Shown piece by piece: positions 1 through 64,000 of a stretch of DNA of 64,000 nucleotides. The notes beneath the pieces were generated by a model, which was given only the letters and a program-made list of their open reading frames with translations, was not told the DNA's origin and ran no database searches. Origin of the DNA: Mytilus edulis (Eukaryota); NCBI RefSeq assembly GCF_963676685.1, contig NC_092344.1:3224001-3288000 (forward strand). Reading direction: 5' to 3'. The position numbers were made by a program, and so were the translations under genes. How positions within the stretch are numbered: position 1 is the first letter of the stretch; the number at the start of each line of letters is the position of its first letter.

Positions 1-216
1 CTTAAAATGCCTATTATGTGTTACATATTTGTTTTTCATTCATTTTTTTTTTACATTGTCTTATCGGGGCCTTTTATAGCTGACTATATATGCGGTATGG
101 GTTTTGCTCATTGTTGAAGGCCGTAGGGTGACCTATAATTGTTAATGTTTGTGTCATTTTGGTCTTTTGTGGATAGTTGTCTCATTGGCAATCATACCAC
201 ATCTTCTTTTTTATAT
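1..216 (+). repeat. Family A interspersed repeat (inferred retroelement 3' end)
   Basis: GGGGCCTTTTATAGCTG..GTTGTCTCATTGGCAATCATACCACATCTTC. Other copies or fragments at ~1838-2100(-), 14225-14365(-), 34340-34400(-), 40080-40140(-), 59405-59535(+), 63530-63630(+). Confidence 0.75.
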
Positions 217-2332
217 TTGGGTATGAAGATGTAGTAAAGGCTGAATGCCAGTTTTAGTCTTATATATGTACTTTATAATTTTAGTCTTACATGTATATAA
301 TTACATATATATATATGTATGTGTACATATATCACTGATTTAGTGGCAATGATAAATAGACACTGACAAGTCTTGAATGGTGGATCCAGAACTTTTCATC
401 GGGGGGGGGGGGGGGGGGGGGGGGCGGCAGTCACGCTTCAGTGAGTGATTCCCTATATAATCAACCAAATTTTTCCCATAAAAGGGTAAAAAGGGGGGGG
501 GGCGGCCCCCCTGGATCCACCTATGGTCTTAGATAACATTTTATAGTTATGAATATTTTGTCAGTTGACTAAAACTAGATGGAGGTGTGTGTGTTCTTAT
601 TTCCAACAGATGTACACTAAACCTATATCAATATGTGCATAAAGCAAATTGATAGTTGCTAGATACTGAATGATTATACCACAAGAAAGTTTTAACCTGT
701 GCATATATACATGTATACTTAAAATACGATAAAACAATCATGTCTTTTTCAGGACTTCTGAATCCAACCATGTAGTATGGAATGTTCTTGAGATATGGTT
801 TTGGTCGATGGATGTTCACGAAGGACCTGTAGTACAAAGTATATCACTGGATTTAGCTCTTTGTCTAAGTGTATTATTAAATTACTTTGCTTTGAGTTCA
901 GTTCATTGTTATGCAATTCTTTCTTTGTAAAATAAAGATTTGACAGACAACTCTCATGTACAAGGATTTGTCAAAGTAGTATCACCTCTTATGTACAATG
1001 TAAGTATTAGGGAGATAAAAGCATTCTATTTTAATTTGAACCAAACATATTATGTTAAAAAAATGATAAGCTCTATCTAGGCTTATCGATTTCTTAAACT
1101 ATATTTCATTGTTCATGCTTGAAATTTTTATACAACCACAGAAATTTTTGCGGTCCTAAATAGGTATCCTGTCGTCGTCGTCCGAAGACAGATGGTTTCC
1201 ATATAATAACTTAACTATAAGCAAAAAGAAATAAATAAAATTATAACACAATATTTATAACCACAAAAGGAAGCTTGGGATTGATTTTGGGGGTTATAGT
1301 CCATAAGGTTTAGGTTCCAAAGGTGCCCAAAACAAGCATTAATTTAGTGTCAGTACAAAAAGTTGTGTATAAGTATTTCAATTGCTCTGAAATTGTACCA
1401 TAATGTTTAATACCATAAGTAGAAGGTTGGGGTATATTTTAAGGGTTATTGGGGCAAACAGTCGAGGAATTGAGGGCCAAAAACAAGCATGTTTGTAGAG
1501 TCGTGACCATAAATTGTCCAGAATGGTTGTTGAATTACCTAAAACCAATGCTTTATGAAATCTTCTTTGAAAATTAGAGTTGTCTTTCTCTGTCCAGAAT
1601 AGTAGTTTAATCATCTTAAATTAATGCTTTATACAATATACAATGCAAAATTCACTTTACTGCCAACTGATAAATTAAAGCAGTCTTTAATAACCATTCA
1701 GTGATTACAAGCACTTTAATTATCATTCTAGGGTTATGCCCTTTTACAAATGGAAACATTGAAAAATTATTTAGTCTTAACTTAAGTTTGTTTTAACTAA
1801 ATCTAGTGAAGCATACCAATAGTAAGCAAATACATATGAAAAAGATGTGGTATGCTTTCCAATGAGACAGTTCTCCACAAGAGACCAAATGACACAGAAG
1901 TTAACAACTATAGGTCACTGTACGGACATAAACAATAGGTAAAGCCAATACCGCATAATCAGCTATAAAAGGCACCGAAATGACAATATAAAACAATTCA
2001 AACGAGAAAACTAATGGCCTTATTTATGTTAAAAAAAAATAAACAAAAAACTTATATGTTACACATAAATAAACGACAATCACCGAGTTACAGGCTCCTT
2101 ATGTCATGTTCTCAAATCTAGATATCATCTCCCATATAGAAAAAAAAACGTGTGAAAAAATTAATCTATTATCTCCTAGATACAAAGATGTAGAACATAT
2201 TCTATCATAATCATTTTGTAACTAGTGTTATTACTGTCTCCTCCATGCCTGTCATGAACATAAAAAAAATATTAAATAAATAACAGTTCTAATGCTCAGG
2301 TTGGTTGTCACCGTGCAACACAGTTAATAATA

Positions 2333-2750
2333 TAAAAAAGAAGATGTGGTATGATTGCCAATGAGACAACTATCCACAAAAGACCAAAATGACACAAACA
2401 TTAACAGTTATAGGTCACCGTACGGCCTTCAATAATGAGCAAAGCCCATACCGCATATATAGTCAGCTATAAAAGGCCCCGATAAGACAATGTAAAACAA
2501 TTCAAGCGAGAAAACTAATGGCCTCATTTATGTAAAAAAATGAACGAAAAACAAATATGTAACACATAAACAAACGACAACCACTGAATTACAGGCTCCT
2601 GACTTGGGACAGGCACATACAAAAATAATGTGGCAGGGTTAAACATGTTAGTGGGATCCCAAGCCTCCCCCTAACCTGGGACCCCTACAACATAAGAACA
2701 AACTATAAAAATCAGTTAAAAAAGGCTTAACTCATCAGATAGACAAAAAA
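2333..2750 (-). repeat. Longest family A copy, including the twister-like motif
   Basis: Near-exact reverse complement of 1-216, extended further 5'. Confidence 0.78.
2592..2678 (-). ncRNA. Candidate twister ribozyme, family A variant
   Basis: Reverse complement CAGG TTA GGGG GAGGC T TGGGATCCCA CT AACATGTT TAA CCCT GCC ACAT..ATGT G CCTG TCCCAAGT CAGG AG CCTG; one T1 mismatch. Confidence 0.6.
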
Positions 2751-3739
2751 ATAACACCATAAAGGAAAAACATAGAACTCCTTTTGTCATAAGACACTGT
2801 CAAACATCCAAACATACTATCCACACTCATCTGTATCCACACTTGTATAAATTTGAAAAATAATTCTTTTTTCCCTCCGATGTTATATAAAAGTATGTTC
2901 TAGCATATATAATATTATATGTTTGTATTTTCTGTACGTATTACCTTTGTCTACTGTTTTATAACGTACATTTAGTAAGTTATTCTTGATTATAATTCTC
3001 ATGTTTAACAAACTGGACAATTTCACTCCTCGAATAAAGGCAACAGCAGAACACCGGTGTTCAAAAGTCATTAATCGATTGAGAAAAACAAATCCGGGTT
3101 ACAAACCAAAACAAAGGGAAGCAAATCAACTATAGGAGAAAAACAAAGGAACGGATGTCATACAACGAACGATAGGTGCATCAAAGCAAGTTGCAACGAT
3201 ATAGTTCCTTGCATTTTTTACTTTAATTTCATTAAAAAGCCCATTATCAATGTACTGAAAAGAAGAACTTTCAAATAACGAAAGATATTCAACTCGTGAC
3301 ATCACACCAAGTATTTGTGAATTAATGGGCTGTTCAGTAATCGTTGAATATTCTTATACATTTAAATTCTTTTATTAGCTATTCTATAAATCCTTTTCCG
3401 CTTTTTTTTTTTTTTTTTTTTTTAGAATTTCCCTTTTTATTAAGTTTTGAAATCTCTGATTTTTGACCCCGCGATCGAACATAACTAACAAGACATTTAT
3501 TCTCGAAATGCGCATATGGTTCAGTTAAATTGGTACCGTTATTTGATCATTTAATCCTCACCTAGAATATTTGACAGTCGTCCACTAAGTGTGTTAAAAC
3601 ATTAAAACATAATTAATGAAGTTATCATCTTCCAAAACTATCGTCTGTAACCATACAAATTTGCATTGTATGACCACAAATAGATTAACGTACCACTACA
3701 TACCAACTATTGTAAATACTCAATAAGATAGCTACTTAC

Positions 3740-4007
3740 CAACAATACTCATAGGATCCGATATCAAAGTAACATACATGTCTGAAATAGCCAAATTTAC
3801 AATGAAAACAGATTGCACTTGTTTTAGTTCCTTTGTTTTCGATACAATCATTAAAATAATAACATTTCCAAAGGTTCCAACAACTGATGCAATTGTTAAA
3901 AATACAATACTAAGTATAGCAGATACTGGGGAATCCTGAATAAATTCAAATCGTCTGAAATAAAGATTGTCGGTACTGGTACTGTTTGATGTTAAGCTGT
4001 TATTCAT
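3740..4007 (-). CDS. Melatonin-receptor-like class A GPCR, paralog A, exon 1 (N-terminus, TM1-TM2); exon 2 not found in window
   Basis: ATG at 4007; TM1 'GTFGN', TM2 'NLAISD'; ends at ...ATTGTTG|GTAAGT phase-1 donor; highly similar to exon 1 at 24430-24700. Confidence 0.85.
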
Positions 4008-4820
4008 TTTTAAATGTCAGATCTAGAAATTAGCATGCACTCGTAAAGAAAGATTCAAATAGACCTAAAGATAATCTGTTGGAAATTGACTTTGAAATCT
4101 CTACAATCTTTGCGCAACATTTTCACGCTTCTCATAAATATCCAAACCAACCAAAGAAATCTAGTTTAATTTTATCCAACGAAATTGGATTTTTGTCCGA
4201 CAGTCTCTTTGCTTTGTGGAAGACCGAGTAAATGAAACGGATATTTAAATACACCACGAACAAAAAAATTACAAGTTGTAACATTTTGTATCAACAACGT
4301 GTGTTTAAAACAAAGCATAACTATATAACTTATTTTGGTTTTTGTATCTCTTGTTTTTACATTAGTATTTTATGTTCCTCATTCCGATTTCTTGAGTTAA
4401 CGATGTACTAAGGTGAGGTTTTGAAATTTGTGTCAGATGTTCGGACTCCTAAGTGTTTTTCCATACGATATAAGAAAATAAAATATTTTGCCCCATAACA
4501 CCTATTTATCTTTTCATATTAGACTTATTAGCTCATAATAGGTCATTTACCAACATTTAAGCAGATCCTAGATTTTCTTTCTGTAGATTTGGTATTTAAA
4601 TAATACCAATGCAATTATAAGGTGAAAGTCCGTGTCAGCTTTTTCTCACAAGATCTTAAAAATCAAATATTTCGAAAAGGAGCTCCATGACCTATCAGTG
4701 TTTTGATCATATATTTGCTCTTCCGTCTTATATTATCAATTTAAAATTCTTGATTCATTTAATTTCACCCAAGTTCATCAACTTAGTTTGTTCTTATTTA
4801 GTGTTGTTACACCACTGTCC

Positions 4821-4901
4821 CAGGTCCGAGAAGGGTTGTTTGCTCACAAACTGTTTAGCTTCTAGATATTTTTTATATGCCTGTCCAACGTCAGGAACCT
4901 G
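4821..4901 (+). ncRNA. Highly degenerate twister-like remnant (a similar remnant lies at ~44999-45080, minus strand)
   Basis: CAGG..AGGGTTG..CCTG TCCAACGT CAGG AA CCTG. Confidence 0.3.
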
Positions 4902-5258
4902 TAGTTCAAAGACGTTGTCAGATCATGTATGCCATATTTTTGTTTTGCAATTTGTTTTATATAAATATTTACAGTAATGTTAAAACCATTCACACTGAAG
5001 AAAGCTATTTGTTAAGCCGAAATATTTGTCAACACGATTTAATAACAACTTTATTGCTATGAGTTACAATTTATGACAAAAATCAGCAAAGACCCATCGA
5101 AACAACATCTCATAAACAAATTTAATAATACTTTTAGATATTTGGATGACATTTTGGCTCTCAATAATGACGACTTCAGTATGTATACTAAAGAAATTTA
5201 TCCTGTTGAACTTACTTTAAATAAAGCTAATACTAACAATGACCACTGCCCTTTCCTC

Positions 5259-5641
5259 CAATCTAATTAAAAACCGATCTCTCATCGCTCCTGTTTCTGA
5301 TATGTCGCGTGGGAGATCTAACGAAACCCGCTTTGAGGTCACATGTGAGTGACCTCGTAGGTGTGTCTTTTTCGACCAATGAAATTGAGTCTTCCACGAT
5401 CTTGGAAGTTTAACGTAAGGCAAAGGGATGTAACTCATTTTATTTACGACGAAATCGTCAGTCATAATAATTCATAAACTTTTTTGATTGGCTTATTAAT
5501 AGGTCGTCAACTCATTTGCATATCTTTATAAATTCATGACTTTTAGTTCACTCACATGTGACCTCAAAGCCGGTTTCGTTAGATCTCCCACGCGACATAT
5601 CAGAAACAGGAGCGATGAGAGATCGGTTTTTAATTAGATTG
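5259..5641. mobile_element. MITE, 383 bp, 94-bp TIRs, 9-bp TSD (Mutator-like TSD length)
   Basis: TIRs 5259-5352 and 5548-5641 with 1 mismatch; TSD CCTTTCCTC at 5250-5258 and 5642-5650; removing it restores the RT frame NDHC-PFLDL. Confidence 0.92.
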
Positions 5642-6493
5642 CCTTTCCTCGATCTTGATATCTATATCACTAACGGAAAGCTTAATACTAAAATTTATGA
5701 TAAAAGAGATTTTTCTTTTCCTATAGTTAATTATCCATTTTTAGATGGTGACGTTCCATTGTCACCATCTTACGGTGTTTACATATCTCAACTTGTACGA
5801 TTCGCTCGTGTATGTAACAATGTTTTAGATTTTAACGAGAGAAATTTATGTATTACTGAAAAATTATTACACCAGGGTTTTCGATATCACAAACTAGTCA
5901 AAACATTTACTAAATTTTATCATCGGTATAAGGACATCATTCGTAAATATAGCTCAACATGCAGACTTCTTATACGTTCAGGTATTTCACATCCAATTTT
6001 TTTATGGAAATATTCTTTATAGAGCACAACAATGTCAGTATTCACCTCAGAAACTAACAAAACCTTAAAAGAGACATATCAAGAAGGGATATAGTTACGA
6101 TACTGTTGTCAGGTCACTAAAGATTGCTTATTTTGGCGTTAATATTGATTCACTTATAGGGTCTTTGCATCGAAACTAAACACATTTATTAAAAAAAACA
6201 GTTGTTGGCATGACACGGGTTATGTTCTTCTCATATATGTTATGATGGTATGATACTAAACCCCTAACGGGAAGGATTGTGCCTGATATTCATATGATGA
6301 AATCATAATCTTTCAATCAGTTTAATTGAAGTCTGGAGCTGGCATGTCAGTTAACTGCTAGTAGTCTGTTGTTATTTATGTATTATTGTCATTTTGTTTA
6401 TTTTCTTTGGTTACATCTTCTGACATCAGACTCGGGCTTCTCTTGAATTGAATTTTAAATGTGCGTATTGTTATGCATTTACTTTTCCACATT

Positions 6494-6584
6494 GGCTAGA
6501 GGTATAGGGGGAGGGTTGAGATCTCATAAACATGTTTAACCCCGCCGTATTTTTGCTCCTGTTCCAAGTCAGGAGCCTCTGGCC
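6494..6584 (+). ncRNA. Candidate twister ribozyme, same family as 8750, few substitutions
   Basis: Same layout; L4 TTCCAAGT, P3 weakened; lies ~315 nt downstream of the RT stop codon. Confidence 0.62.
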
Positions 6585-8303
6585 TTTGTTAGTCTTGTAT
6601 TTTTTTAATTTAGTTTCTTGTGTACAATTCGGAAATTAGTATGGCGTTCATTATCATTAAACTAGTATACATTTGTTTAGGGGCCAGCTGAAGGACGCCT
6701 TCGGGTGCGGGAATGTCTCGCTACATTAAAGACCTGTTAGTGACCTTCTGCCGTTGTTTTTTCTATGGTCGGGTTGTTGTCTCTTTGACACATTCCCCAT
6801 TTCCATTCTCAATTTTATCTTCGTATAAGAAAACGCCACGGTTGAACGATACAAAATGTGTTTTGATTTTGTTTTGCATGACTCATCCTTAAACAACATG
6901 CAGACTCATTCAAAACATAATGCAGTGGTTCTTTAGCGTGCAGAGATTAAGCGTTAATTTTTCCATACCAGAGGTATAGAGGATCATCATGTTTTACAGG
7001 TATTACTTAAATGTTTGCACCTGTCCTAGTTAGGAATCTGATGTACAGTAGTTGTCGTTTGTTTATGTAATTCATACGTGTTTCTCGTTTTTTATATAGA
7101 TTAGACCGTTGGCTCCGTGTTGAAGGCCGTACACTAACATATAATGGTTGAAACTGATGGTGGGAAACGTAAGTGTCGGAATATGGTATCATCTAGGAGA
7201 TACATACTCTAACAATGGTATCATCTAGGAGATACATACTCTAACAATGGTATCATCTAGGAGATACATACTCTAACAATGGTAACATCTAGGAGAGACA
7301 TACTCTAACAACAATATGGTATCATCTAGGAGATAAATACTCTAACAATGGTATCATTTAGGAGATACATACTCTAACAACAATATGGTATCATCTAGGA
7401 GATACATACCCTAACAATGGTATCATCTAGGAGATACATACTCTAACAATGGTATCATCTAGGAGATACATAATCTAACAATGGTATCATCTAGGAGATA
7501 CATACTCTAACAATGGTATCATCTAGGAGATACATACTCTAACAATGGTATCATCTAGGAGATACATACTCTAACAACAATATGGTATCATCTAGGAGAT
7601 ACATACCCTAACAATGGTATCATCTAGGAGATACATACTCTAACAATGGTATCATCTAGGAGATACATACTCTAACAATGGTATCATCTAGGAGATACAT
7701 ACTCTAACAATGGTATCATCTAGGAGATACATACTCTAACAATGGTATCATCTAGGAGATACATACTCTAACAATGGTATCATCTAGGAGATACATACTC
7801 TAACAATGGTAACATCTAGGAGAGACATACTCTAACAACAATATGGTATCATCTGGGAGATACATACTCTAACAATGGTATCATCTAGGAGAAACATACT
7901 CTTACAACAATATGGTATCATCTAGGAGATACATACCCTAACAATGGTATCATCTAGGAGATACATACTCTAACAATGGTATCATCTTGGAGATACATAC
8001 TCTAACAATGGTATCATCTTGGAGATACATACTCTAACAACAATATGGTATCATCTAGGAGATACATACTCTAACAATGGTATCATCTAGGAGATACAGA
8101 CTCTAACAATGGTATCATCTAGGAGATACATACTCTAACAACAATATGGTATCATCTAGGAGATACATACTCTAACAATGGTATCATCTAGGAGAGACAT
8201 ACTCTAACAATGGTATCATCTAGGAGATACATACTCTAACAATGGTATCATCTAGGAGATACATACTCTAACAATGGTATCATCTAGGAGATACATACTC
8301 TAA

Positions 8304-9074
8304 AAAACTAACAAAACCTTTAAATAGACTTATTAAAAGGGGATATAGTTACGATACTGTTGTCAGGTCATTAAAGATTGCATATTTTGGCTTTAACATT
8401 GATTCACTGATAGGGTCTTTGCATCGGAACTAAACACATTTATTTCTTAAAAAAACAGTTGTTGGCATGACACGGGTTATGTTCTTCTCATATATTTTAT
8501 GATAGTATGATACTAAACCCCTAACGGGAGGGATTGTACCTGATTTTCATATGATGAAGACATAATCTTTCAATCAGTTTAATTGAGGTCTGGAGCTGGC
8601 ATGTCAGTTAACTGCTAGTAGTCTGTTTTTATTTATGTATTATTGTCATTTTATTTATTTTCTTTTGTTACATCTTTTGACATCAGACTCGGACTTCTCT
8701 TGAACTGAATTTTAATGTGCGTATTGTTATTCTTTTACTTTTCTACATTGGCTAGAGGTATAGGGGGAGGGTTGAGATCTCATAAACATGTTTAACCCCG
8801 CCGCAATTTTGCGCCTGTCCCAAGTCAGGAGCCTCTGGCCTTTGTTAGTCTTGTATGATTTTAAATTTTAGTTTCTTGTGTATAATTCGGAGTTAAGTAT
8901 GACGTCCATTATCACTGTACTATTATGCATATTTTAGGGGCCAGCTGAAGGACACCTACGGGTGTGGGAATTCTCGCTACATTGAAGACCCATTGGTTGC
9001 CTTCGGCTGTTGTTTGCTCTATGGTCGGGTGGTTGTCGCTTTGACATATTCACCATTTCCTTTCTCAATTTTAT
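8304..9074 (+). mobile_element. 3' fragment of the same Penelope-like family inserted inside the satellite
   Basis: Collinear with ~6051-6818 but with scattered substitutions; flanked by (T)CTAA on both sides. Confidence 0.88.
8750..8840 (+). ncRNA. Candidate type-P5 twister ribozyme (best-preserved copy) in retroelement 3' region; predicted cleavage U8793|A8794
   Basis: GGCTAGAGG..CCTCTGGCC (P5), GGGG/CCCC (P2), GAGGG and TAA (L1), GCC, GCAA-TT-TTGC (P3), CCTG-TCCCAAGT-CAGG (P4/L4); same core elements as the rice twister. Confidence 0.72.
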
Positions 9075-11512
9075 CTAACAATGGTATCATCTTGAAGATA
9101 CATACTCTAACAATGGTATCATCTAGGAGATACATACTCTAACAATGGTATCATTTAGGAGATACATACTCTAACAATGGTATCATCTAGGAGATACATA
9201 CTCTAACAATGGTATCATCTAGGAGATACATACTCTAACAATGGTATCATCTAGGAGATACATACTCTAACAATGGTATCATCTAGGAGATACATACTCT
9301 AACAATGGTATCCTCTTGGAGATATATACTCTAACAATGGTATCATCTTGGAGATACATACTCTAACAACAATATGGTATCATCTAGAGATACATACACT
9401 AACAATGGTATCATCTAGGAGATACATACTCTAACAATGGTATCATCTAGGAGATACATACTCTAACAACAATATGGTATCATCTAGGAGATACATACTC
9501 TAACAATGGTATCATCTAAGAGATACATACTCTAACAACAATATGGTATCATCTTGGAGATACATACTCTAACAAAGGTATCATCTTAGAGATACATACT
9601 CTAACAATGGTATCATCTAGGAGATACATACTCTAACAACAATATGGTATCATCTTGGAGATACATACTCTAACAAAGTTATCATCTAGGAGATACATAC
9701 TCTAAAAATGGTATCATCTAGGAGATACATACTCTAACAACAATATGGTATCATTTAGGAGATACATACTCTAACAATGATATCATCTAGGAGATACATA
9801 CTCTAACAATGGTATCATCTAGGAGATACATACTCTAACAATGGTATCATCTAGGAGATACATACTCTAACAATGGTATCATCTAGGAGATACATACTCT
9901 AACAATGGTATCATCTAGGAGATACATACTCTAACAATGGTATCATCTAGGAGATACATACTCTAACAATGGTATTATTTAGGAGATACATACTCTAACA
10001 ATGGTATCATCTAGGAGATACATACTCTAACAATGGTATCATCTAGGAGATACATACTCTAACAATGGTATCATCTAGGAGATACATACTCTAACAATGG
10101 TATCATCTAGGAGATACATACTCTAACAATGGTATCATCTAGGAGATACATACTCTAACAATGGTATCATCTAGGATATACATACTCTAACAATGGTATC
10201 ATCTAGGAGATACATACTCTAACAATGGTATCATCTAGCAGATACATACTCTAACAATGGTATCATCTAGGAGATACATACTCTAACAATAGTATCATCT
10301 AGGAGATACATACTCTAACAACAATATGGTATCATCTAGGAGATACATACTCTAACAACAATATGGTATCATCTAGGAGATACATACTCTAACAACAATA
10401 TGGTATCATCTAGGAGATACATACTCTAACAACAATATGGTATCATCTAGGAGATACATACTCTAACAATGGTATCATCTATGAGATACATACTCTAACA
10501 ACGGTATCATCTAGGAGATACATACTCTAACAATGGTATCATCTAGGAGATACATACTCTAACAATGGTATCATCTAGTAGATACATACTCTAACAATGG
10601 TATCATCTAGGAGATACATACTCTAACAATGGTATCATCTAGGAGATACATACTCTAACAATGGTATCATCTAGGAGATACATACTCTAACAATGGTATC
10701 ATCTAGGAGATACATACTCTAACAATGGTATCATCTAGGATATACATACTCTAACAATGGTATCATCTAGGAGATACATACTCTAACAATGGTATCATCT
10801 AGCAGATACATACTCTAACAATGGTATCATCTAGGAGATACATACTCTAACAATAGTATCATCTAGGAGATACATACTCTAACAACAATATGGTATCATC
10901 TAGGAGATACATACTCTAACAACAATATGGTATCATCTAGGAGATACATACTCTAACAACAATATGGTATCATCTAGGAGATACATACTCTAACAACAAT
11001 ATGGTATCATCTAGGAGATACATACTCTAACAATGGTATCATCTATGAGATACATACTCTAACAACGGTATCATCTAGGAGATACATACTCTAACAATGG
11101 TATCATCTAGGAGATACATACTCTAACAATGGTATCATCTAGTAGATACATACTCTAACAACAGGCGCTGCTAAAATGTAGCTACATCAAATGGGCAGAT
11201 CAAAATTTGGAAAGCTAAATGTATCCCTTTTCGTCGTAAAGTTTAGTTTATAATTGATCCTCAATTTCTTGGGTTAGTCTAGAATGATGCAGAAATATTC
11301 TAAAAATTAATGAGATCAATGTCAGTACTAACACAGTAACCACATTTGAAATAATTAAGAGAGGACATCGTCTACAAAGGGGAACGTGAAGTTGAAGGAT
11401 GAAAAAAAGTGAGAAAAAAAAATTATCAAACTGAGAGAAAAATTCAAAACTAAAAGTCTTTAATCAAATGACAAAATCAAAAGGCTCAAACACATCAAAC
11501 GAATGGATAACA

Positions 11513-11609
11513 ACTCTCATATTCCTGACTTATTACAGACAATTTCGTATGTAGAAAATGGTGGATTAAACCTTGTTTTATAGCTGGCTTAACCTCTCAC
11601 TGTGACAGT
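11513..11609 (-). ncRNA. Degenerate twister-like motif, family B
   Basis: Reverse complement ACTGTCACA GTGA GAGGT..TAA TCC ACC..TCTG TAATAAGT CAGG AATATGAGAGT; L4 mutated. Confidence 0.35.
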
Positions 11610-13520
11610 CGCATACACTACCATCATATTAACAACGATGTGTGAACAAAGCAAACAGACATAAGAGGTTTCAATGGTTACCTTCGTATACGTTTTATCT
11701 CTGCCCAAGCCCAGGAGTCTGCATTCTGGAGTTTCGTTAATTTTAGTTTTATCTGTCCCAAATAACGAGCCTTTATATTGCTGTGGTTACGTCCGTATTA
11801 GTTATACCTTAGTTTGAAACCAGGAGCCTGTATTTCAGTCGTATTCATAAATAGTTGTATACATTCATTACATTTTAAATGATAAATGCTTCAATCAAGT
11901 TGTTAGTTTCATCTTTTGAAGGTGTTTAATCATTCGGCTAGCGTGACTTTTATAGCTGGCCTTATGGTATAAGGTTTGCTCATCATTGTACAACGTGTTT
12001 TGCTCTGTTTTACACTTTCCAGTTCAGAGTGCAGTATCGTTCGATCTGAATAGCAATCAGATAACGTCTCTATATCTCTGTTAGTCATGTATTTTACACA
12101 AATTCATTTGATTATAATTATGAACACTGCTTTGATTTAAGGACAATATAACGTTGCAGTATATATAGCGCATACTCGTAATATTATTATGAAGAGGCGA
12201 TAGAGAACAAAGAGATATTCATTAGAAAACGAACTGAAAATGCGACCGTTACAAAAATACGAAAGATGACAAATAATAGTTTAGAAAAAGTAAAATAACA
12301 AAAATACAGAGAACAGGAAAATTTTTAACGAAACGTCTCTTATAAAACGGCAAAATTAAAACTTCAATACATCAAACGATAATTCCAGAATTGAAGTAGG
12401 CATTTTCTTATGAAAAAGGTGGATGAAATCTGGTTTTATAGCTAGCTAAGCCTCTCATTTTTGTCACATTCGTATAAAATTCCATGATATTGACAACATT
12501 GTTTGAGCAAAACAAATTAACGTAATAGGTAAACATTTCAAATATTGGTTGGGGTTCAGCAGTCAACATTGTTACACTTTAATCGTTTGCTAGTTTCAAA
12601 TACAAGTTGTAAAGACAAATTGTACGGTATGTTTGGTGAACTTTGGTGTATCATTTTGTACTTTTTGAATATTTATTTAAAACCACAAAAAAAATACGAT
12701 GACTGTTCTGCTAAACAGCCACAAAAAAGTTAAGTTACCTTAAAAAAAAATTCTTTGCCATAAAGATACAAAAACAAAGTCTACCTTTCAATCGTTGCAA
12801 AGTTAGATACGTCGATTATACAATTCCATGGACCATCAAGACTTTAGAAAGTATATTTTAAAGATTAACCTTTCCAAAATGTCAGTTGAAAGTATTCTAT
12901 TCAATTCTAATTTCAATGCATTTGAGCGATCGAGCTTTAAAAGACATAAATTCCCTAACATACGCAAATACTTAGTATATATTAGTAGTAGTTCATTGAA
13001 AACTTTGTTAACTAACCTTATCAAAATGCATGTATAAATCAAACCTAATTCCGGTCTGACATGTCTTTTTGATTGCTATAACACAGGAATTTCAAACGTT
13101 AAGTTTATGCGTGTATATTGATGAATTTCTTATAATGCTTGAACATTTACATTTTTCTGATTTACACAATGGAACAAGGAATCTTTTCAAAAACAAACTT
13201 CTGTCAGCTTTACAATTTTTTTGTTGGAACTATTCCATTTTCGCATTAATCATCTCACCATTAGTTTTATGACGCGTTTCTTTACATTGAAGTATAAATT
13301 TAAAAATGAGATGATTATTTAACGTTACCAGTTTCAAATAAAGAAGAAAGAATAGCACAATGAGCTTTTTGTATTGTCATTTGATTAGGGACTTTCCTTT
13401 TTGAATTTTCCTCGGAATTTTGTATTTTCGTGATTTTACTTTTCTATATAAACTGTTCAAAGAAACCCGGCTTATGATTTGGGTATGACAGACGTGCGTT
13501 TCGCCAAGTACAACTTTCTT

Positions 13521-14474
13521 ACTTATGCCGTCGTTACACATTGGCGTATAGACCGACGTGCACCAGACGTACAGAGAAACTAGACTAAGTCCGTACGTTA
13601 TGTGCACGCAATAGGAACGATTAGACGTCAGACGCGCGTTGCACAAGTTGAAAGTACGTCAAAGTTGAAAGGTATTCGCTTGGTGAACGTTTTAACTTCA
13701 GAAAATTTTATGCAGCATAAAAATGTAAATCTAGCTCTAGCGTTTTTCAAAAGTATTCATGTTTGCCACACGCACGTAATACATAAATTACAAGTTTAAG
13801 ATCCGTTTAGGGCACGTTTTTATACGCCTCGAGATCGTTCGATTTTTGGACTTATGTGGAGCGTGTTTCTTACATACGCCTGGCGTGTTTTCAGCGCTCT
13901 GTGAACGTATTATACAAACTCACCTGTGGCGTTTACAAAATGCATTTTGACATTCAACAAATCTTGCTCTGACATTTATATAGTGGGATATGTCCGTGAA
14001 TTTACAAAACCATGTTTATCCAGAAGTAGAACACACAATTAAATTGAAAATTGAAATGGGGTTTATATCTAAGAGACAACAAGCCGATCAGAGAGCAGAT
14101 AACATCCGAAAGCAACCTATATAGGGTCCTTACTGCAGAAGGAAAATCCTGCACCCGGAGGTTGGATTCAGTTGGCCCCTTAATAAAGATGTGTACTAGT
14201 TCATTTAAATACCTCATACTTATGAAAAGAAGATGTGGTATGTTTGCCAACTCTCCACAAGAGACCAAATGACACAGAAATTATCAAATATAGAATATAT
14301 ATATCCATGATATATTTAGGTCACAGTATGACCTTCAACAATGAGCAAAGCACATACTGTGTAGTCAGACAAGTTAGATGCGTCAACAATCACAAGCGTA
14401 TTGGCAGCGTACATGATTTTTAACTTCGCCTGGCGTATGTCGGTGCTATACGCTGATATTTGACGCCGTTATAA
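13521..14474. mobile_element. Old TIR element with nested retroelement 3'-end fragments
   Basis: Degenerate ~50-bp inverted ends sharing GCGTATAG(C)ACCGAC; CpG-rich interior; no clear TSD. Confidence 0.5.
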
Positions 14475-14517
14475 GAATTTGATAAAAGGTACGTACGCTT
14501 GATTAATCATATATAAG

Positions 14518-15212
14518 AAGTTATCAAGGTACCAGGCTTATAGTTTGATACGCCAGACGCGTGTTTTGTCTACATAAGACTCATCAGTGACGATCAGATA
14601 AAAATAGTTAGAAATACAAAGAAGTATAAATTGGTGGAGAGTTGAACGGAGAGTTGTCTTTTTGGCACTCATACTTCTGATGTACAGTAGTTGTCGTTTG
14701 TTTATGTAATTTATATGTGTTTCTCGTTTTTCGTATTTTTATGTAGATTAGAACGTTGGTTTTCCCGTTTGAATGATTTTACACTAGTAATTTTGGGGCT
14801 CTTTATAGCTTGTTTTTGGGTGTAAGCCAAGGCTCCGTGTTGAAAGCCACACATTGACCTATAATGGTTTACTTTTTTTAAATAGTTATTTGGGTGGAGA
14901 GTTGTCTCATTGGCACTCACACCACATCTTCTTATATCTATATAAAGCTGAAAAGCATTGAGGACCCAAAATTTCAAAAATTTATCCATAGGTAATCAAT
15001 GCCTGGGATAAGAAAATCTTAATTTTGAATAATTCATACTTTTGCAAACAGTTAATTAGTAAAAATTACCATTTAATTGATATTCATGTCAACATCAAAG
15101 TGCTGACTACTTGGCTAGTGATACTCACTTGGACGAAACGTCCACCAGCAGTGGCATCGACACAGTGGTGTAAATAGTTATCAAAGATACCATGCTTATA
15201 TTTTGATACACA
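14518..15212 (-). mobile_element. Retrozyme-like monomer interrupted by a different 3'-end repeat (~14630-14943)
   Basis: Homologous to the 29556-30155 unit; AGTTATCAA..ACCA..CTTATA.TTTGATAC repeated at both ends. Confidence 0.6.
14550..14592 (-). ncRNA. Hammerhead ribozyme of the same family, GAAA mutated to AAAA
   Basis: Reverse complement CGTCA CTGATGA GTCT TATGT AGAC AAAA CACGCG TC TGGCGT. Confidence 0.65.
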
Positions 15213-15793
15213 AACCCCGTTTGAGGAATCCTTCATGATTTAATTATTCTTAAAATGTTACGTATTTAGGCAATCCTAATTAAAGCTCATATAGAACTGA
15301 TATAACGCTGCGCCTCAATATTTGCCGATAAAGGACCATAACACTATTTTGGAATGTTACTACATAAAATTAGAAAGTTATACTAGTAAAAGATATAATT
15401 ATCTAAGTGCCTACGTTGTCCTTATATAAAGATGTATGTACTTGAATTAGTTATTAGAAATTTACTTCGTCATATTTTACTACAATCCCCTTCCCTTTTC
15501 ATAAATGTGACCTACCAAATTAGACTATTTACCGGGTTTGTAATAACATGAACAACACGACGGGTGCCACATGTTGAGCAGGGTCGTCTTTGTTGTGTCA
15601 TGTGTACTTTAACTTTTTGATTGTCTTTTTCATTGTTAGCCATGGCGTTGTCAGTTTGTTTTCGATCTATGAGTTGAACTTTCCCTCTGGTATCTTTCGC
15701 CCTTCTTTTTTATAGTTAATTTCAGCTAAGGTATGGCTCAGACAGTAAGATGGTAATTTCATACAATAAGTGATTTTGATGCCTTCGGTTGAT

Positions 15794-16566
15794 TTAATTT
15801 AAATCTTCAGATGAAAGTGATTTCATATGAATACTCATGACAGGTACAGATTTAGGCACAGTACCGATAGGCTGTGATGAAAACTCTTGTCCACGAATTT
15901 TGAATATTTTAAGACATCCTTTTTTGAAATTTCCATTTGTAAAATAATATATCAACCAGTTAATTGATGGATGCAAATGAGCAAAAACTGTGATGGAAAG
16001 ATGCACTTCGTGGGAAAACGTATCTTCAGCATCCGCAACAAGTAACATTGCAAACGGTATCCAACAGATCGAAAATACTGCATACACGATAAATATTGTT
16101 TTTGCTAGTCTAAGTGATTTATTGTCAACGTGTACTGCGGTTTCTGTACTTGTGACCTGTTTTCGTTTACGTCGGACATATAAAAATAGTTTTAAGTAAG
16201 ACATTCCTACAACTATTAATGGAATCCACACAAGACAAACTGAAAATACAACGGTGTAACTGTATGTTGCCATTCTGTCCCAAATACATTCCAAACTTTT
16301 GTCATCAAAACCATGTCCACCAATTCCAGCTGAATTAAGCAGAACCATGATCATGCCAACGAGATACAGTGATATGCACATTATGATACATGTTCGTAGA
16401 GTATATATTTTCTCGTAATGTGAGTTGTGACAGATTAATATGTATCGGTTGAAACTGAGCAATGTGATGGACCCTAGGGACACAATACATGAAACTGTAC
16501 ACACTTTTCCGATTATATCGCACAGTAATGGATACTGCATGAAGAATGGCCGGCCTTCAACTTTAC
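15794..16566 (-). CDS. Melatonin-receptor-like GPCR, paralog B, exon 2 (TM3-TM7, C-tail); spliced protein 347 aa
   Basis: Poly-T tract + AG acceptor (TTTTTTTAG|GTAAAGTT) joins exon 1 in frame (271+773=1044 nt). NRY motif (FNRYILICH, like melatonin receptor NRYCYICH), CWIP in TM6, SINWLIY in TM7. Confidence 0.88.
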
Positions 16567-19289
16567 CTAAAAAAATTAAAAAAAAAATCTGCATTCTATC
16601 ATTTATTAATAATGAACTCAAAAACAATACAATGAAAAAAGAAATATGAAATATGAAATTTTCATTACTGAATATAGTGATATTATATTGTATTGTCTTG
16701 CATTGATTATTGCTCATTGGTCAGACAAAGTTTTGTATTTTGAGGTTTTTAGTTTTTTTTCTATTTTTTATGTGAAATATGTTGGTCAATCTCAATGAAT
16801 TTCATGTTGTTACACACAAAACGTGTGACTGTGTTACTATTGATATTAAACTCTTTCTACCAATTAAAGCATACATTTCAAAACATTGTTATATTTAGGT
16901 AACAATGTAGCCGATATGAAACGAGCAAAGATTTTGTCAAAGAATGTCTAATTCTTTTTCTCAAAATTTTCATCGATAAGTATCAGGAGCAAATATTCAC
17001 CAATAATACCACATGGTCTTGAGTTAAACATTTTAGGTTTTTTTATTTTGATTTGACAGTATTGACTTTATTTGTCTTCGTGATATCATGAAGCTTTTAA
17101 GCGACTTTTGACTTGACGTGTCGAGTTTGTGCATTACTGGTCCAGGTGGGTTCTGATGTGCGATTCGAACACTATGCGTTTTTACAGGGTTGTCTCCATT
17201 TTGTTTACATTTGTATTGTATATCACTTGATTTGTACTATATAGGTAATGTTCTTTCTACTATAAAACTTTTTTTATCGGCCTTTATGTCAAATTATAGA
17301 CAAATCCAACATTTTTTCTGAAAGCGACTTTGTTAAATTTTTTATTCAGTTGTGTTGTGTATCTGTGGTGTATGTTTACACATATTGCGCTGGTGGGTCC
17401 AAACTATTGTCACATAAACCAATTATGTAAATATAACGGAGCTGCAAACAACTTTTATACAACTGTGAGGTTAAGCGAGCAATGAAACAAGGTTAAGGTA
17501 GCAATACAGTTAGGAGTGTGGGTTCTCAATTGAGCCCATGAAATTTGAAAGTTTAATAATGCAATAAAAAAAGAACTTTTTTAGACAGCTGCGTATGAAT
17601 TTAGCCTTCAAAGATAGTTTATAAGAACATCAAGGTTATTTTTCACATATTAAATGGGCTATTTTCTTTTTGACGTATCCAATTATAAGCCTGGGTATGT
17701 AACTGCGTGTCTGTCAGATATCTAAATGCCTGATAAAATTAATGATCGTCATATCAGAAATAAAATGATGACCTCATTTTTTGGCATTTAATTTTGATAT
17801 AAGCAGAATTTTGATATAAGCAGATATTAATGATTTTTACAATTCCTATACATGCTGCTCTAATGTCGATATAAACCGCTTGAATTATATGAAAAATGAG
17901 AAAATGTAAGTTTGAAGCTTTAAAAAGTTACCAACTGACATTGCAGCCGATTATTATTTTATCTCCTTCATATATAAAGTATATAATTCTTTGGTTCTAT
18001 TTATCATAAATGAAGTAATTTTTATCTTGCCATGTTTTCAATCATGGGCAAATCGGTAATAAAGTATCTTTGAATACAGATTTTTAAGAATCTCATTCCT
18101 CAAGTATTAATATAAATATAAGCAGTCAACTAATAATGAATCGAAAACAGCCTTAAGGTAGTATATTTATATATAATAGCTGTGCTTTCTGTTGGTTGGT
18201 TATTCTTAACACTTAAAAGTTATTTAGAATACATTTCAACATGCTGCTTTTTCTTTCTGGTAGCGTCTTCCTTCTGCATACAAAATAAAACAAATAGTTG
18301 GTAAATGTTCTTTCTGACGGTAATTTACGATAGCCGGACAGCGCGTTTTAACAGTCATTTAGGCGCTAAAAATTAAAAAAAAAGTGTATGCGTTAGACCT
18401 TTTTATGCAATCTTGTAAGATTAAGTTTAATCAGCGAAAAGTTCCTGTTACCTGTCAAAATGTAAAAGTATATGATTTGTAATTCATTGATATATTCTCA
18501 AAAATTGGTGCAGAGACATTGGCAACCATGTCTCCTGTTGATAAACAGTATTATAATGGGCTACCAAAACTGCATGACAATTTACATACGAACACGACAA
18601 TAATTTATGTCATAAGAAAGCCAAGATTATTAAACTTGTATAAAACTTGACAATGATCTTTTGGATCAGACTTTATACTTTCATTTATTATTTTGTGATT
18701 CAGGTTAAATAAACCAGAACATATATTTTACCAATTCATATTAAGCGATGCCATTATAAGTTGATTGTTTTGATTTCCTGTGTAATGACTAATTCATGAC
18801 CAAAGAGAATGTGGTATATAACGTTGGTTTTGTGTTTCGTTCTTTACTACAGCAGTTAATTATTATTGATGATGAACCGATGAATGCAATTACAGATAGT
18901 GAATGTTAATTAAGATTCTATGTAGAATATAGTAGTAACTGTGGAAAATTTGAGGCAGAAAATGTTGTACCGCTTACTTTAAAAAAAAAACCACGTAAAC
19001 ACTCAAAGTACAACCCTGGTATATGTATGATGTCTTAAATGGATAACAGTTTGATTATATAATCATCCTTTCTATAAATTATAGTTCATCATTAGGATAT
19101 TTTAACCCATTAGGACACAGTTACAGAGGAAAATTGTATAAACTGCTGATATAATGTAATCTCTGACTTCAATTATTGTGACATACATCATGAATTTGAA
19201 ATGACAAATGTTTGATATTCATAAAATGCATAAGGAGTCAAAATTTTGAGGCTTTTTTTTTTAACCTGTATTACCTAATTTTATATTAA

Positions 19290-19444
19290 GGGCAAGTTAC
19301 AGTGAATGGGCTATGTCACAAATTTCATTAAAGTTTTGCATACAATGTTGGCTCGATGAACTACAATTTGTATTGTAACGAGCCCAGGCAGTATTCGAAA
19401 TTGTAGCAAAATAGGCGACATAGCCCATTTAGTGTTCCTTGAAC
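19290..19444. mobile_element. Short foldback MITE with TTAA flanks
   Basis: AATGGGCTATGTC / GACATAGCCCATT inverted arms; TTAA at both ends. Confidence 0.55.
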
Positions 19445-21424
19445 TTAAGCAAATTAAAGTTGAAATAAAAATTTGAACTCGTACAAGTCATTCGCAGAGT
19501 ATAATATGATTAGGAACTTTATACCAAGGTTGATAAACGTCCGAAGCTGTAAATGATTTCAATGCATAATTTGAGCTGTTTTGTGTTGCAAAACAAAACC
19601 CTGATTAAAATGACAAAGTATCTAAACGTTGAAATTCAGAAATTCGTCCACAACATGAAGATCCCTTATTTAACCGGGATTGTCTGTAAACAGATTATCT
19701 TTACTAAAGATAGGAATATATAGTAACTACATGCGTAAATCTTGGAGAAAGACGTCTTTAAGCTATACATCATACTGATCTAATTCCATCAAACGAAATA
19801 TTGATTCATAAAGTTAACGACTTTTAGACAAATAAAGTGCTCTTAACTGGATCATAACATGTGAGATTTAAGAAATGAATCACTCTTACAATCAGTCTTA
19901 GTATAAACATTAAAACAAGGAGTAGCACCAACTTCCTGGATGACAAAGTTCAGTTATAATGATTTATTCCTTACATGAATAGCAAAGGTTTATACTTGTA
20001 AAGGAGCGACAAAAGACACCAAAGTGATGATCGAACTCATATATTGAAAACTTACTGAAAATGATTGAAATGTTGTAACGTTCAAAACATCGTTGCTTAA
20101 AATAAAGAATAATGTTCGCTCAAAGACATTTTCAATATCAAAAAGATTTTATGAATGTTTAAACGGGTTTTTAAAAAATAATCTTAGAAATAAAAATTGT
20201 ATTTTGTGATAATGTTGTCGTTTATGTGCCGTCGTTGTTACTTAGCCAAATTTGTTTCAATATTTCATTGTATATTACTTTGACACAGTTTCATAACAAG
20301 ATGTTCTCGTTTTTAAAGAGGGTCAAATCATACTAAGCATAAATAACTTTATGTACCAAGGCAGTTGTTTTCAAATAGTCCGTTTCTATTTATACTGGCG
20401 TTTGTTTTTGTTCCACTTCAGTGTTCCTGTTGTACTCTTGTTTTCCTCTTATAGTTGATGTGTTTCCCTCGGTTTTAGTTTGTTTCTCTAAATCGATTTA
20501 TAACTTAAAAACACAGGTAAACTACGGTTGCCCATATTTGATTTAAAACAAATATATTGCCTGAAACTGACATAATAACAAATGCTTCATATCTTTATAA
20601 AGAAACTTTTCTTCAGTTAAAAAAAGTTCTGTTTTAATATAGGCAATCATATGAATACCAACTAAATCTTGCCAACATGTTCATTTGTTTATATGAGTCA
20701 TGACAAAATATCCTTCAACAAAAATACGGTAACATCACGTTATAAATTTCATGTGTCCGATTTACTTTTCTGGATTTACCGTCAGCGTGTATGCTCAAGG
20801 CCTAATATTGGAAAGCCATTGATGTATAAGAACCGAACAGTTGAAGAGCTATATAATTTTATATAACCAAAGGATTAAATGAGAAAAGTTGAAGGTAATC
20901 TTCAAAAAGTTTACGAACGCCTTAATTCTTTGGTGGTCATATTTGTTATAAATACGTTCATATTCCATTTGAAGTAGCCATTGTGCCTTTCCTGTGAAGC
21001 CAATGAATGGTATTTGTCACTGAGCTTTAAATGTGTAAGTTATATTGAGTCTGTCCAAGTAATGAAGTATTATTCACAGAAAGATGATTTATTATAGTCT
21101 ATGGCAATTTGCCTCGCAACGTTCTCAAATCTAAGAGATATTTAGAGTTTGACACAGGAGAATTTTTAATGACCTTGTATTGACGTTTGTTTTTTATTAA
21201 TGTTTTATAAGTGTTCCTTCCACATCTCCAATTAAAAAGTAAAGTGGTTTCTTGGAGCCTTTCATTGCCAATCAAGGATCACATCTTCAGAAAATTTTAT
21301 TATACTTTTACTTTAAACGAAAACGTTATTTAAAAAGGCTTATACGTTCTCATATATGTTGATAAGTTAATGATATGTGTTTAAATTGTCTGTTTGTTTT
21401 GTCATTATAATCGAATTTGATACG

Positions 21425-21525
21425 ACTGTCATACAAGTCAGATGTTTAGCTAGCTATAAAACAAGGTTCAATCCACCATTTTTCCACATAAGAACATGCC
21501 TGTACCAAGTCAGGAATATGATAGT
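21425..21525 (+). ncRNA. Candidate twister ribozyme, family B (degenerate L1)
   Basis: ACTGTCATA/TATGATAGT P5; TAGCTAGCTA palindrome; CAA TCC ACC; CCTG-TACCAAGT-CAGG. Confidence 0.5.
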
Positions 21526-23099
21526 TGTTATCCATTCGTTTGATGTGTTAAGCTTTTGAAGTTGCCATTTGATTAGGGTCTTTCCGTTTTATATTTTCCT
21601 CGGAGTACAGTATTTTTGTGATTTTACTTTTTATTTAATATTATGAAAATTAAGCACGATCCGTTAGGGTTTTAGTATCATATCATAATAAATTATTTGA
21701 GAAGGACATAACCCGTCTTTATTCAATAACATGAGAGAGCAACCATTTAACATTAAGGGGGAGGGGTGTATGGTTTTTTATTTGAGTTAAAATTTTCTTT
21801 TCGCGCTGAGTGAACAATTTTATTTGGTTTTTCAACGCTATAAATCAAATCATTCTGTGCAAAATTTAACATAAATGGAATGTGGTTTGAGAGTACTCTC
21901 AAATCGTACTTTACCCTGTTGATACTATTTGTCATGCTTTTTTGTTATTTAATGTAAACTTGTATCTGGTCTCTATGCAAGCTTTGATTGTTTGTTATTA
22001 CGTTACATTTTCACTTCTTCGTACTATGAATATCACAATTATTTCCTTTTTCCTATTATACTGCATATATATAACACTTCCGGCACCTGTACAAAGAACT
22101 AGAAGTTTTATCGAGCACCGATTTTATATTTTTTATTGTTGATATTCACCCCACATGTACCAAGTTTTATAATAGTTGATGTGGTTCATAAGTTTCTCGT
22201 TTTTTATATAGATTATCAGACCGTTGGTTTTCCCGTTTAAATGGTTTTACACTAGTAATATTTGGGGCCCTTTATAACTTGCTGTTTGGTGTGAGCCAAG
22301 GCTCCGTGTTGAAAACCGTACCTTGACCTATAATTGTTTACTTTTATATATTGTGACTTGGATGGAGAGTTCTCTCATTGGCACTCATACAACATCTTCC
22401 TATATCTACATTTTTTAATCAGAAAACCTTTTGAGGAAACAAAATACCACCCCCCCCCCCCCCCCCCCCGCTTTTTTTTCTCATGAAGTTAAAAAATCGT
22501 TTACTAAGTAAATAGTAAAGTAAACATTTTTTTAAACATTACTTATTTCGAGTTACATAATAAGTAATTCAGGAAATAAAATCTATAAACTTCTTATATT
22601 GCATTCTGTTTTGTATAATATTAATCAAATATAATATCTATATCAGGTTCATTTATTCCAATTATCTATAGCAATGAACACATATCTTATATGACCATCT
22701 TTCTTTACTGCAGAAGTGCAATGCAGCTTTATTGATGATAGCCATGGAGTATGAAAATGATTGCAAATAATTGATAATTTTCCACTGTATTGATGTATTG
22801 CTTGGTAACTAAGTATTATCAGATAATTATGTGGTACATTTTCTTCTAGAAACACCAGTAGACGTACTTTGTAGATGTGATAGAATCAGAAAAACGTTTG
22901 ATTTTGTCTCCTTTTCTATACAATCACAAAAGAACAATTAAAAAAACAAGTTACTGATGTAAAATTTGATATCAAAATCAAATAACTGTAAACTCAAAGT
23001 CAATGAATCAACTTTTGAATGAGACTCTTTAGGCTTGCAGTAAATATCTTTGTATTGGTCCAGGCTTGATATTACTTCTTTACCAAAATCAGTAAATAT

Positions 23100-23182
23100 C
23101 TTTGTATTGGTCCTTATGTGAAACTTCTTTGTATTGGTCCTTATGTGAAACTTCTTTGTATTGGTCCTAATGTGAAACTTCT
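23100..23182. repeat. 27-bp tandem repeat, 3 copies
   Basis: CTTTGTATTGGTCCTTATGTGAAACTT. Confidence 0.85.
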
Positions 23183-23587
23183 AAGTGTCATTGTAGTTAA
23201 TGGAATACACATTAATTCCAGTCGAATAAATTGAAGTTGGAGATTATTTTGATGATATTATATTTAATTTTCTTATCGTTGTATCGCATCTTTTTACTTT
23301 CGTTTGAGTAATTATTATCTCCTCCAAATTAGAATAGAAAAGAAGAAGAAACGCAATTTAACAATTTATTTCTTTTTTCTAGAAGTATGAAATAGTATTC
23401 TTTATTCACAACACTATGGGTCCAAATAGATTATGGTTTTGTTTTGCTTATACAAAAACAGTGAAATTTTAAATTTGTTAAAAAAAATTAGAAATTATAA
23501 CAAAGTATAATTTAAGACGCAACTTCCAAACAAAAATTCTCACAGATTCAACCCATCGAACAAATCATGTTTCATGACCCTTCTCAA

Positions 23588-23675
23588 ATGAGAGGTTTAG
23601 CTAGCTATAAATCCAGGTTTAATCTACCATTTTCTACATAATAAAATGCCTGTATCAAGTCAGTAATATGACAGT
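23588..23675 (+). ncRNA. Candidate twister, family B, lacking the 5' P5 strand
   Basis: GAGGT, TAGCTAGCTA, TAA TCT ACC, P3 hairpin, CCTG-TATCAAGT-CAGT, TATGACAGT. Confidence 0.42.
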
Positions 23676-24429
23676 TGTTATTCATTCGATTGATGTGCTT
23701 GAGCTTTTGATTTTGCTATTTGATTATGTACTTTCCGTTTTAAGTTTCCCTCGGAGTTCAGTAAATATAATGATTTTACTTTCTTCTAGTAGACAAATTT
23801 GTAATTCAAAACATCAATCGTGTAGTCCTTCTTTTTATTAGTCAATGTAAACGACTAAGGGAAAGTATACAAGATAAATTTTATAATGATTTTGAAAATA
23901 ATTTCTTATGTTTTGAATTATGGCATGTGTGGAGTTTCTGGCATACTGGGAGTTTCTATAATAGTTTCAATGATTTACTGGGTTTTTTTTCATTCTCATA
24001 TCGTACGATATGGCAAAAGCATTGTGAGTTAAAAAAATGACATTTTTTTTGTATTAAACAAACAAGATTAAAACAATAAAACACAAAGAACTTTTTATCT
24101 GCAAATGTAGAGTGCGCATCTGATGCAAAAAAAATGGTACCATTAATGTTATCTCCAGAAGAGATAAAAACCTATACTACATAGCAAGCTATAAAGGCTC
24201 CGATGAATGTTAAATAGTTCAAACGCGAAAAGTAACTGTATAGTTTAGGAGTAAAACAATAAACGAAAAACAACTGATATACAGCAAACAAACCACAACT
24301 ACTTAATACGAGCGTCTGAATTTGAAATGTCAAGACATGTGAATTCATCCGGAAAACACTGTCATTCGAAGTTAAACACCATACATATATCTGGCAAGTG
24401 TTTATTATCAATATTAAAGAATTACTTAC

Positions 24430-24700
24430 CAACAATACTCATGGGATCCGCTATCATCGTAACATACAAATCTGATATTGCCAGGTTAACCATGAAAACA
24501 GATTGCACTTGTCTGAGTTCTTTTGTTTTCGACACAACTATCAAAATAAGGAAATTTCCAAAGGTTCCAACAAGTGATGCAATTACTAACAATAAAATAC
24601 TGATAATGGCAAATCCTGGAGAATCCTGAATAAATTCAAATCGTCTGAAATACAGCCAGTCGTTACTAGTACCATTCTTTGTACAATAGCTATCATTCAT
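24430..24700 (-). CDS. Melatonin-receptor-like class A GPCR, paralog B, exon 1
   Basis: ATG 24700, GN in TM1, NLAxxD in TM2, G|GTAAGT donor; 271 nt, phase 1. Confidence 0.88.
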
Positions 24701-27116
24701 TGTTACATATATTCCTGTCCCAGCAATCTGTGTTTGTCTCGGGAAGAGTTTTCTATGCCAATCAGTTGTTCATCATACTTTCATGCTTCCATTAGATTTA
24801 TAAATAATTAATGAAGTTAAGAACCTATTGACGACATAAGACTTCCTAATTATTATCATTGTAGGTTATATCAATATTGACAGTCGTTTGTAAATCACGG
24901 TTTTCTTATAACATACAAAAATATGGTAATATCAATAAGTGGCATCAACACATATTGTCAGCAATATCATCATTTAAATGTTCTTTCAATCGATCCTATT
25001 TTTTCTTACATCCAACAGCAGAATTGTTCTAGAAAATTATGATGATTTAGATATTCAGTAAAAGATCAAAAACTCATCTGATATCTAAATATTTTGAATG
25101 TTTGCAGTTAACCAGTTTGTCAAGCCATATAACTACCTTTATAAGCAAACATGAAACTGGCCCTTTCAAGTTCATTATTCAAATGATAAACTTTTGTTCT
25201 TTTCTGTAAGTTTTGGTTCTGCAGTGTTTTCCAAATTGAACTGACTGATATTTCTGTCATTAACTTAAATAAACATTTCCTATAAATAGCGTTTCCATTG
25301 TTCATGTTTTTACACTTTTCATTGCATTATGTTTATTTTTTTATTACCTTAAAAGTATTATTTAGCTCCTGCTAAATATTTATGATGGTAAATGTTCTCT
25401 GGTAAACACATAAACTGCAGATTAAATATGCGTGCGTCTAAATGTTCTCTTTCTTCGTCCCATGACTTCACATGAGATACACAGAAAACAATAAGGAGAC
25501 ATTAAATGATTGGCAATGACACAACTATCCACCAGAGTCCAAATAGCGTGAAAGTAAGCAACTACATTCTGAGTATACTGGTATATTCAGGGCACAAGAG
25601 ATAATTTTTTCATTTTTGTTTTGGCGAAATCAATGTTTTCCATTATTTTATGAAACAGATATCCCGAGAGGATGCGTCAATATAAATAGAAATCCCTAGC
25701 TTACCCGCAGGCCAAAACCAGATTTTTGTCGTCATCGTATTAATACAAACGTCAAATAATAAGATGCCGAGAACACAATCAGAAATAATTGATCGAAAAT
25801 GAATAAAGTCTTAAAATAAATCTGATAAAAGAACAAATTATTCGTCGGCTAATAGACATGAAAGAAAACAAAAAAATATTCAGTAAACCATTTCACATAA
25901 CCCTAGGGAGTTAGTAACACTGACACTTTTAACACTCGAGGGGGAACCTTATAAGTTTCTTTCTGGTAAGAAGTACCTAAGGAGTTAGTAACACTGGCAC
26001 TTCGAATAACCCATATTTCAGCCAATACCTACATCTCATATATCCCAGTGAACTTGAAATTAAGGATACTACTGATACTAGAAGGACTGCTTCATACCTT
26101 GATCTTTTCCTCAATATTGACGTAGATGGACGACTTCACAAAAAATCTATGATAAACGGGACAATTTCAACTTCCCAATTATCAATTTCCCATTTCTCAG
26201 CAGTAACATACCCTCTGCCCCTTCGTATGGTGTTTACATATCACAATTGATACGTTATTCTCGTGTTTGTTCACACTATACGGACTTCATATACAGGAGT
26301 GTGTTCCTTACGCAGAAACTGCTCCAACAGAGTAATGAGGAGGACAGATTAAAATTGACACTCCGTAAATTTTATGGACACCATCACGAATTGGTGGATC
26401 CATACGATGTGTCTTTCACCAAAATAGCTAAGGACATTTTTACCACATGGTAGATTGTTGTTTGTCATTATCATGATTATGTCGTCTAATCTTTTAATTA
26501 CCAAACGTGACTTATTCCCGATTGTGACTGTTTTGCTGAGTGTGAATTCGCATTACTATAAGACGTGTTACGGTACTTGTCTATCCCAAATTCATGTATT
26601 TAGTTTAAATGTTTAATGTTATATTTGTAATTCTCATCGGATTTTGTCAAATGTGTTAACGTCTTTTCTATTATATTATGTGTTATGGTAAAGAAAATTA
26701 ATCACCGCATTCATTTATTAGATTTCATTTTGTTCAACGTAATCAGTACGATATTTTACGTTTGAAGTTAGATTCTAAACAAACCGGACATAGCTTTATA
26801 ATATAGTTAATTGCTACCTCAGTTTGCTATAAATAAATATTAAAATGTGCATTGTTACTAAATGCAATATCAGTATTTAGTTCAAATATAATCTTAAATC
26901 AACCATAATTCTATCTTATTCATTGAAATGACGTCATTTTTCATTTTTTGACGATTTGTTTTACAAATTCAAATGACGTAATTTTTTTGTCATTTTTTAC
27001 AATTTCAAATATGACGTCACTTGGCGATAAGGTTTAAATTTATTCGGATGTGTCTACATTTTGTGTTGCAAATGTCTGGTTATGTAATGTATTTCAGTTG
27101 TTTCCTGTAATTAGTT

Positions 27117-27318
27117 GAGCGTGGTAAAGGGTTATTTTCGTGCAACGTGTTTTGCCATTTTTATTTCACGTCCAGCCGTGAAAAAGGTTAGTTATTCACC
27201 GTGTTTCGTGATATCGGTAAAAAGATCAACGTGCAAGACATTTTTAATTGTTCGTTCATCGTGAAATGGCAATTTTAGTTCGCGGTCTTCCGTGCAGATA
27301 CTCCCCTTTACGCCCCTC
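27117..27318. mobile_element. 202-bp MITE-like insertion nested in the retroelement, 6-bp TSD
   Basis: TTAGTT on both flanks; imperfect TIRs GAGCGTGGTAAAGGG / CCCTTTACGCCCCTC. Confidence 0.65.
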
Positions 27319-27700
27319 TTAGTTAATATTTCAGTTTTATCATGTACAGCTTTTGTTTAGTAATTTTATAAATTTACTGTTTGCAAAAGTATAAATTATT
27401 CTAAATTCTAGGGATGTTCTGGTAACTAACAGAAAACCCTGGCCGTTTTTGGCACAACTTTTTTAATCTTTTGGTCCTCGATGCTGTTCGACTTTGTGCT
27501 TGTTTCGGCTTTCAAACTTTTGTATCTTGGCGTCACTAGTAGATCTTGTGTGGATAAAATGCACTTCTGGCGTATTAAAATTTTCAACTTGTTGCCTTTT
27601 GTTGGCTGTTGTTCGTGTGTTTCTTTGTCAATTGTGTTCTCCAATTTATTTATATTGTAGTCCTGTGATGTTGAGTTGTCATTTTACTGTTATATTTCAC

Positions 27701-27800
27701 ATGGCTATAAAAGAGGGAGGTTTGACATGCCACAAAACCAGGTTCAACCCACCATTTTATCCGTTAAAAATGTCCTATACCAAGTCAGGAATATGGCCAT
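27701..27800 (+). ncRNA. Candidate twister, family C, inside the RT-bearing insertion
   Basis: ATGGCTATA/TATGGCCAT P5; GAGGT with L4 TACCAAGT; CAA CCC ACC; one P4 mismatch. Confidence 0.55.
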
Positions 27801-29114
27801 TGTTATATTATAGTTCGTTTCTGTGTGTGTTACATTTTAACGTTGCGTCGTTTGTTTTCTCTTATTATTTAGTGTAAATTCACATTGCGATAAGACGTGT
27901 CACGGTACTTGTCTATACCAAATTCATGTATTTGGTTTTGATGTTATATTTGTTTTTCTCGTGGGATTTTGTCTGATGCTTGGTCCGTATCTGTGTGTGT
28001 TACATTTTAGTGTTGTGCCGTTGTTCTCCTCTTATATTTTATGCGTTTCCCTCAGTTTTAGTTTGTTACCCCGATTTTGTTTTTTGTCCATGGATTTATG
28101 AGTTTGAACAGCGGTATACTACTGTTCCCTTTATCTAATACTCGGAGGGGGTCTTATAAGTTCCTTTCGGGTAAGAAGTACCTAAGGAGTTAGTAACACT
28201 GGCACGTCTAACACTCGATGGGGATCTTATAAGTTCCTTTCGGGTAAGAAGTACCTAAGGAGTTAGTAACACTGGCACTTCTAACACTCGAGGGGGATCT
28301 TTTAAGTTCCTTTCGGGTAAGCAGTACCTGTTTCACAAGTTACACTAGTCTTGTTGCTCATCTATTATAAATATGACTTAAAATAGAAAAATCACTAACA
28401 CACACTTAACGCGGATGCATACACGAAAGTATGCAAACCTAGAATTCTAAAATAACTTTTAACTAGTTAACATTTTTACATATCTTTTGAATGTTTTGGA
28501 ATTCATAGAATTTGTTTATAACTGAAGGCAAAACTGGACCGTTTTATCCGTCTTAATCATTCAGATGTATATTATTGTCCTTTACACATTGGTTTTCATT
28601 ATAGAAATTAAAGCTTGATATATGAGGAAAAAAGTTTTGATAAAGTTTACATTTAAGAAATTAACAAGTCATGAAATTTCTACATTTATCAAACAAGTCA
28701 TTATTCAGCTAACTCCTTGTTTTAGTCAAATCTTTGTATAATCAATGGTCAAATCTAATTCTCCGGAAGGGAAAACATAGTTTACATATCGTAATGCCCT
28801 GTGAATTTAAAAGTGATGTGTATGGTTATTTCATATCTAAGTATCAAGGTTTCTATAAATCTGTGTCACTTATTTTTTATCGTTTTGATAAGAAGGTGCA
28901 GGAGGAATTCAAAAATGAATGAGAAAGAATAAATAACCTTGCATGAACCAGGATTAAAATGAATATTCTACAACACAAATAATTATAAATATTCTACATG
29001 TCTAAATGTACTATTGGATTATTTATTTATGTATTTCTCTGTTTTGAGTGTTCTTGCATTTATTTGTACTGTATTCCCTTCATGTAATGTTATCATTTTA
29101 GCGGTATCTTTAAT

Positions 29115-29211
29115 ATTGTCATAACGCACGAGGTCTGGCTAGCTACAAAACCAGGTTCAACCCATCATTTTTTTCTTAAAATGTCCTGTACCAAGTCAGG
29201 AATATGGCAGT
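29115..29211 (+). ncRNA. Candidate twister, family C/B-like
   Basis: ATTGTCATA/TATGGCAGT P5; GAGGT; TGGCTAGCTA; AACCAGGTT CAA CCC; CCTG-TACCAAGT-CAGG. Confidence 0.52.
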
Positions 29212-29705
29212 TGTTATTTATTGTTCATTTTTATGTATGTTGCATTATCGTTTGTTTTTGTTGCACTTCAGTGTTCTGTTATTTCGTTGTTTTCCTCTTA
29301 TATTTGATGTTTTCCCTCGGTTTTAGAATGTAACCCGGATTTGTTTTCTCTCAATCGATTTTTGACTTTTGAACAGCGGTATACTACTGTTGTCTTTATC
29401 TACAACACAAAATACAAGAAACAATTTTGTACAAACGGAAAATAGAAATGTTTGCACATTAAAAAAAAAAGATTCTAAGCATGCCATGCAAATCCACAGA
29501 TATTAACAATGTCACAATCATGTAAATAATAAAATCGAGAAATGCACAAAACATTTCAAAACTTTGATTTTTTTTAAATACTAAGGCTTCTCTATCCCAG
29601 GAATTGATTACCTAAGTTATATTTGGCAAAACATTGAGGAATTTTTGGTCCTCATGCCCTTCAACTTCGTACTTTTTTTGGCCTTTTTAACATTATTTGA
29701 TTCGA

Positions 29706-29749
29706 GCGTCACTGATGAGTCTTTTGTAGACGAAACGCGCGTCTGGCGT
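29706..29749 (+). ncRNA. Minimal type I hammerhead ribozyme with intact core; predicted cleavage after C29743
   Basis: GCGTCA-CTGATGA-GTCT(TTTGT)AGAC-GAAA-CGCGCG-TC-TGGCGT: stem I, stem II, short palindromic stem III, GUC site. Confidence 0.9.
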
Positions 29750-30070
29750 AAATATAAAATTTCATTCCTGGTATCTATGATGAGTTTTATTTACAACCAC
29801 TGGGTCGATGCCACTGTTTGTGGAGATTTATTTCCCCAACGGTATCACCAGCCCAGTAGTCATCACTACTGTGTTGACTTGAGTTATCATTGATATGTTC
29901 ATAATTATAAATTAACTGTTAACAAAACTTTGAATTGTTTAAATACTAAGGCTTCTCTACCTCAGGAATAGGTTACCTTAGCTGTATTTGGCAAAACTTT
30001 TAGGAATTTTTGGTCCTCATGCTCTTCAACTTCATACTTTATTTGGCCTTTTAAACATTGTTTGGTTCGA

Positions 30071-30112
30071 GCGTCACTGATGTCTTTTGTAGACGAAACG
30101 CGCGTCTGACAT
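30071..30112 (+). ncRNA. Second tandem hammerhead copy with a 2-nt core deletion (probably inactive)
   Basis: GCGTCA-CTGATG--TCT..AGAC-GAAA-CGCGCG-TC-TGACAT, 365 bp downstream of the first copy. Confidence 0.7.
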
Positions 30113-31934
30113 AAATATAAAATTTCATTCCTTGTATCTATGATGAGTTTATCTACTCCTAATGACACTGTTGAAGAAGTTTAGAGACAAGCATATATTC
30201 GTATCGGTCGACCAATTGGTGATAGAGATCATAACACTTAAATAGTGTCGTTTTCGGGTATGCTCCTGCTGGGAATGGGAAGTTGATGATTAGAAAGTTA
30301 GACTAGATTATAGTGGTCAATATGTGTCAATATCGATAAATAGATCAAGATGTGAAGAAGACTTTCTAGTGGATGCAATATCTTGAATCCTAATTTTAAT
30401 ATATGGGATGAAATGTGGGCTATTTAGTGACAGGATATCATCAATATGTATCTGAGAGCGAATGTTAAAAACTTGGAAAGATGCTTTATCGTTTGTCTTT
30501 GAGAAGGTTCTGAATTAAATTTGTTTCGAACAAGTACTTAAAAACAAGTCGACGATAGAGGTACACAATAAGGTAATAAATATTATGAATAAAGATTTTC
30601 GAGAAGATCTGTAGAATTTTGTTTTTGACTACATGTGAATGACACCACTGCTTGAATATATTTCGATATTTCTAAAGGCTATCTTATTTTTACCTTAAAG
30701 TGACCTATTTAATTGCATTTACCTCCGTTATTTAAATTAAGGTAACACGATACCGAATGGCATATAGTTAAGGTATCCAGGATATAAACGCAAGATTGTC
30801 ATCGTCCTTTGTTTTTATATCACCTAAGGAAAATGCCAGATTTGCTGTGAAGTCCAATTTCTATTGTAAAACATTCAAAATAAAAAGATTCGTGCATATC
30901 AAATCAATGCTGTTACAGGCTTTGTCTTCTAGAACAACAACATATTTTCCTAAGGGAAATAGTAAAGCATTAATACCTCGGACTTCTTGAATGGGTTTTA
31001 AGAAAGTACTCATGGTACATCATAGTTTTCTAGCTTGCCTCGGAATGCATGGCCATGCTGCCAGCGAATATGCCATACGGTGACAAACAATTGATTGTAT
31101 CTTTGTCATTTAAACTATGTATGGTAACTGTCCCATTCCCAACTATATCACGTCTCCTTCTTTTCGTTGTCATGTATCTGATTTAGGTTCGTCTGGATTA
31201 CGCTTAAACGATTTTCTGTCCTATTCCTCAACTGTATATTCACCAGTAACCATGCGCTTTTTTTTTCAATTAATAAGATTGAGAATTTTCTAACAACTCT
31301 CTATGCTGTTCATTGTTTCTATAAAATGTCAAGGTCTTCGATTATAATATTACCAGCGGGGTTGTACATTTACGGGAAGGGTGAACAACAAAAATCTGGA
31401 GGTTGTTATTCTACATTGTCTCTTATATCCTCTTGTGGATGAAAATCTTAGATGCAATTGGTTTGGTGAAATGACATGTGTAGTTTAATCTTTAAAGTTA
31501 TCAGGTATTGATAGCATCCGAACTTTAATTTGCGTGTTCTACTTTAAAAAAAAAAATATGAGTATGAGTTATGACTATTGAACAATGGTATACTACTGTT
31601 GCCTTATTATCATCTTTCAAAGTAGTTGTCATTCGTTTGATAGAGACCTAGTAGCTGGCAATGTCAACAACTATTGTCACCAGCTTGTACTTGTTTTAAT
31701 GACGGAAGTGTGTCTGACCTGTTAAAAAAGTGAAATTTATTTTGATACCGGTTTATGAAACAGTTCAGGATCAGTATGGGGAATTTCCAAAGGCTTTTAA
31801 ACAGTATATACAAATATTCCATAGACAATGTGTAAATTGGTAGTCGTTAATAGTTTTGATGACAGGTACTCCTACTTTGACATGTTGACTGTCCCTTTGG
31901 TATCTTTCGTCCCTCTTTGACACCTATAACACTA

Positions 31935-32345
31935 AACATTGAGTGGCGAATTATGATCACATGTGCTCTGGAAGGATAAGCAGATCCTGCTCAACATGTG
32001 GAGCCCGTCGTATTGCTCATATAAGAATAATCTCATTCGTGGAAATAAGGGCAGAATTGTGGTAACGACGATTGGACCATTTTCATCGTCATCTGTGAAA
32101 CTGGCGTTTGTAAATTTTACGAAAAGTGTGATTTCAACTTCACCACTTGGAACTTTTGTTCTAATAGCTTTCTTGTGCATAACGATCAAAAATATCATGA
32201 TGGGAAATACAAGCCCTGGAATATCGTATCAATTGGACGATTTATAATGTGTATGCATGCATGCAGGCAATGCTGCAATGTTGAAATGGGAAGTTCACAA
32301 TTGGAAAACTGAAACCCATCTCTTTTGCCGCAAATTTTTACTTCT
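31935..32345 (-). mobile_element. Older degenerate fragment of the same Penelope-like family
   Basis: Aligns by eye to 32940-33360. Confidence 0.65.
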
Positions 32346-32784
32346 AACTAACCGTAATTATATACATAAAAGAAATATTTTAATGAGTCTTCCTAACTAT
32401 AACTTACAATATAATCTAAGATAACTATTATGATAATTTACAATTCCCAAGTTTGATGAATTATGTTAAATACAAATCAAATTTTGATTTTTAGGAACAA
32501 AATGAATGAAATCATTTATATTGTTTTAAAAACAAAGATACAGATATCATTAATCTAATTCATAATCTTTTAAAACAAGTGTCAAAACATAGAGATGCAC
32601 TATTGAACAATTGACTGTTAAAGTGCTGTCACCTTTATTGTATTTTTATTATATTGCATGCAAATTTTGTGTTCCAAGTGGAATCTATATTGCTGGGTTC
32701 TATTCACCAGGTGTGTATATGTTATGCAGATCTTTTACAAAATCCATGTATAAACGTTCAATGTTTAAATCAACTCAATCATTC

Positions 32785-33725
32785 AAGAAGAGGGACGAAA
32801 GATACCAGAGGGACAGTCAAACTGACAACGCCATGGCTAAAAATAAAAAGACAAACAGACAAATAATAGTACAGAAAACTCAACATAGAAAACTAAAGAC
32901 TAAGCAAAACAAACCCCACCAAAACCTGGGAAGGGTCTCAGGTGCTCTGGAAGGGTAAGCAAATCCTGCTCCACATGTGGCACCCGTCGTGTTGCTTATA
33001 TTATTACAATTCCGGTAAATAGTATAATTCGATAGGTCGCATCCGTGAAAAGGGAAGGGTATTGTAGTTACGACATAAGAAACATATCCGATATAATCAA
33101 TATTCCATAACGGTCAAACAACTCGTGATGGCGTCCGTAAAGTTAACGAAGGGATGATTTGGAACTCTTGGTTTTATAGTTTCCTTGTGAGCAGTAATCC
33201 TCTTTCAAAGGAATCATGATAGGAAATTCAAGCCCGGGAATATCGTATCAATTGGGAGATATATACTCCGTATGCAGGCGCTGCTGCAATGCTGCTACAT
33301 AGAAATGGAAAGTTCACGAATGGGAATCTGAAATCATCTCTTTTGTCGTAAAGTTTTGTTTTCAACCGACCCTCGTTGTCAATTTCTAGATGTAAGTCAA
33401 GATATAAGGCAGACTTACCTGTATCTGTAGTATCCTTTATCTCTATTTCGATGGGATAGATTCGCTAAACAAAGTCACCAAATTTTGTATTATTTAGTGA
33501 AAGAACATCATCTATATAGCGGAACGTAAAGTTAAAGGATGTTGCTAACTTCTTATCTTTCTTCCTAAGAAGTTCCTGAATGAAGTCAGCCTCAAAATAA
33601 TAAAGAAACAAGTCGGCAAGAAGAGGGGCACAATCGGTTCTCATTGGAATTCCGACAGTCTGTTGCAAAACACGTCTTCCAATCAAGAAATCAAGCATCT
33701 GATTCTTGATAATGTCAGTTTGGTT
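32785..33725 (-). mobile_element. 5'-truncated, pseudogenised Penelope-like RT plus 3' region
   Basis: QQTVGIPMRTDCAPLLADLFL..FRYIDD..YLDL..YDKRDDF..AYGVYISQLIRY, with in-frame stops. Confidence 0.85.
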
Positions 33726-35156
33726 GAAATTCCAAAGGAGCATAGAACAAACCTATAATTATCCAGGATTTCCTCTTTGGTAAGTGTGGTGAGGGTATAT
33801 GTTGAGTTTCTAAGTTTTCAAATCTTGCATTGTTAAGTATTGTATATTTTGACTTGTAGTTATAATTAAACTGTAATTCGTTTGCCCTAGTATGGGCACT
33901 GTGATTAGCCAATAACATTATTTGTGTGTATATCTATGTGTATGAATTTTATTTATAACCAGTAAATGAAGTCTCGTCCAGAACTGTAGTACGTCGATTG
34001 GAGAAAAAAAAGACTTCGATTAGAAGTGAATAGAATCGATCGTCGCGTGATTTTGGAATCTTATGCTATTTGACGTCCAATAAAAAAAAACGTCGATTCA
34101 AGGAACAGACGTCGATTAGAGACCGGACTTCGATCTGAGTCTCACAAATTTGCTTTGCTTTTTTATCAATCTTAACAGAAATAACTTTATAAATTGTTAT
34201 TTGCGCCATATACTCATTGGGTGTATCTGTATTGTACGTGTAGAATCCTGTTTAGGCTTTTATGTATACACAATTGAAGGTTATATGATGGCTGGTGTGC
34301 TCAAAAACTTCCTGGGTTTGAAATTAGTACTTAGATATAAAAAGAAGATGTGGTATGATTGACAATGAGACAACTCTCCAGAGGGACAAAAATGACACGT
34401 AGAGTTCTTTCTTTTTTTCTTTTGCACATTTTTACCCTCTAGTCAAACTACATTATTATCTAACGTCACACTACTCACATTGTACATGATGTAACGAGTA
34501 CCCAAATTGCACCTATTTTGAAAAATCTATATTTGAGACTAATCAATTTACATGTTTTTTTAATTTGCCATTATGCACGTTTTTAATATAGCTTACTATA
34601 TATAAATATGCACACAATTGTCACATAATATATCAACAGTGAAAAAGTAAAATCTACCGAAACGTCTCATGCGACGACCACAAAAAGTAAACTTCAAAAG
34701 CTTTTTCATTCATTCATTCAATTTACCAAATTTTAACCAGTCAATTAGTTCTTCATGTAAGTATGTTAAAAATAAACTATATATTATATATGTGATAGTT
34801 ATAACATTTTGGAATAGACTGAAGTTTCAAACAAATAACTCAGAAAAAGGGAAGCTTGTTACTTATTTTTCTATAAAAGATGTTTTAAAAAAGATTTGAA
34901 AATATTTAGAAATACGGGATTTTAAGAAAAGACAGTCAACTTGTAAATTAAGAATAAGCGCTCACTCTTTAAAAAATTGAGACGGACAGATATTATAAAA
35001 AAACATATAGAGAAGATCTGAGCGTCTTTGTTTAAATTGCTCACTTGGTAAAGTTGAAGATGAGCTTCATTTTTTGTTAGAATGATCCCTTGATGATATT
35101 CAATGGGAAGATTTTTTTCAATACATTTCTAATAGTTGCGAGTATGGTCTAGAGAC

Positions 35157-35372
35157 ACGATGATAGTCCGTCGGATAACGGGACGATAGATTTATCCGTG
35201 TTAAGGGACAGCCATATTCCTTGCACGTAAAAGACACCCATGTAGATTTCGGCGGAAAAAATCAGGCTAATGCCGCTTCAAATCAGCACTCGCACCCTCT
35301 AAGTAGAAAGGGATTAACATAAGTTGCATTAACTTGTTTTCCAATCCACTATAAACATATCTGTTTAATCTA
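35157..35372 (+). mobile_element. Possible Deu/Nin-domain SINE fragment
   Basis: CCGTCGGAT..GGGACG..GCACGTAAAAGACACCCATG..ATTTCG resembles my recollection of the Deu core; no tRNA head seen. Confidence 0.35.
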
Positions 35373-36026
35373 ACAGATGATCACAGATGTTGTTATCTTA
35401 AAAACTTAAATAAATCTTGACCTAAATGCATCAAAAAATAGGCTGTTATATTGGTGACTGTTTTGAATGAAGGAGATCAGGTGTCAGTGCATTTTGACAC
35501 TAAGGACGGTTAAATAAATGATTTGAGAACTGATGCATATATAATGGTGTAATTTCATTCTGTTATTCATATTATTGTTTTGTCGGATTCTGGCCAATGC
35601 TAATATACTTTATATAATTTACATCTGAGACTACTATGTGCTATAGTAATTTCTGTGTACATGTACACTGTGTTTTTTTTGTTGCTGTGATTTTCAAGTA
35701 TGTCAATTGTATCTGATTTTATGCCCTTTATGGTCTTTATGTTCCCTGTAAGATATATCATGAATTCGAGAAATAAAAAAAATCTATTCTATTGTTTTGC
35801 CTTATTTCTCCATTCTTTTTTATTTATTTTTATTATTATTTTGTCCATTTTTCAATATTCAGTAAACCCTTTCCAGACTCTCATGAAAAATCCAAAGATT
35901 TCATTTTCGATAATTTTGATCGGGATTGAAAGAATTATTTTTTCGTCATTTAACTCGCTAAGTTCGGACTTCCCTTGTTTTATCATTGAGTTTCGAGGAA
36001 AATCAGACTTATTTATAGGTTGCTAA

Positions 36027-36034
36027 TGACGTCA
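36027..36034 (+). promoter_or_regulatory. Perfect CRE palindrome 25 bp upstream of the NAMPT ATG
   Basis: TGACGTCA. Confidence 0.55.
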
Positions 36035-36059
36035 CGGGAACCTGTTGATAGCGTACAAA

Positions 36060-36116
36060 ATGGCGTATCAAGCAGGGGGCACAGACAATATTTGTCTGAT
36101 TACAGACTCATACAAG
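36060..36116 (+). CDS. NAMPT: Nicotinamide phosphoribosyltransferase exon 1 (MAYQAGGTDNICLITDSYK); not in the ORF track
   Basis: AAAATGG start, TDSYK motif, AAG|GTAA donor; 57 nt. Confidence 0.93.
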
Positions 36117-37556
36117 GTAATTAAGAGGCTAATTTGCTATATAGTTACTAAAATAACCAAAAGTTTTGTCATTGATTGGAATTGTGCACACATTTTGAAA
36201 ATAAACGTGTGCATATGGAAATAGCTTCTATGTATTTCCTTTTTTCAATAACGAAAGTAAAAGTTGTTAATTCAGCGGTTTATACATTTGATTTGATAAT
36301 TGATTGTGCAATTTAATTGACATTTGAAATATAATATACCCTCCCCCTTTTTATAAAGTTTGAAGCATATTAAGAGTCTTTATAATCAATATATTGTATA
36401 AACTGAATCCTCAAAGGTAATCAACTGATCCGGAGATGAAGAAATCGATAGAATTATCATTCATAATCAGTCATGTGTGAAAAAGTCAAGTAGAAAAAAT
36501 GTAAACTTTTATTCTTCAAACATGACAGTTAATTACATTTTATGATCATGATGATGGCAAGCTATAAAATGGTTACATGGTATAACATTAATTAATGTTT
36601 ACGTGGGTTTCTTGCATGTTTTCTCATTTATTATTCAGGACTATTTAAGCTTTAGCCTAATAGTTATACAATTTGAAGCAGCAATGTATAGAACAATGAC
36701 TAATTGATGGCTCCATGCTATTTTTCAAGCTGCAAGTCATTCAAAATTGCCCAAATTTTCATAGATTGTTCATAAAAAAAGTTTAAAACCCAATTCTCAA
36801 CTTTAAACAAAATGATAAAACCAAGACAGACCAAAAGTATTACCAAATCCAGTAAAAGAATCCAAGCTTTGCATGAAATGCATTTCCTGAACGTAATAGG
36901 TGTGTGTTATGCTGGACAGAACTTTTCAGTTTTGAATTGAGAGTTGAATAAGATGTGAAGCAATTTTCCACCTACATTTACCTACAATGTCTTGATTTTT
37001 AAATAGTTTTAATTCTTAAACACTTTTACAGATAATCATGTTAAGGAGGGGTATTTGCGAAAAATACCAGTCGAGAGAATGTTAAATTTCGCGAGCAGTA
37101 AAGACTGGTATTTTTCGCAAATACCCCTCAAGAACATGCTATATCTGTTTAATTGCACCAAATGTTAATGTTCAAAAACGCATTGATGATCGTGACGTTA
37201 CAAGCGTCCAGTCGGATAGAGTATTTTTTGGCAAATACCACGGCAGAGAGGATATAAAAGGCATATCCTTTTTGTAAATACCCCGGCGGCTTTAAAAAAA
37301 GAACTATATTCATTTGATAACAGTAAATTGGTGAAAAATACACTGGCTATCAACCAAGCAAAACCAAAGATTCTTACATAAGGTGTAATTATATTGGAAA
37401 TAGAATGGAAAGCTTAATGCACAGATTTTAATTAACACTTTTTTCAGTACATTTGTACTAACAAGTTATTGTCATTTTACACATGATTAAAAGTTTAAAA
37501 GTATAGCATTTTTCACATTTCTTGGGATGTTTGAGCACATTGCCAGAGTGGCTTTA

Positions 37557-37770
37557 GAAATTAAAGGTCATTCCTATTTATTATTGCTGACTAACAATGG
37601 AAATTAAAGGTCATTCCTATTTATTATTGTTGACTATAAATGGAAATTAAAGGTCATTCCTATTTATTATTGCTGACTATAAATGGAAATTAAAGGTAAT
37701 TCCTATTTATTATTGCTGACTATAAATGGAAATTAAAGGTCATTCCTATTTATTATTGCTGACTAACAAT
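37557..37770. repeat. 43-bp minisatellite, ~5 copies, NAMPT intron 1
   Basis: GAAATTAAAGGTCATTCCTATTTATTATTGCTGACTATAAATG. Confidence 0.92.
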
Positions 37771-38028
37771 GACACAGCACTGTTAAACCATAATCTGCTT
37801 GTTACTAACAAGGAAGTGATTGTTTGATGGTCCTTGTTCACGTTGTTTGTATTGGACCCCTGGTGTTTGTATTTACAAATCATATCACACATGCTACATG
37901 TAGAGCTTTGATAAGAATAATGCGTTATAAAACGAGACACATTATGATTTGGTAGTTGATTTCATCAACTGTTGAAATCAACTGTTCCAAATATTTAAAA
38001 TTTAGAGGGGGTGATATTTTTAAGCCTA

Positions 38029-39010
38029 GTTTTTGGTTTGTTATGTCTCTGTCAGCATGGTCAGATTACATTTTGAGGTTTTTGGTTTGTTATGTCTCTG
38101 TCAGCATGGTCAGATTACATTTTGAGGTTTTTGGTTTGTTATGTCTCTGTCAGCATGGTCAGATTACATTTTGAGGTTTTTGGTTTGTTATGTCTCTGTC
38201 AGCATGGTCAGATTACATTTTGAGGTTTTTGGTTTGTTATGTCTCTGTCAGCATGGTCAGATTACATTTTGAGGTTTTTGGTTTGTTACGTCTCTGTCAG
38301 CATGGTCAGATTACATTTTGAGGTTTTTGGTTTGTTACGTCTCTGTCAGCATGGTCAGATTACATTTTGAGGTTTTTGGTTTGTTACGTCTCTGTCAGCA
38401 TGGTCAGATTACATTTTGAGGTTTTTGGTTTGTTACGTCTCTGTCAGCATGGTCAGATTACATTTTGAGGTTTTTGGTTTGTTACGTCTCTGTCAGCATG
38501 GTCAGATTACATTTTGAGGTTTTTGGTTTGTTATGTCTCTGTCAGCATGGTCAGATTACATTTTGAGGTTTTTGGTTTGTTATGTCTCTGTCAGCATGGT
38601 CAGATTACATTTTGAGGTTTTTGGTTTGTTATGTCTCTGTCAGCATGGTCAGATTACATTTTGAGGTTTTTGGTTTGTTATGTCTCTGTCAGCATGGTCA
38701 GATTACATTTTGAGGTTTTTGGTTTGTTATGTCTCTGTCAGCATGGTCAGATTACATTTTGAGGTTTTTGGTTTGTTATGTCTCTGTCAGCATGGTCAGA
38801 TTACATTTTGAGGTTTTTGGTTTGTTACGTCTCTGTCAGCATGGTCAGATTACATTTTGAGGTTTTTGGTTTGTTATGTCTCTGTCAGCATGGTCAGATT
38901 ACATTTTGAGGTTTTTGGTTTGATATGTCTCTGTCAGCATGGTCAGATTACATTTTGAGGTTTTTGGTTTGTTATGTCTCTGTCAGCATGGTCAGATTAC
39001 ATTTTGAGGT
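38029..39010. repeat. 49-bp minisatellite, ~20 near-identical copies, NAMPT intron 1
   Basis: GTTTTTGGTTTGTTATGTCTCTGTCAGCATGGTCAGATTACATTTTGAG. Confidence 0.97.
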
Positions 39011-39318
39011 GATTTTGCATCAGTTTGTCTATCATGATAAATACAACATAGACACATGGGAACAATAGGTCGAAATCATGTTTCTCCTGCTATCTTGAAT
39101 CTTGTAAATTATCTTTTGTATTCATTAAAATGTACATTTGTATGCTTCTTTATCTTTCTTGAAATATACATTATACAAATTTACAATGTACATGATGTAA
39201 AAAATGATGTATGTCATCAAATATTACATTTGACCATAAATTACTCTTTTTGAATATTCTTGATTATCCACTTGAAATTAAAGTACCATTATTGTAATAG
39301 ATTGTACTTTTATTTTAG

Positions 39319-39657
<339 letters not shown>

Positions 39658-39677
39658 TAAATGAAGAACTGAGATTA

Positions 39678-40715
39678 TGTAACAGTAAATTTGGTCCAGT
39701 AGTAAAATTTGTCCTCCAGACTTTTTTTCCTAGTTAATCAAGTCGATGTCCATGATTTTACTAGGAATATAAGTCCTAGGACAAATGTTCCTAGGAAAAT
39801 AAGTCCATAGCTACATTTTGTAGTAAATTATGTCTGACACTTGTTTTCCAAGGAAAAATTGTCCCAAGACTTGTTTTTCTTATAGTTTTATTATATCATA
39901 AAATATATTTAAAATAGATGAAAAAATGTTAGATAAGATTGGAAAATTTCCAATTAAAATGAAGGACATTTCCTTTATAACCTAATTAAAACATGAATAT
40001 TGAGTTCCCATTGCTTATAACATTTTCCTTTTATAATAAAAGACATGGACATTTTTACCTAGGAATACTAATAACATATAAAAAAGAAGATGTGGTATGA
40101 TTGCCAATGAGACAACTATCCACAAAAGACCAAAATGATATAGACATGATTTCCTAGGAAAATTAGTCTGGGGACATAAATTTTATTTAAAAAATTGATA
40201 CACAATTCTTTAACAATATTAAAACATATTACATTTATATTCACCTTTTAAAATTAAGGGCATGGACATTTTAACCTAGAATTATTAATGACATGGACAT
40301 GATTTCCTAGGAAAATTAGTCTGGAGACAAATGTTATTAAACAGATTGATACACAACTTTTTCGTTTTGTCTTTAGCAATATTAAAATATATTACATTCA
40401 TATTCACCTTTTAAAATTAAGGGCATGGACATGATTTCGAAGGAAAATTAGTCTGGGGACATGAATTTTATCAAAAATATAACTATGCAGCTCTTAAACA
40501 TTACTAAAACATAACATTTAAATTTCCATGGTTTAAATGTAATTGAATTTATTATATGATTTTAAAGGACATGATTACCTAGGAAAATTAGTCTGGGGAC
40601 ATATATTACTAACATCGGACTAAATATACTAGTAAATTCTGTAACCATGGACTTTTTATACTAGTAATGTTCGTCCGCCCAGACATATTTTACCAGGACA
40701 AATTTATCACTTACA
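39678..40715. mobile_element. Non-autonomous DNA transposon, Ginger-like ends, NAMPT intron 2
   Basis: TGTAA...TTACA termini, imperfect ~35-bp TIRs, 4-bp TSD ATTA, internal CCTAGGAAAATTAGTCTGGGGAC repeats. Confidence 0.68.
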
Positions 40716-40952
40716 ATTACACAAACCACACTTTGTAAAACAATCAACTGAAGTAAAAATTAGCAAAATTAGAACAAAATAATTCTTCTAGGATTTTTCA
40801 AGCCAATATTCATGATACTGAACAATACAAACTTTTTACCTCTTTATGAAATATTTGAAATTATGAAGTTAATGTGTGTGCATATAAAACCAACAGTTTG
40901 ATTGAAAAAAAAAATAGCTAGTTCAAAGAAAAATCAGATTTTATTTATTTAA

Positions 40953-41156
<204 letters not shown>

Positions 41157-41214
41157 TGATCTACATGTATGATACAAACACTAGCAGTCTAGCTGAACCT
41201 GTTAGTTAAAGTAA

Positions 41215-41442
<228 letters not shown>

Positions 41443-43159
41443 TAAGGGGTTTCATTTTTGTCAAAAACTACTCAAGAACACACAAAGTCAACTACAAATG
41501 TAAGAGATACTAGAAGTATCCACTTAGAATATTTGAGTATATATTTTAATTCTTAGTAATTTTATAAGCATTCAAACTTAGCATGAATATGCATGAAAGA
41601 TTTGCAACTGGTCATTAAGCAAAACAACAATAAGTCTGACGTGTGTTGCAGACATCTGAATAAAAAAGAATCTAAAGGTTGCAGTCTTGTAATTGAATGC
41701 TCCATAGGCTTACATGCAAAACAGCTGATCTTTGAAAATAAAAAAAATAAAAAATGATACATAGAAAATTTTGTTCATGTTCATATCATGTATGTACTAA
41801 TGTGAAATTGTGAATTAATTGAAAAAAATATGGGTCATGCCACAAAGAATAAAAAGTTACGTCAACCTGAGGTCAAAACATTTTTTTCCTACTTTCTGTT
41901 TGCTGTTTTAACTAGGCTGCACCACTTCCAGTAAACATGATATCCTTCCACTTTCCTGGATTGATATCCCCCAAATGATGCAAGATTTTTTTAAAGTCTA
42001 TATATATGTTTCAATTCAGCATAAACCTATAATCAAACAGGAAAAATTGAGTTCAGTAAAAAATTCAGAAAAAAATGCACTATTTTGTTTCCCTCCATGT
42101 TTTGACATGCACCGGAAACTGGAGTTGTAATACAAGACTGGTACTTAATGAGAAATGGTTTTCTTTGTGAAGATAAATAAGCAATCAGTCTTCAATTTCT
42201 CTAATTCATACTTCAAATGCCTGTCACTTTAAAAATCAAACTGGAGAATATATAATAAGTGAGGACACTTGTTCTCAATATTGAAATTTAATGTCCTCGA
42301 TTTTGACATCTGTCAAAGTGTTCCAGATAAATTAAGTTATTAATATAAGAAGATTAGTTCCTAATTAGTACCACTAAAGATAGTTTAATCTGGATCACTT
42401 ATAGGAGATATAACTTATAAGTGTATTTATTGTAAATGCCTGTGATTACTGGCTCTAATTAACCCACGTCATTACAGTTTAACTTACTTAAACACTCTGG
42501 TTAAGATTATTATTTATTCAGTGACAGACATTTGAAATAATTAAACCTTATTACTGTGTATTAAATCTATTGGGTAATACATGTACTTAATCAGGTGACA
42601 TGAAGTATTAAAACTATTGGGTAATACCTTATCAGGTGACATGAAGTATTTAAGGTAAATAAAAAGGTTGTTGCCCTTAGAAGTGGTAAATACTCAAGAT
42701 TATTCAGCACCCATAAAAATAGACCTTTATGGGTCACAATTTTGTATATAAATTTACATTCTAGAGGCCACAATTTTTTATCAAAAAAAGAAAAGAAACA
42801 AATGATAAGTAATATTGCCTTTAATGAAGCAAAATGTTTTGTGCATTCAAATTCTGTAACGGTTATATCTAATTCCATGGATAAACAATTTTTCATAATT
42901 TATTTCAAACAAAAATCTATAAATATAACTCTCAAATATATATATAACATAAGAGAAGTTCATATTTTAACAATTTTGTTAATCCACAAATTATAATTGC
43001 AGTGATATATTTTCAATACGATTTTAACTGGATTTTAAGAACGAACGTAATTGATTTAGGGATGTACAGAAGCAGGGGATGGCTGCCATTCACTGTCTGT
43101 TCATTAACATGAAAACCCTTTAACAAAATCTCTTCAAATATAGATATGTTTCTCATTGC

Positions 43160-43367
43160 CGTTTTTATATAGATTAGGCCGTTGGTTTTCCTGTTTGAAT
43201 GGTTTTACACTAGTAATTTTGGGGGCCCTTTATAGCTTGCTCTTCGGTGTGAACCAAGGCTCCGCGTTGAAGGCCGTACCTTGACTTAAAATGGTTTACT
43301 CTTATAAATTGTTACTTGGATGAAGAGTTGTCTCATTGGCACTCATACCACATCTTCCTATATCTAT
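43160..43367 (+). repeat. Family A2 interspersed repeat (also ~14680-14940, 22190-22408, 7040-7150; related 44828-45110 minus)
   Basis: GGGGCCCTTTATAGCTTG..GTTGAAGGCCGTACCTTGAC..GTTGTCTCATTGGCACTCATACCACATCTTCC. Confidence 0.75.
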
Positions 43368-44012
43368 GTACTTTTGGGATAAAGATTGCATAAAATGCAA
43401 TCAAAACCATATGTTACTGACTTAAAATCTAAATATTCCAAGGCTTATCACTTCCTTTTTGATACACAAAATATTGTGCATTGATCATAACATTCTAGAC
43501 ATCCTATACATGAACATTTCCAGAAATTTATCAAAGCTTAGATACTCAACACTCAAAAGGATGTTACATCTGACAAAAAAAATCATTAGAAATCAAACAT
43601 CTATTCTAAAAATATAAATCATTGTTAAAGTCATCTTTATAATTTGGAGTTATCTCCCATTGTCCAGAACTTTAGTTGAATCGACTACAACCTACTTTAT
43701 TTACAGTAACATTGCTATATTTTATTTTACTTCCCCCTGATAAATTAACACAATCTTTATTCTTTAGTGCTAAAAAATGCTATGTATGTTATGAGTTCGA
43801 CCAAGAGATATTGTGTAGAGGGAACCCACTGTATCAGTACAGATTAATATTGGAATATGTATACTTAGTTATTATACCTGGCTATGACAGGTCTAACCTT
43901 CCAAAAATCTCACCTTTAATTTAATAAGGGTAAAACATTGAGTATAAGACTGATGATCCCCAAGATTTCAAAATTCTAATTCTAATAATAATTATCTGGT
44001 TTTATTTTACAG

Positions 44013-44143
44013 TCAGCTGGTATTGGTGGATGTTCCCATCTTGTGAACTTTCAAGGAACTGATACAATAGCAGGGATCATGACAGCTAGAACCTATTATG
44101 GTTGTCAAATAGCAGGCTTTTCTATACCAGCAGCAGAACATAG
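44013..44143 (+). CDS. NAMPT: NAMPT exon 5
   Basis: SAGIGGCSHLVNFQGTDT...SIPAAEH(S), containing the catalytic phospho-His; phase-2 donor. Confidence 0.95.
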
Positions 44144-44585
44144 GTTTGTTAACCTCATATTGTTAGATTGTTTTTGTTTCATTGGTAATCAAACCACATC
44201 ATCTATGAATAAATGTACAAAGCTTCAATATCACTTAAGATTTTTCACTGCTTACAATAATAAATGCATGCACACATTTCTGAATTTGCAGAACCTTTTT
44301 CAAGCTCTAGATATAATTAAGATAAATTGAACACTTGCTAGTAAATAAGTTAATGCAAATATTATTTTGATTGTAATATGACTTGCATTAATCATTTCCC
44401 AGGTCTACCAACAATTGAAAGAATTATTCTTGCAACGTATGCAATGATTTTAAGTAACATTGGAATTTAGAGGCAATTTTGGCATTTTAACTTTAAAATC
44501 TATGAAAAAAATAATATGTGTATGTCTTTTAATCCTAAATTAGCAAGATCTTTATGTTAACCGTAATTAATATGTATATTTTCAG

Positions 44586-44811
44586 CACAATTACCACTTG
44601 GGGAAGAAACGGTGAATATGAAGCTTTTAAAAATATGTTAACAAATTTTCCTACTGGACTTGTTGCTTGTGTAAGTGACAGCTATGATCTGTGGAATGCC
44701 TGTGAGAAAGTCTGGGGTGAGGAACTGAAAGATTTAATCGTGTCAAGAGGGGATAAAGGAACTCTTGTTGTTCGTCCAGATAGTGGAGATCCACCAGAGA
44801 TTGTTGTCAAG
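44586..44811 (+). CDS. NAMPT: NAMPT exon 6
   Basis: TITTWG...VSDSYD...VVRPDSGDP...VVK; AG/GT boundaries. Confidence 0.95.
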
Positions 44812-45728
44812 GTAACCATATATAGATATATATAAGAAGATGTGGTATGAGTGCCAATGAGACGACTCTCCATCCAAGTCACAATTTATACAAGAAAAAC
44901 CTTTAAAGGTCAATGTACAGTCTTCAACACAGAGCCTTAGCTTACACTGAACAGCAAGCCCCAAAGGGGCTTGTCAACTAATGACAAATACTGTACATCA
45001 GGTTCCTGACTTAGAACAGGTGCTAATAAATGCAGCTGGTTTAATTGTTTTAATAGTTAACAATCTTTACCCTTACCTAAATAAAAGTGTAACATCACAA
45101 AACAGAAATACACACTATATAACTTTATTTATCTAATACTACAAGAAAAATGTCTAAAATATTAGCAATAGAAACTATTTTATATATTATACAACCTCAA
45201 ATATACCTGATTTAACTTCAAGGGATAGACTGGGTATTGAAATATGGTCTTTCCTTTGTCTTCTTCCTTGCATGGGGCTTCTGAATGGCTGTGCAGAATG
45301 AATAGATTTGCAGCCACCTCCAGTCAGAATGGGGAAGCTAAATATGATGTCTGGTGTAGAGAGCCATGCTATCTGCACATAAAAAAAACTTTTTACAACT
45401 CTTTCTTATGTGGCCTGTTGCAATATGAAATTTATGTCCCTATCAAATCAGAGGCATTCAAAATTTCCCATCTATCATCCAAGTCAAGACCCAATTTAGT
45501 ACCTATCTATTGTATTTATGTTAGTGTGTTCTAGTCATGATCATGCATATTACCAAGATATTTTATTTATTTACATGTTTTGGTTTCTAATGCAAGTTTT
45601 AATTTTACCATATAATTGAAAAATTTGGTTCTTACATCATAGAAATATAGGAATTTTTCATCTGACTTTAAATAATTTCATTTATGATAGTCATAAAAGT
45701 ATCATAAAAAATAGTATGTTTGTTGTGA

Positions 45729-46073
<345 letters not shown>

Positions 46074-46114
46074 TAGGTCAATTAAAGCTATTGTAGTTAC
46101 AACACAACTGTAAT

Positions 46115-46895
46115 CAGTCAGGGGACCTACTGAAATAAGTGATTTTTAAATCATATAATCACTTATTTGAGTAGCAAATTCAAGGTTTTGTCACAAATTG
46201 GGATTTTGTAGTTTTTTTAAAAATTTAAACACATAGGTTTAAATAACATCTTTTAATTAGTAAAATTAAAAAATATGAACTTTTTGCTTCTTTTAAGTAG
46301 CAAGGTTTATGCCTTTGATGCTATCATTTACCTGAAAATTCTATTTTAGTTGAAAAAATGCTATAATAATGGCTTAACATAATGAACTGATACTTTCTTA
46401 AAAGATTTTTCACAGCAGTGGGAGTATTTTTCCTGTGAAGTTCAAGGTTTCATCTTTCAGATTATGTAATAAAATTCTACTGTTCACGATAAAAATTTCA
46501 CTGTTCGGGGGTGTTAAAATTAGTGGGGGTTATTAAAAGAATGATACTTAAAAAAGTGATTTTTGGGAAGGAAATTGAGGTCTGATACTTAAACAAGTGA
46601 TTTTTATGTCATTATCCTAGATTCAGTACAAGGTCATCACCTGAAATGACCTGGTCATCCTAGACAACACAGATGTTGGTTCTGATAAGTTTAGAAACAT
46701 AATTAGTCCCTGGATCATTAGTATTCTATATTTAAAGCTACACTAATATTAAATCACTTCTTCTAGTGATTATTTTGTACTACTTAAATAGGTGATTATT
46801 AAAGAAAGACAACTCTAACTTCCAACCTTTATGATAATAATGTTACTTGAATCAGTGATTTAGAAAATCACTTGTTTAAGTAAGTCCTCTGACTG
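46115..46895. mobile_element. Non-autonomous TIR element, 781 bp, 5-bp TSD, NAMPT intron 7
   Basis: CAGTCAGGGGACCTACTGAAATAAGTGATTTT versus reverse complement CAGTCAGAGGACTTACTTAAACAAGTGATTTT; GTAAT on both flanks. Confidence 0.75.
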
Positions 46896-47884
46896 GTAAT
46901 AATATATATTTACACTTTTTGGTATTAAGCTGAATTGCTATAAATGACTGTAACTCTTGTCTGAATAACCTTCTAACGTCCTGCAACAATCACTTCTAAT
47001 TTTGACATAATTTATAAACTACCACAAAAATTTTGAGGTCGTATTATGGTATAATGTTGTCTTGAAGTGAACTTAAGTATAAGTGTATGGGTCTCTTCGA
47101 AATTGTACTGCAAGGTTTCATACCACATTAGCAAGGTTAGGATTGATTTTGGTAATTATTGTCCTAATTCAAGCTAATTGCTTTTAATAAGAAAATGTCT
47201 AATTTCAAATTCTAAGGTCTTAGATAGCATTCATTCCTTGTCAGAAACCTGCATATGTTTGTTGTGTCAAATATTTATTCTAATGCAATTATTTTGTATC
47301 AAAGGTTCTGATTGGATGACAGTAATCGTAAAATTTTCTATATCCTTGTCTGTAACTAAGGAAACCAACATTTTGAATTGCGGAATGTATTGATATATAA
47401 TTTCTACAATAATAAGCCAAAAAACTCGCTTGTTGCACCTAGAAACCTTCTATTTATCAAATTTTTTTACACTTTGAAGCAGCCAGTAAGCCAGAAAACG
47501 CCAGGTTGTTGCATTTGACACCGGAAGCATACCTATTACATCCCCTAGTTTAGGGGCCAAAGAAGATAAAAAAACTTCGTGGAATTTTCTTAAATGAACA
47601 TTGTACACTGAACTAATGAATGAAATTGATTTATGTACTTGTTTTGCATTAAAATAGAGATAACTTTATTGCATTTGAAGCTTTGTGAACGTCCATTGTT
47701 AGTTTTAATGTCACAAATACCTGTTTACCTGTCTCCACTACGTGCTGCCAGGTAAACTAAATTTGCAACAGTAAAACTACTGATGGACGTCCGCAAAGCT
47801 TCAAATACATGCAGTTATCTCTTAATTCACAATCTAAATTCTTGGTTCAACCTGTCAAATCATATCATATATGTTTTCATTTGT

Positions 47885-48137
47885 TTCTATGCCCCACTTA
47901 GGGGAATCCTGTTTTTTGGTCTATGCGTCTGTTCGTCCATCTGACCAGCTTCAGGTTAAAGTTTTTTGTCAATGTAGTTTTTGATGAAGTTAATAAAGTC
48001 CAATCAACTTGAAACTTAATAAGCATATTCCCTTGGATAAAAATCTTTCTAGTTTTAATTCCAAAATAGAGTTTTTACCAATTTCAATGTAGAAAATGTG
48101 AGTGGGGAATCTGTGTAATATGGACACATTCTTGTTT
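47885..48137 (+). mobile_element. Possible Helentron-associated (HINE/DINE-like) remnant
   Basis: T-rich flanks, ATGCCCCACT / AGTGGGGAAT subterminal inverted repeat, GTCY-like tract, 3' stem-loop TGTGT..ACACA. Confidence 0.45.
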
Positions 48138-48571
48138 TAAGCATTTTCAAATTTTTATATTTTCCCTTTGAAACCAGTCTGTACAATTTTCTAATAGAGT
48201 GGTCTCTTTTTAAAATAGTGTTTTTGCTGGTAAAACAATAAAGGGGACAGTAAGGTTCAATTAGGGTAAAAAAAATAAAGGTCATTGCAATAAAAAAACA
48301 TGCAATTTTGAATAAGTAATGCTAAAAAATTTGTAAAATAAATTTGGTGATTGGTAAAGGCAACCTGAAATGTTATTATATTCCTCTAATTTATATGTGG
48401 TTAAGTAAGAACTGGTTTCTTCATGCAAAATTAAACCTCCAAAAACTTTTTATTTTTTTTGAAGTATAGACTTTCAAATTACACACAATTAGTCATATAA
48501 CACATGTTACTACACAGTAATTTGACTTTTTAACCAGTTTTCTTACAATAATACAAATAAAACTTTTGTAG

Positions 48572-48721
<150 letters not shown>

Positions 48722-49205
48722 TGATCTAGAAACAGCAATATCTACAAAGAATGACTTTAATATTGAAAATACAAATGATCAAAATAAAATTCCTAAATTC
48801 AACTTATTTGAATTTTCCATTTACCAATATCTGATGTCCATCAGAGCATTTTTCATTTTTTTTTATTAGAAATTGAAAATTGTCTTGGAAGCCAGCAATC
48901 CTGCATTTAGTTGACTGTCATCATTAAAGTTCAATGTGTGATTAAAGTTTTTAAGACATTAATAACTTTGTCATGATCAATCCTTCATTGCAATTGTGAA
49001 ACTTTGACAAGCTTTGTTATGATCAAATATATTTTGAAAGCATTTTCCTGAGCATACACAGTTTAAAGGATATGCATGAATCACCCAACATTGGACTGCT
49101 CTTCTTTTACTTATCTTTTTACTGAAGCTGTATAGAACTAAGGCATGTTTCACATATCATCATGACTTCACATTTATTTATTCAATTTAATTATTTATTT
49201 TTCAG

Positions 49206-49319
49206 GACTTACTTATCACAGTGTTTGAAAATGGAAAATTATTACGGGACTATACATTTGATGAGGTTCGACAAAATGCTGAATTGCCATTGGTGAAAGA
49301 AAGGAAGGCATCATCATAA
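49206..49319 (+). CDS. NAMPT: NAMPT exon 9 (last coding exon); total CDS 1431 nt, 476 aa
   Basis: TTTCAG|GAC; DLLITVFENGKLLRDYTFDEVRQNAE...TAA. Confidence 0.93.
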   Translation, partial: DLLITVFENGKLLRDYTFDEVRQNAELPLVKERKASS

Positions 49320-52300
49320 TAGAAACCTAGTCACTAACCAAGATTACTTTATATATAATGCAATTCCTTCACATCAACCATAGGAGATTTCTTCTACTGC
49401 CACACAAATCATTTACAATCTCACTTGTTAATATTTGTCATATGTTTGTAAGTCAAAAGTTGAGTCTCTGATGTGTTTCAATATTTTATGTATGGAAACA
49501 TTACTTGGATAATGGTACATTCCTCTTGTGAATATTATGTATAAGGGTACATAACTCTTTTGAATATAATGAATAAAGGTACGTAACTCTTGACAGTATT
49601 AGTAACTGCTGAATCTCCTTTATACTAATCTCTCTATTGACTTTACTGGCTGTATATTCTCAACCATTAATTTATATTCACACTTTTTGTCTCTCCTGCA
49701 ATGAAATTCGCAGAAGAAAGACTCAATTGTGCTGTTCAGTTTTGAAACCCTGAAACAAGAGTTTTTAGGTGGTTATATTGTAATCAATTGTAAACCAAGA
49801 GATACATAACATAAATATTTTGTCAGTAAGTATGAAAAAAAAGAAAACAAAAATATAAAGTTCCTCCAAGGCAAATTCAAAATTCCATAAAAACTGACAA
49901 AATGGAATGCCATCAATCAACAAAACAAGTGAAATTTACCTGCCATTTTCCAGACATTTTCTAAGAAGTGATGGGTAAAACCCACTTGTATGACAATTGT
50001 TTATAGTTATGTTATATTGGCAAAATTGGGTGGGCAACCCAAAACAATGTGACAATAATTTGGATCCACCGGCCAAAACTATAAAAATATCATTTTTCTT
50101 GAATTAACGCAGGCAAAGAAAAACTTGCGCTATTATGCTCCCAAACAAAATTCCTTAATCTAAGCTTTAGTTAATTTGTTGCTAATATATTTAATGATAT
50201 AAAGCACAATAATGTTAGTAATTTTAATTGACTTTATGCTAATCAAAGAAAGACAATCTCCTGAAATTTGAAGTTCTAATCTCCAAAAAAATCTTTTACA
50301 AAAAATCTTCCCTTATGATTGGACTTCTTCACATAGATGAGCAGATAAAAATATTATTTAATAAAGTTTATTCAATTAATAAAGCTTTAAAGAATAAATA
50401 CCAGAAATAATGTTACGATGTATTCATTTTATTAAGTTTTGGTTATTGGATACTAAAAATGATAAAAATTGTATTTAATATCATAACAGGGTTACCCTGT
50501 GCTAAAATTTTCGTTAGAATATACAAATTTCATTTTTTCTAAAGTCTTGGTTTTTTTTTAAATTTTTAAACATTTTCTATAAACTTTATTATTTTATATC
50601 TGATGTTGATTTCAAAATCTAAACCAAACTCAAATTGACTATTACATGAGACATTGGAATTGTAAATTTTATACAATTGAAGAATAAGTGAATGGGTCAG
50701 GGAAGTATATATGCTTAGCTTGTCATTAAACCTCCATATGTTGTGACAGTGAATCATTGATGAACCTTTCTTTCTATTTATTATGATAATTATGCAATGT
50801 GGTGTTTTATACTAACCATTTATTTTAAAAACATGAAACATGGAAAAATTTTGTTATTTAGAAAAAATTGAGCTTGTAGAACCTACTTTTAGATTTGTCA
50901 TGAAGTTTGGTCATTCCATTGTACATGTTGCAGAGTTTCAGTCATGTCTAACTATTTATTTACCATAAGCATTCCTGAAGATCATCTTAGACAAGTAGGA
51001 GTTACATGATATATTTTTGTTTTTTTCTACAACACACTTCTGTTCACAAAAATCTTACCTATAATGTATTGCAAGTGAAATTGTCATAAGATTTATTTGA
51101 AAATGACCACAGTTTTACACTACTGACTAGCTGATGTCAACAAAATTACGTTTATGATATTTTTTATTGAACATTTATGTAGTTATTTGTTAATTTTACA
51201 ATTAAGTTTATAATTTTGTATTGAGCACCTTTTTGTTTTTTCTGAACATTTTTACTGAATTTTTATAGAATATATGTATAGTTGTAACATTTTTGAAAGA
51301 AATATATATGTTTATAAGATTGAGTGCTAATATTGTTATACGTTCACAGATCTATATACAGAGATACTAGAAGCAATTTAATTTTATGAATTCAGGGCAA
51401 AGTTCTTCAAATTTTGTTTAGTCAAACCTCTATGGGTAAACTTTGGTGAGTCCTAACTAAATGTAGACACACCAACACTTATCTTGGTAAGTTAGAAGGA
51501 TCACTGATGTACATGTCCTGAATGAAAATTTTGACCATTTCCACATTTATGTCTCCAGACATTAGATGAAGAGCCATTTTTATTTTGCATCTGTATTTGT
51601 TATAGAAATTACTTTCCTTCCCAAAGATGTCTTAGTGATAAAAATGTCTTGCTATGTTGACTTTAGATGCCATGAAAATTCTCCTAAACTAACAAATAAA
51701 AGTTGACTTTCAAGATCATTCTATGGCTACTTTTAAAATGTAAGATCCCCTTTAATAGTTCAAGGATTTTCATAATATGTTAAAAGATCAAAATGTAAAG
51801 GACTCCTTTCTACTTTAATAATTCTTATGACACATCTAGGAATAAATAACATTTTATTTTGTAATGTCAAAATGAGATGAGAGAATTAAATATTTGCACA
51901 TTATGTATGGTTTTTTTATTGGTTATTCAAACATCATATTAAAATACACATGTCAAAATTCAAAACCAATCTTGCCACTCGTTGAATTAATTGTATGATA
52001 TAGCTTTCTGCTCACGTTCAGAGCGTGTTCAATTAACAGTATAATAGAGCCTTCTGCACTGACCTGAAGCCGCTATATATTTTTCATATGTTAATATTTT
52101 TTTAAATTTGGTTATGTTAGAATTTTGGTAATGAGAGTTCAATGATGAATATTCATTAGATATATCATATTGTCAGTTTATAGATTCTCATTTTATGTAA
52201 TAACTCATTCAGTGATGAATATTCATTTATACTGTCTCATCTCTTTACCCTACAGCAATGAACAAGTCCTGTTTGATCTTTACAAATCCTTTCTGATATA

Positions 52301-52377
52301 TTTTATGCAAAGTTAATGTAAGTGATTAATTGTTACCAATGAACCAATTTATAGCAATAAAAGTTGTAATATAACAT

Positions 52378-54250
52378 TGTGTCTGTGTATATTTGACTGT
52401 AATATGGTATGGTTTTGTTGTGTCAGTGTAGATTTTACTGTAATATGGTATGGTTTTGTTGTGTCAGTGTAGTATTTACTGTAATATGGTATGGGTTTGT
52501 TGTGTCAGTGTAGATTTTACTGTAATATGGTATGGTTTTGTTGTGTCAGTGTAGTATTTACTGTAATATGGTATGGGTTTGTTGTGTCAGTGTAGATTTT
52601 ACTGTAATATGGTATGGGGTTGTTGTGTCAGTGTAGTATTTACTGTAATATGGTATGGGTTTGTTGTGTCAGTGTAGATTTTACTGTAATATGGTATGGT
52701 TTTGTTGTGTCAGTGTAGTATTTACTGTAATATGGTATGGGGTTGTTGTGTCAGTGTAGATTTTACTGTAATATGGTATGGGGTTGTTGTGTCAGTGTAG
52801 ATTTCACTGTAATATGGTATGGGGTTGTTGTGTCAGTGTAGATTTCACTGTAATATGGTATGGTTTTGTTGTGTCAGTGTAGATTTTACTGTAATATGGT
52901 ATGGGTTTGTTGTGTCAGTGTAGATTTTACTGCAATATGGTATGGTTTTGTTGTGTCAGTGTAGTATTTACTGTAATATGGTATGGGTTTGTTGTGTCAA
53001 TGTAGATTTTACTGCAATATGGTATGGGTTTGTTGTGTCAGTGTAGATTTTACTGTAATATGGTATGGGTTTGTTGTGTCAGTGTAGATTTTACTGCAAT
53101 ATGGTATGGTTTTGTTGTGTCAGTGTAGATTTTACTGTAATATGGTATGGGTTTGTTGTGTCAGTGTAGATTTTACTGTAATATGGTATGGGTTTGTTGT
53201 CAGTGTAGATTTTACTAAATCATGGTATTGGTTTGTTGTGTCGATGTTGATCTGACTGTATCATGGTATGGGTTTGTTGATTTGATGTAGATCTGACTGT
53301 ATCATGGTATTGGTTTGTTGTGTCGATGTTGATCTGACTGTATCATGGTATGGGTTTGTTGATTTGATGTAGATCTGACTGTATCATGGTATTGGTTTGT
53401 TGTGTAGATCTGACTGTATCATGGTATGGGTTTGTTGATTTGATGTAGATCTGACTGTATCATGGTATTGGTTTGTTGTGTAGATCTGACTATCATGGTA
53501 TGGGTTTGTTGATTTGATGTAGATCTGACTGTATCATGGTATTGGTTTGTTGTGTAGATTTGACTGTATCATGGTATGGGTTTGTTGTGTAGATTTGACT
53601 GTATCATGGTATGGGTTTGTTGATTTGATGTAGATCTGACTGTATCATGGTATTGGTTTGTTGTGTAGATTTGACTGTATCATGGTATGGGTTTGTTGTG
53701 TAGATTTGACTGTATCATGGTATGGGTTTGTTGATTTGATGTAGATCTGACTGTATCATGGTATTGGTTTGTTGTGTAGATCTGACTGTATCATGGTATG
53801 GGTTTGTTGTGTAGATCTGACTATCATGGTATTGGTTTGTTGTGTAGATTTGACTGTATCATCGTATGGGTTTGTTGATTTGATGTAGATCTGACTGTAT
53901 CATGGTATGGGTTTGTTGTGTAGATCTGACTGTATCATGGTATGGGTTTGTTGTGTAGATCTGACTGTATCATGGTATTGGTTTGTTGTGTAGATTTGAC
54001 TGTATCATGGTATGGGTTTGTTGTGTAGATTTGACTGTATCATGGTATGGGTTTGTTGTGTAGATTTGACTGTATCATGGTATGGATTTGTTGTGTAGAT
54101 CTGACTGTATCATGGTATGGGTTTGTTGTGTAGATTTTACTGTATCATGGTATGGGTTTGTTGTGTAGATTTGACTGCATCATGGTATGGGTTTGTTGTT
54201 TCTGTGTATATTTGACTATCATTGTGTGGGTTTGTTGTTTTGGTGTAGAT
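52378..54250. repeat. Compound GT-rich satellite: 41-bp units changing to 42/35-bp units near 53220
   Basis: GTGTCAGTGTAGATTTTACTGTAATATGGTATGGTTTTGTT, then GTGTAGATCTGACTGTATCATGGTATGGGTTTGTT. Confidence 0.96.
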
Positions 54251-55841
54251 ATAAACAGAAATTGAGTAATTCATAAGTATTTCATCGGAAATTGAACTCT
54301 TGGGGTTCTTTGATATGCTAATTCTCACAATATACGTAGATTTTGGATATTGAATCAAAATAGTTAAATGTTTAATTTCAAGTTTTTCAGTTCTTTGACC
54401 CTATTCATTTTGTGTCACAAACCTATGCTGTGTAAAATATTCAAACAAAATCCAAATCCATAGCTGTTTTAAGCTTAAATGTTTTGTCCATACTTGCTCA
54501 ACTGTTCATGTTTCGACCTCTGCAGATAAGGTCTTGTTTGCTGTCCCTCTGACAGCCTCTAGCTTTGTGTACATGTTAGACTGACATAGAACTGCATCAT
54601 GCAGATCAGGTTATAAGACTTTCTCATGTAATAAGAAGCTATTGAGAGTTTAAAGGGTATCAAACTAATATCTTTTTTGGCAAATTTCTGTTAAAAGATT
54701 ACTATTTTCTATCTGTTCTGTTATTTTAAAAACAGTTATATTTAGATAACATCTTTTCAATGATTGAAAAGGGAAATACAATTGTAATATGGGCCAATGT
54801 AGTTGTGAGGAAAAATTAAGAACTGAAGAAGGCCAATGGGTATGTTTTGAAATCTGTGTTTCTGCTACAGGAATTAGTATCTTAATTTCATTCCAACTTT
54901 CAATACTGTAATTTGGAATTAATTTAAGCAAGAAATTCATGTAGCAGAAATTCAAAGTGTTTTCCTTATACAGAACTTAGGATATTTTTACTGTTGTAAA
55001 ATTTTGGCATATTAAATGATCATTGGAAGGCATTAAAATAATACATTTATCAATATAAATCATTGCAGGAGTTTGTGAAATGATGATAGGAACATTGTGA
55101 GCAATGATAAAAAGTAAACCATAAATTAAAGTAAACCTAAATTTCATTATATTTAGGAGAAAAAAACAATTACCCTAATTACATAACTAGTAGGATCAAC
55201 CAACTTTATGTTAATTGGCCATTTCATCTGATTACCAGAATTAACAGATTATATGTGCAAATTTAATCTAATTTATAAAATCTAGCCCAAGTTCATTTTT
55301 CAAAATATTGCAATTAAAATGCTCCAATTTTTAGATCAAATATCTCACAAACAAATATCATAATGGTGTTTCCTTTTGATGATGTTGAATTTTGATATAC
55401 TCTATGTGTAAAATAATATTTGTATGTGTAAAATAAAATATTGTTTTGTACTTTACTACTACTGTTTAACTGAAAAGGGTGAAGATCCCAAGATTTCTAC
55501 GGTATTTAATTTTGTTTTCACATACATTTTGCATCTTAAAAAGTGAGGGATCCAGGTCATAGAGAGTAGATGGGTTTTTTTTTTATAAACAAATAGAACA
55601 GCCAGTATAATCGTTGAAGTACCAAAACAGTATATCTCAAGCCAGAATATCTGAATGCTAGACTCCTTTAAATCTGTCTTACAAACATTACCCTGTACCA
55701 ATTCCACATTCTGTTCAAATCTTTTTAAATTATTTCTTGTGTAAAACTTATATATTACTGATTGAAGATGTTTTATATTTGTCCCCATCACATGAATATA
55801 ATCAAATATTCATAATATAAGTATTTGCAATTTTTTCCTAT

Positions 55842-55983
55842 CAGTGGTGGATCCAGAAATTTTCATAAGGGGCCCACTGACTGCCTAAGAAGGCTTCTGC
55901 TCCAGTGATTCCCTAAAGAATCAGCCAATTTTTTTTCTGAGAAAAGGAGGGCCCATGCCCCCTACCCCCTAAATCTGCATCTG
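55842..55983. mobile_element. Short MITE (second copy at ~378-524)
   Basis: CAGTGGTGGATCCAG...CTAAATCTGCATCTG; shares GTGATTCCCTA..AATCA.CCAA interior with 378-524. Confidence 0.55.
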
Positions 55984-57607
55984 TCTATTAAGTTTTGTAG
56001 TGTGAAATTTGAATAATGAATTTAAAGAAACAAATTTATTTTTTTCTTTAAATACAATTTTTCACGTATTAATATTCTATTAAAATTATGAAACAACATA
56101 CTGAATTGTATTACATTATTATTGAACATTGTATTTAATTGTAATATACTAATATAAAATTTAAGAAAAAAATACTTATCTATATGAAACCCTGTTCTTA
56201 TAGATACTAACTATTTCAGGGTACCTTACAGTTAAAGCTGTAGCGGTAAGGTCATTGTTAACAGCTTTAGTGCAATAAATTTATATTCAAGTGTTAAAAA
56301 AAAAAAAAAAAAAATTATGAAACAATTGATAGAAGTAACTGGTTTAAAAAAAATATTCTCTGAAATGCTTCTTCCTCTCTTTTTATATATATTACACAAT
56401 AAGTAAATGACATCATCTAATATTTCATTTTTATATTTTTAAAATAAAGAATGTTTTGATGTATATTATGGTATTCATTATGAACATTAACATTTACATA
56501 TAATTGCACCTATATGACAACAACTTGGCACATGGAATATTTGACAAGACATTCAATAAACAATTTTACAAATGATATAACAATGTATAATATGATTCAA
56601 TTGTTATTTGCAAGTCACAAGTCTGTGTAATGCCAAAAACTTATCTGTGAATATAAGTCATTGTTTATTATCCGATTTAAATATAAATAACAATTGATGA
56701 ATAAAATATAAAAAGACTTGGAATGTTTCCAATAAAACCAGAGACATATATAAACTTATCAAATTATAATAAAAAATATAACATTATAATATATTTGGTA
56801 AACAGGAAAACACAAGAGATTCGTTATCCATACATTAATTATACAAGGATTTTCTGTTGACCTTATGTTAAACAGGGAAAGGAGCTTTATCTAAGGATTT
56901 GTATAAAAACTATACAAATCATTGGTTTATCTATTTTGAAGTATACATGAATAATTCTTTATATGCATTTTAATTTCTTTTGAAATAATGATTCCAACAT
57001 TAGAATATAAAAAGGACTAATAAAAAACAGAAGTAAAAAACAAACAACACTGTGGTCTAACAAATGGAGAAAAGAATAAAGAGGCCAAGTGTGACCCCCC
57101 CCCCCCCCCCCCTATTTGTACATGATGAATTTTTAAAACAGAAAAATCTTAAATGAACTGGAAACCAATCAGGGAGGTGTGAATTGAAATTTATTTAAAA
57201 ATAACACATCATCAATTTCATTTATGATATAAATATTAGAAGTTTATATTTACAAATTCCAACATTAAGTTTCTTAAATTTATACGTGTGTTATAGTTTC
57301 TACCATAACTATTTTTTTCAATAATTTGTTATCCATTCGTTTGATGTGTTTGAGCTTTTGATTTTGCCTTTTGATAAGGGACTTTCCGTTTTGAATTTTC
57401 CTCGGAGTTCGCTATTTTTGTGATTTTACTTTTTGCTGCATTTTTACCCATTCTACACCATTTTAATGTAATGATTTAATGAATGGTTTTGATCATTTTG
57501 ATTTTGATTTATACATTTGTTTGCTCAGAACGTTCTTGATAGGAATCTGAGTATTATGCTTATGCATTTAAGGGAGTTCAGACTGTAATGAACTTCGTTG
57601 TCTATGT

Positions 57608-57792
57608 TCATCCTGCCATTCCTGAATTGTGTACTTCGTGTGTATCACCTTTCAGTGTAAAATATAAACTAAAAGCCAAGGCATATGTGGCTAGTCCAGC
57701 AAGTATTCCAACTATCACAAATATCATGGCTTTCTTTGCATGATGTTTGGAAGCAACTTCATCTCCCAGCTGCCATGCATGGTTTGCTTTGA
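57608..57792 (-). CDS. CD225/dispanin protein, coding exon 2; spliced protein 153 aa
   Basis: TATTTCAG|TC joins in frame: VKANHAWQLGDEVASKHHAKKAMIFVIVGILAGLATYALAFSLYF...TGA; matches the CD225 'GDxxxAxxxSxxA' loop plus TM helix. Confidence 0.8.
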
Positions 57793-58167
57793 CTGAAATA
57801 GATAAATGCTTGAATTAATGTTCTATGCAAATGCCTACCAGAAAAAAACATTACTAAAATCAACCGAATATAGGACTTGCCATTGTCTTACATATAACAT
57901 TTTTTACTCCATTCTATCGTAGACCAAACACATTCTGTTTAGATTTGTTTTAACCTAACACATTTTGCCTACCAATTATATATTTGTCCTAGCTACCTAC
58001 CCTAGTTCATTTGTGCAGAAGGAAAGATATTACCGAGTCATTGTAAGAGACAATTGTTTATAGTATTGAAAGTGTAGTGAATTGCTTACAAAACCGTTGC
58101 ACTGCAACTTTCACTCAGGATGATGATAACAGCTTTATTATAATCTTCCGATTAAATGATGAATTAC

Positions 58168-58444
58168 CTCCAAAATGATATCCCAGTAATCCAAATATGA
58201 AATTGCATAGCATGATAACACAACATGAGGTGACCACAAAGTCCTTTGGTTTTCGTTTTCCATCAGGTTTTCCTTGAGTTACAACATTACTCCCTGATTG
58301 TTCTGATATGATAACACCAGACGAGCTATAGCCAACTGTTGGCTGGGTTGTAATCACAGCTGGTCCATTTGATGATTTGTCTATATTTACATGGACCTCT
58401 TCGTGGGTTATGGTTGCAGGGTTGGAATGTCCTTCACTCGACAT
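58168..58444 (-). CDS. CD225/dispanin-family (PRRT1/IFITM-like) membrane protein, coding exon 1
   Basis: Acceptor TTTTTTTATAG 3 nt before the ATG, implying an upstream non-coding exon; 'VITTQP' N-terminus; 'PKDFVVTSCCVIMLCNFIFGLLG' first hydrophobic segment; G|GTAATT donor. Confidence 0.8.
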
Positions 58445-58757
58445 TCCCTATAAAAAAACAAATAATGATTTTATTAACTGTAACAGAGGAGGGACATGAA
58501 ATGAAAGAATAACTTAACTTGGTCCGATGTCATTTTAGTACTAAATAAGACATGCCTAAAAAAACGAAAGCAGACATTTCTTGATTTCTTATAGAAATCT
58601 AAACCAAGCCCTCATCCTAAGTCAATCCCCCAAAACTAGAACAAGATATGAAATTTATCTATTTCAAAAATATAATAACATTTACGCAAACAACTACCTC
58701 TCCTCCTCCCCTCACAATAATCTATATATCTTACCTTTTACATCAACGATGAAGATA

Positions 58758-59003
58758 GACGTAGGTAACTGTTCAATTAAGAATTATCTTGATTTGTACG
58801 TTTTTAAAATATTTTAAAAACACTTAGTTCAGGGTCATCTTCAAGATAATAGTGTATTGATGTATTTGAAAAGATTTACCGACGTAGGTAACTGTTCAAT
58901 TAAGAATTATCTTGATTTGTACGTTTTTAAAATATTTTAAAAACACTTAGTTCAGGGTCATCTTCAAGATAATAGTGTATTGATGTATTTGAAAAGATTT
59001 ACC
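58758..59003. repeat. Apparently perfect 123-bp tandem duplication upstream of the CD225 coding exons
   Basis: GACGTAGGTAAC...GATTTACC at 58758 and 58881. Confidence 0.92.
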
Positions 59004-59017
59004 TGTTATTTACCTGT

Positions 59018-59055
59018 TGACGTCACTATTCTTCAGGTGAGTCACCTTTTTATAA
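59018..59055 (-). promoter_or_regulatory. CRE, AP-1 and TATA-like cluster upstream of the CD225 gene
   Basis: TGACGTCA 59018-59025; TGAGTCA 59038-59044; TATAAAA on the minus strand ending at 59054. Confidence 0.45.
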
Positions 59056-59113
59056 GGGTGATAACCAGTACACAATTCAATCATCTGTGTATTGTATAAA
59101 CATATTTATTATC

Positions 59114-59231
59114 CACCAGGAGGTCCGAGTTATAGCGGTCAGGAGAGAGAATCAAATAGAAGTCTATATTTCACCAGGAGGTCCGAGTTCTAGCGGTCAG
59201 GAGAGAAAATCAAATAGAAGTCTATATTTCA
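59114..59231. repeat. 58-bp tandem duplication
   Basis: CACCAGGAGGTCCGAGTT..GTCTATATTT at 59114 and 59172. Confidence 0.88.
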
Positions 59232-60928
59232 AGCTGCAAAAAAAAAATGACAGGGTTATTGCAGTCTTTGGGGAACCTTAGTCGATTTGATTGGTTGATT
59301 TTTTCTTAATTTACGTCCAGTGGCAAATATTTCATGCATGTGCTGGACGCATGTCGGTTTGAAGTGTTACTGATCATCATTTTGTCTCAGAGACAGTATC
59401 ACCTTTTAGCCAGCTATATAGCTCATTTTTGAAGTCAATATTATGGCCTTTAGTTGTCAACTTGTACGTCATTTGGTCTCTGATGGAGAGTTGTCTCATT
59501 GACAATCATAAACACATCTTTTCTGAATTTTTATATTGTCACAAAAAAATGCTGTCACAGTTGAGGTCACCTTTTTGTCTGATTCACCCAAGGTTTAAGG
59601 TCTGAAAAGTGTTAAATACATAATTTATGATAAACACTGAAATATCTCTTTATATCATTTGTTTTGCACACACCCGAATGCATATCAATTGTGCCAAAAT
59701 AAAACTGCATCTGCTTACCAGTTAATTTATTTATCAAATAGAAATTATCTTACACTCAATGTTTGACATTTATTGGACAAATCATGGATTGCATGCAAGT
59801 TGTAGGGTATTCGGAATTTCTCTTGCAAGAAGTCCTATCACCTAACCTTCTTATTTTGTGCTAATCTGTCTTTGCTCTTGTTGCTTAATGCCGCACTTGG
59901 CCGAGAAGCAACAGATTCGTATACCAACGACTCTGCAAGCAAGTTATCATCGTTCAGGAGGAGCAGGGGGTTCGGGTTTTCCGTGTATGATAGCATCAAC
60001 CTTACAGCAATTTTTTTTTTAAATGGCAATATCCCTGCTCGTCATTTGTCACATTTCTGATTATAATTTTCATAGCGATAATAATTATTGGATACGGTAT
60101 CAGATTCTACTGTTAGAAGGGAAAGGGTACCATGTCGTGTCCCTATAATATATATGATATTTCAGAAGATAAAAACAAAAATTATAAAAACCTTGCTATA
60201 ATTTATTGGCCCCCCCTTTATTGGCAAGCTTAAAAAATTACAGATTTTACACACAAGTCAAATTAGAGTTATCTTTCTTTTTACAGTTAACCAGGTTCGG
60301 TAAACGTTTTATATAAAGTTTACAATATATTTCTTCTAAAGGTGAATACAGTGACTGTGGGCATGGTGGGTGAATATTAAAACTTTTTTTATTTATATAA
60401 TACTGTAGATTCATTTATTCAGAAAGTTACGATAATATCCGTTATATTTATTTTTTATAATTCATTGTAATTAATCTGTTCCTTGTGGGCGCTGTAATTA
60501 ACAAAAAAATGATAATCTGTAAATGTTCCTGTATACAACCCTCGGTACAAACCCATATAAAGAATGGGTTCAGACAATATATTAAAAATAACTTATATAT
60601 GACATAAGTCTCCATTACAAATCATATGATAATATACAAAACAGCATTTCTAAGGTTTTCTATAGTATAAAACAATAAGATTATACACATAATTTTAACA
60701 ATTGTTTCTAATTTCTAATGCATCTTTAATAAATTTTGTATTTTATATGTCCTACAGTGCCTTTTTCCAGTTGCACACTTTTTTTTAAATTATTTTAGTC
60801 AAAAGATACCATTTAATAAAACACAAGTTTTTCTTCTTTTTTGTTACTGAGCGCTATCACGTTTTCCGGGACTCTTTCTTTTAATAGTTTATTTTAGTGA
60901 CTTTTAGTACTTGATATTAGTTTCTGAA

Positions 60929-60976
60929 CACTCGCTAGCCAAGGGTTACGATCGTAACCCGTGGCTAGCGAAGATG
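60929..60976. mobile_element. 48-bp fully palindromic micro-MITE with 9-bp TSD
   Basis: CACTCGCTAGCCAAGGGTTACGA|TCGTAACCCGTGGCTAGCGAAGATG, flanked by GTTTCTGAA on both sides. Confidence 0.78.
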
Positions 60977-61435
60977 GTTTCTGAAGTGAATTTGTTGGGT
61001 CCTTAAATTTAATAGTTATCTAATTTCATTTATTGTTAGCTGGGCAAGTTTTCTCTATATTCTTCGTACTTTATGGAATATCAGAATCGAGATAACGGAA
61101 TAGAATAAGAATAATTTATTTTATATATAAAATCATGACATGGATATATAAGGCCCATTATATAATAGTCCCCGCAGTTATCCTCTTCCACAGAACACAA
61201 TGAATAAATAAATAATCCCATTTCGCCAACCCTGCTTTATAATTCCCACTTTCACTGACAAAGTAGAAACCATAAAAGAATACCCCATTAAAATGTCCTG
61301 GACAGGTCTTGCACATGCAGTAACGTTACATTAACAGTATCTGAATTAACCCAATTTTACCCCCGATTAGAATAATTATAATGACATGTTTACTTTTGTT
61401 GTTGTGATTAGAATGAAATAGGTTACAACTGGTTG

Positions 61436-61542
61436 TGACGCATTATTAGTTATTTTTAGATATGCCAAATATGGAACCGATTATGACGTTCTCTCATTTC
61501 ATTGGTTTAACGTATGCATAATTATCCGCTGATTGTTGACGT
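61436..61542 (+). promoter_or_regulatory. BTG promoter: CArG box, three CRE half-sites, inverted CCAAT
   Basis: CCAAATATGG 61465-61474; TGACG at ~61436, ~61484, ~61537; ATTGG at 61501. Confidence 0.6.
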
Positions 61543-61838
61543 AGGGGTTTTTAGAGTGGAATCTACACAACAAGCGTAGCCATTACAGCTGAGAGAGCGA
61601 ACAAAGAAGGGTGGAACATCTATAGCAGAGCTGTGGTGAAAAGTAACTAAAAATTGGTTAAGAAAAGTGTGAAACTGGAATATTTAAAGAACAATAAATT
61701 GAAATACTGAGTTATATCAAAGAAATTTTAATACGGTAACAGAAAAATTTGGTGTAAAACGTGTGTAAAACAACGACAGCTGTTGTAAACAAGTTACGGA
61801 AAACTCAGAAAATTTTATGACAATTGTAAACATTGAGT

Positions 61839-62315
61839 ATGAAAATTGAATTAAGAAGTGCAGTGGATTTTCTGTCAAATTTCATCAGGATTTCAAAGTA
61901 TGTAACAGACGAGCAACTATGTAACTTCAGGGAATCATTACTCGACTTACTCCAAAACAAGTATGAAAATCATTGGTTTCCAGAGAAGCCATGCAAAGGA
62001 AGTGGATATAGGTGTATAAGACTGAATCACAATATGGACCCAACAGTCAGGGAAGCAGGGTCAGCTTGTGGACTAAATCAGAAAGCTCTAGAAGACATTT
62101 TACCTAAGGAATTAACAATGTGGGTAGACCCAAAGGAAGTTTCGTATAGGTTGGGTGAAAATGGAAGTATAGGCATTATATTTGATGGAACCGTCCGAAT
62201 TAACTCATTCTACGCCAGTCCTGCCTCACATAACAGATTGCAGCACTCCTGTAAGGGGAAAGTATTTATATCTAGAGACAACTTTCAGCAAATGCCAACT
62301 TTAGTTCAGGGCTGA
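61839..62315 (+). CDS. BTG1: BTG/Tob family antiproliferative protein, BTG1/BTG2-like, 158 aa, intronless CDS
   Basis: Box A YENHWFPEKPCKGSGYRCI, Box B LPKELTMWVDPKEVSYRLGE, Box C-like NGSIGII; first ATG at 61839. Orthology to BTG1 versus BTG2 cannot be resolved. Confidence 0.92.
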   Translation: MKIELRSAVDFLSNFIRISKYVTDEQLCNFRESLLDLLQNKYENHWFPEKPCKGSGYRCIRLNHNMDPTVREAGSACGLNQKALEDILPKELTMWVDPKEVSYRLGENGSIGIIFDGTVRINSFYASPASHNRLQHSCKGKVFISRDNFQQMPTLVQG

Positions 62316-64000
62316 GCAGGTGGATTTTTAGACATTCATTTTGTTCATTAAATTCCAGTATTTTGATCACGACCTCATTTTAATCTCAAAGGACATTGAA
62401 AACGGGAACAAAACTTTTGTTTGTGCAGTATTTATGGAACTTATTGTGTGTGTGCATGTGAAACTTCGAGAAAATGGTTGTTATTGTGGAAGTGCTAGGG
62501 AGTGTGTGCTTTGAATTATAGATCAAAATGTTTACCTCTAAACACAATTTGTATGATGTATCATTCAATGATATTGATATTTTGATCAATTGAAATGCCA
62601 CAACCATTTAATGGGACAGAATTTGTACATTATTCACAGTTATTTTTTTAATTGTGCAAAGCAATGTCTTTCATCAATTTTTGTCATGTCCCTATGATCT
62701 CGAAATCAATATTTCTTGTTATATTAATGTAATGTGTATTAATAATGCGATGTTATATTATAAATGGCAAAGCATATTGTACCTTAATGATCTAAGGTAA
62801 CTATTTGTTTAAAAATGTGTAAAAAAAAACTAAAAAAAAAAGAAAAAATAGAAATGAATATTGATTTAATATAAATTCAGCAAATTTAAGCACTAGTTTG
62901 TTATCTTTTTTATCAGTTACATACTGTTGCAGTGTCATTTACAGTTTTTGTTTGAGTAGTATAAATCAGTCAACTTGTGACAGATGTCACCTGATGTTTT
63001 ATCTGTCCTAAATTAGATTTCATTAAGTTGTTAATTAGATGTTTATAAAATCTGTACATTTTGTACCTTAAAAAGTTAATGAATTATATATAATATTGTA
63101 ACGAGTTTAGTGGTTAAACTACAAATTCTAAATTTAACTATATTTCGGTATTTATTTTCAAAAACAGTCAACCTTTCAGATCGAACCTAGATGAGAATTT
63201 GTTTTATTAAGAAAGACCAAAGGTTGATTAATGTTAGGCAGTAGAAGTTTAAAACAAAAACTGTAAATTGAATTGCAGTGAACATATATTGGAGTTACTA
63301 TGAATACATATTGCATGCAGCAACTTTTCTGCAATATATAATTGCACACATCCATGGGACAGGGTAAAAAAGTATTTTTTTAGTACAATGAAAAAAGAGT
63401 TACTACAATGTCGTACACTATGTCAGTCTGACTTCCTCCTTGTTAATGTTTGGTTTTATTCTTGAGTTGGTAGGTTGGTTTATTTGTTTTGATTAAAACA
63501 TTTATGAAAGAACATACATGTACATGTTCAAATGAAGGTTGTATGGTGACCTATAGTTGTTAATTTCTGTGTCATTTGGTCTCTTGTGTAGAGTTGTATC
63601 ATAGACAATCTGCCGTACCAAATCACTTTATTTCTTGTGATCTTTGCATCTGTATCAGGATAAAGCTTTTGATAAAAGATTTAAAATACGGAGATGTGTC
63701 AAGACTTAGAGCAAAACCTGTTCTCTAAATATAGTTGGATATAAAAAGCCCTGACATGACAAATTGTGAAACATATGTAGTTGGATATAGAAAGTCCTGA
63801 CATGACAAGTTGTGAAACGAGATACTTTTTTGGTATTTATAACAGACTTATGACTGAAGAGTTTATAACCTTTTGACAGGTTTACGCTCTATGGTTGGAG
63901 TCTTGGACTATCAGATAGTGATACTCAGTCTGGCAAGAAACATGAGAAATGTAAGATTGAGCTTATAATTGATGCCAGTTTGGGAAAACATTGATGAATT

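Follow-up and report, generated by a model that had tools for sequence, protein, structure and literature searches.

The twister fold at positions 8750-8840 of the window (by which we mean the whole 64,000-nt stretch of Mytilus edulis DNA that was analysed) carries, in place of its P1 helix, two palindromes that are very probably, judging from covariation, used to pair two copies of the RNA. The fold is of type P5, is predicted to cleave itself, and belongs to a Naiad Penelope-like retroelement (PLE), where it lies in the 3' repeat. More tentatively, we propose that pairing at the P1 position may switch on self-cleavage in tandem transcripts, with lone copies left mostly uncut.

The type-P5 twister core and its copies in the window

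A search of Rfam with 201 bases aligned Twister-P5 to 8763-8829 at 23.4 bits (E 0.0042; cut-off 37.6). At the gathering score the whole window gives no twister match, and Rfam has no hammerhead match at 8700-8900. The elements of the fold, all on the plus strand, are the following.

8750-8759, plus strand: P5 5' strand, a 10-bp partner of 8831-8840 (sequence and minimum free energy (MFE) fold; covaries between families)
8763-8766, plus strand: P2 3' strand, partner 8796-8799
8767-8771, plus strand: L1 strand GAGGG, with the predicted catalytic G at 8767 and the T1 pseudoknot strand at 8769-8771 (Rfam alignment, T1 covariation)
8773-8782, plus strand: palindrome 1, TGAGATCTCA, zero-loop, 10 nt, in the place of the P1 3' strand
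8784-8793, plus strand: palindrome 2, AAACATGTTT, zero-loop, 10 nt, in the place of the P1 5' strand; its last base precedes the predicted cut
8793-8794, plus strand: U^A of the predicted cut, placed from the alignment with Rfam Twister-P5
8796-8801, plus strand: P2 5' strand (8796-8799) and T2 pseudoknot dinucleotide (8800-8801)
8803-8812, plus strand: P3 hairpin (MFE fold)
8814-8829, plus strand: P4 stem and L4 loop, with the partners of T1 and T2
8831-8840, plus strand: P5 3' strand (MFE fold)

The segment 8772-8793 consists of a T, palindrome 1, another T and palindrome 2, and the AA of the predicted cut site comes directly after it.

T1 is paired to 97.6% among 14 family representatives, and at two of its three positions both bases have changed together (C-G to A-U and C-G to U-A; the forms are CCC/GGG, ACC/GGT and CCT/AGG); the third pair is U.U in four clam-type motifs. 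T2 is paired in all 14, as GC/GT, AC/GT or CC/GG. P4 is 92.9% paired and has two double-changed pairs, while P2 is fully paired in seven representatives, contains one mismatch or bulge in four, and two mismatches in three, which are single copies. The sequences of P5 and P3 vary among families, and their pairing is kept. None of 500 shuffles reached the covariation score of the 14 representatives, a control that is inflated by the kinship of the sequences. The patterns used to search the genome demanded the conserved L1 and L4 bases, the constancy of which is hence circular as a test of conservation; the predicted catalytic G and A are also kept in five published Naiad consensuses that were picked by the L4 word alone.

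The fold shares with type-P5 twisters (RF02684, clan CL00120) the order of elements, the GAGGG/UAA/L4 loop, P2, P4, both pseudoknots, and the ending in P5. It differs from them in the T1 and T2 variants, in the score below the cut-off, and in having two zero-loop palindromes instead of a P1 hairpin; for want of that hairpin we file it as a variant that would work like twister, and not as a canonical member.

The U at 8772, which follows GAGGK, is invariant in 14 of 14 representatives, as are the two U residues before the cut base, and all of these are without a partner in cis. A U.A-U triple with adenines of the partner RNA is one candidate role for them. Schistosoma twisters likewise have UU at the position before the cut (parts of PMC8501958).

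The twister fold can be parsed in eight copies in the window; the one at 11510-11614 is absent from the original prediction. The other copies and the elements that hold them are:

8306-9074, plus strand: 5'-truncated Naiad copy, family F1, holding the motif 8750-8840; inserted in a 32-bp satellite, end 280 nt past the cut site (L029)
8489-8553, plus strand: SECIS-like hairpin in the 3' UTR of the same F1 copy, 31.1 bits, below the cut-off of 35
5640-6818, plus strand: second F1 Naiad copy, with RT C-terminus, SECIS-like hairpin 6232-6296 and twister fold 6493-6587, predicted cut 6537^6538 (L028)
2584-2685, minus strand: twister fold, family F1b, palindromes TGGGATCCCA and AACATGTT
11510-11614, minus strand: twister fold, family F2, decayed
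21423-21528, plus strand: twister fold, family F2, with L1 and palindrome 2 decayed
23574-23678, plus strand: twister fold, family F2, with L4 and palindrome 2 decayed
27699-27803, plus strand: twister fold, family F3, about 1.25 kb downstream of a PLE RT C-terminus (26005-26453)
29112-29214, plus strand: twister fold, F3b type

The satellite array spans 7183-11161 and is broken by the Naiad fragment at 8306-9074. Host open reading frames at 15794-16720, 24422-24769, 39319-39660, 45729-46076 and 61830-62315 look like exons of GPCR, NAMPT and BTG/Tob genes. At 29582-30150 two units of about 360 nt lie in tandem and contain minimal type I hammerheads (29706-29749 and 30071-30112); they are probably the mussel retrozyme (parts of PMC7229834). 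The stretch around 29800-29860 of this retrozyme resembles, by eye, the 5'-end motif of several published Naiad consensuses, a likeness that hints that Naiads may mobilise such retrozymes.

Two palindromes at the place of P1

The original prediction held that the strands expected to form P1 do not pair with each other, and this is so throughout: in none of 185 parsed copies does a canonical P1 reach four of five pairs, G.U pairs being allowed and copies below the parse score being dropped uncounted. In the same copies palindrome 1 is at least 6 nt long in 147 and palindrome 2 at least 8 nt long in 155 (G.U again allowed). When seven families were defined from the downstream sequence alone, the commonest junction was palindromic in each of them. 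A palindrome of at least 8 nt occupies the P1 position in 12 of 14 family representatives, as compared with 2.7% of 820 flanking 13-mers; these representatives were picked with the palindromes known, and the parse of 185 copies is the non-circular check. Since the window contains 113 palindromes of 10 nt or longer, the case is built on position and covariation and not on any single palindrome. As a control, 69 phage stretches supplied 26 different P5 twisters, of which 24 have a P1 stem and two have a zero-loop 8-nt palindrome.

The five palindromes named in advance are all present, at 6517, 8773, 2652-2661 (minus strand), 21447, 23598, 27723 and 29136; the positions assigned to them were those of motif starts, about 10-60 nt off. 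The "near-perfect" palindromes placed at 27701 and 29115 exist, but they belong to decayed copies, the commonest forms of the family being TGGCATGCCA and TGGCTAGCCA. Likewise, a second palindrome does abut the cleavage site at 8784-8793, but it is decayed in the copies at 21423 and 23574.

The centres of the palindromes covary. Both central pairs of palindrome 1 follow Watson-Crick rules in every one of 28 cells (14 representatives), and seven central tetramers are seen: GATC, GCGC, CTAG, CATG, GTAC, TATA and TGCA. A hand count of the first 100 of 2,258 matches to family F4, made with a pattern that left the two central bases free, gave AT in 51, TA in 45, GC in one and a non-palindromic centre in three. 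Family F2 has lost two central bases and kept the symmetry, and published Naiad consensuses add the forms TGATGCATCA, TGGAGCGCTCCA and GGTGCGCACC. Palindrome 2 keeps AAC..GTT in most families, with both arms changed in Bpla, and its centre may be even, odd or a U.G wobble. Within a hairpin, an even palindrome has to leave its central bases unpaired, so selection on them would imply a second strand; and the forms TGGGATCCCG and AAACTGGTTT, which are compatible with G.U pairs, suggest that the pairing takes place at the level of RNA.

Predicted energies agree with pairing between copies of the same family. A single junction folds at 0 to -1.5 kcal/mol and a homodimer at -9.3 to -20.3 kcal/mol; the homodimer mean is -15.8 kcal/mol versus a cross-family mean of -5.5, and the strongest cross pair, at -17.1, joins two families with the same core. 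Palindromes that differ among families would act as family codes. Taken together with the covariation, this makes it very likely that two RNA copies pair at the palindromes. The palindromes could instead form two small hairpins in cis, or reflect a mutational symmetry at the DNA level; in either case RNAs would not pair with each other. Hairpins of three pairs, at -0.4 to -1.1 kcal/mol, are indeed predicted in four of 14 junctions; however, hairpin loop positions would not be expected to covary as these centres do, the G.U-compatible forms point to RNA, and such palindromes are rare in phage P5 twisters, where P1 is a hairpin. We therefore consider this explanation very improbable, and retain pairing between RNA copies.

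The Naiad host element and its templates

The host of family F1 is, by its protein sequence, a Naiad PLE. A near-complete F1 element (L033), with twisters 3,968 nt apart, has an N-terminal GIY-YIG domain, a KR-rich block, CxC and DKA, all of which are diagnostic Naiad features (parts of PMC8557442). The GIY-YIG domain (L033:2228-2788, compared with PMC8557442 and with the Naiad_Scon protein) is N-terminal to the RT and includes CX2-5CxxC and CCHH cysteines; Pfam gave no match for any of the four proteins tested. F1 also fits Naiads in its 5' truncation, in partial tandems forming pLTRs, and in unit length (3.4-4.4 kb in Naiads). All tested protein and insertion features are thus the same as in the Naiads of Craig et al. 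2021 (PMC8557442). The difference is that this paper reports Naiads without canonical hammerheads and no twister (the word does not occur in the main text), and selenoprotein Naiads in clams and spiders only.

Family F1 itself is a predicted selenoprotein Naiad, with four in-frame TGA codons at cysteine positions (L033:2408, 2501, 2534 and 3810), which are kept in 8 of 8, 10 of 10, 11 of 11 and 30 of 30 covering loci, respectively (the 30 loci being L296-L325). Two of these codons coincide with U positions of Naiad_Scon, and a SECIS-like hairpin about 70 nt past the stop scores 32.3 bits (E 0.0011; cut-off 35).

In families F1b-d, F3 and F4 only RT ends were seen upstream of the motif. The F4 RT is 77-78% identical to that of F1 in three of 25 loci, and an F3 RT was seen at two places. 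Family F2 matches the 3' end of Naiad_Mgal. Among the 3' ends of 14 of the 54 published Naiad consensuses, the twister with two palindromes is present in Mgal, Bpla, Mphi, Scon and Mmer; eight of the 14 end in a different motif (motif 2, see below), and the Mcor consensus has neither motif in its last 600 nt.

Three mutually exclusive patterns found 12,528, 9,308 and 2,284 matches in the 1.37-Gb genome, about 24,000 in all with a few places counted twice; the reversed patterns found none in each case. Clam-type P4 has three matches only in the M. edulis genome. A metagenome scan matched at least 118 stretches, about 70 of which looked like chance and were set aside by eye. Among the matches listed, 35 can be parsed into one further family that has two subfamilies (L124 and others), to which L192, L171 and L230 are to be added; on this sequence evidence the fold is carried also by contigs of another animal. 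Eight metagenome matches (L158, L164, L170, L181, L184, L189, L223 and L228) belong to a different repeat, with a twister-like L4 word, two odd-centred inverted repeats, and no P2 beside GAGGG.

The insertions tell what kind of RNA served as template. In the best RT matches the fold is present in 30 of 30 loci, about 330 nt past the usual stop position, and the site is spanned. Leaving out the reference copy, 54 of 56 F1 insertions end 276-287 nt beyond the cut site, and reads end there too; 44 of 81 upstream repeats extend beyond the site, 16 of them to the edge of the fetched stretch. It follows from these two counts that the templates hold an intact site, which fits circular or uncut tandem RNA. 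A fast constitutive cutter would destroy the insertion template, which argues that this twister is not one; what holds cutting back is not told by the templates. Insertion ends exactly at the cut are found in one of 81 cases, and five lie within -14..+7. A hint that ends gather at the cut site was dropped when a second sample gave a flat two of about 29 (counted by hand, identical flanks taken once).

Reads of RNA gave a similar picture: four runs from two studies (6-18% of each) have no pile-up of ends, no drop over the site, and coverage of both strands. This is a weak test, since the libraries were standard ones and lone copies are read through.

One way to account for uncut templates is that pairing switches cleavage off: palindrome 2 would fix the pre-cut base in a helix and guard the template, and lone transcripts would be cut. 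Palindrome 2 does take in the pre-cut base in F1a, F1c, F1d, F2b, F4 and M1. In F3, in many F2 copies and in Bp, however, this base is an unpaired C, and transcripts of host genes display no dip over lone copies, a weak argument in view of the libraries; we regard this as improbable. A little less probable still is that the fold has lost the ability to cut and serves the element's protein as a structured handle that dimerises. The lack of cut ends in reads and insertions agrees with such a handle, as do the low Rfam score and the U.U pair in clam-type T1. Retention of the catalytic G and A in the published consensuses speaks against it, however, and so does the hammerhead of an Anolis PLE, which cuts in vitro and yet gives no ends in RNA-seq (parts of PMC11167929). 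For the same PLE, insertion in vitro is reported to proceed without hammerhead cleavage, a point against the gated cleavage that we propose.

Pairing, cleavage and a parallel motif

According to our preferred, tentative reading, pairing activates cleavage. A tandem transcript would supply the partner through its second repeat, at a distance of 4 kb, and palindrome 1 would become the central duplex of a strand-swapped double twister, as a substitute for P1. The unit freed by double cutting would already hold both of its ends within a single core, so that they could be joined into a circle. Palindrome 2 would lock the dimer, most easily once cutting has freed it: on geometric grounds, two duplexes lying next to each other between closed loops could form only if the strands were linked, and it is therefore more likely that palindrome 2 pairs after the cut or with a third strand. 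When four motifs were cofolded, symmetric dimers resulted, centred on palindrome 1 and with P5 exchanged between the strands; they lie 7.6-15.8 kcal/mol lower than two monomers (pseudoknots were not modelled, and F1a keeps an off-register P2). The swapped layout is that of the double hammerhead, which PLE hammerheads reportedly use (parts of PMC6765202).

Gating of cleavage by pairing goes one inferential step beyond the host element, the twister core with its covarying pseudoknots, the loss of P1 and the covariation of the palindrome centres. The original prediction of a dimerisation device is supported as far as pairing between copies is concerned, by centre covariation and homodimer energies, but not in its suggestion that cleavage is tuned to dimers. 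Its premise that P1 can be largely removed from twister agrees with published data, and this weakens the suggestion: natural type-P1 twisters are "essentially impervious" to P1 defects (parts of PMC11662667), and a P1-less twister is described as cleaving at a near wild-type rate (parts of PMC5408937), although inefficiently in another report (parts of PMC8501958). With P1 published as dispensable, nothing forces the monomer to be silent. Autoinhibition through the junction was not seen either, as the native junction blocked the T1 strand no more than 150 shuffles did in 14 of 14 motifs. In F1a the MFE structure buries the cut site in another helix; this arrangement was rejected as not general, and the program does not handle pseudoknots. 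Published tolerance of P1 loss, the negative autoinhibition test and the lack of cut ends are the reasons why we place pairing-activated cleavage well below pairing itself. The best indirect argument for gating comes from the Naiad host, which the original prediction had not identified.

The strongest alternative, which we nonetheless think rather unlikely, is that a single twister cuts by itself, or is restrained by a protein, and that the palindromes are a separate signal for RNA dimerisation, similar to that of retroviruses. Such a signal would pair two element RNAs, or the two ends of one unit, for RNP assembly, circularisation or template jumping, and after the cut the palindromes would form a free 3' tail in which both duplexes fit. 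The dispensability of P1 and the negative autoinhibition test are compatible with it; moreover, a PLE protein has been predicted to be a dimer, and other Naiads flank an unrelated core with two palindromes. On the other side, the palindromes lie exactly on both P1 strands, palindrome 2 reaches the scissile bond in every family, and templates that span the site are hard to reconcile with an ungated twister.

The unrelated core is that of motif 2, found in oyster, ark-shell, pearl-oyster and hemichordate Naiads shortly downstream of the RT end, and matched 527 times in the M. edulis genome (control 0; L103-L122, 1501-1548 in each). Read in order, it starts with a stem strand, followed by a 10-nt palindrome, by GCAG, five bases and GCUYAC, and by a second palindrome of 5-8 nt, before the partner strand completes the stem. 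The palindromes covary like those of the twister motif, and motif 2 has no match in Rfam. GCAG and GCUYAC, compared by eye, are similar to the L1 strands of twister-sister, GCAAG/GCUC^AU (parts of PMC5660989); in contrast to twister-sister, motif 2 is without P1, P2, the junction and the SL4 loop set, and only 5 nt separate the loop strands. We propose it as a candidate for an unannotated three-way-junction RNA with a putative new ribozyme architecture.

A close parallel is with the minimal type I hammerheads of PLEs, which have palindromic stem III loops and are active as dimers (parts of PMC6765202), as the original prediction stated. Location in pLTRs, a palindrome in place of an unstable helix, and the tandem context are the same in both cases, whereas the core is unrelated, there are two palindromes here and not one, and the helix that they replace is, according to published work, dispensable in twister. 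The twisters of Schistosoma Perere-3 (parts of PMC8501958) are similar in that a weak-P1 twister is found in an animal non-LTR retroelement; they are, however, of type P1, at the 5' end, with a target duplication adjoining the cut, whereas here type P5 occurs in the 3' repeat of a PLE and insertion ends do not mark the cut. No paper that links twister to Naiad or PLE repeats came up in a full-text literature search; the supplements of twister surveys may include some of the sequences. This variant is not described in the parts consulted of PMC10085705, PMC7229834, PMC11620745 or a 2026 preprint, and neither mollusc nor Penelope occurs as a term in the supplement of PMC8501958. Bivalves are among the new hosts of type-P1 twister candidates (parts of PMC11662667).

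A broader reading, which remains doubtful, would be that Naiad ribozymes work only as pairs, and do so in two lineages, one with twister and one with an unrelated twister-sister-like core. In each, the basal helix would have been replaced by two zero-loop palindromes as a family-specific key; tandem precursors would be cut to unit-length, possibly circular, templates, and tens of thousands of lone copies in host transcripts would be silent. If true, Naiads would provide the first dimer-gated twister from nature, and motif 2 would be a new ribozyme architecture. A twister whose pairing key can be programmed would, in addition, offer a ready-to-use RNA switch. Natural GTAC/GATC pairs, which differ only in the two central bases, make dimer dependence testable. 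Naiads, which are dominant in many invertebrate genomes, were said to lack the ribozyme of other PLEs; the twister described here would fill this gap, and PLEs with three different RNA cores would be seen to converge on palindromic pairing.
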